Source: Chloroflexota bacterium (GTDB taxonomy: Bacteria; Chloroflexota; Dormibacteria; Aeolococcales; Aeolococcaceae). Taken from it: a stretch of 64,000 nucleotides of DNA. A program made the position numbers and the translations under genes. The stretch is taken from the NCBI GenBank assembly GCA_005880985.1, contig VBIQ01000024.1, positions 6,429 through 70,428 of the forward strand. The letters are read 5' to 3'. The notes beneath the pieces are model-generated. The model had not been told where the DNA came from, searched no databases, and saw only the letters and a program-made list of their open reading frames with translations. Position 1 is the first letter of the stretch, and each line of letters starts with the position of its first letter. Positions 1 through 64,000 of the stretch are shown one piece after another.

Positions 1-143
1 ACCTCGCGGTGCAGCACCCAGGGCCGCGCCCAGGTGAAGACGAGGGACTGGCAGGCCTCGCAAAACGTCCGTTCAGCCTGCCGGCGCTGCGCCTGGCGAT
101 CGACGAAGCGGTAGACGGCGCAATCCCATGAGGGCTTGGACAT
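1..143 (-). CDS. partial CDS (N-terminal ~47 aa only; gene continues beyond window start), Cys-containing hypothetical protein
   Basis: Reverse complement of 1-143 reads ATG... MSKPSWDCAVYRFVDRQAQRRQAERTFCEACQSLVFTWARPWVLHREV with no stop before the window edge. It lies downstream of tadC on the same strand. Confidence 0.25.
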   Translation of the reverse strand, partial: MSKPSWDCAVYRFVDRQAQRRQAERTFCEACQSLVFTWARPWVLHRE

Positions 144-284
144 CGGACGTCCTCCGCATCGCCGCACCGCTCACGGCGAGCGTGTCAGCGTGCATTGATA
201 GAAACGTCGCTGGCAGCCCGCAACCTGCGCGCTTGGGAAAGGGGGTGTTTCCTGCGTATCGGGGTCGACCCGACCGCGGTCAGG

Positions 285-580
285 TCAGAGGGAGCAGGAC
301 TGCTCCATCAGGGCGGGGAGCTTGCCGGCCCACTGACCGGCGGGGATCACCTGGTGCCCGGCTCCAACGTGGACCGGCTCGTCGAGCACCCCGATGGCAC
401 CCGTAACGGGATCGAAGCAGTGGGCGAAGCGCACCCTGCCACCGACCCGGACCGCGTGCAGCGTGACCAGCAGCTGCCGCATCATCCCCGCGACCTCCTC
501 GCCCGCCATCCTGCCCCAACATGCGCCCGGCGCCGCGCGGCGGCAAGGTCGAAACCGGTAAAGAATTCGACCCAGTTGCA
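285..580 (-). CDS. hypothetical small protein downstream of tadC (possible spurious GC-frame ORF)
   Basis: In-frame ATG sub-ORF of track ORF 285..947(-) (MQLGRILYRF...QSCSL). Same strand as the tad operon, no recognisable domain, no TM segment. Confidence 0.15.
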
Positions 581-586
581 TAGACC

Positions 587-1528
587 TCACCATGGCCCGC
601 CGCCGGCCAGCAGACCGCCGACTAGGAGGACGGCGAGGGCCAGCAGACAGCTGGGGGCGATGAGCAGCGCGGTGACCAATGCCGCCATCGGTGCCCGGGT
701 CGCGGAGCGCTCCTGAAGGGCCACCTCTCGCTGCAGGCGGGCGTCGTCGGCGAGACGCCGGAGCGGGACGGGCAGCTCCAGCCCGAGGGCGTGATGGCGG
801 CGGAGCAGCGCGGCGATGGCGGTGAGCTGGGGGACGCCGCCGGCGGTCGCCTCGGCCTCGAATGCCTGCGCCGGCGGGCTGCCGACGCGGACGCGCGCCG
901 CGACGCGCGCCAGCGAGCCATCGAGAGCGCCCCCGTGCCCGGCGCATCGCGATACCGCCGCCTCCAGCGGCAGCCCCGCCTCCAGCGCCGCCGCGAGCAG
1001 GTCGAGGCAGGCGGGGAGCGCGGCCGCAACCCGGCTGCGCTGCCGCCGCGCGCGGTGGGCGAGGAGCAGGTCGGGTAGCATCGCGGCCACCGCAGCGACG
1101 CCGCAGCCGGCGATCGCGCCCGCGACGCCACCGGACGCGGCGGCGAGCACCGCGGCGATCGCGCCCGCCCCGAGGGCCACTACGCGTGCGCCTGCCAGCA
1201 GCTCCATCCCGTCGCCGCTCCGGGTCGCCGATATGACCCCGTTGACGATCAACGTGGTGCGAAGCAGGGATGGAATCAGGTGGTCAGGCGGGGTGCGCCG
1301 CAGCCATGGGACGGTGGATGTCCGCTGGCCGATGACCGCAACCGTTCGGAGCGCACATCGACGGAGCCGGTGCGCGTGGTGCTGCCACCGCGAGCCGGAT
1401 CGCATCCACGGTGCCGGAGTCTCCCCGTCGTCGGTGGCGTGGTTCGCCGGCAGGGCGGCGAGCATCAGCAGCCGGACCCCGGCCACGGCGACCACCACCC
1501 GCAGGCCGGTGACCGCGACCGCCGTCAC
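587..1528 (-). CDS. tadC: Flp pilus assembly inner-membrane platform protein TadC (T2SS-F domain)
   Basis: 313-aa polytopic membrane protein with Ala/Leu-rich helices. Its ATG overlaps the stop of the upstream T2SS-F gene. Position is third in the cpaF-tadB-tadC order. Confidence 0.65.
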   Translation of the reverse strand: MTAVAVTGLRVVVAVAGVRLLMLAALPANHATDDGETPAPWMRSGSRWQHHAHRLRRCALRTVAVIGQRTSTVPWLRRTPPDHLIPSLLRTTLIVNGVISATRSGDGMELLAGARVVALGAGAIAAVLAAASGGVAGAIAGCGVAAVAAMLPDLLLAHRARRQRSRVAAALPACLDLLAAALEAGLPLEAAVSRCAGHGGALDGSLARVAARVRVGSPPAQAFEAEATAGGVPQLTAIAALLRRHHALGLELPVPLRRLADDARLQREVALQERSATRAPMAALVTALLIAPSCLLALAVLLVGGLLAGGGPW

Positions 1529-2460
1529 CGGTGGTCGGTGACGGTCAGGCGCCGCACGATGAGCACTCCGATGGTCGCAACCAGAGCGCAGGCGGCGAGC
1601 AGCGTCGAACCCAGCGGGGTGAGCGCCGCCTGGAGCGTGGTGGGGGAGGAGGTCACCAGCGCAATCGCGACCAGCGCCGCCAGCGCGGGGACCGCGGCCG
1701 CGACCAGTCGCGCCTCGGCCATGCGGGCGCGCGCGCTGTCGGTGGCCTGCTGCTCGTCCTCCAGCGCGGTGGCCAACCGCCGCAGCGCCTGGCCGGTGCC
1801 AACGCCGGCCTCGGCCGCGATCGCGTAGGTCACGGCCAGGCGGTCGAGACCGTTCCCGCTCTGGGGACCGCGCCGTTCACCGTGGTCGGCAACCACCGAC
1901 GCGATCGCGTTGGCGAAGGCGAATCCTGCCGCCTCGCCGAGCGCGATGCGCGCCACGCCAATCGAGAGGATCTGCTGGGCCAGCGGATCCTCCCTGGCGA
2001 CGCCGTTGCCCACCGCGCCGGCGAGCGCGACCGCCGCGCCGCATCCGCCGGCAATCTCGGCGGCGATGGCTCGCGCCACCACCAGCGCAGCGCGCTCGAG
2101 GGCGTCGGCGCCACGACGCCGTCGCAGCCGGAGCAGCAGCCGGCCTCCGACTCGAACCAGCGACAGCGCCCCACCGGCCGCGGCGACGGCCGACCCGGTG
2201 ATCACCAGGATGGCGGCGGCGACCGGCAGGCTGGCGAGCAACTGGGCGCGCCGCCATCGACTCGGCGACAGCGAGATGCCCGCGCAGCGCAATCGCAGGG
2301 CGAGCCGCCGCGTGCGCGGCCGGCGGTCGTAGGCGGCGGCCGCGCGCCGGCTCGCCACCGCCGCTCGGCGAAACCCGGCGGTCCAGGGAACGCCGTCGAC
2401 CAGCGCGGTCAGCAGCAGGGCGCCCGCGAGCGCTCGGGCCAGCGGCTGCCATGTGCTCAC
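1525..2460 (-). CDS. tadB: Flp pilus assembly inner-membrane platform protein TadB (T2SS-F domain)
   Basis: This is the C-terminal ~312 aa of track ORF 1525..3129(-). It has TM helices at both ends (LLLTALVDGVPW..., ...VPALAALVAIALV...ACALVATIGVLIV). A GTG start ([13 protein letters not shown]...) overlaps the cpaF stop (GTGA). The longer 534-aa frame run-through overlaps cpaF and is rejected. Confidence 0.6.
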   Translation of the reverse strand: MSTWQPLARALAGALLLTALVDGVPWTAGFRRAAVASRRAAAAYDRRPRTRRLALRLRCAGISLSPSRWRRAQLLASLPVAAAILVITGSAVAAAGGALSLVRVGGRLLLRLRRRRGADALERAALVVARAIAAEIAGGCGAAVALAGAVGNGVAREDPLAQQILSIGVARIALGEAAGFAFANAIASVVADHGERRGPQSGNGLDRLAVTYAIAAEAGVGTGQALRRLATALEDEQQATDSARARMAEARLVAAAVPALAALVAIALVTSSPTTLQAALTPLGSTLLAACALVATIGVLIVRRLTVTDHR

Positions 2461-3713
2461 CGAGACTCTTCGGCCGTCGCGAACAGCCCGGGAGGGAAGT
2501 AGACGCCCCGACCGGCCATGCGCTCGAGCACTCGCCGCGGTACGTCGCCGCAGGGCCGAAAGCACGCCCCGCCGTCTTCCACTGTGCGCCGGAAGAGGGG
2601 TGTGATGATCGGTTGATGGTCGGCGGTCGTGTCCAGCGCCGCCACCACCGCCACCGCACGGTCGCCGGCGCTGCTTCGCTCGCAATGCACCAGCAGGTCG
2701 AGCGCCGACAGAACCGGGGTGCGGAGCGCGTGCGCGGGCTGCGCCGGCCATGCCTGCAGGAGCAGGTCGTCGAGCCGCGCCAGTGCGTCGGCGGGACCGT
2801 TGGCGTGAAGGGTGGTCATCGAACCGGCGTGGCCGGTGTTCATCGCGGTGACCATGTCGGCCGCCTCCGGCCCGCGAACCTCTCCGATCACGAGGCGGTC
2901 GGGTCGCATCCGCAGGCTGTTGCGCACCAGGTGACGGAGGGTGACCTCGGCGGTGCCCCCGGGACGCGGTGGCCGGCACTCCTGCCGCACCAGGTGGGCA
3001 TGGTCGATGGCCAGCTCGGCGACGTCCTCGAGGACGATGATCCGCTCGCCGCCAGGCACCAGCGCGCACAGTGCCGCGAGCAGGGTGGTCTTGCCGGTGC
3101 CGGCGCCACCACTGATGAGCAGGTTGCATCGCCCCAGCACCGCGGCGTGCAGGAAGGCCGCCATCTCCGCGCTGAGCGCCTGCGACTCCACCAGCGAGCC
3201 CAGATCGAGACGGCGGCAGGCGGGACGCCGGATGGTCAGCACCGGGCCGTCGACGGCGATGGGCGGCAGCACCGCGTTGAGCCTGCTGCCGTCGGGAAGT
3301 CGCGCGTCCACCATCGGCGCACCGTCGTCGAGACGGCGGCCCGAGGCGAGAAGGAGACGTTCGATCACGGCGCGCACCTGGGCGCTGTCCTGGAAACGCA
3401 CGCCGGTCCGCTGGAGCCGTCCGTCGATCTCGACGAAGACGGCATCGGGGCCGTTGACCATGACCTCGGTGATCGACGCGTCGGTGAGCACCTCCTGGAG
3501 CGGTCCGTATCCGGTGAGCTCGTCGACCATCAACCGCAGCAGACGGTCACGCGGAGGACCCGCGGCGACGCCGTCGGCGCTCAGCCAGCTCTCGACCAGG
3601 ACGGTCACCGCCAGTGGTCGCTGTTCGTCGCCAAGCGGTCCCAACTCACCGTCGAGACCGACCAATCGCTCGCGATACCTCGGGAGCAGGGTGGAGAGAT
3701 CGTCGGCGGTCAC
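2457..3713 (-). CDS. cpaF: CpaF/TadA-family type II/IV secretion ATPase (Flp pilus assembly)
   Basis: Walker [14 protein letters not shown], Walker B/Asp box [11 protein letters not shown], the [15 protein letters not shown] motif and the His box [15 protein letters not shown] are all present. It sits between cpaB and tadB. Confidence 0.9.
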
Positions 3714-4393
3714 GAGCCGCCGCCACTGGCTGGGGGGTGCTCGCTCTCGGGAAGCAGCAGGACGCGGAGCGACTTCGCCGTTCCCTCGGCCGCCATGATG
3801 CGCAGCGCGGCGTCCCGCTCGACCTCCAGCCAGACGGTGGCCGTGTCCGATGGGGCGGTCGGGGCGCCGCCACCGCCGGCACCCGTGCTCGTCGAGCCCG
3901 GTTCAGCGGGGATGACGGCAACGACACGACCGGTGGCAACGGTTCGCGCGGAGACCGCCGCTGTCGGTGCGCCAGGCTCGCCCGCGGCGTCGATCTCGAC
4001 GTCGACACCGGCGAAGACGAAGCTGCCCACGTCGCGGCGTGCGACGCCGAGGGAGATCAGCCGGTGACCGGTGGCCAGAGGCACCGCGGGTGCCAGGGCG
4101 GCGGTGGGGATGCCGGAATCGGCTGGTAGCGCCACCAGCAGACGCCGTCCCTCGACGGCGCGGACGTCGTGAGCGAAGCCGTCCAGCAGGGGAGAGGCCG
4201 GCTGCCGTTTGAGGGCGACGTCGTCGGCGGCCAGGCGACTCAACGCCGGCAACGCGCGGGTGCTGACAACGACGGCGACCTCGGTCCCGGAGACCGCATC
4301 CGGACGGCTGCCCCCGCCGGCGGCGACCAGCAGCAGAGCCGCGCCGCAGGCCCCGACCGCCAGCGTTCGAAGCAGGCGGCGGGAGATGCTCAT
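3710..4393 (-). CDS. cpaB: Flp pilus assembly protein CpaB/RcpC-like (N-terminal TM anchor plus SAF-like domain)
   Basis: 227 aa with an N-terminal signal-anchor (LLRTLAVGACGAALLLVAAGG) and a beta-rich periplasmic region. Its start overlaps the cpaF stop by 4 nt, and it is first in the tad operon order. Confidence 0.6.
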   Translation of the reverse strand: MSISRRLLRTLAVGACGAALLLVAAGGGSRPDAVSGTEVAVVVSTRALPALSRLAADDVALKRQPASPLLDGFAHDVRAVEGRRLLVALPADSGIPTAALAPAVPLATGHRLISLGVARRDVGSFVFAGVDVEIDAAGEPGAPTAAVSARTVATGRVVAVIPAEPGSTSTGAGGGGAPTAPSDTATVWLEVERDAALRIMAAEGTAKSLRVLLLPESEHPPASGGGS

Positions 4394-4515
4394 GCCGAGG
4401 AGCGAGCTACCACAAATCCGGATAGTTACACAGATCAGTGGTGGTCGTCAAACGAAGCGGACCCGTAGCGGAGAGGTGGCGGAGGGCCCGGGGTAGAATT
4501 CGGCGCCTGCCGCTG

Positions 4516-4603
4516 GCCGAGGTGGTGGAATTAGGTAGACACGCTGCTTTGAGGGGGCAGTGAGCGCAAGCTCGTAGGGGTTCGAGTCCCCTCCTCGGCA
4601 CCA
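4516..4603 (+). tRNA. tRNA-Leu (anticodon GAG), class II with long variable arm, CCA encoded
   Basis: Acceptor stem GCCGAGG pairs with CCTCGGC, followed by discriminator A and CCA at 4601-4603. D-stem GTG/CAC with a long D-loop. Anticodon stem CTGCT/GGCAG with loop TTGAGGG (anticodon GAG). Variable-arm hairpin GAGC-GCAA-GCTC. T-arm GGGGTTCGAGTCCCC. Confidence 0.85.
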
Positions 4604-4736
4604 TGCAGCCCGCGGCACCTGGTCGACATGGCGCCGGCATCGCTCCCGTGCTTGCTTCGAGACTCGGCGCCTCCAGATCGCTTCGCATTCCGAACCTGAG
4701 ATCCCGTGTCTTACCGATCATGCTACCATCAGTAGG

Positions 4737-4988
4737 ATGCCAAGAGTAAAAGTCAGCCTCTCGCTTGATCCTCTTCTGATTCGCGACGTCGACGCCTATG
4801 TCGAGATGCATGAAGACTCTGATCGCAGCAAGGTCGTGGACGAGGCGTTGCAACTCTGGTCGGCTGCGCAGCAACGCTCAGCGATGGAGCTCCAGTTTGC
4901 GGATGAAGGTGAGGCGGATCCGGCGGAGCTGGATGACTGGCGCAAGGTGCGTCGTGGGTCGGCACGTCGCCGTCTGGGTCGCATCTGA
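4737..4988 (+). CDS. ribbon-helix-helix (CopG/MazE-like) antitoxin
   Basis: 83 aa. The N-terminal beta-strand plus two helices pattern (VKVSLSLDPLLIRDVDAYVE...SDRSKVVDEALQLW) is followed by an acidic C-terminal tail. It lies immediately upstream of a MazF-like ORF. Confidence 0.7.
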   Translation: MPRVKVSLSLDPLLIRDVDAYVEMHEDSDRSKVVDEALQLWSAAQQRSAMELQFADEGEADPAELDDWRKVRRGSARRRLGRI

Positions 4989-5362
4989 CTCGGCGAACCG
5001 CTCGGCGCGCGCTCCCTCGTCGGGGCGAGATCTGGTACGTCTACACGCCTGGCCAGCCCGATGATCCACACCAACCTCGGCCAGCGCTTGTCGTCTCGGA
5101 GAATGTTCGCAACACGATGCGCGACGACCTCATCGTGGTACCGATGTTCTCGCGCGGGCGGGCTGGGCCAACGCGCGTTTCCATTCCCGCAGGAACAGGC
5201 AGTGTTCCTGCGGACAGCATCGTCTTCTGCGAAGAGATCACCACCATCGACCGCGATTTCTTGGCGAGGGGCCCGATCGGACCGCCGCTCGATAGGCATC
5301 GCATGGACGAGATCGTCCGAGCGATACGCAGAGCCATCGGAGAAGTGGTGCCTGAGCCTTAG
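4985..5362 (+). CDS. MazF/PemK-family endoribonuclease toxin with non-canonical (CTG) start
   Basis: The frame reads ...LPRRGEIWYVYTPGQPDDPHQPRPALVVSENVRNTMRDDLIVVPMFSRG...IVFCEEITTIDRDFL, matching the MazF/PemK N-terminal RGxIW motif and the RPALVVS and VVPxTS motifs. Between the in-frame stop at 4934 and the conserved motif there is no ATG, GTG or TTG. A CTG at 4985 forms a CTGA overlap with the antitoxin stop. The track shows only the downstream fragment 5117..5362. Confidence 0.6.
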   Translation: MTRRTARRALPRRGEIWYVYTPGQPDDPHQPRPALVVSENVRNTMRDDLIVVPMFSRGRAGPTRVSIPAGTGSVPADSIVFCEEITTIDRDFLARGPIGPPLDRHRMDEIVRAIRRAIGEVVPEP

Positions 5363-5428
5363 CAGGGTGGGTGAAAGCAGAGCGCTCAAGCGAGCCAGTG
5401 TGAACCGTCCCGTGCAATCTCGGCATCC

Positions 5429-6232
5429 GTGGGAGGCAATCGTGAATCGGACGACGCGGCTGGCTGCCCGCTCCGCCCGACACCTCCACGGCGCGACGGC
5501 GTCGTGAATTGCGCGCCGGCGGATTCCAACGCCTTCGCGCGCCGACTGTTCTCGGGACTGCCGCGCCGCTACGACGCGCTCGCCGAGCTGTTGTCCTTCG
5601 GCCAGAACCGCCGCTGGCGCTCCGAGATGGTCGACCACGTGAGTGCGCAACCGGGAGGTGTCATCCTCGACGTCGCCACCGGCACCGCCGGTGTGGCCAT
5701 CCGCGTGGCGGAGCGGACGGGAGCCCGGGTGGTGGGGACCGATCTCACCGAGACCATGGTGCGTCAGGGCGCAATCAACCTACGGCGGCATCGGCTCACC
5801 GACCAGGTGCACCTGTTGGTCGGCCGTGCCGAGCAACTCCCCTTTGCCGACGGGACGTTCGATGCCCTGACCTTCACCTACCTGCTGCGCTACGTCGCCG
5901 ACCCGGCGGCGACCCTGCGCGAGATGGCGCGGGTCGTCAGGCCCGGCGGTACGGTCGCCAGCCTCGAGTTCATGGTGCCACCACGACGGGCGTGGCGCGC
6001 CCTGTGGTGGGTGTACACCAGGTTCGTGCTTCCCGCGGCCGGGCGCGTGTTCGGGCGGGAGTGGTATGAGGTCGGCCGCTTCCTCGGACCCAGTATCTCC
6101 GCGTTCTACCGTCGCCACCCGGTGCGCTCGGTCGTCGCCGCATGGCAGGACGCGGGGTTGACCAGGGTGGGGGTGCGCACCATGAGCCTCGGCGGTGGGC
6201 TCGTGATGTGGGGGCAGAAGGGTGACGACTGA
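5429..6232 (+). CDS. menG: UbiE/MenG-family SAM-dependent (demethyl)menaquinone methyltransferase
   Basis: The family N-terminal motif YDALAELLSFGQNRRWRSEMVDHV (YDxMNDxMSxGxHRxWK-like) and the SAM motif ILDVATGTAGVAI are present, with the acidic loop FADGTFDALTFTYLLRYV. The true start may be downstream of 5429. Confidence 0.7.
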   Translation: MGGNRESDDAAGCPLRPTPPRRDGVVNCAPADSNAFARRLFSGLPRRYDALAELLSFGQNRRWRSEMVDHVSAQPGGVILDVATGTAGVAIRVAERTGARVVGTDLTETMVRQGAINLRRHRLTDQVHLLVGRAEQLPFADGTFDALTFTYLLRYVADPAATLREMARVVRPGGTVASLEFMVPPRRAWRALWWVYTRFVLPAAGRVFGREWYEVGRFLGPSISAFYRRHPVRSVVAAWQDAGLTRVGVRTMSLGGGLVMWGQKGDD

Positions 6233-6959
6233 GGCGGGCATCCGGCCGGCCTGGTACGCCTCGCACCGCGGCGGGCTGTCGCAGTGGTGGACCGTCCTGC
6301 ACCCGCCGTACACGGTCTGGCACCTCTCTTACGTCGTGCTCGGGGCCTCCCTCGCCGCACAGCTCGACGTGATTCGGCTGCTGGCAACCCTGATCGCCTT
6401 CACCCTCGCTGTCGGAATCGCTGCCCACGCGCTCGACGAGCTGCACGGGCGTCCGCTTCATACGACCCTGCCCTCACCGGCGCTGCTGCTGGTGTCGCTC
6501 AGCGCTCTGGCGGGCGCCGTCACTCTCGGGTTCGTCGGCCTGAGCCGGATCGGACCGGCTCTGCTCGTCTTCATCGTTGTCGGAGTTGTCCTGGTGTTTG
6601 GCTACAACCTCGAGCTGCTCGGAGGCGTCCTCCACAATGCCAGCGGCTTCGCGCTCGCCTGGGGAGCCTTTCCCGTCCTCACCGGCTACTTCGCCCAAAC
6701 CGGTCGGTTGTCGCCGGCGTCGGGGCTCGCCGCCGCCGCGGCCTACGGTCTCTCCCTGGTCCAGCGGTCACTCAGCGTTCCCGCGCGGCGACTCCGACGC
6801 CGCGTCATCGGCGTCGGTGGTTCCCTCTCGCTGGATGACGGATCAGTGGAGTCCCTCGACCGCGCCAACCTGCTGGCACCGCTCGAGACGTCGTTGCAGA
6901 TCCTGTCATGGACCACAGTGGTCCTCGCTGCCGGGGTCGCCGCGAGCCACCTCGGCTGA
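6222..6959 (+). CDS. polytopic integral membrane protein (possible UbiA-like prenyltransferase relative)
   Basis: 245 aa with about 7 predicted TM helices, including an AHALDELHGRPL segment. It overlaps the menG stop. No firm family assignment. Confidence 0.45.
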   Translation: MTTEAGIRPAWYASHRGGLSQWWTVLHPPYTVWHLSYVVLGASLAAQLDVIRLLATLIAFTLAVGIAAHALDELHGRPLHTTLPSPALLLVSLSALAGAVTLGFVGLSRIGPALLVFIVVGVVLVFGYNLELLGGVLHNASGFALAWGAFPVLTGYFAQTGRLSPASGLAAAAAYGLSLVQRSLSVPARRLRRRVIGVGGSLSLDDGSVESLDRANLLAPLETSLQILSWTTVVLAAGVAASHLG

Positions 6960-7015
6960 ACGCGTGGCTTGCTCGGCGAGAGGAGTGACGTCGGTGTCAA
7001 GCCCTCTGAGGCGGG

Positions 7016-7306
7016 TCAGCCCGCCTGGGCCCCCGCCTCTCGAAACTCGAGCCACATGAAGCCGGGCAGGGCGAGCCGAAGATGCCCTCCCCCCTGGACC
7101 AGGACCAACAGCACGCTCGCGCACGCGCTGCAGCGGAGGACCGCGCCGGGCGACTGGGGATACATATAGAGGTGCTGCGCGCCCACCTCGGCGACCGCGC
7201 CGCAGGAGGCACAGGCGCCCCGCGCGCTGGTCAGCTCGTGGACGAACACCTCCTGGAGGAGGCCGGCGGCCGCGTTGCCATCGAGCCGCAGCTGTGTCTC
7301 GTCCAT
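7016..7306 (-). CDS. small zinc-ribbon protein, DUF6510-like
   Basis: About 96 aa from internal Met10 of ORF 7016..7333(-), with two CxxC pairs (CASCG ... CSAC). It lies 7 nt downstream of the FAD/NAD oxidoreductase stop. The trio of Mo-oxidoreductase, FNR-like protein and small Cys protein is recurrent in actinomycetes. Confidence 0.4.
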   Translation of the reverse strand: MDETQLRLDGNAAAGLLQEVFVHELTSARGACASCGAVAEVGAQHLYMYPQSPGAVLRCSACASVLLVLVQGGGHLRLALPGFMWLEFREAGAQAG

Positions 7307-7313
7307 CGCCTTC

Positions 7314-8069
7314 TCAGCCTCCGGTGGGTCCAAATCTCTCGGTCTTGATCCGGCCCGGCTCGTGGCCGAGCTGCACGAGCGCCGTCGCCACCGACTCGAC
7401 CAGCGGCGTGGGGCCGCAGACGAAGACCAACGGGTGAAGATCGGGTGGCCAGGTGACCTCGGCGAGCATGTCCTGGTCGATGCGCCGGCGGTATCCCGGC
7501 CACTCCGGGGGCTGGACCCGGGTCAGCGTGTGAAACACCTCCAGGCCTTTCCCCGTCGCCATGAGCCGGTGGAGCTCATCGCGGTAGATCACGTCCTCGA
7601 GCGAACGTGACGAGTAGAGGAGTCGCGTCGGAACCGCACTGCCGCGGGCGGCGCGGTGGCGGAGCATGGCCATCAACGGGCAGATGCCCGAACCGCCGGC
7701 GATCAGCAGCAGCGGACCGCCCATGCCGACGTCCCAGACGAAGTAGCCTCCGATCGGTCCGCGGAGCTCCAGAGTGTCGCCCACGCGAAGCTCGCCGACC
7801 AGGTAGGGGGAGACCTCGCCGTCGTCGAGGCGCTCCACCGTCAGCGCCAGCCGCTCCGGGGTGTCGGGCGCGGAGGCGATCGAGTAGCTCCGCTGCGCCT
7901 GGTAGCCGTCGTCGGCGGTCAGCCGCACATCGACGTGCTGACCGGCCCGGTGCCCCGGCCAGCCGGCCACTCCCAAGACCACACTGCGGACTCGCGGGGT
8001 CTCGTCGATGAGCTCGGCGACCTCGCCGAGACGCCAGCTCAGTCGCCGCTGTACCGCTGCTCGCGCCAC
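7314..8069 (-). CDS. FAD/NAD(P)-binding oxidoreductase (ferredoxin-NADP reductase-like)
   Basis: The FAD-binding motif RSYSIAS is present, with GPIGGYF, the NAD-binding stretch LLLIAGGSGICPLMAM and a C-terminal VFVCGP. The start is set at the GTG (Val131 of track ORF 7314..8459). The upstream part of that ORF overlaps the Mo-domain gene and is rejected. Confidence 0.65.
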   Translation of the reverse strand: MARAAVQRRLSWRLGEVAELIDETPRVRSVVLGVAGWPGHRAGQHVDVRLTADDGYQAQRSYSIASAPDTPERLALTVERLDDGEVSPYLVGELRVGDTLELRGPIGGYFVWDVGMGGPLLLIAGGSGICPLMAMLRHRAARGSAVPTRLLYSSRSLEDVIYRDELHRLMATGKGLEVFHTLTRVQPPEWPGYRRRIDQDMLAEVTWPPDLHPLVFVCGPTPLVESVATALVQLGHEPGRIKTERFGPTGG

Positions 8070-8644
8070 GGATCGCCGTACATGTGGTAGCCGTAGGTCT
8101 CCCAGAAGCCGGGCGAATCGTCCTTCATCAGCTGCAGCCCACGCACCCATTTGGCGCTCTTCCAGAAATAGAGGTGGGGGACCAGCAGGCGGGCCGGCCC
8201 GCCATGCTCGGGCTCGAGCGGCTGCCCGTCGTAGGCGAAGGCGACCCACGCCTTGCCACCACTGAGATCCTCGAGCGGCAGGTTGGTGGTGTATCCACCA
8301 TCGCAGAACGCCATCACATAGTCCGCGGCGGTCTCCACGCCGGCGAGAAGCGTGTCCACCGACACCCCCTCCCACGTCGTGTCGAGCTTGGACCACTTCG
8401 TCACGCAGTGGATGTCGCGGGTGATCGTCTCGCTCGGCAGAGCGCGAAATTGTTCCCACGTCCAGCTCTTCGGCTCATCCACCTCGCCGGTGATCGAGAA
8501 CGTCCACTCGGCCAGCGGGGTACGCGGCGTGGGGCCCGCCGACAGCACCGGGAAGCCACGCACCAGGTACTGGCCCGGCGGGAGACGTCCCCGCGTGTCG
8601 GCGTCCCGCCGCCGTCCCTTGAAGCCACGAGAGAACACCGACAT
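8039..8644 (-). CDS. sulfite-oxidase-like molybdopterin-binding oxidoreductase domain protein
   Basis: 201 aa with WTFSITGEV...WTWEQFRALP...DIHCVTKWSKLDTTWEGV...WVAFAYDGQPLEPEHGGPARLLVP...FWKSAKWV. These are typical Oxidored_molyb (SO family) motifs, including the Mo-ligand Cys in HCVT. Confidence 0.8.
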   Translation of the reverse strand: MSVFSRGFKGRRRDADTRGRLPPGQYLVRGFPVLSAGPTPRTPLAEWTFSITGEVDEPKSWTWEQFRALPSETITRDIHCVTKWSKLDTTWEGVSVDTLLAGVETAADYVMAFCDGGYTTNLPLEDLSGGKAWVAFAYDGQPLEPEHGGPARLLVPHLYFWKSAKWVRGLQLMKDDSPGFWETYGYHMYGDPWREQRYSGD

Positions 8645-8777
8645 GCGAGCGCCTCACAGCCTGGCCGACGCCACGAGAAGAGTATGCGTCGTGGAAGCCC
8701 CCGGTTGAGGTCATTGGGCACTGCCTCCGCGACCTTCCGGTTTGCACGAGCACGCGGTCGGGCTTACCGTGTAGATC

Positions 8778-9329
8778 ATGGGAGCAGGGTCTGGTGCCGT
8801 CGATATGACCAGGCTGAGCGGGGCCAGGTCCGCGATGCTCGAATGGTGTCTCCAGGGCAGGCTCGAACTGGCCGAGAGCCTCCGCCAGTTGCCTCCGGAG
8901 CAGAGGGTCGAGATCCACGCGGTTGTTGATTATGTCGTCGCCTGTCTGCTCAGCGGTGTCGGGGCGGCACGCTACTGCGCGATCTGCGGTCACTACCGAC
9001 TGGATGCCCTGCGCGGACTGGAGATCCTCGGTGCTTCCGAGCGGCTCACCGATGATGAGCGAGGTCGCGTCAAGGAAACGACCGATCACGTCTCTCATCT
9101 GTATGCGGACGTCTTCGCCGTGAGCGGCGGAGACGCGGACGTTGCGATGCGCGTCCTGCGCACGCTCTGGCTTGTCTTCTTCGGCAATCGCGACGAGATC
9201 AAAGGTGCACCGAGCGCAGACCGCCATGCTCTGCTGGAGTCGCTTCAAGACCTTGACCGAGGGTTGCCGCACCTGCAGCCGCTCGATCGTCAGGAGCTGG
9301 CCAGGTTCATCGCCGCCTTGAGCGCATGA
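8778..9329 (+). CDS. hypothetical protein
   Basis: 183-aa ORF with ordinary (non-Arg/Pro-run) composition, convergent with the FHA-ATPase gene. No recognisable domain. Confidence 0.3.
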   Translation: MGAGSGAVDMTRLSGARSAMLEWCLQGRLELAESLRQLPPEQRVEIHAVVDYVVACLLSGVGAARYCAICGHYRLDALRGLEILGASERLTDDERGRVKETTDHVSHLYADVFAVSGGDADVAMRVLRTLWLVFFGNRDEIKGAPSADRHALLESLQDLDRGLPHLQPLDRQELARFIAALSA

Positions 9330-9338
9330 CGGCGGACG

Positions 9339-10631
9339 CTAGTTGGCGATCGCCGTCGTCTCCAGGCGCTCGATCTGCTCGACGCGAAAACGGCCCTCGT
9401 GCGGAGCCATGCTCACGCTGATGGGGAGGTGTCCCGCGATCTCCTGAGCGGCCGCCACGCGATCGACGTCGTGCGCTGCGAGGATGTCGACCGCGCGGGC
9501 GCGCCAGGCCGCGGCGTCGCCGGTGCGGGCGGCGAGGATGACGGAGATACCGCCGCCGGGGAGCATCCACGTCGCCGCCGCGGCCGCGCCAGGCAGGGCG
9601 TCATCGACGGCGATCCAGTCTGGGCTGAGGGCGAGCGCCGCCTCGACCGCGGCTTCGCCGTGACCCGCGGCGGACCGCACCCGAACCGCCTGTGGGGAAA
9701 CGGTGCGGATTGCGGGGCGCCTCTCGACAACCACGATCCGTGCTCCACGAGGCACCTCGTCGATGAGCGCCTCGAGCATCGACGTTCGTCCGCTGCGGGC
9801 GATGCCGGTGATCAGCACACCCTCCCCGCGCGCCACCACCTGCTGGAGGCCGGCAACGCTCGAGGCATCCAACACCCCGGCTGCGGCGAGGTTGCGCAGG
9901 CCGACGGGCGTTGGTCGGCGCTGCGCGACGAGCACGGGCCGCGCCGTCAGTGGGGGCCGGAACACCTCGACGAGCACGGCCTCGTTGCTCAGGGTGGCAA
10001 CGTAGCCACCGCTTGACGGATCGCTGGAGGTGAGGCGGCAGAGCTGCTCCCACAGCGCATTCCACGCCTTGGCGGTCACCACGCCGGAGCCGGTCTGACC
10101 CCATTCTCCGGCGCGGCGCAAACGGACCTTGGTACCCGGTTCGACGACGAGGTGGGTGATTGCCGGGTCGGCGAAGGCGCGGAACACCTGGCTCACGAAG
10201 GCGCTGGTGCCACCGTCGCCGGCAGCGGGCGGGGATTGCGGTGGAGGCGCGCTCTTCGGCGGAGCGGTGGCCGCCGGCGAGGGTGTCCGGGCCTCTGCGT
10301 TGCCGCCGCCCTCGAGCTCGAGATGCAACTCCACCGGGCCGACGCGGAGGACCGACTTGGCACCGGCGACCGCGGGGACGTTCGGCTTGAGCCGGCGTCC
10401 GTCGAGCATCGAACCGTTGCTCGAATCGAGGTCGGTGACCACCAGCCGGCCTTCCTTGAGGTCGAGCGAGACATGCTGGCGCGACACCTTCGACTCCGGG
10501 TCGAGCGCCGAGAGGTCGCAGTCCAGGGTGCTTGGCGCGCCGTCCTGGTACCGGCCGAGGACCGCGGGGAAGCGGTCGATGCGAACGGTCGATCCGTCCG
10601 CGCCGCGCACGACGACCGCTGCGCTGCTCAT
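9339..10631 (-). CDS. FHA-domain protein fused to a degenerate CpaF/VirB11-like secretion-ATPase domain (probable pseudo-ATPase)
   Basis: The N-terminus is an FHA fold (RFPAVLGR...VSRQHVSLDLKEGRLVVTDLDSSNGSMLDGRRL). A Pro/Ala linker follows. The C-terminus aligns to CpaF-type ATPases but with a degenerate Walker A (GIARSGRTS instead of GxxGxGKT), then RIVVVER, LSPDWIAVDD and LPGGGISVILAART. Its start overlaps the stop of the LAL regulator by 4 nt. Confidence 0.65.
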   Translation of the reverse strand: MSSAAVVVRGADGSTVRIDRFPAVLGRYQDGAPSTLDCDLSALDPESKVSRQHVSLDLKEGRLVVTDLDSSNGSMLDGRRLKPNVPAVAGAKSVLRVGPVELHLELEGGGNAEARTPSPAATAPPKSAPPPQSPPAAGDGGTSAFVSQVFRAFADPAITHLVVEPGTKVRLRRAGEWGQTGSGVVTAKAWNALWEQLCRLTSSDPSSGGYVATLSNEAVLVEVFRPPLTARPVLVAQRRPTPVGLRNLAAAGVLDASSVAGLQQVVARGEGVLITGIARSGRTSMLEALIDEVPRGARIVVVERRPAIRTVSPQAVRVRSAAGHGEAAVEAALALSPDWIAVDDALPGAAAAATWMLPGGGISVILAARTGDAAAWRARAVDILAAHDVDRVAAAQEIAGHLPISVSMAPHEGRFRVEQIERLETTAIAN

Positions 10632-12700
10632 GGCGCCGCCATCATCGACAGGGGTCGGTGCACTGTCAATTCAGTGCCGGGGCCGGTGCGGGTGGATGCG
10701 GTGGCGGCACTGTGCCGGTGGTCGGGCTGGACGACCCACGACGCGAGCTGGGTCCGGTTGTCGAGCCGGAGCTTCTGCAGGATGCGGCCCACGTGATGAT
10801 CGACGGTGCGATGGCTGATCGACAGCCGCGCCGCGATCGTCCGGTTGGTGAGGCCCTCGGCGACCAGGGCGCAGACCTCGAGCTCGCGCTCGCTCAGCGC
10901 CTCGCGCGACGCCGGGCGTCCACGCGCCAGGGACCGCTCGATCCGGGCCAGCTCGGCGAGGGCGCCGCAGGCGTGCGCCAGCTGTCGCGCTTCGGCCAGC
11001 GCGGAGGCCGCTGCGGTCGGACGTCCGTTGGCGTCAGAGGCGACGCTGAGGACCCGCAGGGACCGAACGCGCTCCAGGGGGGACACGAGCCGCTGTGCGA
11101 TCGCCTGTTCGGCGGCGTGCAACCCCCCTGCCGTGTCACGCAGCGCCATGCACACCAGTGCGCGCGAGCGGGCGCGAAGTTCCACGGTGAGCGGTGCCGT
11201 CGTACCGGCGGTGAGCGCGTCCAGCCGTTCGACGGCAGCGGTCGCGTTGCCCACCTGCCCTCGGACAAGCTCGGTCTCGACAACGTCGGGAAGCATCGCC
11301 GTCTCGCCGGCAACCGAGCGACACCCTGCCTGGGCGCGGACGGCCCAGGACAGCCACCGGGCGGCGGCGTCGGGACTGCCGCTGTTGGCCAGCGCCCGAC
11401 CCGCCGCCCACGCCGACCACGCCGCGGGGCGAAGTCCCAGCGCCTGCCGGTCGAGGGCGAGCAGCGCGCCGACGACGCGCCGGATGGCCGGCTGGTCGGC
11501 CCGGTCCGCGGCGACCAGGGCTTCCAGGCCCAAGCGGTATGGCGCTGCTGCCGGGAGCACGCGGTCGATGTCGGCGCACGCCGCCAGCAGCGCGGTGCAC
11601 TCCTCGAGCTCTCCGGTCCGCCACCGGCACCACGCCAGGGTGAGAGCCGCGCGCATGTGCGCCGGTCCCGGTGGCTGGCCGTCGAGCGAACGCATCCCGG
11701 CGAGCGCTCGGGTCGTGGCGCCGTCCGCGTCTCCCGCGAGCAGGAGTGCCTGGGCGAGCGCCGGCATCACGTCCGGCACTCGACGCCCGGACATGGCTGC
11801 CTCGGCGCGCTCGATGTGCCGCTCGACCTGCGGTGCATCACCGAGTTCGGCGACCGCGACCGCCGCCAGCGCCTGCGCGTGAGCGGCGGCGCCGGCGTCC
11901 CGGATCGTGGCGGCCGCGGCCAGCGCCTCGCCGGCCAGGTGCAGCGCGCTCGAGGGCGACCCGGATTCGAGAACGCTCCACCCGCGCAGTACGGTGATCC
12001 GGCATTCCCGAGGCTGGTCGCGGCGGGAGGCGCCGTCCGTGCCCGTGGTGGGACGGAAATCACCGGTGGGGATACGCACGCTGCGCAGCGCCTGCTCGAG
12101 GCGGACGCGGTCGTAGCGCGTCCGGTGTCGCGGCGCCAGCTCGTCGGCGAGTGCGGCCAGTACGCCGGGGGTGCCGTTTGCTGACCGCACCAGATGCTCG
12201 ACGAGCGCAGGGCTCAAACGCAGTGCGGTACCGGCCCGCTGCTCGAGCATGGCGATCGAGTCGTCGACGTCGAGGTGGCGCAGTAGCAACCGGCGTCCCG
12301 TGCCCTCGTCGATGCATCGGCGGAGGGGAGCGAGCACACCATTCTGTCCGCGCCCAGGCGGGGTTGTGCACGAGGCGACCAGCAGGACCCACGGGGGACT
12401 GATGGCGTTCGCTGCGAGAATGGTGACGAGCCTGGCGTCCAGGCGGTCGGCGTCGTCGGCGAGGACGACCAGCCGGCGGGAGACCCCGGCCGCGCCATCG
12501 AGGCGCGCCTGCAGGTCACCAGCGGTGACGCCATCGTTGGTCAGGTCCAGCACCTCGAGACCTTGAGCGGTGGCGGCCGCGGCCAGCCATCGCACCAGCG
12601 CCGTCCGCCCGCTGCCGGGGCCGCCCTCGATGAGCGCCGTCGAGGGACCGGCGCCGGAGAGCGCGGCGAGCAGCAGCGACTGCTCGTCTGAACGTCCCAC
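10628..12700 (-). CDS. LAL-family transcriptional regulator (N-terminal AAA/STAND ATPase, TPR-like middle, C-terminal LuxR HTH)
   Basis: The P-loop GGPGSGRTAL is near the N-terminus and the C-terminal LuxR box is ELEVCALVAEGLTNRTIAARLSISHRTVDHHVGRILQKL. The start is set at the GTG/TTG near Val171 of track ORF 10628..13210. The upstream 170 codons are Arg/Ser-rich and overlap the divergent gene. Confidence 0.75.
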   Translation of the reverse strand: MGRSDEQSLLLAALSGAGPSTALIEGGPGSGRTALVRWLAAAATAQGLEVLDLTNDGVTAGDLQARLDGAAGVSRRLVVLADDADRLDARLVTILAANAISPPWVLLVASCTTPPGRGQNGVLAPLRRCIDEGTGRRLLLRHLDVDDSIAMLEQRAGTALRLSPALVEHLVRSANGTPGVLAALADELAPRHRTRYDRVRLEQALRSVRIPTGDFRPTTGTDGASRRDQPRECRITVLRGWSVLESGSPSSALHLAGEALAAAATIRDAGAAAHAQALAAVAVAELGDAPQVERHIERAEAAMSGRRVPDVMPALAQALLLAGDADGATTRALAGMRSLDGQPPGPAHMRAALTLAWCRWRTGELEECTALLAACADIDRVLPAAAPYRLGLEALVAADRADQPAIRRVVGALLALDRQALGLRPAAWSAWAAGRALANSGSPDAAARWLSWAVRAQAGCRSVAGETAMLPDVVETELVRGQVGNATAAVERLDALTAGTTAPLTVELRARSRALVCMALRDTAGGLHAAEQAIAQRLVSPLERVRSLRVLSVASDANGRPTAAASALAEARQLAHACGALAELARIERSLARGRPASREALSERELEVCALVAEGLTNRTIAARLSISHRTVDHHVGRILQKLRLDNRTQLASWVVQPDHRHSAATASTRTGPGTELTVHRPLSMMAAP

Positions 12701-13025
12701 CAAGACGTGGCCCCCGCTCGCCGCCCTGCCTGCGGCCCCCCTCGCAGTCGGCACCGACGAAGTATCGCACCGTCTGCGCCCGTGTACGTGCGACGGCAAT
12801 GGGCAATTTCGCCGATGCCGGTCCCCTGGGAACCGGCTGGCCGCCGGCGGGGCCGTGGCCGCCCAGATCAGGGCCAGGACCGGCGCGGGTATCGGACAGC
12901 GCCGATCGGTCTTTGTCCACGCAATAGGCCATCTCGCCGATGACACCTCTGGCCCGGCGGCAGAGACTGTCGGGCAGACGAGGTGGTCGGGCCGCTGTGG
13001 TCTGGACCGACGAGGGGGGACGACC
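12701..13025. promoter_or_regulatory. divergent intergenic/promoter region between the LAL regulator operon and the first Nif11-leader-like giant protein gene; RBS GAGGGGGGA about 9 nt upstream of the GTG at 13026
   Basis: 325-bp non-coding gap between divergent starts. The purine-rich Shine-Dalgarno element is the same one seen upstream of paralogs 4-6 (AAGAGGGGGxCxCATG). Confidence 0.4.
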
Positions 13026-16000
13026 GTGGCAGATGCGGCATTCCGCACCGTGGTGGCCCGCATGGCCGCCGACCCCGAGTTCGCGGCCCGAGTGCGCGGC
13101 GATGCGACCTCGGCTCTGGCGGAGTTCGACCTGACCGACGAGGAGCGCGCCCAGCTTGCGCTGCTCGAGTCCGACACCACCTCCTCCGCCGCCAATCTCG
13201 GACAACGCATCAGCAGGTCGTCGCTGTTCTTCGGCGGGTCCGGCGGCAGCGCGCCGCCGGGGACCGTGCCGCACGCCGCCGCCGAGGAGGCCGTGCAGGT
13301 GGCCCAGGCGGGCGATCAGCCGGTGGTCACCGTGCACGAGACGGCGGCGCACGCCATGGCGGCGTCGGGACAGGCGGATCCGACCCTGGCCTCGGCCGAC
13401 CTGGGGCAGGGCGGCCAGCCGAGCCTCGCCTCCGAGATCCAGCACGAGCACGACCTCGATCGGCAGATCGCCGAGTTGCGCATCGAGCGCGATCTGCTCG
13501 ATGCCCGGATCACCGAGCAGACCCTCGCCGGTGGCGGCGATCCCGGGCTCACGTCTCCGGGTGACGGAGGGGCGATGGTTCCGGGCGGTCTGGGGCACGG
13601 CGTGCCCGGTGGTGTCGGCGGGTCGCCGCTCGAGGCGATCCCGTCGCTCGGTCACCCGCACCCCGGCGCACCCCACGGCGGCATGCCTCCCGGGGCGGTG
13701 GCGCATGCGGAAGCGCGCCATCCCGGCGCCCCGGCGGGGCACGCGGGTGGCGGCGTCCCCGGGGCACCGGCGGTGCATCCGGGAGGTGGCAGTCAACCAG
13801 GGGTCCAGGCGCCCGGTGCAGGGGCGGGTTCGGCCGCAACCCCGCACGGCGCCGGAGCGCCGCCGGTGCCTCCCTGGGCGCACCCCGGCGCGATCGCCGC
13901 CGCCGCGCACCCCGGCTCGGCGGCCGCGCCACCGTCGCCGGCGGGGCATGGGCAGCATTCGTTCGGCGGTGGCGCGGTGCGCCCGGGTGCCGGCGCCGGC
14001 GCCGCGACCGCTCCGCATGCGCCCGGCACAACGCAACACCCGGGTGCCGGTGCGGGCACCGCGAGCGCGCCGCATCCGCAGACGGCGGCGCCCGTCCCCG
14101 ACAGCGTCTCGCACTTCGCGCGGTCGGTCCAGGACTACGTGCACCGAACCCACCATCAGCCGAGCGAGGAGTGGTACACGTATCTGCGCCAGCACGGCGC
14201 GCCGCCCGCCGATGACAACTACGGGCCCCCCCCCGTGCATCCCGGGTTCACCGCCCCACGCCCCGGGACGCCCTTCGGACCGTCACCCGCGGCTCCCACC
14301 GTCTCGCCCCAGGACGCGCAGCTGCTACCGCACACCGGCGACCCGGTGGTCGACGCCGCCAACCAGCACATCCTCGCGGACTACCTGCAGCACTACCACC
14401 ACCGGCCGACCGATGCGTGGTTGGCGTACTTCCGCGATTTCGGTCATCCGCCCAAGGACGACCTCTTCGGCATGCCTGGGCACCCTCACCCTGACGGGCC
14501 TCCGGCGGTCGGCCTCAAGCCAAAGCCCGACACGACGACCACCACGTCCAAGCCACCCAAGCCCGGCACCACGACCGGAGGCGGTGGCGGTGGTGGCCGT
14601 CCCAGCGGCGGCGGTGGCGCCGGCGCAAGTGGTGGCCATCCCGGCGGAGGAAGTGGTGGTGGTGGGCAGCCAGCCGGTGGCGGCGGTGGGGGAGGTCACG
14701 GCGGTCACAGTGGTCCCACCCAGCCCGGCGGCAGGGGTGCCAACCCTGATCCGTGGGGAAGCATGGGCGTGCAGGACCCGGGACAGTGGCAGGAGCCGCA
14801 CCCCGGTCCGCATCCGCCGCACCCCGGTGACGGGACGGGCGACCACGGCAAACACGTGCCACCGACGCCCGACTCCACGCACGATCACCTGGGACCTCAC
14901 GGTGAGCTGATCAAGGCCGACGGCAGCCCCATCCTGGGACCACATGGCGAGCTGCTCGGCGCCGACCACAAGCCCATTCTCGGCACCAGTGGCGAACTTC
15001 TCGGACCAGGGATGCAGGGGGTGTTGGGGCCCCACGGCGAAATCGTCGGTCCCGACGGCAAGCCTATCCTGGGCGAGAACGGCGAGATCCTGGGGCGCGA
15101 CGGCTCGCCGCTCACCGGCCCGCACGACGAGATCCTCGGCCCGAATGGAAAGCCGATCCTCGGTGATCACGGCGAGATCCTCGACTTCCACAGCGACCCG
15201 ATCACCGGGCCCCACGACGAGATTCTCGGCCCCGATGGCAAGCCGATCCTCGGAGCCCATGGCGAGATCCTCGACGTCGACGGCAAGTCGATGGTGGGCA
15301 GCAGCGGCGAGATCCTCGGCCCCGACGGGAACCCCGCGCTCGGCCAGCACGGCGAGATCATCCATCCCGACGGATCGCCCTTCCTCGGCAATCTCGGCGA
15401 GCTGCAGGGACCCAACGGCATCCCCGCGCACGGGTCGCACGGGGAGATCCTCGGCCCCGACGGTACGCCGCTCCTTGGGGCGAACAACGAGCTGCTCCGT
15501 CCCGACGGGGATTCGCTCACCGGCGCTCACGGCGAGATCCTCGGTCGCGACGGCACGCCGATCACCGGGTCGCACGGCGAGATCCTCGACCCCGACATGC
15601 ACCAGCTCACCGGTGGGCATGGCGAGATCCTCGGTCCCGACGGCACTCCGGTTTTGGGCAGCAATGGCGAGATCCTGAACACCGACGGCAACGCGATCCT
15701 CGGCAACAATGCCGAGCTGCTCAAGCCCGACGGCACCCCGGTGACCGGTCCGCACGGCGAGGTCCTGGGCGATGGCGGGGCGCCCCTATTGGGTCCCGAC
15801 CACGAACTGCAGGACGCGAACTTCGCACCGATTCTCGGTTCCCATGGGGAGATCCTGGGGGGCGACGGCATGCCGGTGTTGGGCGGCAACGGCGAGCTGA
15901 TGGGCCCCGGCGGACAGCAGATCCTGGGCTCTCATGGCGAGATCCTCGACAGCGGTGGGAAACCGATCCTGGGTCTGAACGGCGAGATCCTCGACACCAA

Positions 16001-16730
16001 TGGCAATCCGATCACCGACTCCAACGGCAACCCGATGGGCGAGAACGGCCAACCGATCGGCGCCAGCACTGGACAAGACGCGTCACAGCAGACAACGAGC
16101 ACGACCGCGGATGGATCGCAACCGACTGCCACGGCCACGTCGGCCGATGCGTCGCAGCAGACCACGGCGACGTCAGACACCACTCAGCAGACGGCGACTG
16201 ATCCGACACAGCAGGCGGCGGCTCAGGCGGCAGTAGATCAAGCGGCCCAGCAGGCGACAGCCGACCAGGCGGCGCAACCGGCGGCCGACCAGGCGGCGCA
16301 GCAGGCGGCGGCGCAAGCGGCAGCGGACCAGGCGGCGCAGCAGGCGGCGGCGCAAGCGGCAGCCGACCAGGCGGCGCAGCAGGCGGCGGCGCAAGCGGCA
16401 GCGGACCAGGCGGCGCAGCAGGCGGCGGCGCAGGCGGCAGCGGACCAGGCGGCGCAGCAGGCGGCGGCGCAGGCGGCAGCGGACCAGGCGGCGCAGCAGG
16501 CGGCGGCGCAGGCGGCAGCCGACCAGGCGGCGCAGCAGGCGGCGGCGCAAGCAGCAGCAGACCAGGCGGCGCAGCAAGCAGCGGCGGACCAGGCCGCGGC
16601 GCAAGCGGCAGCCGACCAGGCCGCGGCACAGGCGGCAGCAGACCAGGCCGCGGCACAGGCGGCAGCAGACCAGGCGGCTGCGGACGCCGCCGCCGCCGCG
16701 TCCGCGGCACCGTCGGACGGAAGCAGCTAA
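13026..16730 (+). CDS. giant acidic repeat protein with N-terminal Nif11/NHLP-type leader-like domain (paralog 1 of 6); His/Pro/Gly-rich region, ~30x 15-aa HGEILGPDGxPILG repeats, C-terminal 13-aa QAAAD repeats
   Basis: GTG start with RBS (Val153 of track ORF 12570..16730). The N-terminus VADAAFRTVVARMAADPEFAARVRGDATSALAEFDLTDEERAQL...GQRISRSSLFFGGSGGS is shared with 5 downstream paralogs. There is no hydrophobic signal peptide. Confidence 0.75.
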   Translation: MADAAFRTVVARMAADPEFAARVRGDATSALAEFDLTDEERAQLALLESDTTSSAANLGQRISRSSLFFGGSGGSAPPGTVPHAAAEEAVQVAQAGDQPVVTVHETAAHAMAASGQADPTLASADLGQGGQPSLASEIQHEHDLDRQIAELRIERDLLDARITEQTLAGGGDPGLTSPGDGGAMVPGGLGHGVPGGVGGSPLEAIPSLGHPHPGAPHGGMPPGAVAHAEARHPGAPAGHAGGGVPGAPAVHPGGGSQPGVQAPGAGAGSAATPHGAGAPPVPPWAHPGAIAAAAHPGSAAAPPSPAGHGQHSFGGGAVRPGAGAGAATAPHAPGTTQHPGAGAGTASAPHPQTAAPVPDSVSHFARSVQDYVHRTHHQPSEEWYTYLRQHGAPPADDNYGPPPVHPGFTAPRPGTPFGPSPAAPTVSPQDAQLLPHTGDPVVDAANQHILADYLQHYHHRPTDAWLAYFRDFGHPPKDDLFGMPGHPHPDGPPAVGLKPKPDTTTTTSKPPKPGTTTGGGGGGGRPSGGGGAGASGGHPGGGSGGGGQPAGGGGGGGHGGHSGPTQPGGRGANPDPWGSMGVQDPGQWQEPHPGPHPPHPGDGTGDHGKHVPPTPDSTHDHLGPHGELIKADGSPILGPHGELLGADHKPILGTSGELLGPGMQGVLGPHGEIVGPDGKPILGENGEILGRDGSPLTGPHDEILGPNGKPILGDHGEILDFHSDPITGPHDEILGPDGKPILGAHGEILDVDGKSMVGSSGEILGPDGNPALGQHGEIIHPDGSPFLGNLGELQGPNGIPAHGSHGEILGPDGTPLLGANNELLRPDGDSLTGAHGEILGRDGTPITGSHGEILDPDMHQLTGGHGEILGPDGTPVLGSNGEILNTDGNAILGNNAELLKPDGTPVTGPHGEVLGDGGAPLLGPDHELQDANFAPILGSHGEILGGDGMPVLGGNGELMGPGGQQILGSHGEILDSGGKPILGLNGEILDTNGNPITDSNGNPMGENGQPIGASTGQDASQQTTSTTADGSQPTATATSADASQQTTATSDTTQQTATDPTQQAAAQAAVDQAAQQATADQAAQPAADQAAQQAAAQAAADQAAQQAAAQAAADQAAQQAAAQAAADQAAQQAAAQAAADQAAQQAAAQAAADQAAQQAAAQAAADQAAQQAAAQAAADQAAQQAAADQAAAQAAADQAAAQAAADQAAAQAAADQAAADAAAAASAAPSDGSS
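14890..16070 (+). repeat. about 30 tandem 45-bp coding repeats (15-aa unit G-x-HGE-I/L-LGPDG-x-P-I/L-L)
   Basis: Direct reading of translation: LGPHGELIKADGSPILGPHGELLGADHKPILGTSGELLGPG...GSHGEILDSGGKPILGLNGEILDTNGNPI. Confidence 0.8.
16210..16700 (+). repeat. about 10 tandem near-identical 39-bp coding repeats (AAQQAAAQAAADQ)
   Basis: The DNA unit gaccaggcggcgcagcaggcggcggcgca(a/g)gcggcagc(g/c) recurs head-to-tail at the 3' end of paralog 1. Confidence 0.8.
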
Positions 16731-16760
16731 TGACGCCGCAACCCATCAGGGCCGACTGAC

Positions 16761-18521
16761 GTGCTCTGTCCACAGTGTCACATCCACACGGACCCGGACT
16801 TCCCCTACTGCCTGCGCTGCGGGCGTCAGCAGGGCAACGGTTCCCTGAGCGGCTGGGCCCCGCCCGAGTTGCACCCGGTGGAAGCACCCGCGGTCGCCTT
16901 CCCGCTGGTGAAGCGCTCGGTCTCGGTCGGACGCGATGACGCCAACGACATCGTCGTCGAGGACGGTCGGGCGTCACGTCAGCATGCCCGGGTGGTCCGC
17001 GACCAGCAGGGCTATCGCGTCGAGGATCTCGACTCCCTGAACGGCACCTGGGTGAACGACGAGGTGGTGCGCGACTCCGGCCGCCGCCTCAATGATGGAG
17101 ACCTCATCCGCCTCGGGGCAACGCAGCTGCGCTTCGAGCAGCCGCGCACCTCGACGGTGGGGGGTCGGACGGTCGTCGACCTGGCACGGACGACGATGGT
17201 GCAGACCAGCACCGGTGGCATCCGTGAAGGCGACTCGGATGCCGCCGCCGGACCGCCGCTCGACCGCAGGCCCCGGCGCCACTCCGGCTGGGAGCTGAAG
17301 CAGGTTGCATCGGCGCAGAGCGAGCCGCGCTACGTGCTCCGCAACGCGCGCACCGGCCAGTACCTCCAGCTCACCGATCGCGATGTCTTCCTCTGGAACC
17401 TGCTCGACGGGGAGCACACCATCCGCGACCTGCTGCTCGCCTACGCGCAGCAGTACGGGCAGCTGGCGCTCGCACGCATCCAGGGACTGATGTCGCAGCT
17501 CGACGGTGCCGGGCTGATCGCTGGATGGCGGACCGCTCCGCCCGCGCAGTCTCCGGTCAGCGGTCTCCGTCGCGCGGGTCGTGCCACGGTCAAGGCCCTG
17601 ACCCGGATGGAGCTGGCCGTCGGTGGCATCGACGGGTTCCTGGGCCGCTTGTACACGCGTGTCGGCTGGTGGTTCTTCAGCCGTGCCGGCCAGGTCGTCG
17701 TCTGGGGACTGGTCGTGGCCGGGATCGTGGCGTTCTCGGAGGTGCGCAAGAACCAGCGACCCTTCGAGATCGCCGGTGCGGGCATCTGGGGAGTCGTCGC
17801 CGCATTTGCCGGCTACGTTCTCGCACTCACCATCCACGAGCTCGCCCACGCGCTCGCGGTGAAGTCGTACGGTCGGAGGGTCCACCGGGGCGGCCTGATG
17901 GTGATGATGGCGATGCCCTACGCGTTCGTCGACACCAGCGACATGTGGTTCGAGTCACGACGCGCCCGGATCGCCGTCTCCGTGGCCGGCCCGGCGTCCA
18001 CCGCGATGCTCGGGGGGATCCTGTCGCTCGGTGCGGCCTTCCTGCCGGGAGCCATCGCACCCGGCATCTGCTTCCAGGTCGCCTTCGGCCTCTACATCAA
18101 CACCGTTTTCAACCTCAATCCGCTCATCCCGCTCGACGGGTACTACGTCCTCATCGACCTCCTCGATCGCCCCCGTCTCAAGGAGGAGGCGGGCGCCTAC
18201 TTCCGCAAGGGACTCTGGGCCGACCTCCGGCACGGACGTCTGCCCGGCGCCGGTCAGCTGGCCCTTGCCGTCTACGGGGGCATCTCCTTCATCTCCACCA
18301 TCGGGTTCCTGCTGCTCGGCGTCTATGTCTGGCGGACCAGGCTGAGCACCCCCATCCGTGACCACGTCCCCGCGCCCCTCGACCAGGTCATCGTCGTCCT
18401 CGGACTCATCCTGCTGTTCTTCCCCGTGTGGTATGGACCGCTGACCAAACTCTCGCGGGTGGTGCGCCGCCGGCTGGAGAAGCTGCAAACGCCGGTGCAA
18501 CCGCAGCAGGTGCCGGCATGA
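16761..18521 (+). CDS. zinc-ribbon / FHA-domain / M50 (site-2-protease-type) intramembrane metalloprotease fusion
   Basis: N-terminal CPQC...CLRC zinc ribbon. FHA domain (VSVGRDDANDIVVEDGRASRQHARVVRDQQGYRVEDLDSLNGTWVNDEVV...GDLIRLGATQLRF). A polytopic membrane region follows, with the HExxH motif (IHELAHALAV) and the M50 NxxPxxxLDG motif (NLNPLIPLDGYYVL). Confidence 0.8.
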   Translation: MLCPQCHIHTDPDFPYCLRCGRQQGNGSLSGWAPPELHPVEAPAVAFPLVKRSVSVGRDDANDIVVEDGRASRQHARVVRDQQGYRVEDLDSLNGTWVNDEVVRDSGRRLNDGDLIRLGATQLRFEQPRTSTVGGRTVVDLARTTMVQTSTGGIREGDSDAAAGPPLDRRPRRHSGWELKQVASAQSEPRYVLRNARTGQYLQLTDRDVFLWNLLDGEHTIRDLLLAYAQQYGQLALARIQGLMSQLDGAGLIAGWRTAPPAQSPVSGLRRAGRATVKALTRMELAVGGIDGFLGRLYTRVGWWFFSRAGQVVVWGLVVAGIVAFSEVRKNQRPFEIAGAGIWGVVAAFAGYVLALTIHELAHALAVKSYGRRVHRGGLMVMMAMPYAFVDTSDMWFESRRARIAVSVAGPASTAMLGGILSLGAAFLPGAIAPGICFQVAFGLYINTVFNLNPLIPLDGYYVLIDLLDRPRLKEEAGAYFRKGLWADLRHGRLPGAGQLALAVYGGISFISTIGFLLLGVYVWRTRLSTPIRDHVPAPLDQVIVVLGLILLFFPVWYGPLTKLSRVVRRRLEKLQTPVQPQQVPA

Positions 18522-20176
18522 CCGCGACAGCCGTCGGTCCCTTCACGGTCGTCGCCGAGCTCGGCGGGGGGCGCCTTGGTCCGCTCTTCCTCGGCCGCCA
18601 CAGCACGTCAGGTGAGGCAGTCTGTCTGCGTCAGCTGGACCCGGCCTTGCTCGCACATCCGGAAGCCCGCGAGGCGGTCGTCCGTGCGGTGCGTCGCATC
18701 GCGACCACCGAGGCTCCGGGCGTCATCCGAGTCATCGATCTGCTCGAGTCGGGCAACCAGTGGTACCTGGTCAGCGCCCACGTCCCGGGCCCGACGCTGC
18801 GAGACCTGCTCGATCGGTCCCAGGCGCCACGCCTGCACGGCTTCATCGGCGATCCCAGCGCCGCCGCGGTGGTCCTCGGCGACGTCGGCCGAGCCTGCCT
18901 TGCCCTCCACGGTGCCGGCGTGGCTCACGGATCCCTGGGGCCGGCCTCGATCCTCTGCTCCGTCGACGGGGTCGCCCGTCTCGCCGACCCTGCGCTGCTG
19001 GCGATCACCACCGGCACCGCGACCGGGCCAGCCGCGGATGCACGCAGCTGGGGCGACCTCGCTCTTGTCCTGCGGCGGGCCTGGGTTCCGGCCAGAGAGG
19101 GCAGCAACTTCGACCGCGCCGCAGACCGGGCCGAGGCGGGAGACCTCCGGGCCGCAGTCGACACGCTCGACGGTCGCGAGCAGGGGGCGCGAGCGCGACT
19201 CGCCGTGGCGGCATCCGCGTGGGAGGCGACACGCTCGGCCTCGCCGGCGCCGTCCGCCTCGGCGGCAGTTCCCCTGTCCGCGGCAACGTCCGGCTCGGAG
19301 CGACCGACACTGCTCGACATCCCCGGTGCGTCGAGCGCGGCCGACGGCGGTCGTGCAACCGTGATCGAGCCGCCGCCCGCACCGCGGCCGTCGGCAATCC
19401 CGCCACCGCAGCAGACGGTGATCGAACCGCCGGTTCCCGCGCTGCGCGCCTCCGCCAGCGAGACCGTCATCGATCGGCCGCCGCCGAGGGCGGACCCGGT
19501 TGCACCCGCGGCCGGTGCGACCGTCGTCGATCGGCCACCGCCGGTGCCGCCGACAGTGCCACCGCCGGCAGGGTCGCCGCATCGTCTCGGCGCGACCCGG
19601 GCGGCACCTGCCGTGGACCCGCCGCCCACCCGCGCTGCGGGCGGGGTCCGTCCCGGCTCGATGGGTGGCGATGGAAGCGGCACCGCATCCAGTTCCTTGC
19701 TGGTCAGCGACCTCGCCGGTGGCGGCGGACTCCAGCCGGCCTGGCCGGCACCCGCGCCGCGCAGGCGGGAGACGCGCTACCCGCTGCTCATCGGCGCCGC
19801 GGTCGCGGTCGCCGTCATCGTCATCGGTGGTGTCCTGCTGGGCGTCATCCTCCGCCACGGCCAATCGCTGCAGGCCACCGCCGCCCAGGTGCAGATCGCG
19901 ACGCCGCAGGTGGGCTGCAACAGCACCGTCGACGTGGTCGGAGTGATCGGCCTCAACGGCCAGGCGGGAACCGTGGACTACGAGTGGCAGCGCAACGACA
20001 GCACCTCCACCGGAGGCGTGCAGCATCAGACCGTCTCCAGCGGCCAGCAGCAACTGGTCGCGCACCTGTCGTGGTCGCTGTCCGGCCCTGGGACGTTCCA
20101 GGGTCTCGCCACGCTGATCGTCCGCAGTCCCAATGCCCTGGCGCCGGCGCAGGGCAGCTTCCGCTACGTGTGCTGA
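18518..20176 (+). CDS. membrane-anchored protein-kinase-like (probable pseudokinase) protein with TVIE/DPPP repeats and extracytoplasmic C-terminal domain
   Basis: ATG at 18518 overlaps the M50 gene stop (ATGA). The N-terminus has a kinase N-lobe-like fold (FTVVAELGGGRLGPLFLGRH...AVCLRQL...VIRVIDLLESGNQWYLVSAHVPGPTLRDLL). The HRD-region lacks catalytic Asp (GVAHGSLGPASIL) and there is no DFG. The repeats are 4x (T/Q)TV(I/V)(E/D)xPPP. A TM helix LLIGAAVAVAVIVIGGVLLGVIL is followed by a ~130-aa C-terminal domain. Confidence 0.6.
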   Translation: MTATAVGPFTVVAELGGGRLGPLFLGRHSTSGEAVCLRQLDPALLAHPEAREAVVRAVRRIATTEAPGVIRVIDLLESGNQWYLVSAHVPGPTLRDLLDRSQAPRLHGFIGDPSAAAVVLGDVGRACLALHGAGVAHGSLGPASILCSVDGVARLADPALLAITTGTATGPAADARSWGDLALVLRRAWVPAREGSNFDRAADRAEAGDLRAAVDTLDGREQGARARLAVAASAWEATRSASPAPSASAAVPLSAATSGSERPTLLDIPGASSAADGGRATVIEPPPAPRPSAIPPPQQTVIEPPVPALRASASETVIDRPPPRADPVAPAAGATVVDRPPPVPPTVPPPAGSPHRLGATRAAPAVDPPPTRAAGGVRPGSMGGDGSGTASSSLLVSDLAGGGGLQPAWPAPAPRRRETRYPLLIGAAVAVAVIVIGGVLLGVILRHGQSLQATAAQVQIATPQVGCNSTVDVVGVIGLNGQAGTVDYEWQRNDSTSTGGVQHQTVSSGQQQLVAHLSWSLSGPGTFQGLATLIVRSPNALAPAQGSFRYVC

Positions 20177-20189
20177 CGGAGTCGCATCG

Positions 20190-21164
20190 ATGTCGGAGCG
20201 AGTGCTGCGGGTGGTGGTCGAGCGGATGGCCGCCGACCGCGAGTTCTCCGCCCTGGTCAAGCAGGATCCCGAGAACGCGCTCGGCGACTACGACCTCACC
20301 GACGACGAGCGCGGCACCGTCCTCGGCCTCGGCGCCGACGCGACCGGCCGGGCGCATCGACTGGCGCCGCGGCTGACCAAATCATCGCTGGTCTTCGGCC
20401 ACCTCGGGAGAGGCGTCGACCATCTCGGGGCGGCGCACTCGACGGGAGGTCATGAGGCCCCTCTCGATGTGGGGACCCCGGTGCATGGCGCCGTGGATGT
20501 CGGGCTGACGCCGGCATCGGATGCCGACCAGGTCGGGACCTCGTTCACGCCGCACGGGTCGGGAGTCGACATCTTCGAGGGCGTCCCCGCCGGCTGGTCG
20601 CTCCCCGAGCCCGGCGCTCACGGGGATGCCGGGGTCGCCGGCCTCGGGGGCTCGCCGTGGGAGGCCAGCGCCGGAGTCGACACGGCGTCGATGCCTGCCG
20701 ATGCGGCGTCGCATAACCTTGCGTGGGACGCCATGCCGGCGCATGCAGTGGGCACCGGTGTCGCCACCGACCCCGGTGCGCTGAGCATCGGAGCTCACGG
20801 CGACGCGAGCGGTGGTTGGTCGCCGCCGGGTGGTGGAGGAGACGCGGCGGTCTGGCAGCTCCCCCAGCATGGCGATGGCACCGAGGCCGGGCTCGGCGGC
20901 GGTGGTGTTGCAGGGACCGGAGCGGTCGTGCTCGGTGGCCCCGGCGCCGACGTCGAGCGGATCCCCGGTCTCGGCGAGCTCTTCGCGTCCGGGACTGCTG
21001 TCGGCGAGCTCGCCGGTGGCGTGCCCGTCGATGTTCTCGACACATTCGGGAGCCTCGGCCACAGCGTCGTCGCCAGCATGACCACCGCGATCACCACCTC
21101 GGTCGGCGATGCGTTCTCGGTGGGTGCGGCGCCCATCCGGTACATCGAAGACATCAACTGGTAG
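20190..21164 (+). CDS. Gly/Ala/Asp-rich protein with N-terminal Nif11/NHLP-type leader-like domain (paralog 2 of 6, shortest, 324 aa)
   Basis: The N-terminus is MSERVLRVVVERMAADREFSALVKQDPENALGDYDLTDDERGTVLGL...RLTKSSLVFGHLG. ATG at 20190 (Met20 of track ORF 20133..21164). Confidence 0.7.
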   Translation: MSERVLRVVVERMAADREFSALVKQDPENALGDYDLTDDERGTVLGLGADATGRAHRLAPRLTKSSLVFGHLGRGVDHLGAAHSTGGHEAPLDVGTPVHGAVDVGLTPASDADQVGTSFTPHGSGVDIFEGVPAGWSLPEPGAHGDAGVAGLGGSPWEASAGVDTASMPADAASHNLAWDAMPAHAVGTGVATDPGALSIGAHGDASGGWSPPGGGGDAAVWQLPQHGDGTEAGLGGGGVAGTGAVVLGGPGADVERIPGLGELFASGTAVGELAGGVPVDVLDTFGSLGHSVVASMTTAITTSVGDAFSVGAAPIRYIEDINW

Positions 21165-21185
21165 GCGGCTGCAGGGGGAACCGCG

Positions 21186-24100
21186 ATGTCGAGAGACGCA
21201 CTGACCGAGGCGATCGCCAGGATGGCGACCGACGCAGACTTCGCGGAGCGCGTCCGCCATGATCCCGACGTCGCACTCTCCGACTACCCGCTGACCGCGG
21301 AGGAGCGCCGGAGCCTGGCGTCGATGAGCGCCGATGACGCCGGCGGCTCGTCGCCGCTGGGGCAGCGGTTGTCCAAGTCCAGCCTGTTCTTCGGCGCTGC
21401 CGCCGGTGGCGGCGGCGGAGCTGCTGCGCCGGCCGTCGACGATACGGGCTCGGGACGTCCCGACGCGGGCCACGGTGTGGTGCTCGCAGACACCTCGGGA
21501 TCTCCGGGGGGCACCGATGGTCACGGTCATGGTGACGGCGCAGTCGGCGACGGGTCTCACCCTACCGGGGCGCCGATGGATGCCGCCGGACATGCCACCT
21601 CGGTGACGATGGACCTGTACGGCCACCGGCCCCCCGAGGAGATCCCGCCACCGGCCGGCCCCACCGGTCATTCGGTCGCGGCCACCTACGACGCCGACCG
21701 GCACGTCTGGGTCGATGCCGCCACCGGCTCCACCTACGACCCGACCCGCGGCCTTTGGTGGGATCCCAACCGCAGTGTCCACTACGATCCGTGGCACGGG
21801 CTGATCACCGACACTCCGGTTGATTTCGACAAGTTCGTCCACTACGTTCCTGTGCCGCCGGATAGCGGGCCGCTCGGCTCCTCCGTCCACGCCGTCTGGA
21901 GTCCGCACGACGGCGTGTGGATCGACCCATTCACCAACGCCCAGTGGGATGCGGGCCACGGGACCTGGCATGCGCCCTACTCGTCCGACCCCTACCCGTC
22001 GGGGGGCGGAGGCACGCCCGATCCCAAGCCGGCGGCGCAAGATGCCGACGGCACGGTGCACCGCCCTGCGTGGGATCCGGTGCACGGGAGGTGGATCGAC
22101 TACGACCGCGGGACCACGTACAACCCGCAGACCGGCAGCTGGGACCAGGCATTCGAGCGGCCGCCGCTGGGTCCCGACGGGAAGGATGTATCGCCCACAT
22201 GGGCCAACGGTCACTGGACCGACCCGTCGACCGGTGCGCAATACGACTCCCGCTGGCACATCTGGACCAACCTTCCCGGCGGCCACACGTACGATCCGTG
22301 GACCGGCGACCGCGACGTCAGCTCGACGAGCGCTTCCTACTACAACAAGGACGTCCCGGCCACCGACCCCTTCGGGCGTCCGTTCCATCCGGTCTACGAC
22401 CAGGCGACCGGCGACTGGACGGATCCGGTCACCGGCGCCCATTACTCACCGAGCCACCAGTGGGTCTCACCCCTCGACTACCACCGCTTCACGCCCGGTG
22501 AGACGCCGCCCGGCGATCCGCCCGTCGATCCGCAGGGGAGGCACCCGGTGTGGGAGCCGGGGCGAGGTGGTTGGGTTCTGCCGCAGAGCGGTCAGACCTG
22601 GGACCCGGACACCGGGTCGTGGAGCGTGCCGACTCTCGACGCGCCGCCCGCCGGGCCCCACGGCGAGTCCATCGATGCGAGGTGGGACCAGGCGCGAGGC
22701 GTGTTCGTCGACCCGTCGAGCGGTGCGACCTACGATCCGAAGACCGGCGTCTGGGCCGATCCCGGCGGTCAGCGCTGGTACGACCCGTGGAGCGGTAAGA
22801 GCGCCGACCACGCCATCAACGCGGATCCGGCCGACGTGCAGGCGCGGATGCAGGCACCGAATGCCGGTCCTTTCGGCGGTTCGGTCTACCCCAACTGGGA
22901 CCCGGCGACGCACCAGTGGATCGATCCGACGACCGGTGCGCACTGGAACGGTTCCGACTGGGTTGTGCCCGGCAGCGGTCACGTGTACTCCTCCGACGAC
23001 GCGCAGCCGACGAGCGACCCGCCGACGCCGCGCTCGGTCTGGGATCCGTCGACCCAGTCGTGGGTCGAGCCGGTGAGCCAGGTGCCGCCGCCCGATGGTC
23101 CGGCGGGCCCACAGCCCGTGGTCGATGATCCCCACCCGACTGTCACGCTTGGTCCGACCGATACGTACCATTACATCGGCGACGACGGACAGATCCACGT
23201 GCACATCGGAGTCGATGTCAACGATCCGTCGACGTGGCCGCATGGGTGGTGGCCCCCGGGCGTGGATGTCGGCGACTCCTCGACGTGGCCGCAGGGCTGG
23301 GCGCCGCCCGACTCAGCGCAGTCGAGCCTCGATCCCAATGGAATCGAAGGCAGGACTGGCGCGTGGCTCGATGCTCAGGGCAACCTCCACACCTTCGCCG
23401 ACAACCTCGACCCCACCAATCCACACACGTGGCCGTGGGTGCACGCGGACGATCCGACAACATGGCCGCGCGGTTGGATGCCGGAGCAGCCGACCGGCCC
23501 GCACGACCAGACCGTGCCGGACATCCCGACTGATGTTGTCGTGCCGACGTTCGGCGACCCGATGCCAGGTCCGTTCGGCGACTCCATCACACCGATGTGG
23601 GATGACGCGACAGGTCAGTGGGTGGATCCCTACACCGGTGCGCACTTCGATGGCAGCAACTGGACGACGCCGAGCGGCTACGTGCTCACACCCGCGGATG
23701 CGCCGCCGACGCTCAAGCCGTTCACCGGCGACGCGGTGTGGGACCCCCAGCAGCAGGCCTGGGTCGATCCCCGGACCGGGGATCCCCTGCCGCCCGCTCC
23801 AGAGGATGCCGTGATACTGGGCATGGATCAGCCGAGCGGTCTCACGGTCACGCCGCCGTCGGGCCAGGACTGGACCAGCCTGCTTCCGGCACCCGACACG
23901 GCGCCCGGCGGCGATGGCGGAACGTGGCAGAGCCTCCTTGGTCCGGATGGATCGTCGACAGAGACGCCGCCGGTGGACCAGACGCCGCTGGACCAGACGC
24001 CGCTGGATCAGACGCCGCTGGTGGACCAGCCGCAATCCGACCAGCCGCCGCTGGACCAGACGCAATCCGACCAGCCGCCGGTGGACCAGACGCAATCCGA

Positions 24101-24254
24101 CCAGCCGCCGCTGGACCAGACGCAATCCGACCAGCCGCCGCTGGACCAGACGCCGCCGGTGGACCAGACGCAATCCGACCAGCCGCCGGCCGATCAGCAG
24201 ACCACAGACGAGTCACCGTCCGACCAGCAACCGGTCACGCAGTCGGCGAGCTGA
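21186..24254 (+). CDS. giant acidic repeat protein with N-terminal Nif11/NHLP-type leader-like domain (paralog 3 of 6); multiple W-x-DP-x-TG-x-x-YD aromatic repeats; C-terminal PLDQT(Q)SDQP decapeptide repeats
   Basis: The N-terminus is MSRDALTEAIARMATDADFAERVRHDPDVALSDYPLTAEERRSLASM...GQRLSKSSLFFGAAAGGGGG, with RBS GGGGGAA upstream. 1022 aa, no signal peptide. Confidence 0.8.
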   Translation: MSRDALTEAIARMATDADFAERVRHDPDVALSDYPLTAEERRSLASMSADDAGGSSPLGQRLSKSSLFFGAAAGGGGGAAAPAVDDTGSGRPDAGHGVVLADTSGSPGGTDGHGHGDGAVGDGSHPTGAPMDAAGHATSVTMDLYGHRPPEEIPPPAGPTGHSVAATYDADRHVWVDAATGSTYDPTRGLWWDPNRSVHYDPWHGLITDTPVDFDKFVHYVPVPPDSGPLGSSVHAVWSPHDGVWIDPFTNAQWDAGHGTWHAPYSSDPYPSGGGGTPDPKPAAQDADGTVHRPAWDPVHGRWIDYDRGTTYNPQTGSWDQAFERPPLGPDGKDVSPTWANGHWTDPSTGAQYDSRWHIWTNLPGGHTYDPWTGDRDVSSTSASYYNKDVPATDPFGRPFHPVYDQATGDWTDPVTGAHYSPSHQWVSPLDYHRFTPGETPPGDPPVDPQGRHPVWEPGRGGWVLPQSGQTWDPDTGSWSVPTLDAPPAGPHGESIDARWDQARGVFVDPSSGATYDPKTGVWADPGGQRWYDPWSGKSADHAINADPADVQARMQAPNAGPFGGSVYPNWDPATHQWIDPTTGAHWNGSDWVVPGSGHVYSSDDAQPTSDPPTPRSVWDPSTQSWVEPVSQVPPPDGPAGPQPVVDDPHPTVTLGPTDTYHYIGDDGQIHVHIGVDVNDPSTWPHGWWPPGVDVGDSSTWPQGWAPPDSAQSSLDPNGIEGRTGAWLDAQGNLHTFADNLDPTNPHTWPWVHADDPTTWPRGWMPEQPTGPHDQTVPDIPTDVVVPTFGDPMPGPFGDSITPMWDDATGQWVDPYTGAHFDGSNWTTPSGYVLTPADAPPTLKPFTGDAVWDPQQQAWVDPRTGDPLPPAPEDAVILGMDQPSGLTVTPPSGQDWTSLLPAPDTAPGGDGGTWQSLLGPDGSSTETPPVDQTPLDQTPLDQTPLVDQPQSDQPPLDQTQSDQPPVDQTQSDQPPLDQTQSDQPPLDQTPPVDQTQSDQPPADQQTTDESPSDQQPVTQSAS
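23965..24200 (+). repeat. tandem 30-bp coding repeats (PLDQTQSDQP and variants), about 7 copies
   Basis: Direct reading: TPLDQTPLDQTPLVDQPQSDQPPLDQTQSDQPPVDQTQSDQPPLDQTQSDQPPLDQTPPVDQTQSDQPP. Confidence 0.75.
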
Positions 24255-24291
24255 TGGATGGGCACACCGTGTCGGTAGAAGAGGGGGTCTC

Positions 24292-26520
24292 ATGTCGAAT
24301 CGAGGCTTGACTGATGCCCTCGCCCGGATGGCCTCAGACGACGCCTTCGTGCAGGCGGTGCGAACAAACGCAGAGGAGGCCCTGGCCGGGTACGAGCTCA
24401 CCGACGATGAGCGGCGCTCTCTCGCCGCGGTGAGGACGGAGGCGGCGGGTCGCGGGCCGTCGTCGTTGGGCCAGCGCCTGTCGAAGTCCGGCCTGTTCGG
24501 GATGAGCGGTGGCGGGGGAGGGACTGAGGCACTGCCCGCGCCGCCCGATTCCCTCGAGGCGGATGGCCAACTGGGCGGCGACCTCGCCCCGCCGCCAGAC
24601 ATCGCGGTCGATCAGATGCCAGACCAATCCGACGGTCCGTGGCAGAGCCTGCTTGCCGCCGGCACGGAGATGGACACCACCGTGGTCCAGCCCGTGGACG
24701 GAGGCGATCAGGGGATGGTCAACGTCTCATCGCCCGATGCGACGGCGACCGACCAGTCGATGGACGCGACCTCGACCGACACCACCGACAGGACGGCGAC
24801 TGATCAGCAGCTGTCGGGCGCTGCGCCTGACGGCCAGCCGACTGATCAGTCGCCCACCGACCAATCGCCCGTCCAGGCGGGATCGGATCCGGGGCAGGCA
24901 GCCGGGGCGCAGCCCACGACCGACGCAGCAGGTGCACCCGATGGTGCCCCGAACGCGCCGTCATACGGACCTGACGGCACGTGGATCCACGCCGAGTACG
25001 ACCCCCAGTCGGGTGAGTGGGTCGACCCGGTCACGGGCGCGCACTACAACGCAGCGACGCAGACCTGGTATGAGCAGGCGACTGGCCAGGCGTACCAACC
25101 GCCCGACACCGACCCTCCCACCTACGGTCCCGACGGTCGCTTCGCACACCCCCGGTATGACTTCGGACAGCACCAGTGGATCGATCAGGACACAGGGGCG
25201 CGTTACGACACCGCGAGTCAGCAGTGGCTCGACCCCACGACAGGGACGCCGCTGCAGGGACCGACAGGTGACCCACCAATGGGCGGACCGGACGGTCATC
25301 CGGTGCATCCGACGTACGACTTCGGCGCCAAGGCCTGGACCGATCCCGCCACCGGCGCGCTCTGGGACCCTGACAAGCAGGCGTGGGTCGACCCGTTCAG
25401 TGGCAACGCGTACCCGCCGGACTACAGCGGTCCCGCCTACGAACGGCCGACGAGCGATCCGTTCGGTACCGAGTATGCGGGCCTGCCGAACAATGTGACC
25501 TACGACCCCGCTCGCAACGCGTGGGTCGACCCGATGACCGGCGCGCTCTACGACCCCAACAACAACCAGTGGTACAGCCCGTGGGACCGGCATCCCTTCG
25601 AGCCGAGCGACCCGATGCCCTCGACCATGCCACCGGGTTTCGATCCCTTCGGTCAGCCCGTGCACGCCGTGTGGGACCCATCCGGCGACACTTGGGTCGA
25701 TCCCACAACGGGCGCGCGTTTCGACCAATCGACCGGGACGTGGTCGGACCCGCTGACCCAGCACGTGTACACCGGCGCTGAGCATCGCCCGCCGGCTCCG
25801 GTTGTGCTCCAGCCGCCAGACGAGTTGCGTCACGAATACGGCTCCCACGCCATCACCTTCGGTGGACCGCCCACGGCTGGTCCGCTGGGCGACGGCATTC
25901 CCGCGGCATGGGATCCCGTTCTCGGCCAGTACTACGACCCGACGACCGGCCTCCACTCCGTCAACGGAACCTGGTACTCGCCGGCCAGCGATCAACCGTC
26001 GGAAGCGACCTTCAGGCCGGGGATTTCACCGCCACCGGCCGAGCAACCCACCGACACCCCCAGCGGTTCACACGCGGTGTACGACCCGTACTCGCAGCAG
26101 TGGCGCGACCCGGTGACCAAAGCGTGGTACAGCGCGAAGGGAGACTTCTGGTTCGACCCGGCGCCCGGGCAGGTGCACGATGCGGGTGACTTCCGACCCA
26201 GCGCCCCGCCGCCGGACACCGGTCCGACGGGAGATCCGGTGAAGCCCACCTGGGACTTCCGCCACAACGAGTATGTCGATCCAGCCTCGGGCCGCGTCTA
26301 CTCGGCTGAGCGCGGCTTCTGGTATCGGGCGCTGCCCGCCTCCGACTCGCCGAACTGGGAGCACCCGGGCTCGCCGCCTCCGGCCAGCGGGCCGACGGGG
26401 AAAGCAACCGATCCCGTCTGGGATCGGGAGAACGCCGAGTGGCTCGATCAGTCGACTGGCGCCAGGTACGACCCTCTGCTGGGGACCTGGTCGCAGGGCG
26501 CAGGGGCTGGCGCCCCATGA
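24292..26520 (+). CDS. giant acidic repeat protein with N-terminal Nif11/NHLP-type leader-like domain (paralog 4 of 6); W-x-DP-x-TG-x-x-YD aromatic repeats
   Basis: ATG at 24292 is preceded by GAAGAGGGGGTCTC. The N-terminus is MSNRGLTDALARMASDDAFVQAVRTNAEEALAGYELTDDERRSLAAV...GQRLSKSGLFGMSGGGGG. The upstream part of track ORF 23914..26520 overlaps the paralog 3 3' end and is rejected. Confidence 0.8.
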   Translation: MSNRGLTDALARMASDDAFVQAVRTNAEEALAGYELTDDERRSLAAVRTEAAGRGPSSLGQRLSKSGLFGMSGGGGGTEALPAPPDSLEADGQLGGDLAPPPDIAVDQMPDQSDGPWQSLLAAGTEMDTTVVQPVDGGDQGMVNVSSPDATATDQSMDATSTDTTDRTATDQQLSGAAPDGQPTDQSPTDQSPVQAGSDPGQAAGAQPTTDAAGAPDGAPNAPSYGPDGTWIHAEYDPQSGEWVDPVTGAHYNAATQTWYEQATGQAYQPPDTDPPTYGPDGRFAHPRYDFGQHQWIDQDTGARYDTASQQWLDPTTGTPLQGPTGDPPMGGPDGHPVHPTYDFGAKAWTDPATGALWDPDKQAWVDPFSGNAYPPDYSGPAYERPTSDPFGTEYAGLPNNVTYDPARNAWVDPMTGALYDPNNNQWYSPWDRHPFEPSDPMPSTMPPGFDPFGQPVHAVWDPSGDTWVDPTTGARFDQSTGTWSDPLTQHVYTGAEHRPPAPVVLQPPDELRHEYGSHAITFGGPPTAGPLGDGIPAAWDPVLGQYYDPTTGLHSVNGTWYSPASDQPSEATFRPGISPPPAEQPTDTPSGSHAVYDPYSQQWRDPVTKAWYSAKGDFWFDPAPGQVHDAGDFRPSAPPPDTGPTGDPVKPTWDFRHNEYVDPASGRVYSAERGFWYRALPASDSPNWEHPGSPPPASGPTGKATDPVWDRENAEWLDQSTGARYDPLLGTWSQGAGAGAP

Positions 26521-26542
26521 GGTCGGTACAAGAGAGGACGTC

Positions 26543-28729
26543 ATGTCGAATCAGAGTGTGAGCGATGCCCTAGCCAGGATGGCTTCGGACGAGACGTTTG
26601 CGCAGGCTGTGCGCAAGAACGCCAGGAAGGCTCTGGCCGGCTACGACCTTACCGACGATGAGCAGCGCGCTCTGGCGACGATGACGACAGAGGCTGCCGG
26701 TCGAGCGCCGTCCGCGCTTGGCCAGCGCCTGTCGAAGTCCAGCCTCTTTGGGATGAGCGGCGCTGGTGCGGGAGCGGCCACACCCTCCGCAGACCCCGGT
26801 GTCGTCGGAGACGATGCGCAACCCGGCGGTGACGGATCGACCGCGGGAGGAAACGGCGAGGCGGGTGTCGACGACCAGACTGTCGACTCCGCCCCGATCG
26901 TGCCGGTCGATGCCAGCATGGTCGACGCTCCCACCAGCGATATGGCCGACGCAGCGAATACGGGAACGGTCGGCGACGGTGGCGGGAGCGAGTGGACGAG
27001 TCTGATCGACACCTCATCCGGCGACACCGGCAATGGTGGCGGCACTGGCGGCGACGTGAGCGCGGCTGGAACTGTGGTTGCCGATCCCAGCACGGCCGAC
27101 GTCGACCCGTCAACCGGCGGGTCTGTCGTCGGCGGCGATGTTATGCAGTCTCCGGACGGCCCTGTCGGTCAGACATCCGCCCAAACCGATGACCCGTGGC
27201 AGAGCCTGCTTCACATTGGCTCAGCACCCGATGCGACGGCGCCCGGCCAGTCCGGGGACGCGACGTCGACCGATGCCACGTCGACCGACACCACGTCGAC
27301 TGACACCACATCGATCGATCCGCAGACGGGCCAGCCCGCGGACCTGACGCCGACCGACGGCACTGCCTTGTCCTCGGACCGGGACGGCGCCGTCGATCCG
27401 TCGACGGCGAGTGTGCCTGTGGGCAGTACGGCGGCCTCTACGGATGCCACGGGGACGGACAAGCAGCCCCTGGAGGCAGCGTCCACGGCTCAACCAGTCG
27501 ACGGAGCGCCGACGCACGGAACGGGTACCACTGACGCCACAGGTCACACCGACACCATAGGGAACACGCTGACGGATCAGCAGACGCAGGACGGTGGGGG
27601 TGGCGGACAGCAACCGACCGATCAGCAGTCGACCGATCAGCAGTCGACCGATCAGGCCTCCTCAACCACCCAGACCAACCCCGACGGGACGAGCACCACG
27701 TCGTGGACCGACTCGCAGGGCAACAAATGGGACGTCCATTTCGGGACCGACAACAACCAGTCCAGCTACACGGTGACCCATCCCGACGGTTCGGTCGAAC
27801 AGCACAAGCCGGACGGAACGTGGTTGTCCACGACGGTTCCGCATCCCGACGGTTCGGGTCCCGCGGCATCGCTTCCGAACTCGCACAGCACCCCGGTGTG
27901 GGATGCCACGACCCACGGGTGGCGTGACTCGTACACCGGGCTGACATCGTCGGATGGGACTCACTGGCATAGTGACTATATGGACAACAAGCACAGCGAG
28001 GATGTCACTTCAGTTTCCGACAAGCCAACGACGGATTCGCTAGGGAAACAGGGATCGGTGTCGTACCATGCCGCGCTGAATCAGTGGGTTGACTATCAGA
28101 CAAACGCCCATTGGGACGACAAGGCACAGCATTGGATGATCTCCACAACAGCCCATCCCGGTGGCGAACCGGTTCAGGACAGGCCTCAGGCCGATCCGTA
28201 TGGTCACGCAGGCGGATCTGTAACCTACAACCAGTCCGCCAACAGCTGGTATGATCCCAATGCTCGTGCGTATTGGGACGACAAGACGCATCAGTGGCTC
28301 AGTTCGGACGATGCGACTCACGGACAGCCGTTTGTCGTCAACAAGGCGCCGATGCCCGCGGCGAATCCGGACGGGACCATCTTCGGCTCGTACCATGTCA
28401 GCCACTACGACGCCAAGTCCGGTGAGTGGGTCGACGACTGGACTGGCGCGCACTACCACAACCAGGGCGGCAGTTGGTATGACCCCGGAACCAAGCACCT
28501 CTACACGCCGGGCCAGTTGGAGCGTGACAAATACCCTGAGCTGCCTGACAAGTATGCGCCGGGTGGGCCGGGTGGAAGTACGGGGGATGGCTGGCACGCG
28601 GTCTACGACCCCTACAACAAGCAATGGTACGACCCAACGACTCACGCCACGTGGGATCCGTCTAAGCATGTCTGGAACGATCCGCCGGCAAAGCCGGCAC
28701 CCGCCTCACCGGGTGACGTTCGCCCATGA
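26543..28729 (+). CDS. giant acidic repeat protein with N-terminal Nif11/NHLP-type leader-like domain (paralog 5 of 6); QSTDQQ repeats and W/Y/H-rich aromatic repeats
   Basis: ATG at 26543 is preceded by AAGAGAGGACGTC. The N-terminus MSNQSVSDALARMASDETFAQAVRKNARKALAGYDLTDDEQRALATM...GQRLSKSSLFGMSGAGAG is about 90% identical to paralog 6 over the first ~220 aa. Confidence 0.8.
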   Translation: MSNQSVSDALARMASDETFAQAVRKNARKALAGYDLTDDEQRALATMTTEAAGRAPSALGQRLSKSSLFGMSGAGAGAATPSADPGVVGDDAQPGGDGSTAGGNGEAGVDDQTVDSAPIVPVDASMVDAPTSDMADAANTGTVGDGGGSEWTSLIDTSSGDTGNGGGTGGDVSAAGTVVADPSTADVDPSTGGSVVGGDVMQSPDGPVGQTSAQTDDPWQSLLHIGSAPDATAPGQSGDATSTDATSTDTTSTDTTSIDPQTGQPADLTPTDGTALSSDRDGAVDPSTASVPVGSTAASTDATGTDKQPLEAASTAQPVDGAPTHGTGTTDATGHTDTIGNTLTDQQTQDGGGGGQQPTDQQSTDQQSTDQASSTTQTNPDGTSTTSWTDSQGNKWDVHFGTDNNQSSYTVTHPDGSVEQHKPDGTWLSTTVPHPDGSGPAASLPNSHSTPVWDATTHGWRDSYTGLTSSDGTHWHSDYMDNKHSEDVTSVSDKPTTDSLGKQGSVSYHAALNQWVDYQTNAHWDDKAQHWMISTTAHPGGEPVQDRPQADPYGHAGGSVTYNQSANSWYDPNARAYWDDKTHQWLSSDDATHGQPFVVNKAPMPAANPDGTIFGSYHVSHYDAKSGEWVDDWTGAHYHNQGGSWYDPGTKHLYTPGQLERDKYPELPDKYAPGGPGGSTGDGWHAVYDPYNKQWYDPTTHATWDPSKHVWNDPPAKPAPASPGDVRP

Positions 28730-28839
28730 CGGTGAGGCGTGATCGCATCGTCGATACGGTGCCTGTCGTGATACCCGAGCTCGCTGGGCCCAGAGGCTGG
28801 CACCCGCGACCACAGGGCCGGTAGAAAGAGGGGGACGTC

Positions 28840-31800
28840 ATGTCGAGTCAGAGTGTGAGCGATGCCCTCGCCAGGATGGCTTCGGACGAGACGTTTGCGC
28901 AAGCGGTGCGCAAGAACGCCAGGAAGGCTCTGGCCGATTACGACCTCACCGACGATGAGCGGCGCGCTCTGGCGACGATGACGACAGAGGCCGCAACTCG
29001 AGGGCCCTCCACGCTCGGCCAGCGCCTGTCGAAGTCAAGCCTCTTCGGGATGAGCGGCGGTGGGGGAACGGCTGCACCCGCCGCAGCGCCCGGTGAGCTC
29101 GTGGACGATGCGCAAGGCGGCGGTAACGGAGCGACTGCGGGGGGAAACGGCGAGGCGGGTGTCGATGACCAGACTATCGACGCCGCTCCGGTCGTGCCAG
29201 TCGATGCCAGCATGGTCGACGCGCCCACCAGCGTGATGGCCGAGGCAGCCGATACGGGAACGGTCGGCGACGGCGGCGGCGGGAGCGAGTGGACGAGTCT
29301 GATCGACACGTCGTCCGGCGATACCGGCGACGGTGGCGACGCTGGTGGCGACGTGAGCGCTGGCGAAACCGTGGTTGCCGATCCCAGCACCGCTGAAGTC
29401 GACCCGTCGACCGGCGGATCCTCCGTCGGCGGCGATCCCGTGCAGTCGCCGGACCTTGCTGCCGGTCAGACGTCCGACCAACCTGATGGCGCGTGGCAGA
29501 GCCTGCTCGGCAATGGTAGCGCGACAGCTGAGCCGGCGGTTCTCACGTCGGCGCCCGTCGCCGAGTCCTCGGGTGCGAGTTCTCCCTCTGACGTCGTCCT
29601 GGTTGACGCGACCTACGACACCGGAACCGCCGACACGACCGTGACCGAGTCCGGCGATGGGAGCGACCAGGTGACGGTCGATGCCTCATCACCCGACGCG
29701 ACGGACGCCGCGCCTGCCGATGCCACGTCGACTGACGCCGCTCCGATCGATGCGCAGGCGGGCCAGTCGCTGGATGCGACCTCAACCGACGGCACGGACT
29801 CGACCTCGGGCGGGAATGGCGCCGTCGATCCGGCGATGACAGGCCAGGCAGTGGACAGCACGACAGGCGATACGGCGGGCACCACCGATACCACGGGGAC
29901 GGATCAGCAGCCAGCCGATCAGCAGTTGACCGATCAGCAGTCGACCGACCAGCAGTCGACCGACCAGCAGTCGACCGACCAGCAGCCCACCGACCAGCAG
30001 TCGACCGACCAGCAGCCGACCGATCAGCAGCCGACCGATCAGCAGCCGACCGATCAGCAGCCGACCGATCAGCAACCGATCGATCAGCAGTCGACCGACC
30101 AGCAGTCGACCGATCAGCAACCGACCGATCAGCAACCGACCGACCAGCAGTCGACCGACCAGCAGTCGACCGACCAGCAACCGACCGACCAGCAGAGTAC
30201 CGACCAGCCCACCGACACCAGTGGGGGTGATGGCGGGCACGATGGAGTGGTCGACCCGGCCGGAACTGCCGGTCTGGTGGGGGCCGATGCCGCAGCGCAG
30301 GCTGGTGCCGCGGCGGCTCAGGGTTCGGTTGCCGAGACCGCACAGGGTGCAGGCGCGCAGCCAGCCGCCGCGGGTGCAGTGCCCGCCGCTGTACCGGCCG
30401 CCGCTGCGCCGCCGCCGCCACAGGCTGCCTCGGTACCCGCGGTGCCGGCTGCGCCCACACCGGCTGCGGCCGCACCCGCGCCCGCCCAGGCCGCGGCCGC
30501 ACAAGCGCCCGCACAGGCGCCCGCACAAGCGGCCGCACAAGCGCCCGCACAAGTGCCCGCACCGGCCGCGCCTGCACAGGTGACCCCCGCGCCGGTTGCA
30601 CCCGCACCCGTCGCGCCTGCCGTCGACTACACGAAGGGATTGAACCCATTGCCTCCGGACTCGCCGGACTACATCAAGGAATGGTGGCAGCAGGTCAAGG
30701 CTGGAGACCCGCAGGCCATCCAGAGCTGGCACGACACTATGGGGACTATCGACGACACCGCTCGACACGGGGCGCAGCAGGCTCAAGCTGCTGCCGAGTT
30801 CAAGGCAGCGCAGTCGCAATCGGGGTGGGAGAAGGCAACGCAGTTTGTCGGCGATACGCTCGACAACGCATCGCAGACGGTAAAGGACACAGCTGCCCAG
30901 GCGAGCGAGAAGGCCGGTCAGGCATTCGATGCTGCGGCTCCGACCCTGCAGAAGTTCTCTGACACTGTGTACTCGGCGGGAGCCCAGGCAATCTGGGGTG
31001 ACGAGAGCGCGGCTGCGCAGCAGGCTGCCGAGGCCAAGGGCGGTGCGGTCGACGAGACCAGCCCGACGATGGCGTTCGTCAAGAGTCTCTACAACGAGAA
31101 CTGGTCGGAGGACGCCCTGAAGACACTGGCGCCCGTCGGACAGGGAATCATCGACTTCGGGACCAGCACCGCCCAGAGCATCGCCGACATTCCGCACGGG
31201 ATCGCCCAGTTGAGCACGCTGAGCACCGATGAGGTGAAGGCTCTGATCAAGCCGATCACGGACATCCCGGGCGGGATCGCCGAACTCAGGTCGATGAACG
31301 TCGACGAGCTCAAGGGCACCCTGATGCAGACCCTGGTCGACGGTCTCGAGGCGACGGGGCACCATGACCTTGCCCAGGGAGTGCAGGACGGCCGGCTGGA
31401 TGTTCCGACAGCCTTACTCAAGGTGGGCGACGACGCGATCAAGGACGTCAAGCATTGGACCAACGACCAGGTCCAGATGGCTCGGGACAATCCTGACCAA
31501 TTCCGTCAGGTCTGGGGCCACCGCACCGGGACGCTGATCGGCCAGATCCTGCTGGCGGAGGCGACCGGCGGCGGAGGCGGAGGCGCCGCCGGCGAGGGCG
31601 CGGCCGCGGAGGGCGGCCTCGCTCGCGGAGCATTGGCCGAGGGCACTGCGGCGGAGGGCTCCGTTGCGCGTGGGGCTCTGGCCGAGGGCACAGCGACCGA
31701 AGCCGGCGTGGCCCGCGGTGCTGTGTCGGAAGGGACCAGCGTCGAGAGCGCCGCTGCGCGAGGCGGCGTCAGTGAAGGAGCCGGTCCTCTCGAGCGACCG

Positions 31801-33231
31801 CTCGGCGAGCCGGCAACTCCGACGAGCGAAGCGCCGACGCAGGCCTACCCGAAGGGTGAAGCGCCGACGCAGTCCTATCCGCAGGGCGAGGCGCCGACAC
31901 AGACCTACCCGAAGGGCGAAGCGCCGACGCAGTCCTATCCGCAGGGCGAGGCGCCGACACAGACATACCCGAAGGGCGAAGCGCCGACGCAGTCCTATCC
32001 GCAGGGCGAGGCGCCGACGCAGGCCTACCCGCAGGGTGAAGCGCCGTCCGCACCGCCTGCGAACGAGGGTCCTCTGGCGCCTCCAAAGCTGCCGGAAACG
32101 CCGCACCCGGTGCCGAGCGAAGCGCCGACGACACGCTACCCGAGCTCCGAACCCACCGGTCCCGGGAACACCGAGATGCCGCGTGCGGACGGCAGCGCGC
32201 CGCGCTCAGCGCAGCGATTCGATCCCCAGCAGATCGACCCCACCGGCGACCTAGGCAGGGAATTCGACGCCATGCGCGAGCAGGCGGCGCGCGAGGCGGC
32301 GGGGACTGCGCCACAACCGGAGCTGCCGCCGCAAAGTGTCGAGCCTGCCGGTCCGCAGTCGTCGGAAGGCCCCAGCAACGTACCGCGCCAGGAGCTGCCG
32401 CCGACCGAGACGCGTGCCGTCGATCCGGTGCGGTCTGCGACCACCGAGCGCATCCCGGGCGACGGCGGCACCCAGCCATACAGCGCCGACGAGTTCGCCA
32501 AGACGCAGCAGTGGCAGCCGGGCCAGGATCCTTTCGCGTCACCAGAGGCACCGCAGGGCCCCACCGGCACCCAGCCGTACAGCGCCGACGAGCTCGCCAA
32601 GACACAGCAGTGGCAGCCGGGCCAGGATCCTTTCGCGCCGCCCGACGCGCTGCAGGGCCAGTCCGGTGAGTGGGGAATGGGATTCCAGAACGCCGACACC
32701 ATGCCCGGCTACCAGGCGCTGCCCGACACTCCCGAATGGCTGAACCTCCAGCAGGCCGAGGAGGAGATGGCCACACACCAGGCGACGCTCGATGCCCTGC
32801 GGGCCGAAGGTGTGGACGTCGACGGCATCGTCCAGCGTGGCGGTCTGGATCTCACCGACCCTGCGGACCTGCAAAGAGCGGTCGATGAGGCCATGACTCA
32901 GAGCGTCGACATGGGCAACGTCCAACTTGTCGAGCCGGGCGATCCGGACCTGCAACTGATCAAGGATGCAGCCATGCGACAGGCGGAGGCTGTGGCCAAC
33001 CCGCTGGTGGCCGACACGCCCGCATACCGCGAGCTACAGGCGCAACTGCAACACCGCATGAACGACCCCGCATTCGTCTCCAAGCTGGAGAGTGGGGTAC
33101 AGGTCGTCAGGGACGCCGATGCCGTCACCCACAACCCGATCGCGTCACCCGAAGAGCTGGCGCGCATCCGTGACATGGCAACGGGTGGAGCGGGGTACTC
33201 GCCGATCGATCACACGGGCCCGATCCGCTGA
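28840..33231 (+). CDS. giant acidic protein with N-terminal Nif11/NHLP-type leader-like domain (paralog 6 of 6, 1463 aa); (Q/P)TDQQ(S/P) hexapeptide array, Ala/Pro-rich linker, ~800-aa largely non-repetitive C-terminal region with internal GEAPTQSYPQ decapeptide repeats
   Basis: ATG at 28840 is preceded by AAAGAGGGGGACGTC. The N-terminus is MSSQSVSDALARMASDETFAQAVRKNARKALADYDLTDDERRALATM...GQRLSKSSLFGMSGGGG. The C-terminal region VDYTKGLNPLPPDSPDYIKEWWQQVKAGDPQAIQSWHD... is predicted helical/globular. Confidence 0.8.
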   Translation: MSSQSVSDALARMASDETFAQAVRKNARKALADYDLTDDERRALATMTTEAATRGPSTLGQRLSKSSLFGMSGGGGTAAPAAAPGELVDDAQGGGNGATAGGNGEAGVDDQTIDAAPVVPVDASMVDAPTSVMAEAADTGTVGDGGGGSEWTSLIDTSSGDTGDGGDAGGDVSAGETVVADPSTAEVDPSTGGSSVGGDPVQSPDLAAGQTSDQPDGAWQSLLGNGSATAEPAVLTSAPVAESSGASSPSDVVLVDATYDTGTADTTVTESGDGSDQVTVDASSPDATDAAPADATSTDAAPIDAQAGQSLDATSTDGTDSTSGGNGAVDPAMTGQAVDSTTGDTAGTTDTTGTDQQPADQQLTDQQSTDQQSTDQQSTDQQPTDQQSTDQQPTDQQPTDQQPTDQQPTDQQPIDQQSTDQQSTDQQPTDQQPTDQQSTDQQSTDQQPTDQQSTDQPTDTSGGDGGHDGVVDPAGTAGLVGADAAAQAGAAAAQGSVAETAQGAGAQPAAAGAVPAAVPAAAAPPPPQAASVPAVPAAPTPAAAAPAPAQAAAAQAPAQAPAQAAAQAPAQVPAPAAPAQVTPAPVAPAPVAPAVDYTKGLNPLPPDSPDYIKEWWQQVKAGDPQAIQSWHDTMGTIDDTARHGAQQAQAAAEFKAAQSQSGWEKATQFVGDTLDNASQTVKDTAAQASEKAGQAFDAAAPTLQKFSDTVYSAGAQAIWGDESAAAQQAAEAKGGAVDETSPTMAFVKSLYNENWSEDALKTLAPVGQGIIDFGTSTAQSIADIPHGIAQLSTLSTDEVKALIKPITDIPGGIAELRSMNVDELKGTLMQTLVDGLEATGHHDLAQGVQDGRLDVPTALLKVGDDAIKDVKHWTNDQVQMARDNPDQFRQVWGHRTGTLIGQILLAEATGGGGGGAAGEGAAAEGGLARGALAEGTAAEGSVARGALAEGTATEAGVARGAVSEGTSVESAAARGGVSEGAGPLERPLGEPATPTSEAPTQAYPKGEAPTQSYPQGEAPTQTYPKGEAPTQSYPQGEAPTQTYPKGEAPTQSYPQGEAPTQAYPQGEAPSAPPANEGPLAPPKLPETPHPVPSEAPTTRYPSSEPTGPGNTEMPRADGSAPRSAQRFDPQQIDPTGDLGREFDAMREQAAREAAGTAPQPELPPQSVEPAGPQSSEGPSNVPRQELPPTETRAVDPVRSATTERIPGDGGTQPYSADEFAKTQQWQPGQDPFASPEAPQGPTGTQPYSADELAKTQQWQPGQDPFAPPDALQGQSGEWGMGFQNADTMPGYQALPDTPEWLNLQQAEEEMATHQATLDALRAEGVDVDGIVQRGGLDLTDPADLQRAVDEAMTQSVDMGNVQLVEPGDPDLQLIKDAAMRQAEAVANPLVADTPAYRELQAQLQHRMNDPAFVSKLESGVQVVRDADAVTHNPIASPEELARIRDMATGGAGYSPIDHTGPIR
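29905..30210 (+). repeat. about 25 tandem 18-bp coding repeats ((Q/P)TDQQ(S/P))
   Basis: The DNA units cagtcgaccgaccagcag / cagccgaccgatcagcag alternate head-to-tail. Confidence 0.8.
31828..32050 (+). repeat. about 7 tandem 30-bp coding repeats (GEAPTQSYPQ / GEAPTQTYPK)
   Basis: Direct reading: EAPTQAYPKGEAPTQSYPQGEAPTQTYPKGEAPTQSYPQGEAPTQTYPKGEAPTQSYPQGEAPTQAYPQGEAP. Confidence 0.8.
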
Positions 33232-33254
33232 GCCACGCCGGCAGCCGGCAACGG

Positions 33255-34925
33255 CTACCCGGTGGGGGAGGTATGCGGCGGGAGCACCGGCAGGGGCAGT
33301 CCGTCGTCGAAGTTCTCGCCGCCGCTCGGGGGAGGTGTGGCGTCCGGCGGGCCGCCGCCTCCTGGCTCGCCGGATGCAGCGCCGCCCGATGCGCCCTTGG
33401 CGGCTGCCGCGGCGGCCGCTGCCGCCAGCGCCGCCCCCAGCGCCAGTAGCCCGGCGGCGTTGCCGCCGGCGCCGACCCACCCATCAAGAGCGCGCGCGAG
33501 ATGACCGGCGCCGCTCGGAGACACGTAGAGGCTTCGCGGCACCAACCAGCCGAAGGCAGCGATGACCAGGCTGGACACCGCCGCGGCAGCCAGGAGCATT
33601 GCCAGATGGCGCCGCAGCGGGGCCTGGTCGGCCGCACCGGCGGTGTCGTCCACCCGGCGCTCACCGAGCAGGCCGCGCAGCGCCCAGACGACAGCGACTG
33701 CGGCGACGATGATCAGCCCCAGCGCCACCGGCGAACTGCTCAACGAGGTCGACAGTCTTCCGGGCAACGCGGTGGGACGCAACGCGAAGAAGAGGATTGC
33801 GACGACAGCCAGGGCGATTCCACCGGCGTGCCGCCACGCCCAGTCGGCGAGCGCGTCACGATCCACGGCCGGGATCCAGCTGCCGGTCTCGATCTCCGCC
33901 TCATCGAGTGCCGGTCGCGCTTCGGTCAGGCGCTGCTCGAGAGTCACCGCCTCAGCGGCGAGGGCGGCGTCCTCGGGATGAGCGGCGGCTTGGTCGGCGA
34001 TCATCGCGAACGCCCTGCGCTCCCTGAAGAAGGCGAGGGTGTCGCGCAGCGCGGGCCAGCCGAGTCGCACCCGGAGCAGGGCGACGCCCCAGTGAACGAA
34101 GGTGTCGGTGCTGCCTCGCTCGATGTCGAGGAGCATCTCCGGATGCTGCTCGAGCCGCCGTCTGGCGCGCATCTCCTCGACGATGGCGAAGAGGAGCAGC
34201 GCGATCGGGAGCACGATGAGCTCGAGGCGGCCGTGGTCGGTGAGGTAGTAGAGAATCCGCGGCACGCGCGCGAGGGAGGCGGGATGGTACGGGTTCGCGC
34301 CGGCAGCCGTGGCGATCGCCGCGTCGCGCAGCTGCCAGTTGAAGACGGCATGGTCGAGGGACACCCAGCCGATCGCGAGCACCGCCGGTAACCAGGCAAA
34401 GCCGCTCTTCGGCCGGAGGCGCCGGCCGAGCCCGGCGGCAAGGCCGACCACGCCGGTCCAGACCCCGTGTCCCGCGGCCACCACCAGCCCACCGATGCCG
34501 ATGCGCAGGCCGGCGATGAACGGTGTGACGTCGGCGACGTCGTGCGCGATGGTGCCTCGCGTCAGGGCGCGCAGATTGCTTTCGGCGAACTCGAAGCCGA
34601 GACCGCTGGCCAGGCCGATGAGCGCCAGGTCGGTGATCGTCAGGCGCCTGCCGTCACGCCACACAAACGCGATGAGCAGGACCGGCGCCGCCTTGGCCAG
34701 CTCCTCGACCACTGGGCCGGCCGAGTAGGAGTAGCTCGCGGTCCCCATCCGGATGCTGAGCAGTCGCGCGACGAGCAGCGAGACGGCGGTGGCGCCGATG
34801 CATCCCCAGGCGAAGAGCTGAAGAAATCGCCGCGGAGACACCGTGGTGCGCAGGGCGAGGAGACGGCACTCCGTCCAGAGCAGGAGCAGGAGACCGGCCA
34901 GCTCCAGTGTCGGCCAGACGTTCAT
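33255..34925 (-). CDS. PrsW/CPBP-like polytopic intramembrane protease (putative) with long Ala/Gly/Pro-rich C-terminal extension
   Basis: ATG at 34925 (Met37 of track ORF 33255..35033). It has 8 or more TM helices, an EExxK-type motif (PVVEELAKAAPVLL) and an HxxxN motif (SLDHAVFNW). The FxxxH motif is not clearly conserved, so the assignment is tentative. It is convergent with paralog 6, with stops 23 nt apart. Confidence 0.5.
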   Translation of the reverse strand: MNVWPTLELAGLLLLLWTECRLLALRTTVSPRRFLQLFAWGCIGATAVSLLVARLLSIRMGTASYSYSAGPVVEELAKAAPVLLIAFVWRDGRRLTITDLALIGLASGLGFEFAESNLRALTRGTIAHDVADVTPFIAGLRIGIGGLVVAAGHGVWTGVVGLAAGLGRRLRPKSGFAWLPAVLAIGWVSLDHAVFNWQLRDAAIATAAGANPYHPASLARVPRILYYLTDHGRLELIVLPIALLLFAIVEEMRARRRLEQHPEMLLDIERGSTDTFVHWGVALLRVRLGWPALRDTLAFFRERRAFAMIADQAAAHPEDAALAAEAVTLEQRLTEARPALDEAEIETGSWIPAVDRDALADWAWRHAGGIALAVVAILFFALRPTALPGRLSTSLSSSPVALGLIIVAAVAVVWALRGLLGERRVDDTAGAADQAPLRRHLAMLLAAAAVSSLVIAAFGWLVPRSLYVSPSGAGHLARALDGWVGAGGNAAGLLALGAALAAAAAAAAAKGASGGAASGEPGGGGPPDATPPPSGGENFDDGLPLPVLPPHTSPTG

Positions 34926-34935
34926 CGAGTCGGTC

Positions 34936-35868
34936 TCAGCACGCCGCGGTGACCAAGGAGTTCGCCGCCTGCTGCACGTTGCTGCCGCCAAAGAACCGGC
35001 CGTTTCCCTGGACAGCAATCTGTCGCATCGCATTCATCTGGTCCGGTGAATGATCGATGTCGACGCCGACGGTGTTGACGGCGATGCCCTTGTGCGTCAT
35101 ATCGCTGAGCAGTTCCGGCGGCGGCGAGCTGGCGTCGCCGTCGCCCATGAGAATGACCTGCTTGACCTCCGGCCGGTTGGCGAGCATGTCGCGCGCCTCG
35201 CGGACGTAGGGCTCGTAGCTGCCGGGATCACCGATGTTGATGAACTGCTTGACCAGGTTGTTCTTGGACGTGTCATCGCCCGCCGGCTGGAGCTTGGCCA
35301 GCGGTTTGGCCGCGCTGTCCGGGAAGCCGATGAGGTCGTTCGGTGACAGACGCGAGATGAACGTCTTGGCGGCGTCGAAGACGAGGCTGTTGCTGGCCTG
35401 GTCCTCGACGTCCTCGATGAGGATGATCACCGCAGCGGTCTGCGGCCCGGCGGCGCCGCCTCCGGCAGCGGAGCCGATGCAGGTCCGACAGCTGTCCTCA
35501 TAGGCGGTGAGGCGTGCGGTCGCCAGCGGGCTCCCCGGCGGCGTTCGGGCACCGTGTGTTCCGCTATCCGACGGCGAGGGAGGTGCGTGCAGCTGGACGG
35601 CGACCTGGCAGTAGTCGCCCTTGGTCGGAGCGCCGCCGGTCGGCTTGGAACCGACTCCGGACTTGGGTTGGCCCACCTCGGCGCCGACTATGACGACGAC
35701 CATTCCCAGGATCACCGTCGCCGCGTGGATGTGCCATCGACGGCGGGGACGTGGTCGCGGGGTGGGGCGCCGCGGCCGCGGTCGCGGCGGTGGTTTAGGT
35801 GCGCCGGGTCGCGGCCGCCTCGGGGGGAACCAGGGCGGACGCGGCGGGCGCGCCCCGGGAGGGTGCAC
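34936..35868 (-). CDS. membrane-anchored von Willebrand factor type A (vWA) domain protein; start uncertain
   Basis: The C-terminal vWA fold reads AVIILIEDVEDQASNSLVFDAAKTFISRLSPNDLIGFPDSA...KQVILMGDGDASSPP...GIAVNTVGVDID...AVQGNGRFF. It is preceded by a TM helix (HAATVILGMVVVIVGAEVG) and an Arg/Pro-rich cytoplasmic N-terminus. A GTG candidate start lies at about 35868. The upstream part of track ORF 34936..36867 overlaps the kinase gene through the poly-G tract. Confidence 0.55.
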   Translation of the reverse strand: MHPPGARPPRPPWFPPRRPRPGAPKPPPRPRPRRPTPRPRPRRRWHIHAATVILGMVVVIVGAEVGQPKSGVGSKPTGGAPTKGDYCQVAVQLHAPPSPSDSGTHGARTPPGSPLATARLTAYEDSCRTCIGSAAGGGAAGPQTAAVIILIEDVEDQASNSLVFDAAKTFISRLSPNDLIGFPDSAAKPLAKLQPAGDDTSKNNLVKQFINIGDPGSYEPYVREARDMLANRPEVKQVILMGDGDASSPPPELLSDMTHKGIAVNTVGVDIDHSPDQMNAMRQIAVQGNGRFFGGSNVQQAANSLVTAAC

Positions 35869-37376
35869 GCCGGGTGGCCGCACGGTCGGAGGCACGACGG
35901 GGGGTTTCGAGGGCGGCGGAGTCGCAGGGGGCCGGGCGGCGGGGCGCACGACGGGGGGTTGAGTTGCGGGTGGCGGAGCGGTGGGGGGGCGGGGGGGGGG
36001 GGCGGGGGTGGGGGGGGGGCGGGGGGCGGCGGGGGGGGGGGGGTCGCGGGGGGCGGGGCGGTGGGGGGTGTCGCGGGGGGTTGAGTCGCGGGTGGGTGAG
36101 TCGCGGGTGGCGGAGCGGTGGGGTGAGTCTCCGGCGGATGGGCGGCTGGTGGCTCCGCCACCGGATGCGTTCCCGGCGTATGCGTCGGAGGAGCGTGTGT
36201 CGCCGGCGGCTCCACCCCTGGCGGATGCACGCCCGCCGGATGCACCGCCGGTGGCTGCGCCGCCGGATGCACCGGCGCCCCGGGGTGGTGCGGCGCGGTG
36301 GGCGCGACGTGATGCGGTGCGCCTGGGGCAACGTGGTGTGGTGGCGGCGCTGTGTGGGCCGGACCGGCAGGCGGCGTCGCCGCCGGTGTCTGCGCCGGTG
36401 GCGCAACCGGGTGCCCGGGCGCGGGGGTCGCGGGTGCGGACGGGGAAAGCGGAGAGATGCTGGTCGCCGCCGAGACAGCAGGTCCGCTCGCCACCGTGGC
36501 TGCGCCGCCGCCGAGAACGCTGGCGATCGGCAGCAGTGCCACCACCCCGACGGCAGCACCGCCGAGGACCGCGAGTCCCTGCTCCTCCCAGCCGTGCCCG
36601 TAGCCGCGGCGCGCGGCGTCCTCGAGCTCGCCGAGGAACTCGCCGGCGGTACCGAAGCGCTCGGCCGGGCTCTTGGCCATCCCCTGCCGGACCAGACTGC
36701 GCACCGGTTCCGGCACATCCTGGACAGGAACCGGAGCGCTCTGGTGCTGCAGCCGAAGCATGGCGTTGTCGCGGGCATCGAACGGGGGATGGCCGGCCAG
36801 GCACTCGTAGAGGACCGCCGACGCCGCGTAGACGTCGGTCTGCGGCGTCGCCTCGCCGGCCGCCCACTGTTCCGGGGCCATGTACTCCGGTGTTCCTGCG
36901 CGCCAGCCTCCCTCCCCGCGCCGGACAGCGATGCCGAAGTCGACCAGTCGGGAGCGCCCCGCCCCGTCGACGAGCACGTTTGCCGGCTTGTAGTCGCGGT
37001 GGACGATGCCGGCGCGATGGGCTTCTTGGAGGCCGAGCAGCGAGCCGCGCATCACCGCGAGCGCAGCCTCGGGGCGGGTCGGCCCCGACGAGATCAGCCG
37101 CTGCAGAGGCGCCCCACGCACGAGCTCCATGACGATCGCCGCAAGGCCGGCGGCCTCGATGTACTCGTAGAGGGCGACGATGTTGGGGTGTTGAATGGTC
37201 CGCAGCACTGCGGCCTCGGCCCGGAAGCGGTCGAGGAATGTCTCGTCGCCGAGGAACTCCGGGCTCAGCCGCTTGATGGCGACGAGCTCGCCCGTGGGTT
37301 CGTGGCGTGCGGCCTCGACGGTGCCGGTGGCGCCGGCGCCGAGCTCGGAGAGCGTGGTGTAGTCGCGGATCGGCAC
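35712..37376 (-). CDS. Hanks-type serine/threonine protein kinase with TM segment and His/Pro-rich plus poly-proline C-terminal tail (C-terminal end uncertain)
   Basis: Complete catalytic motifs are present: GxGxxG (LGAGATGTV), VAIK, HRD (IVHRDYKPANVLV), DFG (VDFGIAV) and APE (GTPEYMAPEQ). The TM helix is AVLGGAAVGVVALLPIASVL. After the poly-P tract the frame becomes Arg-rich, possibly out of frame. Confidence 0.8.
   Translation of the reverse strand: MPIRDYTTLSELGAGATGTVEAARHEPTGELVAIKRLSPEFLGDETFLDRFRAEAAVLRTIQHPNIVALYEYIEAAGLAAIVMELVRGAPLQRLISSGPTRPEAALAVMRGSLLGLQEAHRAGIVHRDYKPANVLVDGAGRSRLVDFGIAVRRGEGGWRAGTPEYMAPEQWAAGEATPQTDVYAASAVLYECLAGHPPFDARDNAMLRLQHQSAPVPVQDVPEPVRSLVRQGMAKSPAERFGTAGEFLGELEDAARRGYGHGWEEQGLAVLGGAAVGVVALLPIASVLGGGAATVASGPAVSAATSISPLSPSAPATPAPGHPVAPPAQTPAATPPAGPAHTAPPPHHVAPGAPHHVAPTAPHHPGAPVHPAAQPPAVHPAGVHPPGVEPPATHAPPTHTPGTHPVAEPPAAHPPETHPTAPPPATHPPATQPPATPPTAPPPATPPPPPPPAPPPPPPPPPAPPPLRHPQLNPPSCAPPPGPLRLRRPRNPPSCLRPCGHPACTLPGRARRVRPGSPRGGRDPAHLNHRRDRGRGAPPRDHVPAVDGTSTRRR
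35981..36080. other. about 100-nt near-homopolymeric G tract on the plus strand, coding poly-proline on the minus strand ([21 protein letters not shown])
   Basis: Lines 35981-36080 are about 90% G. They lie in the overlap between the kinase and vWA reading frames. The tract is slippage-prone. Confidence 0.9.
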
Positions 37377-37399
37377 CTGATCGTCTCAGCGGTCAGCAG

Positions 37400-37888
37400 T
37401 CACGGTGCCGCCTGGTGCGGGACCGGCGCGGTCGCCGCGGCCAGCCGATCGCACAACGCCGTCGCCTCGACGCTGAAGAAGGACGGGACGTTGATGCGCT
37501 TCACGCCGTTGGGGAAGCGCAGCTTGATGTACACGTAGCCCAGCCGCAGGGTCATCGCCGAGCCCCGGCTGAGGTTCCGCTCGGTCACGGCGACGTCGGT
37601 GCGCGGTGCGCTGAGCAGCAGCTCCTTGGCGGAGCCGACCCGCCACTTCGAGCCGCGCAGCACCAGCACGCGCCGATCGGTGAGAGCGACCACGTAGGAC
37701 GGCACGAAGAACAGCGACGCGATGAGGACCGGGATGACGCCGGCAAGAAAGAGCCAAGCCCAGGCCCACGGGTTGGGGCCGCCGATGGCTGGCATGGCGA
37801 CCACCGTGCTCTCTCCCGACTCGAGGAAGGGAGTGATGGCGGCGCCGAGGCGCGCACCGAGCTTCTCCCTGCGACTGGACATGGCCAA
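37400..37888 (-). CDS. small membrane protein with bacterial PH-like (YdbS/DUF304-type) domain
   Basis: 162 aa with two adjacent TM helices (PWAWAWLFLAGVIPVLIASLFFVPSYVVAL), then DRRVLVLRGSKWRVGSAKELL...VAVTERN. This matches the bPH_2 topology. Confidence 0.45.
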   Translation of the reverse strand: MAMSSRREKLGARLGAAITPFLESGESTVVAMPAIGGPNPWAWAWLFLAGVIPVLIASLFFVPSYVVALTDRRVLVLRGSKWRVGSAKELLLSAPRTDVAVTERNLSRGSAMTLRLGYVYIKLRFPNGVKRINVPSFFSVEATALCDRLAAATAPVPHQAAP

Positions 37889-38058
37889 ACCCCCTCTTGC
37901 GCCGCCCCTCTGCGGCCGCGGGTCATGGTACGGGCTGATCCGATCGATGACAACGCCCTGCGGGGGGCCCCGCGCTCCAACCGCCTCAGAAGCGGCTCAC
38001 CGCCGTGCCGGCTCCATGCTGCCGTGGATGCCGGTGACGAGTCCCGGTTGGACGAACC

Positions 38059-40359
38059 TCAGCGCGGCCTTCGAGGTGCCCGCCGCCGCCGGGTCGCCCC
38101 GACGGCGAGCAGGACGAGAACGGTCAGCCCGCCGGCGGTGACCGCGGGGGCGGCCCCGCCGCCACCATCGGCGACGCGGCCGAGCGTCGAGGCGGCGAGG
38201 CGATCCGTCGCGATTCCCTGGGGACCTCCGGCGCTCGCAGCAGAGGCCGGCGCGTGGGAGGCGGGGGTTCGCGTGAGGAGTGGGTGGGACGTTGGCGCCG
38301 CCCCGGCAGGATGGGCGGCGGGGGACACCGTGCCCGGCCACACTGCCTCAGCGACGCTGTCAGTCCCATCGACGACTCGCAGGGTGGCTGCCGGGCTGCT
38401 TCCGGAAGCGAAACGATGGGTCACCACCCGGCCGTCGGCGGCACCTCCGTCGGAGAAGCTCCAGCGCCATGCCAGCGGCACGCCGTCACCGCCGCTTGCC
38501 GCGCCCGCCAGGCGCCACAGACCCGCCCCAAGGTTGGTGGCAGACACCCGCGGCAACAACTGCGGGTACACGTGTACGCGCAGTGTCCAGTCGGGCGCGT
38601 TGCCGGCGGTGTCCTGGGCACGGAGCCGCACCCTGTAATCGCCGGGAGCGTAGGCGTGGGTGAACTGGGTTGCGGACCATGGTGCACCGCTGCCGTCGCG
38701 TACGGCGTGACTGCTGTAGGTGCTGCCATCGCCGAGGTCCCATTGCACCTCACCTTTGATCTGCGGCTGCCCCGGCAGGTTGACCGGCGAGGCGTCGTAG
38801 GGCTGAGAGACGTTGGAGTAGGCGGCCTGCAGGGTGGTGGTGAAGGTGCCGGTGGGCCCGGCGTCGCCGCTGCCCGCCGACGCCAGCGCCTGCAGCCCGG
38901 ACCGGAAGGCCGCCTGCCAGTCGGTGGGCAGCGGGTAGGGGATGCCCGGGGTGGCGCTGAAACCGACGGCGCGCAGCATCAACAGGTCGTTCTGAATGAA
39001 CTGGTCGCCGGCCTGGACGGCGACGTTGTACTGCAGATGGTCGGAGTGGTAGATGGTGGTGAAGGGCGTCACCCAGGCCGGGAACCAATAGCCGAGGTCG
39101 TCCTGGCCCTTGCTGAGACCGACCAGCATGTCGATGCCCTGCGTTGCCCGCAGCACGTTGAGGCGGATCTCGGGGAATGGCTCGCCCGGCATGCTGACCA
39201 GGCCCACCCCACCGATGCGCAGGGCGGTGACGTAGGTGCCGACGGTGTTCCCGATCAAGTAGGGCGGGGTGATCGAGCGGTCGATGGGGTACAGACCCGT
39301 CGACGAGCCGAGCTGCGCCTTCTGCTGGTCGGGCAGAGACCAGAGCAGGACCAGGCCGAGCAGCGCCGCGTTGTCGCCGGGAATGGTCACCAGCGTCTCG
39401 CTGCTGGCGATGGTCGGGTCGGTGACCCAGCGCGCCCGGGTCAGCGCCTCGGTGATCCGGTTCTCCACCACGCCCGCGTACCAGCGCATCTGACCGAGGC
39501 CCCCGACCTGGACGAAGCTCTCCTCGCGTCCCAGCGTGGCCGGCCCGACCACGGCGATACCGCCCAGCTTCGCCTGCAGGTCGTCGCGTACCGGGCCGAA
39601 GTAGTCCGCGCCGAGCTGTTTGATGCCGGCGCCGTTGACGATGTCGGGATGTGCCGGCACGCTCGCGAAGGTGGCCACGGTCGCGCCGCTCTGCGGATCG
39701 AGCGCGCGCAGCACGCTGACCTGGCCGTCCTGCGTCCATCCGGCGTAACTGTCGGTCTGCGCGGTGACGATGTTGTCGAGGTCCGGCGCCCAGATCGACG
39801 ACCACTGCAGGTGTGCCGGGCGGGCCTGGCGAGCCGCCTCGACCAGGGCGCTGACGCTGCGGTCGTGCACCTTCTTGAGATACGTCGGCGGCACCGGCCC
39901 CCAGATGCCCTCCAGCGTTGCCGCCGAGTGGCTGTGGGTGCCCTGGACGATGATGTCGGCGCGGCTCATCGCCGGGCCGCCGCCGAGCTTTGACATCTGC
40001 GCCGAGGCGATGTCGCGAACGCTGGTGATGCCGTAGTCGGGACCCTCCTGGTAGGCGGCGAAGTAAGCCTGGCTGTCGACCACGGCGATGGCGGCGGCGT
40101 GCCTGCCGTTGCTGACATAGAAGGCACGGACCTCGAGCGGTGCGTACTGCTGGGTCACCGGCGGGCTGTAGCCGAAACCACCGGAGTAGAGGGGCACACC
40201 AGGGTCGGGGTCGATGGACGCGACCGCCGCCCCGACCCGGAAGGTCGCCGGCTCGGGCGATGCCGCCGCCGTTCGCTGGGGCCCGACCGCGACGCCGACC
40301 GCGGCCGCCAATCCGAGACTTACGATCGCCGCCGGGACGATCCGCCACCACCGCATCAC
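38059..40359 (-). CDS. secreted neutral/alkaline ceramidase-like hydrolase with two PKD domains and C-terminal membrane anchor
   Basis: Signal peptide MMRWWRIVPAAIVSLGLAAAVGVAVG. A GTHSHS-type motif (IIVQGTHSHSAA) lies in a ~480-aa N-terminal domain. Two PKD-like domains follow (GEVQWDLGDGS...YRVRLRAQDTAGN and AWRWSFSDGG...TLRVVDGTDS). The C-terminus is a hydrophobic helix plus RRRRAPRRPR. The ceramidase call is tentative. Confidence 0.55.
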   Translation of the reverse strand: MMRWWRIVPAAIVSLGLAAAVGVAVGPQRTAAASPEPATFRVGAAVASIDPDPGVPLYSGGFGYSPPVTQQYAPLEVRAFYVSNGRHAAAIAVVDSQAYFAAYQEGPDYGITSVRDIASAQMSKLGGGPAMSRADIIVQGTHSHSAATLEGIWGPVPPTYLKKVHDRSVSALVEAARQARPAHLQWSSIWAPDLDNIVTAQTDSYAGWTQDGQVSVLRALDPQSGATVATFASVPAHPDIVNGAGIKQLGADYFGPVRDDLQAKLGGIAVVGPATLGREESFVQVGGLGQMRWYAGVVENRITEALTRARWVTDPTIASSETLVTIPGDNAALLGLVLLWSLPDQQKAQLGSSTGLYPIDRSITPPYLIGNTVGTYVTALRIGGVGLVSMPGEPFPEIRLNVLRATQGIDMLVGLSKGQDDLGYWFPAWVTPFTTIYHSDHLQYNVAVQAGDQFIQNDLLMLRAVGFSATPGIPYPLPTDWQAAFRSGLQALASAGSGDAGPTGTFTTTLQAAYSNVSQPYDASPVNLPGQPQIKGEVQWDLGDGSTYSSHAVRDGSGAPWSATQFTHAYAPGDYRVRLRAQDTAGNAPDWTLRVHVYPQLLPRVSATNLGAGLWRLAGAASGGDGVPLAWRWSFSDGGAADGRVVTHRFASGSSPAATLRVVDGTDSVAEAVWPGTVSPAAHPAGAAPTSHPLLTRTPASHAPASAASAGGPQGIATDRLAASTLGRVADGGGGAAPAVTAGGLTVLVLLAVGATRRRRAPRRPR

Positions 40360-40544
40360 AGGTTCCCTCGCCGGGTCTCAGCGCCTCGGGCACACACGCG
40401 TGCGTGCACTCGCGCACCGGATAAGACGCCGGCGGACGGCAAAACATGTCGTCGCCCGTGCCCGGGTCGATGGGGAACAGCCGTTTGCCGAAGGGTCCGG
40501 GGCAGCCGCTGGCGGTCCCCTGGCCGCCGTATCGTGGCCGCGCG

Positions 40545-41564
40545 ATGAGCCTTCGCGGCACGCTGTTCGCGGATCTCCCAGAGCGGTCGCGGCAGCTGCT
40601 GCGGGCCTGCCCGCAGCCGGAGTGGATCGCGCCGATGCTCGCCACCCTCACCCAGCGACGCTTCTCCGACCCGGACTGGATCTTCGAGCGCAAGCTCGAC
40701 GGCGAGCGCTGCCTCGCCTTCTGCTCCGGCCGCAGGGTGCGGCTGCTCTCGCGCAACCGGCTGCGGCTCGGAGGCACCTACCCGGAGATCGTCGACGTGC
40801 TCGAGAGCGGCCGCGACCACGACGTGGTCATCGACGGCGAGGTGGTCGCCTTCGAGGACGGCCGGACCAGCTTCTCCCGGCTGCAGAAGCGCATGGGGGT
40901 GACCGATCCCGATGCCGCCCGTCGCAGCGGCGTTGCCATCTTCTACTACGTGTTCGACCTGCTCCACCTCGACGGCTACGAGGTGACGCGCCTGCCCCTG
41001 CGCGACCGCAAGGCGCTGCTGCGGCGGGCGGTCCGCTACCGCGCGCCGGTCCGCTTCACGCTGCACCGCAACCGCGAGGGCGAGGCCTACTTCGCCGACG
41101 CCTGCCGGCGCGGCTGGGAGGGACTGATCGCCAAGCGCGCCGGCTCGTCCTATGCCTCGCGTCGCTCGCCGGACTGGCTGAAGTTCCGCTGCAGCAACCA
41201 GCAGGAGCTGGTGGTCGGCGGCTTCACCGACCCCAGCGGCACGCGCGTCGGGCTGGGCGCGCTGCTGCTGGGCTACTACGAGGACAACCGGCTGGTCTAC
41301 GCGGGGAAGGTCGGAACCGGCTTCGACGTCGCCACCCTGCGCAGCCTGCGGCAGCGTCTCGGCGAGCTCGAGCAGGCGCGCTCACCGTTCGCCGGCAGCC
41401 GAACCATCGGCGAGCGCGGGGTGCACTGGGTGAAGCCTCAGCTGGTCGCCGAGGTCGCGTTCACGGAATGGACCACCGATGGCCTGCTGCGCCATCCTCG
41501 CTACCTCGGCCTTCGCCGCGACAAGCCGGCGCGGGAGGTGGTCCGGGAGCGCACCGGGAGGTGA
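40545..41564 (+). CDS. ligC: ATP-dependent DNA ligase (LigD ligase-domain / LigC-type)
   Basis: The adenylation motif is ERKLDGERC (KxDG). VIDGEVVAF, LDGYE and EGLIAKRAGSSY are also present, with a conserved C-terminal OB region. The start is taken at Met34 of track ORF 40446..41564. Confidence 0.8.
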   Translation: MSLRGTLFADLPERSRQLLRACPQPEWIAPMLATLTQRRFSDPDWIFERKLDGERCLAFCSGRRVRLLSRNRLRLGGTYPEIVDVLESGRDHDVVIDGEVVAFEDGRTSFSRLQKRMGVTDPDAARRSGVAIFYYVFDLLHLDGYEVTRLPLRDRKALLRRAVRYRAPVRFTLHRNREGEAYFADACRRGWEGLIAKRAGSSYASRRSPDWLKFRCSNQQELVVGGFTDPSGTRVGLGALLLGYYEDNRLVYAGKVGTGFDVATLRSLRQRLGELEQARSPFAGSRTIGERGVHWVKPQLVAEVAFTEWTTDGLLRHPRYLGLRRDKPAREVVRERTGR

Positions 41565-42478
41565 GACCGCGCATCGAGGTGTCCCGCCCCGACAAGATGC
41601 TCTTTCCCGACGACCGGATCACCAAGGCCGAGCTGGCCGAGTACTACGCCGCGGTCGCCGAGGTGATGGTGCCGCACACCCGCGGTCACCCGGTGATGAT
41701 GCAGCGGTTCCCCAACGGCATCGACCGCCCCGGCTTCGTGCAGAAGGCGTCGACGCATGCGCCCGCCTGGGTGCACCTCGTCGAGGTGCCGAAGAAGGGC
41801 GGCACCGTCACTCACGTGATGATCGACGATGCGGCGACGCTGGTGTGGCTCGCCGACCAGGCGTGCATCACCCCGCATCTGCTGCTCAGCCGGGCCGACC
41901 GGCTGGACCGGCCCGATCGCCTGATCTTCGACCTCGACCCATGGGGTGACGACCCCGCCGGGGTCCGCACCGCGGCGCTGTGGTTGCGCGACCTGCTCAC
42001 CGATCTCGCGCTGCCGCCGCTGGCGATGGCGACCGGGTCTCGCGGCGTCCACCTGGTCATCGCCCTCGACCGCGCCGCCGGCTTCGACGAGACTCGCCGC
42101 TTCGCCTGGGACGTGGCGGACCTGCTGGCCCGGCGCCATCCCGATGCGCTGACGGTAGAGACGCGTCGCGCCGCCCGTAGAGGCCGCCTCTACCTCGACA
42201 TCCTGCGCAACGGCTACGCGCAGTCGACGGTCGCGCCCTACGCGGTGCGGCCGATCAAGGGGGCGCCGGTGGCGGTGCCGCTGCGGTGGGAGGAGGTCGA
42301 GGACAAGCGGTTCGACCCTCGCCGGCATACCCTGCGCACCACCCCCGAGCGGATCCGGCGCGACGGCGATCCGTGGGCGGGGATGACCCGGCGCGGGCGC
42401 TCGCTGCGCCAGCCGCGACGGCGGCTCGACGCCATGCGCGGCAGCGAGGGAGGCGTCAGCGCTTCGCCAGGCGCCTGA
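41561..42478 (+). CDS. LigD-type primase-polymerase domain protein (NHEJ polymerase)
   Basis: The GTG overlaps the ligase stop (GTGA). It reads ...FPDDRITKAELAEYY...MMQRFPNGI...LIFDLDP...GSRGVHLVIAL...YLDILRNGYAQSTVAPY, which is characteristic of PolDom. It is read from the C-terminal part of track ORF 40214..42478. Confidence 0.75.
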   Translation: MRPRIEVSRPDKMLFPDDRITKAELAEYYAAVAEVMVPHTRGHPVMMQRFPNGIDRPGFVQKASTHAPAWVHLVEVPKKGGTVTHVMIDDAATLVWLADQACITPHLLLSRADRLDRPDRLIFDLDPWGDDPAGVRTAALWLRDLLTDLALPPLAMATGSRGVHLVIALDRAAGFDETRRFAWDVADLLARRHPDALTVETRRAARRGRLYLDILRNGYAQSTVAPYAVRPIKGAPVAVPLRWEEVEDKRFDPRRHTLRTTPERIRRDGDPWAGMTRRGRSLRQPRRRLDAMRGSEGGVSASPGA

Positions 42479-43688
42479 CGCGGGAGGGAACGTGCGGCCG
42501 TGTCCGGCGACCGCGGCGATCGCTGTCGCCCGCCGTCGCCTCGCGCACGCGGGCGATGAGCACCACCCCGCGCACTCCCTTGAGGTGTCGCGGCAGAGGG
42601 CGCGACCAGGAGAACCGCCCCTTGGTCGCAGCGCGAAGCTCGGCGGTGCCGACCACCGTCCCCGGCCTGGCGACGGCGGTGATCCTGCTCGCCAGGTTGA
42701 CGACATGGCCGTACCAGTCGCCGCTGACGGGCACCGCCGGGCCGTGGGCGACGCCGGCGCGCAGCTGCGGAAAGTGCTCGCCCTCGGCGTCGACCGCAGC
42801 CACCAGGTTCAGCACATCCTCGACCAGCCGGCAGGCGTCGGGAGACACGAGCATCACCGCGTCGCCGACGTACTTGACGACCGTCACCGGCGGTGACACG
42901 ACGTCGCTGGCGAGCTCCCCGAGGCGCACGGCGACGCGACCGACCTCGTCGGCCTCGACCCGGGTGCCCATGCGGGTGAATCCGACGAGGTCGGCGAAGG
43001 CGACGGCGACGTCGCGCGACGCTTGGATCTGCCCGCTGACGCGCTCCTCCCGGCCGATGGTCTCCTGGCGGAGGGCCTCGCGGATGTGCAGGCGCAGCTG
43101 GTAGTCGACCAGTGGACCGATCAGTGGCATCAGCTCGTCGGCGGCCTGGGCATAGCGGGTCCCGAGCTCGTACTCGGTGTCACCGGGCTGGAGGTAGGTC
43201 TCGCCGGCGATTCGCAGGATCGCGCGCGCCGTGCTCGCCGCTCCCTGACCGGCGACGCGGGCGACCTCGAGCACGGACTCGAAGGGGATGCCGGCGTCGA
43301 GCAGGCGGCGGAGCCGGCGGGCGGCGGCCACGTCCCACGCGGTCAGCTCCTCGGGAGCCTGCGTCCCCGAGGCGCGCACGTAGGCGGCGAGCTCGTCCCG
43401 CCCGACACCGCTGTTCTTCTCGAGCGCCTCGTCCCCGTAGCGTCGCCTCCCGGCGAGGGCGATCTCGGCGGGAATGAGCGCGAGGCGGTCCTCGTCGACC
43501 GCCCGCTGCAGATCGGCTCGCGAGACGCCGGCCTGCATCAGCTCGCGCAGCAGCCGTCGCCGGGCGCGGCGCTCGGCCTCGCTGCGGGTGCCGCGGAGCA
43601 GGGGATCGCCGGCGGCGAGGCGGACCTGGCCGTCGGGGTGCCCACCGGTCCGACGCGTGGTCGCCGGCGGCTTGGAGGTACCGCTCAT
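42456..43688 (-). CDS. class III adenylate/guanylate cyclase with N-terminal regulatory region
   Basis: The C-terminal CHD domain reads VAVAFADLVGFTRMG...VKYVGDAVMLV...GVAHGPAVPVSGDWYGHVVNLASRI. Confidence 0.7.
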   Translation of the reverse strand: MSGTSKPPATTRRTGGHPDGQVRLAAGDPLLRGTRSEAERRARRRLLRELMQAGVSRADLQRAVDEDRLALIPAEIALAGRRRYGDEALEKNSGVGRDELAAYVRASGTQAPEELTAWDVAAARRLRRLLDAGIPFESVLEVARVAGQGAASTARAILRIAGETYLQPGDTEYELGTRYAQAADELMPLIGPLVDYQLRLHIREALRQETIGREERVSGQIQASRDVAVAFADLVGFTRMGTRVEADEVGRVAVRLGELASDVVSPPVTVVKYVGDAVMLVSPDACRLVEDVLNLVAAVDAEGEHFPQLRAGVAHGPAVPVSGDWYGHVVNLASRITAVARPGTVVGTAELRAATKGRFSWSRPLPRHLKGVRGVVLIARVREATAGDSDRRGRRTRPHVPSRVRRLAKR

Positions 43689-43749
43689 CGCTTAGAGTGT
43701 GCCGCCAAGGTGGTCACCGGCTCTTGCCGGTGGATGAGGGAGGACAACC

Positions 43750-44349
43750 ATGGAAACCAGGACCGACATCGGAGCCGCCTACGTGCGTGCGATCGAGCAG
43801 GCGACGAGGGTGGTGCAGGGCATCCGCCCCGATCAGCTCGAATCGGCCACCCCGTGTCGCGAGTGGAACACCCGCCAGCTGCTCACCCATCTGGTCGGTT
43901 CCAACCTGATGATGGCGGCGGCGGGCGCTGGCAAGCCCGTGCCCACGGGGATGAGCGGGACCGAGCACATCGCCCAGATGGGCGACGCGCTCGGCGACGA
44001 TCCGGTGGGCGCGTACCGGTCGGCCAGCTCGGAAGCGCTCGCTGCGTTCACCGCGCCGGGTGCGCTCGATCGGACCTGGAAGCTTCCCTTCGCCGAGGTC
44101 CCGGGCGCGGTGGCCCTCAACATCCACGTGATGGAAACCGTCGCCCACACCTGGGACCTCGCAAAGTGCACGGGACAGCTCGACAAGCTCGACCCGGCGC
44201 TTGCCGAGACGAGTACCGCGCTGGCCCAGGGCATCGTGCAGCCTCAGTTCCGCAACGACAAGGGCGACCCGTTCGCTGCCGAGGTCGCCGCGCCCGCCGG
44301 CGCCGCAGCCTATGACCGATTCGCCGCGTTCCTGGGCCGCACTCCCTGA
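43750..44349 (+). CDS. TIGR03086-family / DinB-YfiT-like metal-binding protein (mycothiol maleylpyruvate isomerase N-terminal-like)
   Basis: Family motifs are present: ...PCREWNTRQLLTHLVGSN...VMETVAHTWDLAKCTGQ... Confidence 0.6.
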   Translation: METRTDIGAAYVRAIEQATRVVQGIRPDQLESATPCREWNTRQLLTHLVGSNLMMAAAGAGKPVPTGMSGTEHIAQMGDALGDDPVGAYRSASSEALAAFTAPGALDRTWKLPFAEVPGAVALNIHVMETVAHTWDLAKCTGQLDKLDPALAETSTALAQGIVQPQFRNDKGDPFAAEVAAPAGAAAYDRFAAFLGRTP

Positions 44350-44401
44350 CGGCGACATCGGTCTAGCGGCGCGCGTCGACCCCACCCGATCGGCCCGGGC
44401 C

Positions 44402-45931
44402 TCACCCCGAGAACGCCTGGACAGACCCGCTCGAGCCGAAGCTCGTGCCTGTCTCGACGAAGACGAGGCCGCCGGCGATGCTCACACCGCCGAAGCTGGG
44501 GCCGGCGATGGGAGTGGCGCCGAGGGGGACCCCCGCCGTGGACCACGTCTGCAACATCCCTGAGGAACTGACCGCATAGACCACGCCGTTCGACATCGAC
44601 GTTGCTCCCCACTTGAGCGGCTCGGGGCTCGGCTCCAACCAGGAAACGCTGCCGTCGGTGCCCAACGACCACAACTCGCCCGGTTCGCTGGCCGGCCCGA
44701 CGATGTGCGAGCCGGCGACCGCGGTGGATCCCAGGATGCCGCCGAGGCCCGACCCCGGGGCCACCCGCGTGCTCCACACCGGTTGCAGGGTGTCGCGCCG
44801 CAGCGTCCAGTAGACGCCGGACTTCTGACCCTCGCCAACGACCGGGGTGCCGTCCGCCAGGCGGAAGAGGTTGGGCGACGCTCCGAAGTCGGCGTCCGGA
44901 CCGGTGGGACGGGTGGTCTCCGTCCACACGTCGTTGGGCGTGGCCTGAAAGGAGCGGAGGATCCCCCCGCTGCCGAAGTCGATGGCGAGGATGGAGTCGG
45001 TGTGCGGGTCGGCCGGCGGCGAGTAGGCGTTGCCCGTTCCCTCGTAGACGACGGCGGTCTGAGGATCGACTGCCGCGGTCGACCAGACGCCGCCGCCGGT
45101 CAGACCCGGGGCCACGGTCATCGTCTGCCACCGGATCTTGCCGTGGGCGCCGTCGAGCCGAAGCACGGAGCCACGCGCCGTCGGCTGTGACTGCATGGTC
45201 TCGGCGAAGAGGGCGGAGGTGCCGATGACCACATCGCCCTGGAACACCTGCGGCGACGCATACACGTCGCTGCCCGATTGGGTGGTCAGCACGGTGCGCC
45301 AGAGCACCCTGCCAGTTCCCGCGTCGAGCGCGACCACCGACGGAGAGCCCACCCGCGCGACAGCGACGTACACCCGCCCGCTCGCGTATGCGGCCGACCC
45401 GTTGACGGGACCATCGAGGGCGGTCGTCCACAGCGGCTTGCCGGTCGCTTCGTCGAGCGCCACCGCGAATCCGCCGCCGCTGGCGGCGAAGACGCGGCCG
45501 GCGGCGATCACGGGCGTGCCGCTGAAATCGCCGGAGGTGGAGTCGAAGCGCCAGGCCTGGTGCAGCAGCGCGCCGGCCGCCGGACCGCCCGCCGCCGTGC
45601 GCGTGTTGGCGCCGTCGGCTCCGTAGACGGGCCAGGTGGACGCCGTGGAGGCCGCTGTCATGGGAGTGGTCAGCGCCGGCGCGCCGGCGGCGACCGTACC
45701 GGCCGCCGGCGTGGCGGCGAAGCCCGAGGCCGGCAGCTCGCCGGCCGCCGGGCCGCCCGGCGTCGGCCGGGAGTTGGCACCGGCTCGCAGGATGGGCCAT
45801 GGGGACACCATGGATGCCCCGGTGAGGGGCCTCGTCAGCGCCGGCGCGCCGACGGCGACCGTAGCGGCCGCCAGCAGTGAGCCGGTGGCCGCGATCGATG
45901 CAACCAGCGCGCCAGATGTTCGGGCACTCAT
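44402..45931 (-). CDS. secreted PQQ-like beta-propeller repeat protein
   Basis: Signal peptide, an internally duplicated N-terminal segment, and repeated AxxGxLWxT / AxDxxTGxxLWxT propeller blades. Confidence 0.65.
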   Translation of the reverse strand: MSARTSGALVASIAATGSLLAAATVAVGAPALTRPLTGASMVSPWPILRAGANSRPTPGGPAAGELPASGFAATPAAGTVAAGAPALTTPMTAASTASTWPVYGADGANTRTAAGGPAAGALLHQAWRFDSTSGDFSGTPVIAAGRVFAASGGGFAVALDEATGKPLWTTALDGPVNGSAAYASGRVYVAVARVGSPSVVALDAGTGRVLWRTVLTTQSGSDVYASPQVFQGDVVIGTSALFAETMQSQPTARGSVLRLDGAHGKIRWQTMTVAPGLTGGGVWSTAAVDPQTAVVYEGTGNAYSPPADPHTDSILAIDFGSGGILRSFQATPNDVWTETTRPTGPDADFGASPNLFRLADGTPVVGEGQKSGVYWTLRRDTLQPVWSTRVAPGSGLGGILGSTAVAGSHIVGPASEPGELWSLGTDGSVSWLEPSPEPLKWGATSMSNGVVYAVSSSGMLQTWSTAGVPLGATPIAGPSFGGVSIAGGLVFVETGTSFGSSGSVQAFSG

Positions 45932-46065
45932 GGCTCACTCCCTTCCCGGCAGGAGACAACCCGCCGCCTTCCTGCTCGTACCGCTGGGGGTTACAACGCG
46001 ATTTCAGCGAAAGACCGGCGGCAGCCTGGACCGCACGCGGTTGGTACGGCGGCCGGGGCGGGCGG

Positions 46066-48573
46066 CTAGCCGGCCAGCGAGATCACCGGCGCGCCCGCCG
46101 GCGGCAGCAGGATCCGCTCCAAGAACTCCTCGGCGGGGATGGCGCGGCTGAACAGGAATCCCTGACCACCACGGCACCCGGCGTCGCGCATGATGTCAGC
46201 CTGATCTGGTCGTTCGATCCCCTCAGCCACGGTGTCGAGACGGAGGCTGGACGCCAGGCCGACGATGGTGGCGGCGAGCGCGCGGTCGTCATCGCTGCGG
46301 GCCAGCCGGTCCACGAATGGCTTGGCGATCTTCAGGCTGTCGATGGGGAGATCGCGCAGGATGCTGAGTGAGGAGTAGCCGGTGCCGAAGTCGTCCACCG
46401 CGATCTTGACGCCGAGGCCGCGAAGCCGGCGCAGGGCGTCAAGGGCGAGCTGGTCGTCGACCATCACCCTCTCGGTGACCTCGAGAGTGACATAGCAGGC
46501 GTTGATCCCGTGGCGGGCGAAGGTGCTGGCGACCTCGTCGACGAGACCGGGGTGCTGCAGCTGGCGGCCCGACAGGTTGACGCTCAGCTGCATGCGGGGA
46601 TCCGTCCGCTGCCAGACCGCCAGTTGACGGCAGGCCTGCTCGAGCACGATCCGCCCCAGGGGGACGATCAGGCCGGTCTCCTCGGCGAGGGGGATGAACT
46701 CATCCGGACTGATCGATCCGCGGTCGGGATGGCTCCATCGCACCAGCGCCTCGGCGGCGGTGATCCGGCCGGTGTCGAGGTCGATGATCGGCTGGTAATG
46801 AACCTGGAACGCCTCATCGCTCACCGCGCGTTCGAGGTCGACGCGCAACTGGTGGCGCGCCATCACCTCCACCTGCATGACCGGCTGGAACACCACGCAT
46901 CGGTTCTTGCCCTGCGCCTTGGCCCGGTACATCGCCAGGTCGGCGCTGCTGAGAAGGTCGTCGACGGTCACGATGGAGGGGTTGTCGCCGACGATGCCGA
47001 TGCTGCCGCGAATCGTCACGTCGCAGCCCGAGAGATGGAAGGGAGCGCGCAGCGCGTCGAGGATGCGTTCGGCGACGGCGACGGCGCCGTCGGTGTCGGA
47101 GGACGAGGCCAGCATGACCGCGAACTCGTCGCCCCCGAGGCGCGCTGCCAGGTCAGCGGGCCGCAGGCAGCTGGTGAGCCGCTCGGCGATGCCGATCAGC
47201 AGCTGGTCGCCGGCCGGGTGGCCGAGAGTGTCGTTGACGGTCTTGAAGTCGTCGACGTCGAGGAGCAGCACGGTGCAGGTGCGCTGCCGGCCGCTGTCGA
47301 GCGCCGCCTGCATGCGCTCTGCCAGCAGGGCGCGGTTGGCGAGCCCGGTCAGCGGGTCGTGGGAGGCGCGATATTCGAGCTCCGCCTCCAGCCGGCCGTT
47401 GTCGAGCGACACGCTCGCCGGCCCGGCGAACGCCTCCAGGAGCTCGAGGTCGTCGCGCCCGAAGGCGCTCACCGCGTCGCGGCGGTTGGCGACGATGAGT
47501 GCGCCGGCGGTGCCGTGCTCGCCGGTGAGGGAGATGGCCATGCCGTTGCGGCAGCCGCGGGCGGCGAGCAGGCCGGCGTGATCGGCGGGATCCAGCAGCA
47601 CCGGGGTGCGAGCGGTCGCGAGGGCGACGGCCGGATCGGAGGACGCGACGGTCTCGGTGACCAGCCCGGCGCTCTCGACGGGGCCGAGGACACAGCGTCG
47701 CACGTCGCCCTGCTTGGTGGGAAGCAGCACCACCTCGGCGACCTCGGCGTTGAACATCTCGCGCGCCTGGGAAAGCAGGGTGGTGATCGACGCGTCGCCG
47801 CCGTGGCTGCGATGCAGGGCTCCGCTGGTGTCATAGAGGCGGCGGACCTGGGCGTGCCGGTGGCGCTCGAAGAGGTAGCCGCGATAGGCGATCGCCAGGG
47901 CGGCGACCGGGATCACCAGCAGCGCCGCCGCCTGGGCATCGTGGCCGACGACGTGCACACCGGTGAGTCCGAGCAGGGTGTTGAGAACCGACGCGGGGAC
48001 GACGAACCGCAGGATCCCGGCGACCTCGCGACCGCGCCGGGCATCGGTCGACACCGCCACGATCAACGCGGTGAGAAGCTGTCCGACCGTCGACGCGCTG
48101 ACGGCGGCGGCGAGGATCGCCAACCACCCGATGGTCGAGGCGACGGCGTGCCCTGCCAGCAGCGAGTTGAGGACGAACATGGCTACATCCGCCTCGATGG
48201 CGAACACCGCCAGGTTGAAGACGATCTTCAGCGGCTGCTGCCGGCGGTAGAGGGTGAGAGAGACGGCGGTGCCGATCAGGCCGCCGGCCAGCAGTGCGCT
48301 CGGTGACGAGCCGGCCAGTCCGAGCACCAGCGGCACCTCGCTCAGGGTGAAGGTGAACGCCTGGTTGCGAACCGTGACGTGGACACCGGCGACGGTGGCC
48401 AGGAAATAGGCGATGCCGAGCCCCCACCAGGGCAGGGCGATGTCCCCTGCGAGCGAGCGGTGGAGGCTCAGCAGCCAGACCGTCAGCAGTGCCGCTCCGG
48501 TGACCAGGAGGGCGGTGAGAATCCGCGGCCCGCGGCCGGCGGTCGTCCTCCCGTGCCGGAGCGGCAGGACCAC
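46066..48573 (-). CDS. membrane sensor diguanylate cyclase/phosphodiesterase (N-terminal multi-TM sensor, GAF-like, GGDEF, EAL)
   Basis: About 8 N-terminal TM helices. GGDEF motif RLGGDEFAV. EAL motif EALVRW plus the conserved DDFGTGYSS-type block. Confidence 0.85.
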   Translation of the reverse strand: MVLPLRHGRTTAGRGPRILTALLVTGAALLTVWLLSLHRSLAGDIALPWWGLGIAYFLATVAGVHVTVRNQAFTFTLSEVPLVLGLAGSSPSALLAGGLIGTAVSLTLYRRQQPLKIVFNLAVFAIEADVAMFVLNSLLAGHAVASTIGWLAILAAAVSASTVGQLLTALIVAVSTDARRGREVAGILRFVVPASVLNTLLGLTGVHVVGHDAQAAALLVIPVAALAIAYRGYLFERHRHAQVRRLYDTSGALHRSHGGDASITTLLSQAREMFNAEVAEVVLLPTKQGDVRRCVLGPVESAGLVTETVASSDPAVALATARTPVLLDPADHAGLLAARGCRNGMAISLTGEHGTAGALIVANRRDAVSAFGRDDLELLEAFAGPASVSLDNGRLEAELEYRASHDPLTGLANRALLAERMQAALDSGRQRTCTVLLLDVDDFKTVNDTLGHPAGDQLLIGIAERLTSCLRPADLAARLGGDEFAVMLASSSDTDGAVAVAERILDALRAPFHLSGCDVTIRGSIGIVGDNPSIVTVDDLLSSADLAMYRAKAQGKNRCVVFQPVMQVEVMARHQLRVDLERAVSDEAFQVHYQPIIDLDTGRITAAEALVRWSHPDRGSISPDEFIPLAEETGLIVPLGRIVLEQACRQLAVWQRTDPRMQLSVNLSGRQLQHPGLVDEVASTFARHGINACYVTLEVTERVMVDDQLALDALRRLRGLGVKIAVDDFGTGYSSLSILRDLPIDSLKIAKPFVDRLARSDDDRALAATIVGLASSLRLDTVAEGIERPDQADIMRDAGCRGGQGFLFSRAIPAEEFLERILLPPAGAPVISLAG

Positions 48574-48790
48574 TAGCCGCTAGACCACTGGCCGCCGGAC
48601 CACTGGCCGCCGGACCACTGGCCGCCGGACCATTGGCCGCCGGACCACTGACCGCCGGACCACTGACCGCCGGACCACTGGCCGCCGGACCACTGGCCGC
48701 CGGACCACTGGCCACCCGACCACTGGCCACCCGACCACTGGCCGCCGGACCACTGTCCACCCGACCACGTCGTCGTGCCGGCCCAGCTGG
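48573..48790 (-). repeat. about 13 tandem 15-bp repeats (ggaccactggccgcc) encoding the pentapeptide array WSGGQ at the C-terminus of the S8 peptidase
   Basis: Direct reading of 48576-48790 on the plus strand. Confidence 0.85.
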
Positions 48791-50189
48791 TGCCACACCA
48801 GCACGCCCCGGCCCAGGTGGCGCCGTTCCAGCTGCCCGCGGTCCACGCCGACCCGCCCGCCGCGGCCTTGGCCCAGGTGGCGCCGACCCACGGCTTGCCC
48901 ATGATGTCCTGCTCGCCGGTCAGCGCCACGCCGTTGGCGGTGACATAGCTGCCGCCACGGGCCTGGTCGAGCGAACCGGTGCCGGTCGCTTTGGCCCATC
49001 CCTGCGTCGATCCCCACGGAACCCAGGCGGTGGCCGCCGCTCCGACGTTGATGAATCCGGAGCCTTCGGCGCTGCCGTCCAGCAGGGCCAGGGATGCGGA
49101 GGTGGACCTCAGCAGAGCCTTGACCTGGTCGGGGGTGAGGCTGGGACGCGCCTGGAGAACCAGTGCGACCGCCCCGGACACCACCGCCGCGGCCTGCGAG
49201 GTGCCGGAACCGCGGAAGAAGCGGGTGTCGACGACCGCGCCGGGGTGGGCGAGGTCGATGGCGGAGCTGGGATCGCGCAGGCTCGCGATGGAGACGCCGG
49301 GGCTGACCACGTCGACCGACCTGCTCCAGCTGCGACTGGAGAAAGGAGCGACGGTGGTGCAGCCGAGAAGGTTGGTTGCATGGAGGTCGGCGGCTCCGAC
49401 CGAGAGCACGTAGGGGTCGACGCCGGGATCGCGAAGCGACCCGAACGAGGTGCCGTCGTTGCCGCCCGACACCACGGTGACGATGCCGTGCCGCCACGCG
49501 TTCTCCACCGCGAAGGCGATGGGGTCCACCTGGTAGCTCTGCAGGCTCCTGGTGCCGAACGAGAGGTTGAGGACCCGGATGTTCATGCCCGGGTCGTTGC
49601 GGTGCTGGACGACCCAGTCGATGGCGGCCAGCATCTGCGATACGTCATCGAGGCCGGCGTAGGTGGCCACCTTGAGGACGACGAGATGAGCGCCGGGGGC
49701 GACGCCCTGGAAGCTGCCTCCCGGGCCGTCGTTGCCGGCGATGATGCCGGCCATGTGGGTCCCGTGTCCGTAGGTGTCGAGGTACCGGGTGCCGGCACTC
49801 TGCGACTCGAACGAGAGGTCGGGCCCGTTGATCACCTTGCCCGAGCCGTTGAGGCCCTGGACCGGCACCACGCCGGAGTCGATCACGGCGACCCCGATGC
49901 CCGATCCGTCGATCCCGCTCGCATGGAGTTGAGTGGCGCCGATCGCCTGCTCAACCTGTGTCAGCGTGGTCGGCGGGGTCGTCGCCCCATCGTCCCACCC
50001 GGCGGAGACGACGTTGCCGAGGGTATTGGTGACGGGGCAGAGAAGGCCACCGAGCAGACCGGCTGACGCCGGACGGTCGAAGACCGCCGCCGCGGTGAGC
50101 ATCGACAGCGCCACCAGCGCGGAGAGAGCCGCTCGAGCCCGCGTGCGGCGTCGGTCGGCGTGGACGTGGTCTTGGTGGCCAGGACTCAT
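48573..50189 (-). CDS. secreted subtilisin-like (S8) serine peptidase with C-terminal (SGGQW)n tail
   Basis: Catalytic triad motifs VAVIDSGV, HGTHMAGIIAG and GTSQAAAVVSGAVAL. Signal peptide RRRTRARAALSALVALSMLTAAAV. The start is taken at the internal Met (the track ORF extends to 50369). Confidence 0.8.
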   Translation of the reverse strand: MSPGHQDHVHADRRRTRARAALSALVALSMLTAAAVFDRPASAGLLGGLLCPVTNTLGNVVSAGWDDGATTPPTTLTQVEQAIGATQLHASGIDGSGIGVAVIDSGVVPVQGLNGSGKVINGPDLSFESQSAGTRYLDTYGHGTHMAGIIAGNDGPGGSFQGVAPGAHLVVLKVATYAGLDDVSQMLAAIDWVVQHRNDPGMNIRVLNLSFGTRSLQSYQVDPIAFAVENAWRHGIVTVVSGGNDGTSFGSLRDPGVDPYVLSVGAADLHATNLLGCTTVAPFSSRSWSRSVDVVSPGVSIASLRDPSSAIDLAHPGAVVDTRFFRGSGTSQAAAVVSGAVALVLQARPSLTPDQVKALLRSTSASLALLDGSAEGSGFINVGAAATAWVPWGSTQGWAKATGTGSLDQARGGSYVTANGVALTGEQDIMGKPWVGATWAKAAAGGSAWTAGSWNGATWAGACWCGTSWAGTTTWSGGQWSGGQWSGGQWSGGQWSGGQWSGGQWSGGQWSGGQWSGGQWSGGQWSGGQWSGGQWSSG

Positions 50190-50342
50190 GACTGCCCTCT
50201 CCCGTGTCATCGGATGACCCGCCGTTGCGGGGTTGTCCCACCCACCGATGCGGTTATGCCTGGGCCCATGGAGAACAAGGGTTAAGCCGATGCAACGGTG
50301 GGGTGACGCCACCGGCCTGTTACCGCATCTGCGCCCGAACGG

Positions 50343-52190
50343 TTGCGAGGCCGCCTGGGAGAGCGTCACCTGACGGTGCGGAGATTGATCACCCTGCTGT
50401 CACGCGACGCCCGCTACCGTGTGCGGGTGCAGCCCCCCAGGCGCCGCCTGGCGCCTCTCGTCGCCGCCCTCATCGGCCTTTCCGCGGCCGTCGGCGCTGC
50501 GCGCCCGCTGGCCGTCCGCGCCTCGACGCCCCTGCCGGCGGCGCCGGGATGTCCGATGTTCCCGGCCGACAACGTCTGGAACACCGACATCTCGAATCTC
50601 CCCGTGCATCCGCAGAGCGGGGCGTGGATCGGCAGCAGCGGCGGCTCCCAGCAGCGGCTGCACCCCGACTTCGGTCCGTCGGGAGGCTCGATGCCGTACG
50701 GGATCCCCTTCCAGGTGGTTCCCGACAGTCATCAGAAGGTCGCGGTGAGCTTCACCTACGCCGGTGAGAGCGATCCCGGACCGTATCCGCTGGGGCCGGA
50801 CACGCCGATCGAGGGCGGAGCCTCGAGCACCGGGGATCGCCACGCGCTGGTGGTGGACCGCGACACATGCAAGCTCTATGAGACCTTCGACACCCACTAT
50901 TCGCCGTCGGGATCGACGGCCGGATCGGGCGCGATCTTCGACCTCCAATCCAGCCAGCTGCGCCCGAGTGGCTGGACCAGCGCGGACGCCGCCGGACTGC
51001 CGATGCTCCCTGGGCTGCTGCGGCGCGACGAGGTGCTCTCCGGATCGGTCACCCACGCGATCCGGATGACGGTGCAGCGCACCGATCGCAGCTTCCTCTG
51101 GCCGGCTCGCCACCAGGCCGGCGCCGCCAGCGATCCGTCCCTGCCACCGATGGGGGCGCGCTTCCGCATGGGTGCCGGCGTCGACATCTCCGGGTTCAGC
51201 CCGCAGGCGCAGGTGATCCTCACCGCGATGAAGCACTACGGTCTGATCGTCGCCGACAACGGCAGCAACTGGTACTTCGGCGGCGCCGCCGAGGAGGGCT
51301 GGGACACCGCCGTTCTCGACGAGCTCAAGACGATTCCGGCGGGCGACTTCGACGCCGTGGACGAGTCGTCGCTGATGATCGACGCAAACTCGGCGCAGGC
51401 ACGCCAGCCGGGCCCGCCTCCTCCGCCCCCACCCTCTGGGAGTCGCGGCTACTGGCTGGTCGCGGGTGACGGCGGGGTGTTCACCTTCGGCAGCGCGCCC
51501 TTCTACGGAAGCATGGGGGGAACGCCGTTGAACCGTCCCGTCGTCGGCATCGCCCGGACCGCAGACGGTGGCGGCTACTGGGAGGTGGCTTCCGACGGTG
51601 GCATCTTCAGCTTCGGTGACGCCGGCTTCTACGGCAGCGAGGGCGCGCGGCCGCTCAACCGACCGATCGTCGGCATGGCGGCGACTCCATCGGGTCGGGG
51701 CTACTGGCTGGTCGCCAGCGATGGCGGCATCTTCAGCTTCGGTGACGCCGGCTTCTACGGCAGCGAAGGCGCGCGGCCGCTCAACAAGCCGATCGCCGGT
51801 ATGGCGGCGACGCCGTCGGGTCGCGGTTACTGGCTGGTCGCCAGTGACGGCGGCATCTTCGCCTTCGGCGACGCCGGCTTCTACGGCAGCGAGGGGGCAC
51901 GGCCGCTCAACCGCCCGATCGTCGGTGTCTCGGCCAGCTCATCGGGAGGCGGGTACTGGCTGGCGGCGGCCGACGGCGGAGTCTTCGCGCACGGCGACGC
52001 TCCCTTCCGGGGCAGCGCCGGATCGCTGCCGCTGGTGTCGCCGGTGGTCGCCGTCGCCGGGTCACCGCTCGGTGGCTACTGGCTCGCCGCCGGCGACGGC
52101 GGCATGTTCAGCTACGGCGTTCCCTTCCTCGGCAGCATGGGCGGGCACCCGCTGAACCGGCCGATCGTCGCCATGACCGCCATCGGCTGA
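50343..52190 (+). CDS. secreted protein: N-terminal ~300-aa domain of unknown function, poly-Pro linker, six ~41-aa [42 protein letters not shown] propeller-like repeats
   Basis: Signal peptide [26 protein letters not shown]. The repeats are nearly identical at DNA level (51440-52185). Confidence 0.6.
   Translation: [615 protein letters not shown]
51440..52185 (+). repeat. six tandem ~123-bp coding repeats (41-aa unit), several copies >90% identical
   Basis: Direct reading: ggctactggctggtcgccagcgatggcggcatcttcagcttcggtgacgccggcttctacggcagcga... recurs. Confidence 0.8.
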
Positions 52191-52217
52191 GCGGCCGCCG
52201 GCAGCCGCACCCGCGGC

Positions 52218-52979
52218 TCAGCCGAACTGGGTGCGCGGGCGCTCGTACCTCTCGCCGTCGATGTACATGTCGACCTTCTCGTTGTAGAAGCACGCGAGCC
52301 CGGCGATCTTCTGACTCTCCGGAAGTGGGGCTCGATAGGTCCAGACGATGTCCTGGTGGACACCCACGCCGGTGTCGACGGTCCAGTAGCTCGCGGTGCC
52401 CTTGTACGGGCAGTGGCTGGTCGTCGCCGAGGGGCGCAGGAGGTCCATCCGCAGGTGGGCGAGCGGAAGGTAGTACCGGGGCGGCAGGCCGGTCTCGAAG
52501 AGGACGGTCGGGCGGTGAGACTCGGCAACCGTGACGCCGTCGATGTCGACGCGCACGTGCCGCGAGCTGGTGAGGATGTCGACCCGCGTGTAGGGGTCGC
52601 GAGGATGCGTGTAGACGGGTTCGTCCTCCTCCAGCCACTCGGTCATCGCGCCCCAATCCAGCCGCACCAGTGGGCGGATCGGTGCCAGCGGCGAGTCGGG
52701 GAAGCGCTGGGCGGCGCCGGGGGCGGTTGCCGAGCCGACCCTCACGTCCAGGATCTGCCCGTCGCCGCGACTGGGTGAGTGCTCGACCCTCCCGGTGGCG
52801 AGCAGCTCGGCGCGGACGTCGTCGGCGGGGAAGTAGTAGGTGGGGTAGTAGGGCTTCTCCCACACCAACACCGGGTGGATCGAGTCGACCACCAGCTGGC
52901 CGGAGAGATAGGCACGAACCCGCTTCTGGCTCGGCTCGGTGCGCACCCGTCCGCGCGAGGTTTCGGTCATGGTGGTCAT
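52218..52979 (-). CDS. tandem DUF427-domain protein
   Basis: Two copies of the DUF427 pattern (VRAYLSGQLVVDSIHPVLVWEKPYYPTYYFPADDV and VRVDIDGVTVAESHRPTVLFETGLPPRYYLPLAHL). Confidence 0.6.
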   Translation of the reverse strand: MTTMTETSRGRVRTEPSQKRVRAYLSGQLVVDSIHPVLVWEKPYYPTYYFPADDVRAELLATGRVEHSPSRGDGQILDVRVGSATAPGAAQRFPDSPLAPIRPLVRLDWGAMTEWLEEDEPVYTHPRDPYTRVDILTSSRHVRVDIDGVTVAESHRPTVLFETGLPPRYYLPLAHLRMDLLRPSATTSHCPYKGTASYWTVDTGVGVHQDIVWTYRAPLPESQKIAGLACFYNEKVDMYIDGERYERPRTQFG

Positions 52980-53255
52980 GGGGATCTCCGGTCGAGCGGG
53001 CTCGCGGTGCTCAGGGGCAACGATCCCGACCACACTACGCTAGCGGGTGGTGAGCTCACCCCCGGAGGGTGCTGGCTGTGCGCAGGATGCCGGGCCGGAT
53101 GTGCAGCGCTACGCCACCGCGGTGATCTACTGCCGCGCGGTCTCGGTGGCCTTCGGTGCCGCCCCGCTCACGCCGAGCTGATCGGCGTCTCTGCGATACG
53201 AAAAGGGCCGGCACCCATCGATGCCGGCCCTTCGAGCCTCAGCTCTCGGTGAGGA

Positions 53256-53933
53256 TCACTGGCTGCCGATGCCGATGAACCCGTTGATGGCGGCGCTGGT
53301 CACGCCAGCACCGCTGCAGGCGGTGGCATCGGGTGGCTGGAAGGTGAGCTCGCCCAGGGCGGAGTCGCCGGCGAACCGCGTGGTGCTCACCGTGTGAGTC
53401 GATGCCGGCGGTGCCTGGGTGGGACCGGTGTAGCTGACCAGGGTGCTGGTGATGCCGGTGCCGACGGTCCCCGTCAGGTGGACGAGCGCCAGCGCTCCGG
53501 TGGTGGTGTAGTCGACCGCGGTGGTGGTTCCGTCCGCCCAGGTGGTCAGCGCCGTTCCGCTGGTGGTGCTGCTGGCACAGCTCCCGTTGCCGGCGGGAAT
53601 CGGCTCCTGATAGGTGGCGTTGGCGGTGCCGGAATGGACCCCGGTGGAGTCGGTGTAGGTCCAGTTGTAGGCGACGACCACCGTCTTGCCCGCCTCGACC
53701 GTGCCCGAGGTGGGGGCGCCCGCGATGTTGGACTGACAGCTGCTGAGGTTTCCAGAGAAGTTGTATGTGAAGTTCGCGGCCGTGTTGGTCAGCCCGGGCG
53801 TGATGTTCGCCGTGCCGGCCAGCTGACAGCCGCCGCCGCCGGGTGCCGCAACCGCGGCACTCGGTCCGCCCACCAGCAGGCTGACAAGCCCGCCGGCGCC
53901 CACCAGCACTATCCCGAAACGCCGATAGACCAT
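53256..53933 (-). CDS. secreted Thr/Gly/Ser-rich hypothetical protein
   Basis: Signal peptide MVYRRFGIVLVGAGGLVSLLVGGPSAAVAAP (Met31 of the track ORF). No known domain. Confidence 0.45.
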   Translation of the reverse strand: MVYRRFGIVLVGAGGLVSLLVGGPSAAVAAPGGGGCQLAGTANITPGLTNTAANFTYNFSGNLSSCQSNIAGAPTSGTVEAGKTVVVAYNWTYTDSTGVHSGTANATYQEPIPAGNGSCASSTTSGTALTTWADGTTTAVDYTTTGALALVHLTGTVGTGITSTLVSYTGPTQAPPASTHTVSTTRFAGDSALGELTFQPPDATACSGAGVTSAAINGFIGIGSQ

Positions 53934-54169
53934 GCTCGCTCCTCCCTTCCTGGACCGCAGCCGCTCCTGCGGGTGTGGCGGCAGACTGTAGCGTGATAGC
54001 CGCACTACCCGCTCTCCCATCATCCGATGACAACGCAGTGACAGTGCGGCTCTTGCGGGTTTCCTGAGCGTTTCTTTGGGTCATTAGATTCAATTGCTAC
54101 GATTGCCGCGACCATGTCGCCGGGCTCGAACGGAGGGCGGCAGGCGATTGCGCATGCTTTGCCCTCGTT

Positions 54170-55258
54170 GTGCGCGTCACCCTGCTCGCCCCGCTGATCG
54201 CCCCGCTGCGGAGCAGCCAGGCTGGTGGTGCCGAGGCGGTGCTCTGCGATCTGGCGCGGGGCCTCCACCGGGCCGGTGAGGCGGTCGAGCTCGTCGCCCC
54301 CCGCGGCTCGCGGGTCCCCGGAGTCCCGCTCCGTCTTGGTCCCACCGCGGCCATCCCGGAGGCGAGGCACCGGTTCGACGCCCCGCCCCGCCTCGCCCCC
54401 GGGGCCCCGTGGCCGCCGCCCCTGGCGCCCGCCTACCTGCGACTGGCGGCGGAGCTGGCGGCGGACCGCGACCAGGTGATCCACAGCCACGCGCTCGACT
54501 GGCCCGCCTTCTACGCCACCGCCGCCACCGGCCTCCGCTGCCTGCACACCCTGCACCTGGGCCCGGTGGACCCGGCCACGGTGGCCGCCGCCCAGGCGGC
54601 GGCGGCGTGCCGCCCGCGACCGCGCTTCGCCGCGGTGAGCCGCTCCTGCGCGGCGCAGTGGCGCCCGCTGATCCCGGTCGACGCCGTGGTCCCCAATGGG
54701 GTCGATCCCGGCGCGATCCGCTTCGTCCCCCGCGCGTCCGCGGATGACCTGGCGGTGGTCGCCGGCAGGATCTCTCCGGAGAAGGGGACCCACCTCGCCC
54801 TTGCCGCCTGCCGGCGGGCGGGGATGCGGGTGCTGATGGCCGGCGAGGTCTACGACCGCCACTACTTCGACGAGCGGATCGCTCCCCGGCTCGACGACGA
54901 TGCCGTGCGATGGCTCGGCGCGGTGTCACGCCGGGGGCTGGGCGCGCTGCTGGGGCGGGCCGCGGTCGCTGTGGTCGCGTCGGTGTGGGAGGAGCCGTTC
55001 GGGATGGTCGCCCTCGAGGCCAACCTCGCCGGCACGCCCGTCGCCGGCTTTCGGCGCGGCGCGCTGCCCGAGGTGGTCGGCCGCAGCGGCGGGGTGCTCG
55101 CCGATGAGGTCGGCGTTGCCGCCCTCGCCGCCGCCATCACGGCCGCGCGGCGCTGCGACCGCGCGCGGGCGCGGCGGGCGGCCGAGACCCGTTTCCCCCT
55201 CGAGGCGATGGTCAACGCCTACCGCCGGCTCTACCGCCGGCTGGGGCAGGACGGGTGA
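54170..55258 (+). CDS. glycosyltransferase family 4 (GT-B, group 1)
   Basis: C-terminal GT1 signature ...FGMVALEANLAGTPVAGFRRGALPEVV. Confidence 0.75.
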   Translation: MRVTLLAPLIAPLRSSQAGGAEAVLCDLARGLHRAGEAVELVAPRGSRVPGVPLRLGPTAAIPEARHRFDAPPRLAPGAPWPPPLAPAYLRLAAELAADRDQVIHSHALDWPAFYATAATGLRCLHTLHLGPVDPATVAAAQAAAACRPRPRFAAVSRSCAAQWRPLIPVDAVVPNGVDPGAIRFVPRASADDLAVVAGRISPEKGTHLALAACRRAGMRVLMAGEVYDRHYFDERIAPRLDDDAVRWLGAVSRRGLGALLGRAAVAVVASVWEEPFGMVALEANLAGTPVAGFRRGALPEVVGRSGGVLADEVGVAALAAAITAARRCDRARARRAAETRFPLEAMVNAYRRLYRRLGQDG

Positions 55259-55950
55259 GCGATTCGGTTGCGGTCGTCACCGGTGCCGGACGGGGCATCG
55301 GTCGTGCCGTGGCGCTGCGCCTCGCCGCCGACGGGCACGCGGTCGTCGCCGCATCGCGCACCGCCGGCGACCTGGAGACGCTGGCGGCGGTGGCGAAGGA
55401 CGCGATCACGCCGCTCACCGCCGATGTGGCCGACGGCGACACGGCGCGGCGACTGCTCGCGACCGCGACCGCACGTGGGGCGCTGACCATCTGGGTGAAC
55501 AACGCTGCGGTGGTCGAGCCGCGCCCCTTCGCCGAGCTCGATCCGCAGAGCTGGGATGCGGTGCTCGACACCAACCTGCGTGGCGTCTATCTGGGGTGCC
55601 ACGCCGCCTTCAGGGCGATGAGCGAGCGTGGCGGCGGAGTCATCGTCAACATCGCCTCCCTCTCCGGGGTTGCCAACGTCGAGAAGTTCCCCGGGCTGAC
55701 CGCCTACAACGTGTCCAAGGCGGGGGTGATCGCCCTCACCGAGGCGGTTGCCCTCGAGGGCCGCGCCACCGGCGTGCGCTGCGTCTGTCTCAGCCCGGGA
55801 GCGGTTGACACCGAGATGCTGCGCCGTGCCGCTCCCCACCTGCGGCCCACCGTCACCCCCGAGGACGTCGCCGAGCTGGTCGCCTTCCTCGTCAGTCCCG
55901 CGGCGGCGCCGCTGAGCGGGGTCAACATCCCCATCTTCAGCAACGCCTGA
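55255..55950 (+). CDS. short-chain dehydrogenase/reductase (SDR) family oxidoreductase
   Basis: [12 protein letters not shown] Rossmann motif, NNAAV, and YNVSKAG (YxxxK). Confidence 0.8.
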
Positions 55951-55985
55951 GCCGGACGCTCCCAAGTGGCATAGTTGTCATCGCC

Positions 55986-56588
55986 ATGGCCCATCCCGCC
56001 CCCCTGTTCGAGCCGGACGCCCGCATCCCCGACGAGCTGAGCGCACACATCGATGCGGTGCTCCGGCTGCTCGGCGAGGATCCCGCCCGCGAGGGCCTGC
56101 TGCGAACCCCGCGGCGGGTGGCCGACACCCTGCGCTTCCTCTGCAGCGGATACGATCAGGACCTCGCCGACGTGGTCAACGGCGCCGTCTTCGCCGAGGA
56201 CTACGAAGAGATGGTGGTGGTGCGCGACATCGAGCTCTACAGCATCTGCGAGCACCATCTGCTTCCCTTCTACGGCAAGGCGCACGTCGCCTATCTCCCT
56301 CGGGGGCGCATCGTCGGACTCAGCAAGCTCCCCCGCATCGTCGACGTCTTCGCCCGCCGCCTGCAGGTGCAGGAACGTCTCACCACCCAGATCGCCGAGG
56401 CCCTTGACAGCGCCCTCGCCCCGCACGGCGTTGCGGTGGTCATCGAGGCGGCGCACCTCTGCATGATGATGCGAGGCGTGCAGAAGCAGAACAGCCAGAC
56501 GGTGACCTCCTGCATGCTCGGCTCCTTCCGCGAGGACGAGAAGTCGCGCACCGAGTTCCTCGAACTCATCCACGCCCACTCGAGCTGA
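55986..56588 (+). CDS. folE: GTP cyclohydrolase I
   Basis: ...[46 protein letters not shown]... Confidence 0.9.
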
Positions 56589-56604
56589 TCGAGAGCACGC
56601 ACCG

Positions 56605-57549
56605 ATGAGCGCCGCCGGCTGGGTGGGCGGGGCGCTGCTGGCGGCGACGCCGATGCCCCGACCGGTCCGCTACCGACTGCGCCTGCGGCATGCCGACGCC
56701 GCCCGGAGTGCCGACGCGATCGCCGGCGCCGCGCTGCCGGTAGTGCTCACCACGGTGGTGCTCACCGCGGTGCTGGCGGCGGTGCCGGTGGTCGCAGCGG
56801 GTCTCCGGCCGCTGTGGGCCGGGGTCGCGATCGGCCTGCTCACCGGCGTCCCCTTCGTGCTCGAGCGGCGGGGACTGCGGCGGCGGCTGCAGGGCATGAC
56901 GCTCCCGCCGGATCCGGTCGACCAGCTTCCCGACGACATCGACCTCGACGCGGTCGTGGCGACGGTGAGGTCGGCCGGTGATGCGCCCGACCTCGACGGC
57001 ATGCGCGTTCTCGCCCTCGCCACCGCCTCGGTGGGCGACAGCAGATCGGCGCGCGCCTACGCGCTGCGAACGGCTCAGCTCGATCCCGAGCGGTGGGAGG
57101 TGCTCCTCGAGACCGGCTGGACGCTCTGCCTGCGGGGGCGGTTCGGCGAGGGGGTGAGGCTGCTCGACCGCGCCTCCCAACTGCGCTCCGGTGACCCGCG
57201 CTCGGAGCGTGTCCATGCCGCCGGACTCCTGCTCGCCGGCCGGCTGCGCGACGCTGTGGCCGCGCTCAATCGTGCCGAGGGACGTCCCGGCGAGCGCCCG
57301 CTGGGACTGGCGCGGCGCTCAGCGAACCCCGAGCAGAGCGACGTCCAGCTGCACCAGCAACGCACCCGCACCGCACAGGCCGACTCCGAAGACGAGGTGG
57401 GCCCAGCGGATCGGCGGCCGGTCGCTGCGCCGCCGGATCCGCGAGAGGATGGTGACGCCCACGATGCCGAGCCCACCCGCGAGGAGGATCACCGCGGGGA
57501 CACCGATCAGACTGCGCGCGAGGTCACGCATGGCGGCCCGGAACGGTAG
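56605..57549 (+). CDS. hypothetical membrane-anchored protein (real C-terminal end probably near 57300; may be partly frame read-through)
   Basis: N-terminal TM helices and a helical-repeat-like middle. The 3' part overlaps a convergent small 2-TM ORF (57319..57531, minus) and is Arg/Asp-rich. Confidence 0.2.
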   Translation: MSAAGWVGGALLAATPMPRPVRYRLRLRHADAARSADAIAGAALPVVLTTVVLTAVLAAVPVVAAGLRPLWAGVAIGLLTGVPFVLERRGLRRRLQGMTLPPDPVDQLPDDIDLDAVVATVRSAGDAPDLDGMRVLALATASVGDSRSARAYALRTAQLDPERWEVLLETGWTLCLRGRFGEGVRLLDRASQLRSGDPRSERVHAAGLLLAGRLRDAVAALNRAEGRPGERPLGLARRSANPEQSDVQLHQQRTRTAQADSEDEVGPADRRPVAAPPDPREDGDAHDAEPTREEDHRGDTDQTAREVTHGGPER

Positions 57550-57579
57550 CAGGCGGGGTCGCCCGTACCATGGACGCGA

Positions 57580-58701
57580 ATGGACGGCCGGCCTGCGCTC
57601 AGCACTCTCAGCCCGGACGAGCTGAGCCCGATTCTCGCCGAGCTGGGAGTCCCCCCGTGGCGGGGTCGACAGCTCACCAACGCGCTCTGGCATCCCGGCG
57701 TTGTCGCGCTGCACGAGGTGCTCCAGCTGCCGGCGCGGTTGCGCGCGCGCCTCGACGAGCGGGTTCGGTTCTGCACCGTGGACGAGGCGATCACCACCGA
57801 GGCCGACTCCGGGCTCACCGTCAAGTTGCTCTGCCGTCTGTCCGGTGGCGAGACGGTGGAGACGGTGGCGATGGAATCGCCGGCGCACGGCGGCCGCCGG
57901 CGGCGGGCGACGGTGTGCGTCAGCAGCCAGGTCGGCTGCGCGGTGGGCTGTCCCTTCTGCGCCACCGGGCGGCTCGGCCTGCGCCGCGACTGCACCGCGG
58001 CAGAGATCGTCGACCAGGTGCGGGTGGCGGGGGCGGCGCTCCACGCCCGCGGCCTCGGCCCGGTGACGCACGTCGTCTACATGGGAATGGGTGAGCCGCT
58101 GGCGAACTACGACGCCACCGTCGCCTCGGTGCGAACCCTGGCCGCGGGGATGGGTATCAGCCCGCGGCGCATCACCGTCTCCACCAGCGGCGTGGTCCCC
58201 GCCATCGAGCGGCTTGCCCGCGAAGGTCTGCCGCTCACCCTGGCGATCTCCCTGCACGCCGTCGACGACCCGCTGCGCGACCGCCTGGTGCCGCTCAACC
58301 GCGCTCACCGCCTGGCCGCGCTGGTGGACGCCGGCGCCGACTACGCGCGGCGCACCGGCCGCCGCCTCACCTTCGAGTGGTGCCTGATCGGCGGGGTGAA
58401 CGACCGCCCCGAGGACGCCGACGGTCTGCGCCTGCTGGCCCGCCGCACCCACGCCCACGTCAACGTGATCCCGATGAACCGTATCGACGGCAGCCCGTGG
58501 GGGCCTCCCGACAGCGCCACCACGGCCGCGTTCCTGCAGCGTTTGCAGGGAGCGCGGACCACCGTGCGCGACACCCGTGGCGGCACCGCCGACGCCGGCT
58601 GCGGCCAGCTCCGTGCCGCCCTGGAGGAGCGTCGCGAGCTGCGCGGCGACGGCAGCCTCGGCCCGCCTCGACGCGGCGCCGCCGCGGGCGCGACCCGGTG
58701 A
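57580..58701 (+). CDS. rlmN: 23S rRNA/tRNA m2A methyltransferase, radical SAM
   Basis: CxxxCxxC (CAVGCPFC) and the conserved RlmN N-terminus ...LGVPPWRGRQL... Confidence 0.9.
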   Translation: MDGRPALSTLSPDELSPILAELGVPPWRGRQLTNALWHPGVVALHEVLQLPARLRARLDERVRFCTVDEAITTEADSGLTVKLLCRLSGGETVETVAMESPAHGGRRRRATVCVSSQVGCAVGCPFCATGRLGLRRDCTAAEIVDQVRVAGAALHARGLGPVTHVVYMGMGEPLANYDATVASVRTLAAGMGISPRRITVSTSGVVPAIERLAREGLPLTLAISLHAVDDPLRDRLVPLNRAHRLAALVDAGADYARRTGRRLTFEWCLIGGVNDRPEDADGLRLLARRTHAHVNVIPMNRIDGSPWGPPDSATTAAFLQRLQGARTTVRDTRGGTADAGCGQLRAALEERRELRGDGSLGPPRRGAAAGATR

Positions 58702-59795
58702 CCGCGGCCGACCAGCGCTTCATGGCGCTCGCCCTCGAGGCGGCGGCGAGCGCCGACTACTGGACCAGCCCCAACCCGATGGTGGGCGCGGTGGTGGTGC
58801 GCGACGGGCAGGTGATCGCCACCGGGTATCACGCGCGTGCCGGTGAGCCGCATGCCGAGGTGGTCGCGCTGCAGGCGGCGGGCGAGGCGGCCCGCGGCGC
58901 CGACCTCTATCTCACCCTCGAGCCCTGCACCCGGACCGGCCGCACCCCGCCCTGCGTCGAAGCGGTGACCGCCTCCGGGATTCGCCGGTGTGTTGTCGCC
59001 ATGCAGGACCCAAACCCGGATGAGAACGGGCGGGGCATCGCCGCCCTGCGGGCTGCGGGGATCACCGTCGAGGTGGGAGTCGGAGACGCCGAGGCGCGCC
59101 GGCTCAACGAGTTCTACGTCAAGCACATCACCACCGGCCTTCCCTTCGTCACCGCCAAGTTCGCCAGCTCGCTCGACGGCCGTATCGCCACCAGCAGCGG
59201 CGACTCCCGCTGGATCACCTCCGACGAGGCGCGGCTACGGGTGCAGCGGCTGCGCCACGCCCACGACGCGATCCTGGTCGGCGCCAACACCGTGATCCGT
59301 GACGACCCCAACCTGACCACCCGGCTGCCCGGCGGCGGCCGCTCGCCGTTGCGGGTGGTGATCGACAGCCGCCTGCGCATTCCCGTCGAGGCGCGCATCT
59401 TCCGGCAGGAGAGCGGCAGCGTCCTGGTGGCCACCAGCGACCGCGCCCGCGCCGACCGCGCCCGGCAGTTCGAGGAGCGCGGCATCCAGCTCGAGGTTTT
59501 CCCGGCCACCGAGGGCCGGGTGAGCCTCGACCACCTCTTCCGCCGCCTCGGCAGACAGGGCGTCATCAGCGTGCTCGTCGAAGGCGGAGGGTCGGTCCAC
59601 GGCTCCGCCTTCGACGCCGGCCTGGTCGACAAGGTGGTTGCCTTCATCGCTCCCCGGATCATCGGCGGCGTCGAATCGCCCGCCGCCGTCGGGGGGCACG
59701 GACCCGACCGTCTCACCGACTCCTGGACGCTGCGCGACGTCGAGGTCGCCCGCGTCGGCCCCGACTTGATGGTCACCGGCTACCCTGTGCGGTAG
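58698..59795 (+). CDS. ribD: bifunctional riboflavin biosynthesis deaminase/reductase
   Basis: GTG overlaps the rlmN stop. Deaminase motifs HAEVVAL and TLEPCTRTGRTPPC are present, with a C-terminal reductase domain. Confidence 0.85.
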   Translation: MTAADQRFMALALEAAASADYWTSPNPMVGAVVVRDGQVIATGYHARAGEPHAEVVALQAAGEAARGADLYLTLEPCTRTGRTPPCVEAVTASGIRRCVVAMQDPNPDENGRGIAALRAAGITVEVGVGDAEARRLNEFYVKHITTGLPFVTAKFASSLDGRIATSSGDSRWITSDEARLRVQRLRHAHDAILVGANTVIRDDPNLTTRLPGGGRSPLRVVIDSRLRIPVEARIFRQESGSVLVATSDRARADRARQFEERGIQLEVFPATEGRVSLDHLFRRLGRQGVISVLVEGGGSVHGSAFDAGLVDKVVAFIAPRIIGGVESPAAVGGHGPDRLTDSWTLRDVEVARVGPDLMVTGYPVR

Positions 59796-59815
59796 GAGAT
59801 CGGTGGACGACAACG

Positions 59816-60421
59816 ATGTTCAGCGGCATCATCGAGGAGCTGGGGCGGGTGTCCGACAACGCCATCGCCACCAGCGGCAGGTTAGAGGTGGCCGCCACCG
59901 CGGTGGTTCGCGACCTGGCGGTCGGTGACAGCGTCGCCGTCAACGGCTGCTGCCTGACGGTGGTCGAGACCTCGGCGTCGGGCTTCGGCGTCGAGGTGAT
60001 GCCGGAGACGGCCCGACGGACCAATCTCGAGCCTCTGCGGGTGGGCGACCCGGTGAACCTCGAGGCGTCGATGGCCTACGGAGACCGGGTGGGCGGCCAC
60101 CTGGTCAGCGGTCACATCGACGCCGCCGGCACCGTGGTCGATCTGCGCGATGAGGGCAACGCTCGCTGGGTGACCATCCGCGCTCCGGAGGCGGTGATGC
60201 GCTACATCGTCGCCCAGGGCTGTGTCGCGGTCGACGGCATTAGCCTGACCGTGGTCGAGGTGCTCGCCGACCGCTTCACCGTGTCGCTGATCCCCCACAC
60301 CGTCGCCGTGACCAGCGCCGAGGTCTGGCGGCCGGGCGCCGCGGTCAACCTCGAGGCCGACCTGGTCGCCAAGTACGTGGAGCGGAGCCTGATGGCCCAC
60401 GCCGCGGGCTCGGTCGGGTAG
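59816..60421 (+). CDS. ribE: riboflavin synthase alpha chain
   Basis: MFSGIIEELGRV... with duplicated lumazine-binding half-domains. Confidence 0.9.
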   Translation: MFSGIIEELGRVSDNAIATSGRLEVAATAVVRDLAVGDSVAVNGCCLTVVETSASGFGVEVMPETARRTNLEPLRVGDPVNLEASMAYGDRVGGHLVSGHIDAAGTVVDLRDEGNARWVTIRAPEAVMRYIVAQGCVAVDGISLTVVEVLADRFTVSLIPHTVAVTSAEVWRPGAAVNLEADLVAKYVERSLMAHAAGSVG

Positions 60422-60429
60422 GGACCGCC

Positions 60430-61668
60430 ATGCCGCTCGCGCGCGTCGACGACGCCATCGAGGATGTCAAGCAGGGGCGCTACGTCATCATCGTGGACGA
60501 CGAAGATCGCGAGAACGAGGGTGACCTGGCGATCGCCGCCGACCGGATCAGCCCGGAGGCGGTCAACTTCATGGCGACCCATGCGCGCGGGCTCGTCTGT
60601 GTCGCCTGCGAGGGATGGCGGCTCGACGAGCTCGGTCTTGCCGCCATGGTGGACCGCAACACCGCCCACCACGGCACCGCCTTCACCGTCAGCATCGACG
60701 CGGTGGGTCGCGGCGTCACCACCGGCATCTCCGCCTACGACCGGGCAGCCACCATCCGCCTGCTCTGCGAGGACCCGGCCACCGCAGCCGACTTCGCCCG
60801 GCCGGGACACGTCTTTCCGCTGCGGGCCGCACCCGGCGGCGTCCTCGAGCGCGCCGGGCAGACCGAGGCGATCGTCGATCTGTGCAAGGCGGCGGGCCGG
60901 TTTCCGGCCGGGGTGATCTGCGAGATCATGCGCGAGGACGGCACCATGGCCCGGCGCCCGGATCTCGACGTCTTCGCCGCCGAGCACGGGCTGCGCATCG
61001 TCTCCGTCGCCGACCTGATCGCCTACCGCCGCCGCGCCGAGCGGCTGGTGGTCAAGGGCGCGGAGACGGTGCTGCCCACCGAATGGGCGACCTTCACCGC
61101 CCACGGCTACCAGGACGTCATCACTCGCAACACCCACGTGGCGCTCACCCTCGGGGACATCACCGACGGCGAGCCGGTGCTGGTGCGGGTGCACAGCGAA
61201 TGCTTCACCGGTGACGTGCTCGGCTCGCAGCGCTGCGACTGCCAGGCCCAGCTGCAGCGGGCGATGGCGATCATCGGCGTCGAGGGCCGCGGGGTGATCC
61301 TCTATCTGCGCCAGGAGGGGCGTGGCATCGGCCTGATGGACAAGCTCCGCGCCTACGCCCTGCAGGACCGCGGCTTCGACACCGTGCAGGCCAACGAGCA
61401 CCTGGGACTTCCCGTCGACGCTCGCGACTACGGCATCGGCCAGCAGATCCTCGCTGACCTCGGCGTGACCAAGATCCGGGTGCTGACCAACAACCCGAAG
61501 AAGTACTACGCCCTGGCCGCCTACGGCCTCGAGGTCGTCGAGCAGGTGCCGCTGGTGATTCCGCCGACAGCGCACAGCGAGCGCTACCTGCGAACCAAGC
61601 GTGACAAGCTCGGTCACCTCTTTGGACCCTTCGCCGATCGACCGGCGGGAGAGAGCGACACCGCGTAG
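60430..61668 (+). CDS. ribBA: bifunctional 3,4-dihydroxy-2-butanone-4-phosphate synthase / GTP cyclohydrolase II
   Basis: DHBP synthase N-half ([15 protein letters not shown]) and GCHII C-half ([19 protein letters not shown]). Confidence 0.9.
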
Positions 61669-61738
61669 CCGGGGCCAGCGCGCCGTCGAGGATGCTCGAG
61701 CCCCTGCCCGCCGCAGGCGTGTGAGAACATCGCGGGCG

Positions 61739-62236
61739 ATGGAGGTCGAGGCCGGCAAGCTCATCGCCACCGGGATGCGCTTCGGGCTGGTGGTGGGCCG
61801 TTTCAACGACGTGGTGGCCCAGCGGTTGCTCGAGGGCGCGGTCGACACCCTGGTCCGTCACGGCGCCGACGAGGGTGACCTCACCGTCATCTGGGTGCCG
61901 GGCAGCTTCGAGATCCCCCTGGCGGCGCAGGAGCTGGCGGGGGCGGGCGGCGTCGACGCTGTCATCGCCATCGGCGTGGTGGTGCGCGGTGAGACCCCGC
62001 ACTTCGACTACGTGGCCGGCGAGGTCGCCCGCGGAGTCGGGGCGGTGTCGATGCAGACGCGGGTGCCGGTGACATTCGGCGTGGTCACCGCCGAGACCAT
62101 GGAGCAGGCGGTCGACCGGGCTGGGGGCAAGCACGGCAACAAGGGAGCCGACGCGGCTCTGGCGGCGATCGAGATGATCTCGCTGCTGCGCGCCCTGCGA
62201 GCTCCCCGCAGCGGCCGCCGACGCATCGCCGGGTAG
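61739..62236 (+). CDS. ribH: 6,7-dimethyl-8-ribityllumazine synthase
   Basis: ...[22 protein letters not shown]...[15 protein letters not shown]... The start is at Met47 of track ORF 61601..62236. Confidence 0.9.
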
Positions 62237-62258
62237 CACGAGAGGATCGCGGCGCAGA

Positions 62259-63167
62259 TTGCGCATCGTCTCGCTTCTGCCCAGCGCGACCGAGCTGCTC
62301 TTCGCCATCGGCGCCGGTGAGGAGGTGGTCGCCGTCACTCACGAGTGCGACCATCCCGTCGCGGTTCGCTCGCTTCCCGCCGTCACCAGCAGTGCCATCG
62401 GCCACCGCGGCCAGAGCTGCGCCGCTATCGACCGCCACATCCGGCGCGCGGTGCACCAGGGATCGAGCATCTATCGCATCGACGAGCCGCTGCTGGCACA
62501 ACTGTCACCGGACCTGATCGTCACCCAGGAGCTCTGCGAGGTGTGCGCCGTCGCCTACGCCGAGGTGCAGCGTTGCGCCCGCCGCCTGCCGGGCGACGTG
62601 CCGGTGCTGAGCCTCGAGCCCAACACCATCGAGGACATCCTCGCCACCGCCCACGTCCTCGGTGAGGCGACCGCGCATCGGAGTGGCGCCGACGCCCTGG
62701 CCGCGCGGATGCGCGCCGCCATCGCCGCGCGGCGCGCCCAACCGGCGCCGGAGCCGCGGCCGGCGGTCGTCTGCGTCGAGTGGACCGATCCCCTGATGGC
62801 CGCCGGCCACTGGGTGCCGGAGATGGTGGACGCCGCCGGAGGTCGCGACCCGCTCGGCAGGCGGGGTGGGAGGTCCGAGTACGTCGACTGGGAGCAGGTG
62901 GTCGCCGCCGCCCCCGAGGTGATGGTGCTGATGCCGTGCGGCTTCGGGCTGGAGCGGAGTCTCGAGACCGCCGCCGACCTGACCCGCCGCCCGGGGTTCG
63001 ACCGCCTTCCCAGCGCCCGCAGCGGCCGGGTCGCTGCGGTGGACGGTTCCGCCTACTTCAACCGGCCCGGCCCGCGGGTGGTCGAGGGGCTGGAGCTGCT
63101 GGCCGCCATCGTCCGCGGGGGGCCCGGCGACGCCCTGCCGGCGGGCGCCGCCTGGGTGCCGCTCTGA
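62259..63167 (+). CDS. BtuF/TroA-like (cluster A-II) ABC-transporter substrate-binding-fold protein, cobalamin-binding-like, no signal peptide
   Basis: MRIVSLLPSATELLFAIGAGEEVVAVTHECDHP... matches the B12-binding periplasmic-binding-protein N-terminus. Confidence 0.55.
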   Translation: MRIVSLLPSATELLFAIGAGEEVVAVTHECDHPVAVRSLPAVTSSAIGHRGQSCAAIDRHIRRAVHQGSSIYRIDEPLLAQLSPDLIVTQELCEVCAVAYAEVQRCARRLPGDVPVLSLEPNTIEDILATAHVLGEATAHRSGADALAARMRAAIAARRAQPAPEPRPAVVCVEWTDPLMAAGHWVPEMVDAAGGRDPLGRRGGRSEYVDWEQVVAAAPEVMVLMPCGFGLERSLETAADLTRRPGFDRLPSARSGRVAAVDGSAYFNRPGPRVVEGLELLAAIVRGGPGDALPAGAAWVPL

Positions 63168-63676
63168 GCCGCACCTCCGGCGAGCCGATCGCCGTCCGCT
63201 GGAGCGACGAGGCCGGCGAAGGCTCGGCGCGGCGCGAGGTGATCCGCAGCGCCTGGCACGGCGCCTACCGCGGCATCTTCACCGCCGCCGAGATCGACGC
63301 CGTCTTCGACGGCCGCAGCCAGATGCAGGGCAGCTGGCTGGAGCGGCGGCGGGGCTACCTGGGCAGCCTGGTGGCAGAGGCCGGTGGCGCCATCGTCGGG
63401 GTGGCCGGGGTGGGGACGCTGGCCGGCGGCGACGGCGAGCTCGGCGCCCTCTACGTGCTCCCCGAGTGGCAGGGAAGGGGAGTGGGCACTCGGTTGTGGG
63501 AGGCGGTGGTCGCCGGTCTGCGCGAGCGCGGCTTCGCCCGCCTGCAGGTCTGGACCATGGAGAGGGCCGCCGCCCGCCGCTTCTATGAGGCGCGGGGCTG
63601 CCGGCTGGCCGAGCGGGGTGTGTTCCAGGTCGGCTGGCATCGCGAGCCCGCGGTGGCCTACGTCCTCGACCTCTGA
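63158..63676 (+). CDS. GNAT-family N-acetyltransferase (start uncertain; no canonical start before the first beta-strand, GTG candidate at ~63239)
   Basis: ...VAEAGGAIVGVAGVG...LYVLPEWQGRGVGTRLWEAVVAGLRERGFARLQVWT... (acetyl-CoA binding Q/RxxGxG/A). Confidence 0.55.
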   Translation, partial: AALSRTSGEPIAVRWSDEAGEGSARREVIRSAWHGAYRGIFTAAEIDAVFDGRSQMQGSWLERRRGYLGSLVAEAGGAIVGVAGVGTLAGGDGELGALYVLPEWQGRGVGTRLWEAVVAGLRERGFARLQVWTMERAAARRFYEARGCRLAERGVFQVGWHREPAVAYVLDL

Positions 63677-63698
63677 TCGGGCGCGGCCGGGAGGACGG

Positions 63699-63887
63699 TT
63701 AGCGCGCCGCCTTGCTCTGGGTGCGGATGCAGCGGGTGCAGACCCGGGCCTTGACCAGCCGGCCCTTGACCACCAGGTGGGTGGGCTGCAGGTTGGGCAT
63801 GAAGCGCCGGTTGGTGCGCACCTTCGAGTGGCTGACGTTGTGACCGGTCATCGGCCGCTTGCCGCAGATGTCGCAGCGCTTCGCCAT
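63699..63887 (-). CDS. rpmB: 50S ribosomal protein L28 (zinc-ribbon C+ form)
   Basis: [34 protein letters not shown]...VCTRCIRT. This is Met23 of track ORF 63699..63953. Confidence 0.8.
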
Positions 63888-64000
63888 CGGTGCTACTCGT
63901 CCTTCACTGGTGGAGGTGGTCGGGGCGGCGACGATGGCCGCGAATGCGATCACCCATACTAAAATGTCGCGTCCCGACCCCCGGCCACTTCCGGGCAGCG

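What the first reader, a model, noticed from the sequence alone, without database searches (positions are those of the whole stretch)
18518..20176. Translationally coupled membrane pseudokinase with (T/Q)TV(I/V)(E/D)xPPP repeats and an extracytoplasmic C-terminal domain
The ATG lies in an ATGA overlap with the M50 gene stop. The N-terminal ~200 aa thread onto a protein-kinase N-lobe/C-lobe pattern but lack the catalytic HRD Asp and the DFG motif, reading GVAHGSLGPASILCSVDGVARLADP. A Pro-rich repeat linker, a single TM helix and a ~130-aa Cys-containing ectodomain follow. A dead kinase wired to an FHA-protease suggests a scaffold or sensor that relays an extracellular cue.
Basis: inference. Interest (0 to 1): 0.55.

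Follow-up and report, generated by a model that had tools for sequence, protein, structure and literature searches.

The report
Membrane pseudokinase paired with FHA-protease
This gene encodes a catalytically dead, membrane-anchored protein-kinase look-alike from a conserved actinobacterial family that sits with a real kinase, a phospho-threonine-reading membrane protease and that protease's likely substrates, so it is probably the sensor and docking subunit of an undescribed signalling and processing system.

Summary
Window 18518-20176 (+) encodes a 552-aa protein whose ATG overlaps the stop of the upstream FHA-RRE-M50 gene (ATGA).

- **Domains:** residues 1-241 are a compact kinase fold. The β3 Lys is Arg, HRD is HGS, and the catalytic-loop Lys and Asn are lost. 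DFG is DPA, so its Asp is kept.
- **Rest of the protein:** a 180-aa disordered Pro-rich linker carries four xTV(I/V)(E/D)xP repeats. One TM helix and a 106-aa two-Cys β-sandwich ectodomain follow.

- It belongs to a conserved "HG" pseudokinase family: at least 74 clusters at 50% identity, mostly actinobacterial genomes plus soil metagenomes.
- In about 30 Streptomyces species the gene order is fixed: NHLP-like-leader protein, FHA-RRE-M50 protease, an "HRDYKP" kinase, then the pseudokinase.
- Here the partner kinase lies 15.5 kb downstream (35712-37376, −). Six leader-bearing giant proteins flank the pair.
- The Thr motif is enriched about 5-fold in family linkers. The Ser equivalent is not enriched, which fits FHA docking.

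Best reading (inferred, not shown): a receptor and phospho-scaffold subunit that gates an FHA-bearing leader peptidase. I judge it a new variant of a known kind, closest to MviN-FhaA and YukC-YukB. No phosphorylation, binding or cleavage has been tested.

The parts
18518..20176 (+). Pseudokinase gene, 552 aa (NCBI TMC47660.1, 'hypothetical protein')
18518..19240 (+). Cytoplasmic pseudokinase domain, residues 1-241. GGGRLG loop; R38 in place of the β3 Lys; E52; H137-G-S in place of HRD; S144 in place of Asn; D157-P-A in place of DFG. The activation segment is shortened: 17 residues from D157 to the αF Asp D174.
19241..19780 (+). Disordered Pro/Ala-rich juxtamembrane linker, residues 242-421, pLDDT below 50. 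Contains the family motif HRLG (RFGPG in relatives).
19355..19537 (+). Four Thr-centred repeats: ATVIEPP, QTVIEPP, ETVIDRP and ATVVDRP (T281, T300, T316, T335). A degenerate PTLLDIP lies at 19304-19324.
19787..19855 (+). Single TM helix, residues 424-446, preceded by RRRETR (N-terminus inside)
19856..20173 (+). Extracytoplasmic 7-strand β-sandwich (Ig/CARDB-like) with invariant C467 and C552
16761..18521 (+). Zn-ribbon, FHA (G57-R, S72-xx-H75, N94-G intact), PqqD/RRE and M50/S2P protease (H359-ELAH, NLNPLIPLDG, 5 hydrophobic segments) in one protein. Its stop overlaps the pseudokinase ATG.
35712..37376 (-). Active Ser/Thr kinase of the cassette-partner family (HRDYKPAN, DFG, GYGHGWEEQG). The TM helix follows directly after the kinase domain; the C-terminal tail is poly-Pro.
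13026..16730 (+). Leader-bearing protein g1234: NHLP-clan-like 75-aa N-terminal domain followed by a low-complexity body
20190..33231 (+). Five further leader-bearing paralogues: 20190-21164, 21186-24254, 24292-26520, 26543-28729 and 28840-33231
9339..10631 (-). FHA plus VirB11/T2SSE-like ATPase. Homologues sit near the cassette in metagenomic relatives L047-L049.
10628..12700 (-). AAA/STAND-LuxR (GerE) regulator, transcribed divergently from the operon

Best explanation
The gene encodes the non-catalytic receptor and scaffold subunit of a kinase/pseudokinase pair.

Shown:
- It is a type-I-like membrane protein with a dead kinase fold inside the cell, a long disordered linker carrying repeated Thr motifs, and an Ig-like two-Cys domain outside.
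- It belongs to a conserved family that is almost always encoded with one particular active kinase family. It is usually also encoded with an FHA-RRE-S2P protease and a protein carrying an NHLP-like leader.

Inferred:
1. The ectodomain, alone or with the partner kinase's paralogous ectodomain, perceives an extracytoplasmic cue.
2. The pseudokinase domain pairs with and regulates the HRDYKP kinase.
3. The kinase phosphorylates the A-T-[VL]-[LIV]-[DEG]-x-P threonines in the pseudokinase's linker. The kinase itself has almost no cytoplasmic linker.
4. These pThr sites dock the FHA domain of the RRE-S2P protease, and perhaps that of the FHA-ATPase.
5. Docking switches on or positions removal of the leader from the six neighbouring giant proteins.
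For: Dead active site:
- Substitutions appear in pairwise alignments to PknE and StkP.
- They hold in 33 genome-derived relatives and 77 aligned representatives. H137 is kept in 76 of 77 and G138 in 71 of 77. The β3 Lys is absent from all 74 members without an HRD motif. The DFG Asp position is E in 56 and D in 19.

Fold and topology.

Family size: 74 of the top 150 representative clusters have the pseudokinase plus ectodomain without HRD.

Synteny: of 40 loci with the pseudokinase, 35 have the partner kinase, 31 the FHA-M50 gene and 29 a leader protein, in the order leader, M50, kinase, pseudokinase. The same 4-nt overlaps occur at the cassette junctions in L004 and L047.

Partner kinase in this window: 56% identical over 263 aa to the Streptomyces cassette kinase. 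It scores 270-357 bits against cassette kinases and 109-131 bits against unrelated kinases. It shares the HRDYKP and GYGxxWEExG motifs.

Thr motif in the cytoplasmic linkers of 70 family members:
- T[VIL][VILM] occurs 62 times against 11.6±3.3 in shuffles (maximum 22 in 300 shuffles).
- S[VIL][VILM] occurs 10 times against 9.6 expected.
- By established knowledge, FHA domains bind pThr and not pSer.

The pThr-binding residues of both FHA proteins are intact. The partner kinase's TM helix follows within about 10 residues of its kinase domain, so it offers no linker of its own.

The protease is homologous to the daptide RRE-dependent intramembrane leader peptidase (NF041824, E 5.5e-39; PMC10028931).

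Precedents:
- The MviN pseudokinase is phosphorylated by PknB and recruits FhaA (PMC12599244).
- The YukC pseudokinase domain binds the FHA domains of the YukB ATPase (PMC9600267).
Against: - No phosphorylation, binding, ligand or cleavage data exist for any member.
- The +3 residue of the Thr motif, the main FHA specificity position, varies: D/E here and G in Streptomyces.
- 30 of 70 family linkers have no such motif.
- Some relatives (L027, L039, L046, L050) have only the kinase/pseudokinase pair and no FHA-M50 nearby. The protease link is therefore not universal.
- In this window the kinase lies 15.5 kb away on the other strand, so co-regulation is not assured.
- The window clade keeps GxGxxG, the αC Glu and the DFG Asp, so nucleotide binding or residual activity is not excluded.
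- The ectodomain fold is generic and gives no clue to a ligand.
Confidence: 0.5

Rival explanations
1. The protein is purely an allosteric partner, activator or inhibitor, of the HRDYKP kinase through kinase-domain dimerisation. It has no direct contact with the FHA-protease. The FHA domains read phospho-sites elsewhere, on the kinase or on the leader proteins.
For: The kinase/pseudokinase pair is the most conserved unit: 35 of 40 loci, and it occurs without FHA-M50 in L027, L039, L046 and L050. The two proteins look like tandem paralogues with the same architecture. Back-to-back dimers are known for bacterial STPKs and for the MviN pseudokinase (PMC12599244).
Against: It does not explain the Thr-specific, repeated linker motif. 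It also does not explain why this lineage kept the pseudokinase, not the kinase, translationally coupled to the FHA-protease.
Confidence: 0.22
2. The pseudokinase is itself a substrate of the M50/S2P protease. After a cue and phospho-dependent FHA docking, its TM helix is cut and the pseudokinase domain is released into the cytoplasm. This would resemble anti-sigma factors cut by RseP or RasP.
For: It is a single-pass, N-in membrane protein encoded next to an S2P-type protease, overlapping it by 4 nt. The TM helix contains the helix-weakening IGG. The protease active-site motifs are intact.
Against: The protease carries an RRE and resembles a leader peptidase, and matching leader domains are encoded alongside it in 29 of 40 loci. 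The Streptomyces TM helices lack Gly-Gly or Pro. No site-1 protease or released-domain effector function is evident.
Confidence: 0.12
3. The protein keeps an atypical catalytic or nucleotide-dependent activity, as WNK or CASK do, and is not truly dead.
For: The window clade keeps GGGRLG, E52 and D157. Arg replaces the β3 Lys, a substitution compatible with ATP binding in some pseudokinases (PMC12599244). 15 of 77 family members have HGD.
Against: The catalytic base Asp, the catalytic-loop Lys and the Mg-binding Asn are all missing here. The activation segment is truncated. Most of the family has a degenerate Gly loop with Trp at the adenine-pocket position, GTW.
Confidence: 0.08
4. It is a decaying duplicate of the neighbouring kinase with no function of its own.
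For: It shares the partner kinase's architecture and has lost the catalytic residues.
Against: It is intact and conserved in at least 74 clusters at 50% identity. Family-specific invariant residues include H137, G138, W490, C467 and C552. The linker motifs are conserved and the synteny spans Streptomyces, Sinosporangium, Allorhizocola and soil MAGs.
Confidence: 0.03

Closest known systems
MviN (Rv3910) pseudokinase with PknB and FhaA in Mycobacterium tuberculosis; the ActPs3 family of O'Boyle et al. (PMC12599244; bioRxiv 10.1101/2025.01.12.632604)
   Same: Both are actinobacterial membrane proteins with a degraded kinase domain and a shortened activation loop. [quoted passage not shown] In MviN a cognate active STPK phosphorylates a Thr in the tail, which recruits an FHA protein. 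The logic proposed here is the same.
   Different: - Here the pseudokinase is a stand-alone single-pass protein, not fused to a lipid II flippase.
- The ectodomain is a two-Cys Ig-like sandwich, not a carbohydrate-binding module.
- The FHA partner is an RRE-S2P protease (plus an FHA-ATPase), not FhaA.
- The DFG Asp is kept here, whereas 98% of ActPs3 members lack it.
- MviN did not appear among the top 60 sequence hits or the top 50 fold hits. Assignment to ActPs3 could not be tested.
YukC/EssB, the membrane pseudokinase of the type VIIb secretion system (PMC9600267)
   Same: Both have an N-terminal cytoplasmic pseudokinase, one TM helix and a C-terminal extracellular domain. YukC binds the FHA domains of a partner ATPase, YukB/EssC, and acts as an assembly hub. 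An FHA-ATPase is also encoded here at 9339-10631.
   Different: There are no T7SS genes in the window: no EssC/FtsK-type ATPase and no WXG100 protein. Pfam and NCBIfam report only Hanks-type kinase models for this protein. YukC-FHA binding is thought to be phospho-independent, whereas here an active kinase and Thr motifs are present.
MpaP, the RRE-dependent intramembrane leader peptidase of daptide biosynthesis (PMC10028931). This is the closest relative of the coupled upstream gene.
   Same: Both fuse an RRE/PqqD domain N-terminally to an S2P/M50 protease. Both are encoded beside several precursor genes that share a conserved N-terminal leader.
   Different: The score is 134 bits against an equivalog cut-off of 300. 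The window protein has an extra Zn-ribbon and FHA domain. Its 'precursors' are 324-1463-aa low-complexity proteins with an NHLP-like leader, not short peptides. No daptide tailoring enzymes were detected, and a kinase/pseudokinase pair is present instead.
Receptor pseudokinase plus active kinase pairs in eukaryotes, such as HER3-HER2
   Same: A ligand-facing dead kinase partners with an active paralogue, and its phosphorylated tail serves as a docking platform for phospho-binding domains.
   Different: This is an analogy only (own knowledge). There is no homology beyond the kinase fold, and the reader domains are FHA/pThr rather than SH2/pTyr.

Membership tests
Hanks-type protein kinase superfamily (Pfam PF00069 fold) | Significant match to the Pkinase profile | tested here: met
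   E 8.5e-8, 32.3 bits against a cut-off of 31.7, but only profile positions 2-141 of 263 are matched.
Hanks-type protein kinase superfamily (Pfam PF00069 fold) | Bilobal kinase fold | tested here: met
   AF2 residues 1-241 at pLDDT about 85-93. Foldseek matches PknA, PknI, PAK1 and CDK2 at E about 1e-10, with PknI at target TM 0.71-0.73.
Catalytically competent Ser/Thr kinase | β3 Lys, HRD Asp, catalytic-loop Asn and DFG Asp all present | tested here: not met
   R38, S139 and S144 replace the Lys, Asp and Asn. D157 is retained but within DPA. The losses are family-wide.
ActPs3 bacterial pseudokinase family (O'Boyle et al.) | Loss of the VAIK Lys and the HRD Asp | tested here: met
ActPs3 bacterial pseudokinase family (O'Boyle et al.) | Loss of the DFG Asp (98% of members) | tested here: not met
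   D157 is retained in the window clade. The wider family has E in 56 and D in 19 of 77 at this position.
ActPs3 bacterial pseudokinase family (O'Boyle et al.) | [quoted passage not shown] | tested here: met
   17 residues separate D157 from the αF Asp D174, against about 36 in PKA (own knowledge). The TM helix is at 424-446.
ActPs3 bacterial pseudokinase family (O'Boyle et al.) | Assignment by the authors' constraint-based models, or clustering with MviN | not testable with these tools
   The models and supplements are not held. MviN was not among the listed top sequence or fold hits.
MviN-FhaA-type phospho-scaffold module | A cognate active STPK and an FHA protein genetically linked to the pseudokinase | tested here: met
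   35 of 40 loci have the HRDYKP kinase and 31 of 40 the FHA-M50 gene. This window has both.
MviN-FhaA-type phospho-scaffold module | Thr phosphorylation of the pseudokinase tail and pThr-dependent FHA binding | not testable with these tools
   The support is indirect only: a Thr-specific linker motif and intact FHA pThr-binding residues.
EssB/YukC T7SSb pseudokinase | Encoded in a T7SSb locus with an EssC/YukB FtsK-type ATPase and WXG100 substrates | tested here: not met
   No such domains were found in the scanned neighbours.
Daptide-type RRE-S2P leader peptidase (NF041824), for the coupled upstream gene | Score above the equivalog cut-off | tested here: not met
   134.4 bits against a cut-off of 300. 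The proteins are homologous but not equivalent.
NHLP-clan leader (NF038399 Os1348 family), for the neighbouring proteins | Score above the domain cut-off of 40 bits | tested here: inconclusive
   The five downstream window proteins and two Streptomyces proteins score 23-39 bits, just under the cut-off, and g1234 (13026-16730) has no NF038399 hit at E ≤ 0.01. All six window leaders, g1234 included, align with one another over about 75 aa.
Known anti-phage defence systems (PADLOC) | System-specific components beyond a generic kinase domain | tested here: not met
   Only kinase-domain hits (PD-T4-6, mad6) appear. The protease, the leader proteins and the FHA-ATPase have none.

The most novel reading that the evidence does not exclude
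The pseudokinase is the receptor and phospho-docking subunit of a previously unrecognised, phosphorylation-gated protein-maturation system. A surface cue activates the HRDYKP kinase. Multi-site pThr marks on the pseudokinase linker then recruit an FHA-RRE-S2P protease, and an FHA-ATPase. The protease strips an NHLP-type leader from very large, low-complexity proteins, which releases or activates them. This would extend RiPP-style leader and RRE logic to whole proteins and place it under Ser/Thr-kinase control.
Probability: 0.3. Interest if true: 0.8.

Novelty: new variant of a known kind. Interest (0 to 1): 0.62.

Why it matters
Bacterial pseudokinases have been catalogued, but only MviN and YukC/EssB have any functional data (PMC12599244). 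This family offers a third model that could be studied directly.

- It has a dedicated partner kinase, a Thr-specific linker motif and two FHA-bearing effectors encoded alongside it.
- It is present in culturable Streptomyces, where genetics is feasible.
- It may be the first case of an FHA domain gating an RRE-dependent intramembrane peptidase.
- It may be the first case of NHLP-type leaders on 300-1500-aa proteins.

If the model is right, Hanks-type signalling would be connected to RiPP-like leader processing. I found no paper describing that link in six full-text searches.

Tried and rejected
- **Word-indexed homologue searches.** Searches with the single protein and with two family alignments returned only 4-5 real relatives. 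Taken alone this suggests an orphan, which is wrong. The exhaustive representative search and the genome scan showed a large family.
- **Placement in ActPs1-3.** The Atlas supplements are not held. MviN was not visible among the listed top hits. Placement is unresolved.
- **Esr threat-sensing pathway (PMC13622651).** It was considered because of its STK, FHA and pThr-in-disordered-region logic. It was rejected as the same system because Esr needs MoxR, vWA and β-propeller components, none of which turned up in the window proteins scanned here.
- **Known defence systems.** PADLOC gave only generic kinase hits.
- **Alternative GTG start at 18428.** Rejected because the MTAT N-terminus is conserved.
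- **Overlapping ORFs in other frames.** The long ORFs 18608-20260 (−) and 18760-20376 (+) were treated as high-GC artefacts; the window is 71% GC. No further analysis was done on them.
- **LTDDER in the leaders as a pTxxE FHA site.** Not pursued. By own knowledge it is a common helix-capping feature of Nif11/NHLP leaders.

Full report
**1. The observation**

The ORF at 18518-20176 (+) is open for 552 codons. Its ATG shares three bases with the TGA of the upstream ORF 16761-18521 (…ggcATGAcc…).

An upstream GTG at 18428 would give a longer ORF. Three things argue against it. The gene callers of NCBI, JGI and ENA all give the 552-aa product. The N-terminus MTATAVGPF is conserved in a 64%-identical metagenomic relative. 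A recognisable form, MTTATTVAG, appears in Streptomyces proteins.

NCBI holds the protein as TMC47660.1, 'hypothetical protein', from a soil MAG labelled Chloroflexi/Chloroflexota. The window is 71% GC.

**2. The kinase-like domain**

- *Sequence.* Pfam Pkinase matches residues 10-157 just above its gathering score: 32.3 against 31.7 bits, E 8.5e-8, covering only profile positions 2-141 of 263.
- *Alignments.* phmmer against PDB sequences puts PknE and StkP first. The printed alignments show CLRQL opposite VALK, so the β3 Lys is Arg. They show GVAHGSLGPASIL opposite GATHRDVKPENIL. That means HRD is HGS, the catalytic-loop Lys is Gly and the Asn is Ser. They show ARLADPA opposite AYLVDFG, so the Asp is kept and Phe-Gly is lost.
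- *Retained features.* The Gly loop GGGRLG and the αC Glu (E52) are kept.
- *Structure.* The full-length AlphaFold2 model gives residues 1-241 at pLDDT about 85-93, with a five-strand N-lobe, αC and a compact helical C-lobe. Foldseek against the PDB returns protein kinases at E about 1e-10. The compact M. tuberculosis PknI domain is covered at target TM 0.71-0.73.
- *Activation segment.* It is short: 17 residues from D157 to the αF Asp D174, against about 36 in PKA (own knowledge).

**3. Linker, TM helix and ectodomain**

- *Linker.* Residues 242-421 are predicted disordered. They carry ATVIEPP, QTVIEPP, ETVIDRP and ATVVDRP, plus a weaker PTLLDIP. The repeats are also visible in the DNA, spaced 57, 48 and 57 nt apart.
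- *TM helix.* One strongly hydrophobic segment, residues 424-446, follows RRRETR. That places the N-terminus inside the cell.
- *Ectodomain.* The last 106 residues were modelled alone from a 5-sequence alignment. They form a seven-strand β-sandwich at pLDDT 93.5.
- *Fold class.* The nearest solved folds are CARDB, complement MG domains and the FnIII-like domains of GH3 enzymes (E about 1e-4, TM about 0.55-0.6). This is a generic Ig-like fold and does not point to a ligand.
- *Cysteines.* C467 and C552 are invariant in every relative aligned. This fits a disulfide in an extracytoplasmic domain, which is an inference.

**4. A conserved pseudokinase family**

The word-indexed searches found only four relatives. 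The exhaustive profile search of 1.84 billion representatives gave 75 hits at E ≤ 1e-30. Of the top 150:

- 74 have the pseudokinase-like domain plus the ectodomain and no HRD motif;
- 7-9 are canonical HRD/DFG kinases carrying the same ectodomain;
- 57 are short proteins or fragments with the ectodomain only.

The genome scan found 40 loci, mostly in Streptomyces species. Others were in Sinosporangium, Allorhizocola and uncultured Actinomycetota.

Across 77 aligned members:

- H137 is kept in 76 and G138 in 71;
- the catalytic-Asp position is A, S, D or G (31, 15, 15, 10);
- the β3 position never holds Lys outside three active outliers;
- the Asn position is mostly Thr;
- DFG reads [E56/D19]-x-[G58].

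Most members also have a degenerate Gly loop with Trp at the adenine-pocket position (…FGTWHAL). The window clade is the least degraded. The loss of catalytic residues is therefore old and maintained, not a recent decay.

**5. Genomic context**

- *Upstream gene (16761-18521).* It encodes a Zn-ribbon and an FHA domain with the pThr-binding G-R, S-x-x-H and N-G residues intact. A PqqD/RRE domain and an M50/S2P protease with HELAH and NLNPLIPLDG follow. Its best NCBIfam hit is the daptide intramembrane metalloprotease (E 5.5e-39, below the equivalog cut-off). That enzyme is described as an RRE-dependent intramembrane leader peptidase (PMC10028931).
- *Leader proteins.* Six genes on the same strand begin with the same ~75-aa domain, …ALARMAsDxxFAxxVRxxxxxALAxYxLTDdERxxLA…LGQRLSKSSLFG-Gly-rich. 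They are 13026-16730 upstream and 20190-33231 downstream. The five downstream proteins score just under the cut-off of the NHLP-clan model NF038399, and the upstream one (13026-16730) has no hit to it. The rest of each protein is a 250-1400-aa low-complexity body. No TM segment was detected in any of them.
- *Streptomyces cassette.* In Streptomyces the order is leader protein, then FHA-RRE-M50 (E 1e-160 to 1e-178 against the window protein). A canonical kinase follows, then the pseudokinase.
- *Counts.* Over 40 loci that carry the pseudokinase, 35 have the kinase, 31 the protease and 29 a leader protein. Most of the rest are cut by contig ends.
- *Soil-metagenome relatives.* L047-L049 add an FHA-ATPase like window 9339-10631, and in one case a PP2C phosphatase.
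- *Junctions.* The 4-nt overlaps are the same at the M50/kinase and kinase/pseudokinase junctions of L004 and L047.
- *Pair-only loci.* A few relatives carry only kinase/pseudokinase pairs, once duplicated in tandem.

**6. The missing kinase**

In this window and in the P0002 contig the pseudokinase follows the protease directly.

The cassette kinases form a recognisable family, with HRDYKPxN and usually GYGxxWEExG just before the membrane segment. The ORF at 35712-37376 (−) is a member. It is 56% identical over 263 aa to the Streptomyces cassette kinase.

The partner kinases have their hydrophobic segment within about 10 residues of the kinase domain. They therefore lack a cytoplasmic linker. 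The pseudokinase supplies a linker of about 180 aa.

In Streptomyces the kinase also ends in a two-Cys β-rich domain that aligns weakly with the pseudokinase ectodomain. This suggests the pair arose by tandem duplication.

**7. The Thr motif**

The test used the cytoplasmic linkers of 70 family representatives, with TM segments removed.

| Pattern | Observed | Shuffled expectation |
|---|---|---|
| T[VIL][VILM] | 62 (in 40 proteins) | 11.6 ± 3.3, maximum 22 in 300 shuffles |
| T[VIL][VILM][DEG] | 42 | 2.0 |
| S[VIL][VILM] | 10 | 9.6 |
| S[VIL][VILM][DEG] | 1 | 1.7 |

The consensus is (D/G/A)-(P/E/A)-x-A-T-(V/L)-(L/I/V)-(G/D/E)-x-P. Several members carry 4-6 copies. A second linker motif, RFGPG (HRLG in the window protein), occurs 45 times against 3.4 expected.

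Thr-but-not-Ser specificity is what an FHA-read phospho-site would predict, because FHA domains discriminate pThr from pSer (established knowledge; see also PMC9600267). This is circumstantial. No phosphorylation has been observed.

**8. Mechanism**

The best-supported model is a receptor and scaffold pseudokinase.

1. It pairs with the HRDYKP kinase.
2. It is phosphorylated on its linker threonines.
3. The pThr sites recruit the FHA domain of the RRE-S2P protease, and possibly that of the FHA-ATPase.
4. This couples an extracytoplasmic cue to leader removal from the neighbouring proteins.

What is shown: the architecture, the dead active site, the family conservation, the synteny, the motif statistics and the intact FHA and protease motifs. 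What is inferred: every interaction and the direction of signalling.

Rivals, in order of weight:

- a purely allosteric partner of the kinase;
- the pseudokinase as a substrate of regulated intramembrane proteolysis;
- residual or atypical catalysis, since the window clade keeps GxGxxG, the αC Glu and the DFG Asp;
- a functionless decaying duplicate, which is the least likely given the conservation.

**9. Comparison with known systems**

- *MviN.* The closest functional precedent is the MviN pseudokinase. PknB phosphorylates it, and it then recruits FhaA (PMC12599244).
- *YukC/EssB.* Its pseudokinase domain binds the FHA domains of the YukB ATPase in T7SSb (PMC9600267).
- *ActPs3.* The family resembles ActPs3 of the bacterial kinome atlas: actinobacterial, degraded motifs, activation-loop deletion and a C-terminal TM segment. 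The retained acidic residue at the DFG position does not fit. Formal assignment could not be tested.
- *Not the same system.* It is not a YukC/EssB member, because there is no T7SS context. It matches no PADLOC system beyond generic kinase hits. It is not the Esr pathway.
- *Literature.* Six full-text searches found no paper that links an FHA-RRE-S2P protease, NHLP-like leaders on large proteins and a kinase/pseudokinase pair. The library covers open-access papers only.

**10. Verdict**

The pseudokinase is a new variant of a known kind, a bacterial membrane pseudokinase that works with FHA proteins. It sits in a conserved multi-gene system that appears to be undescribed. Interest is moderate to high. 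The main weakness is that every mechanistic step is inferred from sequence and synteny.

Noticed in passing
window 13026-16730 and 20190-33231 (+): Six paralogous genes encode proteins of 324-1463 aa. Each starts with the same ~75-aa NHLP-clan-like leader ending …LGQRLSKSSLFG, followed by a Gly-rich stretch. The rest is a low-complexity body rich in Gly, Pro, Thr, Asp and Gln. No TM segment or signal peptide was detected. Leaders of this kind are normally found on short RiPP precursors.
   Followed up: partly
window 21186-26520 (+): The 1022-aa and 742-aa leader proteins contain many W-x-D-P-x-T-G-x-x-Y-D/N-like repeats. These produce Pfam OCRE and Extensin hits. What the repeats are is unknown.
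   Followed up: no
window 26543-33231 (+): The 728-aa and 1463-aa leader proteins share nearly identical first ~200 residues. Both contain runs of (T/S)DQQ(S/P) tandem repeats (…TDQQSTDQQSTDQQ…). This suggests recent duplication and repeat expansion.
   Followed up: no
window 9339-10631 (-): The FHA plus VirB11/T2SSE-like ATPase has GIARSGRTS where a Walker A GxxxxGKT is expected. Arg replaces the Lys, so it may be a degenerate ATPase. Homologues lie next to the cassette in L047-L049.
   Followed up: no
window 35712-37376 (-): The partner kinase ORF ends in an extreme poly-Pro tract (…[22 protein letters not shown]…) and an Arg-rich tail. Its Streptomyces orthologues end in a two-Cys β-rich domain instead. 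This could be real divergence or a frame problem in the MAG.
   Followed up: no
window 33255-35033 (-): A PrsW-family intramembrane metalloprotease (E 6.4e-15) lies between the leader-protein operon and the partner kinase. It is a second membrane protease in the neighbourhood.
   Followed up: no
window 10628-13210 (-): An AAA/STAND-type NTPase with a C-terminal LuxR/GerE HTH is transcribed divergently from the operon. It is a candidate regulator. The gene callers start it at 12700, while the longest ORF reaches 13210.
   Followed up: no
window 1525-4393 (-): Tad/Flp-pilus-like genes lie upstream: a T2SSE (CpaF-like) ATPase, a weak T2SSF hit and a SAF/CpaB-like protein.
   Followed up: no
L046 4743-11719: One actinobacterial genome (GCA_003594875.1) carries two kinase/pseudokinase pairs in tandem. 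The second kinase reads HRDCRPGN. No FHA-M50 gene is nearby.
   Followed up: partly
window 16761-16830 (+): The FHA-RRE-M50 protein begins with a CxxC…CxxC zinc-ribbon (CPQCHIHTDPDFPYCLRCG). It is conserved in the Streptomyces orthologue (YCLHCG). Its role is unknown.
   Followed up: no

What the first reader, a model, noticed from the sequence alone, without database searches (positions are those of the whole stretch)
35700..36900. 100-nt poly-G tract encodes poly-proline and sits exactly where the Ser/Thr-kinase and vWA reading frames overlap
The kinase frame (ending 35712) and the vWA frame (open from 36867) overlap for about 1.1 kb on the same strand, and both traverse the G-homopolymer region 35981-36080. 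The kinase's post-TM tail encodes [21 protein letters not shown] and then turns into Arg-rich sequence, which suggests it is out of frame beyond the tract. There are two possibilities. The first is two separate genes, kinase and vWA, whose boundaries are blurred by frame-independent Pro coding. The second is one kinase-TM-polyPro-vWA fusion protein with a slip-strand frameshift in the G run. Such a frameshift could be a phase-variation switch or an assembly error in a homopolymer. A long poly-Pro tract also implies EF-P-dependent translation.
Basis: seen in the sequence. Interest (0 to 1): 0.6.

Follow-up and report, generated by a model that had tools for sequence, protein, structure and literature searches.

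The report
Receptor kinase split by unresolved C-run
The kinase and the vWA reading frames are most likely one membrane receptor kinase gene, about 813 codons long, that this assembly splits by one base inside a G/C-rich, proline-coding stretch no other assembly could read through; it is probably an assembly problem, not new biology.

Summary
Positions 35981-36080 hold 83 G, 11 C and 6 T, and the longest pure G runs are 13, 12 and 10.

The genes lie on the minus strand, so the tract encodes a Pro-rich linker. A DNA and peptide repeat (ACCGCYCCGCC, TAPP...) occurs three times. Copies 1 and 2 are 57 nt apart and in the kinase frame. Copy 3 is 80 nt further on and in the vWA frame. One extra C in any of the six runs gives a single 813-aa ORF.

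That ORF reads kinase, conserved hydrophobic segment, Pro-rich linker, poly-Arg, TM helix, extracellular vWA-fold domain. Single-polypeptide relatives of this kinase have the same layout.

Six short-read contigs from four sample records stop at the tract and one scaffold has an N gap. One 99%-identical strain lacks the tract and reads in frame. Only 45 nt (35987-36031) are unique to this assembly, and the break lies there or in the adjacent C13 run.

- **Best reading:** one gene, with the tract length mis-assembled or heterogeneous.
- **Not excluded:** a real slip-strand variant.
- **Unlikely:** two separate genes, or programmed recoding.

Interest is low to moderate.

The parts
36651..37361 (-). 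Hanks-type Ser/Thr protein kinase catalytic domain. The ORF starts at GTG 37376.
   Evidence: Pfam Pkinase, E 1.8e-44, aa 6-242. K35, H126-R127-D128, N133, D146-F147-G148 and A167-P168-E169 are invariant in the alignment with 8 relatives.
36513..36569 (-). Conserved hydrophobic segment H1 (VLGGAAVGVVALLPIASVL).
   Evidence: Hydropathy peak at aa 270-288. It follows the conserved Y259 G260 W263 G267 L271 ... P283 block shared by all 8 relatives.
36081..36512 (-). Pro/Ala/Thr/His-rich low-complexity linker, read in the kinase frame.
   Evidence: Translation. Tandem repeats of 12-57 nt. The linker of the repaired protein is 41% Pro.
35981..36080 (-). C-rich tract on the coding strand (G-rich on +), with runs of 13, 12 and 10. 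It is a degenerate continuation of the TAPPPAT repeat.
   Evidence: Composition and runs. Repeat copies at 36119, 36062 and 35982 are spaced 57 nt (in frame) and 80 nt (out of frame).
35985..36043 (-). Interval that must contain the -1 frame break. 35987-36031 is the only part of the locus not corroborated by any other assembly.
   Evidence: Frames. Contig ends: L009 at 36032, L010 and L011 at 36068, L002 at 35986, L003 and L004 at 35973; N gap in L001.
35731..35984 (-). Continuation of the Pro-rich linker in the vWA frame, ending in a poly-Arg stretch (RPRPRRPTPRPRPRRRW).
   Evidence: Translation. RRRW..HAATVIL is conserved in the 73% ortholog L007, with synonymous changes in this frame only.
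35712..35984 (-). Kinase-frame tail after the tract (LRHPQLNPPSC...TSTRRR*), judged to be an out-of-frame reading.
   Evidence: It is Arg/Cys/Leu-rich. It reads the repeat copy as LRHPQLN rather than TAPPPATQ. All four codons that differ from L007 are non-synonymous in this frame.
35674..35730 (-). Transmembrane helix TM2 (IHAATVILGMVVVIVGAEV), preceded by poly-Arg.
   Evidence: Hydropathy peak at aa 550-568 of the repaired protein. The same poly-Arg plus TM arrangement is seen in P0004, P0005 and P0006.
34936..35436 (-). Extracytoplasmic vWA-fold domain without a canonical MIDAS motif, including the stop codon.
   Evidence: Pfam VWA_3 at 21.1 bits, below the cut-off of 27. Profile hits to vWA domains of VWA+GATase1_like proteins, E down to 1.9e-32. 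AF2 model plus Foldseek hits to BatB, integrin I and vWF A domains at probability 1.0.
33255..34925 (-). PrsW-family intramembrane protease gene, 10 nt downstream on the same strand.
   Evidence: Pfam PrsW-protease, E 7.3e-15. Gene order in L001-L003.
37400..37882 (-). 160-aa gene of unknown family immediately upstream on the same strand.
   Evidence: Called in L001 and L008-L011. No Pfam hit. Strong SD-like AAGAGGGGG upstream.

Best explanation
The kinase frame and the vWA frame are two halves of one gene for a receptor-type Hanks Ser/Thr kinase of about 813 aa.

**Proposed layout:**
- cytoplasmic kinase domain;
- conserved hydrophobic segment;
- disordered Pro-rich linker of about 260 aa ending in poly-Arg;
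- a single TM helix;
- an extracytoplasmic vWA-fold domain that probably binds a protein or other ligand outside the cell.

The gene sits between a 160-aa gene and a PrsW-type membrane protease.

**The frame break:** in this MAG contig the reading frame is broken by one base (one C too few, or two too many) inside the C-rich part of the linker. The most likely reason is that the tract length is wrong or not representative. This stretch is 94% G+C with runs of 10-13, short-read assemblies cannot traverse it, and it is polymorphic between strains.

**Shown:** the frame relation of the repeats, the failure of the other assemblies, the family architecture and the vWA fold.

**Inferred:** that the break is an artefact, the membrane topology, and the sensing function.
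For: 1. The repeat ACCGC[CT]CCGCC (TAPP...) sits at 36119, 36062 and 35982. The spacings are 57 nt (0 mod 3) and 80 nt (2 mod 3). The same peptide TAPPPAT[HQ]PP is therefore in the kinase frame before the tract and in the vWA frame after it.
2. One C added to any of the six runs gives one 813-aa ORF without stops.
3. Relatives at 50-57% identity, including proteins from isolates (Hamadaea tsunoensis P0011, Actinoallomurus P0022, Catellatospora P0026), are single polypeptides. They share the kinase, the conserved hydrophobic segment at about 270-290, a variable low-complexity linker, a TM helix and a C-terminal domain. In P0004-P0006 the TM helix is preceded by poly-Arg. The repaired protein matches this, with H1 at 270-288 and TM2 at 550-568.
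4. L005, a strain 98.9% identical, lacks the tract. It reads APPPATHPPATHPTAPPPATQPPVV... straight into TM2 and the vWA domain in one frame.
5. Six contigs stop at the tract and one scaffold has an N gap. The window is 99.9-100% identical without gaps to these contigs on both sides, so only 35987-36031 is unique to it. A JGI 226-kb contig gives yet another junction (P0003, which jumps to the third frame).
6. Stand-alone homologs of the vWA domain carry signal peptides and N- and C-terminal Cys residues. That places the domain outside the cell and the poly-Arg inside, as in a receptor kinase.
7. No SD-like motif precedes any candidate start in the vWA frame, and the called ATG and GTG starts cut the TM helix. 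Three of the six other gene starts inspected in the window carry a clear SD-like motif.
Against: - No assembly shows the complete fused ORF. L005 reaches only 45 nt upstream of the junction, so attachment to the kinase in that strain is inferred from the repeat sequence.
- No ortholog with a fused kinase-vWA protein was found among 5.8 billion proteins or 1.84 billion representatives. None of the 20 vWA homologs scanned has a kinase domain.
- Stand-alone versions of the vWA domain exist.
- The kinase-frame stop overlaps a GTG in a GTGA arrangement, conserved in L007. This pattern is also typical of coupled separate genes.
- Two hydrophobic segments in one chain leave the topology of H1 unexplained.
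- No reads were available, so the true tract length is unknown.
Confidence: 0.6

Rival explanations
1. The gene is a single receptor kinase, but the frame break is real. Slipped-strand mispairing in the C13, C12 or C10 runs produces frame-shifted variants in the population. In these variants only a 554-aa kinase without membrane anchor and sensor is made. This is either a reversible ON/OFF (phase-variation) switch or a pseudogene in this strain.
For: - Runs of 10-13 identical bases inside an ORF are the classic substrate for slippage.
- The locus differs between samples. The window, L009 and partly L001 carry the tract. L005 lacks it, with hints of the same allele in the last base of L010 and the His codon of P0003. 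L001 has a 15-nt difference at the left edge.
- Homopolymer phase variation is documented in another high-GC bacterium, M. tuberculosis (PMC10334774, PMC6667613; titles and abstracts as listed).
Against: - The differences seen between assemblies are whole repeat units or presence/absence of the tract, not run-length variants.
- Every one of them lies at a contig end or next to a gap.
- The only uncorroborated 45 nt are exactly where the break must be.
- No read data were examined.
- Nothing indicates that a truncated kinase would be useful.
Confidence: 0.22
2. There are two separate genes. One is a kinase with a long Pro-rich, then Arg-rich, tail ending at 35712. The other is a vWA protein that starts independently, at one of the GTGs at 35949-35868 or at the GTG or ATG at 35715/35703. 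Pro-rich coding in both frames blurs the border.
For: - NCBI annotates the 554-aa kinase (TMC47668.1), and gene callers call a 255-257-aa vWA protein.
- Stand-alone secreted or anchored homologs of the vWA domain exist: P0123, P0125, P0132 and P0133.
- The GTGA stop/start overlap is conserved in L007.
Against: - The called starts leave a hydrophobic stretch of only 10-13 residues with no charged N-region. The ATG is not conserved (Met to Gly in L007). In L007 the frame stays open for 36 codons upstream with no start codon, and RRRW..HAATVIL is conserved.
- No SD-like motif precedes any candidate start.
- The kinase-frame tail has four Cys and reads the repeat as LRHPQLN.
- This kinase would be the only member of its subfamily examined that lacks a TM helix and a C-terminal domain.
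- An overlap of more than 240 nt between two coding frames would be needed.
Confidence: 0.13
3. The sequence is correct and the full-length protein is made by recoding. This would be -1 ribosomal slippage (or two +1 slips) of tRNA-Pro on the C runs, or RNA polymerase slippage on the homopolymers.
For: - C CCC CCC is formally a perfect slippery heptamer.
- The C13 and C12 runs are longer than the roughly 9-bp RNA-DNA hybrid of a transcription complex (hybrid length is general knowledge; the runs are).
Against: - The RNA downstream has no structure beyond shuffled controls (z = 0.21).
- The tract is absent in a 99%-identical strain that is simply in frame, so the site is not conserved.
- The slip typical of Pro codons is +1, which leads into the third frame, with a stop at 35795.
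Confidence: 0.04

Closest known systems
Receptor-type Hanks Ser/Thr kinases of Gram-positive bacteria (M. tuberculosis PknB, PknD and PknH type; own knowledge). The directly compared subfamily is P0004-P0008, P0011, P0022 and P0026.
   Same: N-terminal cytoplasmic kinase with all catalytic motifs, a low-complexity juxtamembrane linker, basic residues on the cytoplasmic side of one TM helix, and a C-terminal extracytoplasmic domain that differs between paralogs.
   Different: - The ectodomain here is a vWA fold rather than PASTA, beta-propeller, PKD or similar. None of the 20 vWA homologs scanned carries a kinase.
- The linker is unusually long (about 260 aa) and unusually Pro-rich (41%).
- As assembled, the ORF is interrupted.
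BatA/BatB-type vWA proteins and the roughly 900-aa VWA_2 + VWA + GATase1_like proteins
   Same: These are the closest sequence relatives of the C-terminal domain (E 1.9e-32 to 1e-11, matching their second vWA domain). BatB (3ibs) and the B. fragilis aerotolerance protein (4jdu) are among the best structural matches.
   Different: - There is no GATase1-like domain and no second vWA domain here.
- The DxSxS MIDAS position reads E-D-V-E-D, and E97 and E100 are invariant in the subfamily.
- The domain is attached to, or adjacent to, a kinase.
Homopolymer contingency loci (poly-G/C tracts of Campylobacter, Neisseria and Haemophilus from own knowledge; M. tuberculosis glpK and other homopolymer tracts from PMC6667613 and PMC10334774)
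   Same: G/C runs of 10-13 inside an ORF, where a 1-nt length change switches the downstream reading frame.
   Different: - No run-length polymorphism has been observed here, only assembly breaks and repeat-unit differences.
- The runs are part of a degenerate Pro-coding repeat rather than an isolated tract near the 5' end.
- The organism is an uncultured soil bacterium.
Low-coverage or mis-assembled extreme-GC, low-complexity regions in short-read metagenome assemblies (own knowledge)
   Same: - Contigs from four sample records end on both sides of the same 80 nt.
- One scaffold bridges the tract with Ns.
- One assembly collapses it.
- One gives a frame-shifted length.
   Different: Part of the tract is real. 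L009 independently reproduces the first 32 nt, including 12 Cs of the C13 run.

Membership tests
Hanks-type (eukaryotic-like) Ser/Thr protein kinase | Pfam Pkinase match above the curated cut-off | tested here: met
   152.5 bits against a cut-off of 31.7, aa 6-242.
Hanks-type (eukaryotic-like) Ser/Thr protein kinase | Catalytic motifs: VAIK Lys, HRD...N, DFG and APE | tested here: met
   VAIKRL, HRDYKPAN, DFG and APE are present and invariant among 9 aligned sequences.
Receptor-type (transmembrane) Ser/Thr kinase | Kinase, one TM helix and an extracytoplasmic domain in one polypeptide | tested here: inconclusive
   Not met by the sequence as assembled, because of the frame break at 35985-36043. 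Met after adding one C to any run, giving 813 aa with TM2 at 550-568. Relatives meet it.
von Willebrand factor type A (vWA) domain | Pfam VWA-family match above the gathering score | tested here: not met
   VWA_3 at 21.1 bits, cut-off 27, E 3.4e-4. The ortholog P0002 has a precomputed PF13768 hit.
von Willebrand factor type A (vWA) domain | Rossmann-like alpha/beta vWA fold | tested here: met
   AF2 model with pLDDT of 69-95 per ten-residue block over residues 91-255, alternating strand and helix. Foldseek matches PTMP1 vWA, BatB, integrin I-domains and vWF A1/A3 at probability 1.0, E 5e-7 to 1e-4.
von Willebrand factor type A (vWA) domain | MIDAS metal-site motif DxSxS after strand beta-1 | tested here: not met
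   The loop after beta-1 (strand 90-97 in the model) reads E97-D-V-E100-D. E97 and E100 are invariant in 8 homologs.
Phase-variable contingency locus (slipped-strand mispairing) | Homopolymer or short repeat inside the ORF, or between promoter elements | tested here: met
   C13, C12, C10 and C7 runs on the coding strand.
Phase-variable contingency locus (slipped-strand mispairing) | Run-length variants in the population that switch the frame on and off | not testable with these tools
   No reads were available. Assemblies differ, but only at contig ends, at gaps and by whole repeat units.
Programmed -1 ribosomal frameshift site | Slippery heptamer followed by a stimulatory RNA structure, conserved in relatives | tested here: not met
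   Slippery C runs are present, but the downstream 136 nt fold no better than shuffles (z 0.21). The site is absent in the in-frame strain L005.

The most novel reading that the evidence does not exclude
The C13, C12 and C10 runs are a genuine hypermutable switch in an uncultured soil bacterium. Slippage would toggle the gene between two forms: a membrane-anchored receptor kinase with a vWA sensor, and a 554-aa kinase that has lost its anchor and sensor. The population would then carry both signalling states. The tract-bearing and tract-less alleles seen in different samples would be evolvable and locked versions of the same gene.
Probability: 0.1. Interest if true: 0.65.

Novelty: new member of a known kind. 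Interest (0 to 1): 0.27.

Why it matters
- **Annotation:** the public record probably describes one receptor kinase as a 554-aa kinase with a nonsense tail plus an uncalled or truncated vWA protein. Gene callers on other assemblies start the vWA protein in the middle of its TM helix.
- **Method:** this is a clean example of an extreme-GC, Pro-coding low-complexity linker breaking short-read metagenome assemblies and producing false frameshifts. Overlapping same-strand ORFs across a homopolymer-rich tract should be read as one gene until reads say otherwise.
- **Biology:** a Hanks kinase with an extracytoplasmic, MIDAS-less vWA domain is an uncommon sensor combination. None was found among the vWA homologs scanned. 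It sits next to a PrsW-type protease, which hints at a cell-envelope signalling module.
- **If the run-length variation proved real:** it would be a phase-variable signalling kinase outside the pathogens where such switches are known.

Tried and rejected
- **GC3 frame plot**. It identifies the kinase frame down to about 36560 and the vWA frame from about 35700. It is uninformative in the Pro-rich stretch, because CCN codons make all three positions G+C-rich.
- **Two exact-pattern scans of metagenome contigs** with the left and right flanks. Both gave 0 hits, although JGI contigs with the right flank exist, so that collection does not hold this population.
- **Scan of genome contigs** with the vWA alignment. 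No relative was found, so the MAG and its relatives are not among the GTDB species representatives.
- **Exact look-ups** of P0003 and of the 554-aa kinase. Neither is on record, so the 226-kb JGI contig could not be read.
- **Synteny of the closest kinase relatives** P0004, P0005 and P0006. Their neighbourhoods differ and lack PrsW, so they are paralogs. They inform only on protein architecture.
- **SNPs among near-identical strains** between the tract and TM2. There are only two, both non-synonymous in the kinase and vWA frames, which is too few to use.
- **Search for kinase-vWA fusions** among vWA homologs. None was found in 20 proteins scanned. The long hits are VWA+GATase1_like proteins.
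- **RNA structure downstream of the tract** as a frameshift stimulator. None was found.
- **Literature searches** for the sample identifiers and for bacterial kinases with a vWA sensor. Nothing directly relevant turned up.
- **A poly-G dark-cycle artefact** was considered as the origin of the tract. I rejected it as the sole cause. L009 reaches the tract reading Cs at the 3' end of the minus strand, and the interruptions of the runs keep Ala, Thr and Pro codon phase.
Full report
**What is in the sequence.** The window has 71% G+C. Both reading frames in question lie on the minus strand.

The kinase ORF runs 37376 to 35712 (554 aa). It has a Pfam Pkinase domain at aa 6-242 (E 1.8e-44) and intact VAIK, HRD, DFG and APE motifs. 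Apart from the first residue, it is identical to NCBI protein TMC47668.1. That protein comes from a 71-kb contig of a MAG labelled Chloroflexi/Chloroflexota bacterium.

A second frame is open from 36867 to 34936. It ends in a domain with a weak VWA_3 hit.

The "poly-G tract" at 35981-36080 is real and far beyond chance. It has 83 G in 100 nt, against a window mean of 36 and a next-best of 55 (binomial P about 4e-22). It is not a homopolymer: it consists of G runs of 7, 12, 5, 10, 6, 13, 6, 4, 6 and 6 separated by C or T. On the coding strand it is a C-rich, degenerate continuation of a Pro/Ala/Thr repeat.

**The frame relation.** The motif ACCGC[CT]CCGCC, which begins the peptide unit TAPPPAT[HQ]PP, occurs at 36119, 36062 and 35982. 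The first two copies are 57 nt apart and both in the kinase frame. The third is 80 nt further on, which is 2 mod 3, and sits in the vWA frame.

The kinase frame reads this third copy as LRHPQLN. It then continues as Arg/Cys/Leu-rich text to the stop at 35712. The vWA frame reads it as TAPPPATQPPVVRPAARPPATPPPSKPP... and continues as a Pro-rich linker for another 85 codons or so.

The two halves therefore fit together if one C is missing, or two are extra, between 36043 and 35985. Inserting one C into any of the six runs gives a single 813-aa ORF with no internal stop. Where the base is missing matters for the peptide. If it is in the C13 run, the product reads ATPPPPAAPRPPPTPAPPPRPPTAPPPATQ.

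**Independent assemblies.** The vWA protein as called by gene finders (P0001, 255 aa) and the PKD-domain neighbour on the other side were looked up by exact sequence.
- On the right side, contigs L002, L003, L004 and L006 begin at 35986, 35973, 35973 and 35921.
- On the left side, L009 ends at 36032, after 12 Cs of the C13 run. L010 and L011 end at 36068.
- Scaffold L001/L008 bridges the tract with about 140 Ns.
- These come from ENA, JGI and Logan assemblies of several samples.

The window is 99.9-100% identical to them, with no gaps, over about 16 kb on the two sides. Only 35987-36031 is unique to this assembly, and the break must lie there or in the adjacent C13 run.

Two further versions exist. 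P0003 is a 453-aa kinase call from a 226-kb JGI contig. That size matches the sum of the contigs behind L010 and L003 (193,947 + 32,180 bp). It follows the kinase frame to ATQPPATH and then jumps into the third frame.

L005 is a contig from another sample, 98.9% identical. It has no C-rich tract at all and reads APPPATHPPATHPTAPPPATQPPVV... in one frame into the TM helix and the vWA domain. The assemblies that cross the junction thus give three different frame relations, and the rest break there.

**Family architecture.** The closest relatives of the kinase are 50-57% identical in the alignment. They include proteins from isolates of Hamadaea, Actinoallomurus and Catellatospora. All are single polypeptides.

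All share a conserved block after the kinase domain (Y259, G260, W263, G267, L271, P283) that runs into a hydrophobic segment at about 270-290. A low-complexity linker of variable length follows. After it come a strongly hydrophobic helix and a C-terminal domain that differs between paralogs. In P0004, P0005 and P0006 a run of Arg precedes that helix. Precomputed Pfam hits on some members include PKD, He_PIG and CarboxypepD_reg domains.

The repaired protein reproduces this layout: H1 at 270-288, a 258-aa linker with 41% Pro, RPRPRRRW, TM2 at 550-568, then the vWA domain. The 554-aa kinase as annotated would be the only one of those examined without a TM helix and C-terminal domain.

**The C-terminal domain.** A profile of the two orthologs, searched against 1.84 billion representative proteins, found 180 hits.
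- The best long hits match the second vWA domain of proteins of about 900 aa with the layout VWA_2 + VWA + GATase1_like (E down to 1.9e-32).
- The best short hits are stand-alone proteins of 195-286 aa. Most carry a signal peptide or membrane anchor. They have a Cys near the start of the domain and another at or next to the C-terminus.

An AlphaFold2 model is confident over residues 91-255. It matches BatB, integrin I-domains and vWF A domains at probability 1.0. The fold is therefore vWA. The canonical DxSxS MIDAS motif is replaced by E-D-V-E-D, with both Glu invariant in the subfamily.

The signal peptides and the paired Cys of the stand-alone forms argue that the domain works outside the cell. 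That puts the poly-Arg stretch on the cytoplasmic side of TM2, as expected for a receptor kinase. It also leaves H1 as something other than a simple membrane span, which is an inference. None of the 20 vWA homologs scanned has a kinase domain, so the combination is rare.

**The two-gene alternative.** Six start codons are available in the vWA frame downstream of the tract: GTG at 35949, 35895, 35883, 35868 and 35715, and ATG at 35703. None has an SD-like motif. By contrast, three of the six other gene starts inspected in the window carry a clear SD-like motif.

The two starts that gene callers chose cut TM2 and leave no charged N-region. In the 73% ortholog (L007) the ATG is not conserved. Its frame stays open for 36 codons up to the contig end without any start codon. 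RRRW..HAATVIL is conserved, with two synonymous and two non-synonymous codon changes in the vWA frame; all four changes are non-synonymous in the kinase frame.

Two points favour separate genes: stand-alone homologs of the domain exist, and the kinase-frame TGA overlaps a conserved GTG (GTGA). I rate this reading at about 0.13.

**Why the frame is broken.** No reads could be examined, so this part is inference.
- An assembly or base-calling length error is the simplest explanation. The stretch is 94% G+C with runs of 10-13, four other sample records failed to cross it, and the assembly is otherwise indel-free.
- Real heterogeneity is not excluded. Tract-bearing and tract-less alleles seem to coexist in nature. 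Homopolymer slippage is a documented adaptive mechanism in M. tuberculosis (PMC10334774, PMC6667613).
- Programmed recoding is unlikely. The downstream RNA has no structure beyond shuffles (z 0.21). The site is absent from the in-frame strain. The usual +1 slip on Pro codons leads into the third frame, which stops at 35795.

**Verdict.** The locus is best described as one receptor-type Ser/Thr kinase with a long Pro-rich juxtamembrane linker and a vWA ectodomain. It lies between a 160-aa gene and a PrsW-family protease gene. The ORF is interrupted in this assembly by a one-base length discrepancy in an unresolved C-rich tract.

It is a new member of a known kind, with an uncommon sensor domain. 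The frameshift itself is probably not a biological feature. The remark on EF-P rests on general knowledge that consecutive Pro codons stall ribosomes. PPP motifs remain wherever the frame error sits.

Noticed in passing
window 12570-16730 (+): A 1386-aa ORF made largely of repeats: Gly runs, about 30 tandem units of the type GPHGEILGPDGxPILG, and a long AAQAAADQAAQQ tail. The only other long homopolymer of the window (C9 at 14226-14234) lies inside it.
   Followed up: no
window 28840-33231 (+); L002 and L003: A 1463-aa ORF with no Pfam hit contains 60-nt tandem repeats (about 31826-32046 and 29898-30221). Its product is 1463 aa in the window and L002 but 1483 aa in L003. This is a repeat copy-number difference between assemblies or strains.
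   Followed up: partly
window 37377-37401 and 34926-34950 (-): The same octamer GCTGAGAC sits 9-11 nt upstream of both the kinase start (37376) and the PrsW start (34925). In the PrsW case its TGA is the stop codon of the vWA gene; upstream of the kinase it lies in the spacer after the 160-aa gene. It may be a shared coupling or weak ribosome-binding signal.
   Followed up: no
window 35983-36080 and 36409-36445 (+): Two of the three G-quadruplex-type motifs on the plus strand of the window lie in this gene, on the template strand for its transcription. The first spans the whole tract, with many G runs of at least 3 and 1-nt loops.
   Followed up: no
L001 4102-5046 (-); window about 36594-37538 (+): In the ENA scaffold the gene caller missed the kinase and called a 314-aa antisense ORF over it. 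This is an example of the long spurious antisense ORFs typical of this G+C content.
   Followed up: no
L013 9534-10268 and window about 42456-43691 (-): A 410-aa Ad_Cy_reg + guanylate-cyclase gene lies near the kinase paralog P0006 as well as near the kinase of the window. It may be a recurrent neighbour, or a sign that the two contigs come from related organisms.
   Followed up: no
vWA subfamily alignment A3: The stand-alone and kinase-linked forms share invariant E97, E100, D159-P160, Y163 and G187-D188-G189-D190. They also share a Cys near the start of the domain and another at or next to the C-terminus. This suggests a distinct MIDAS-less, disulfide-closed extracytoplasmic vWA subfamily.
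   Followed up: partly
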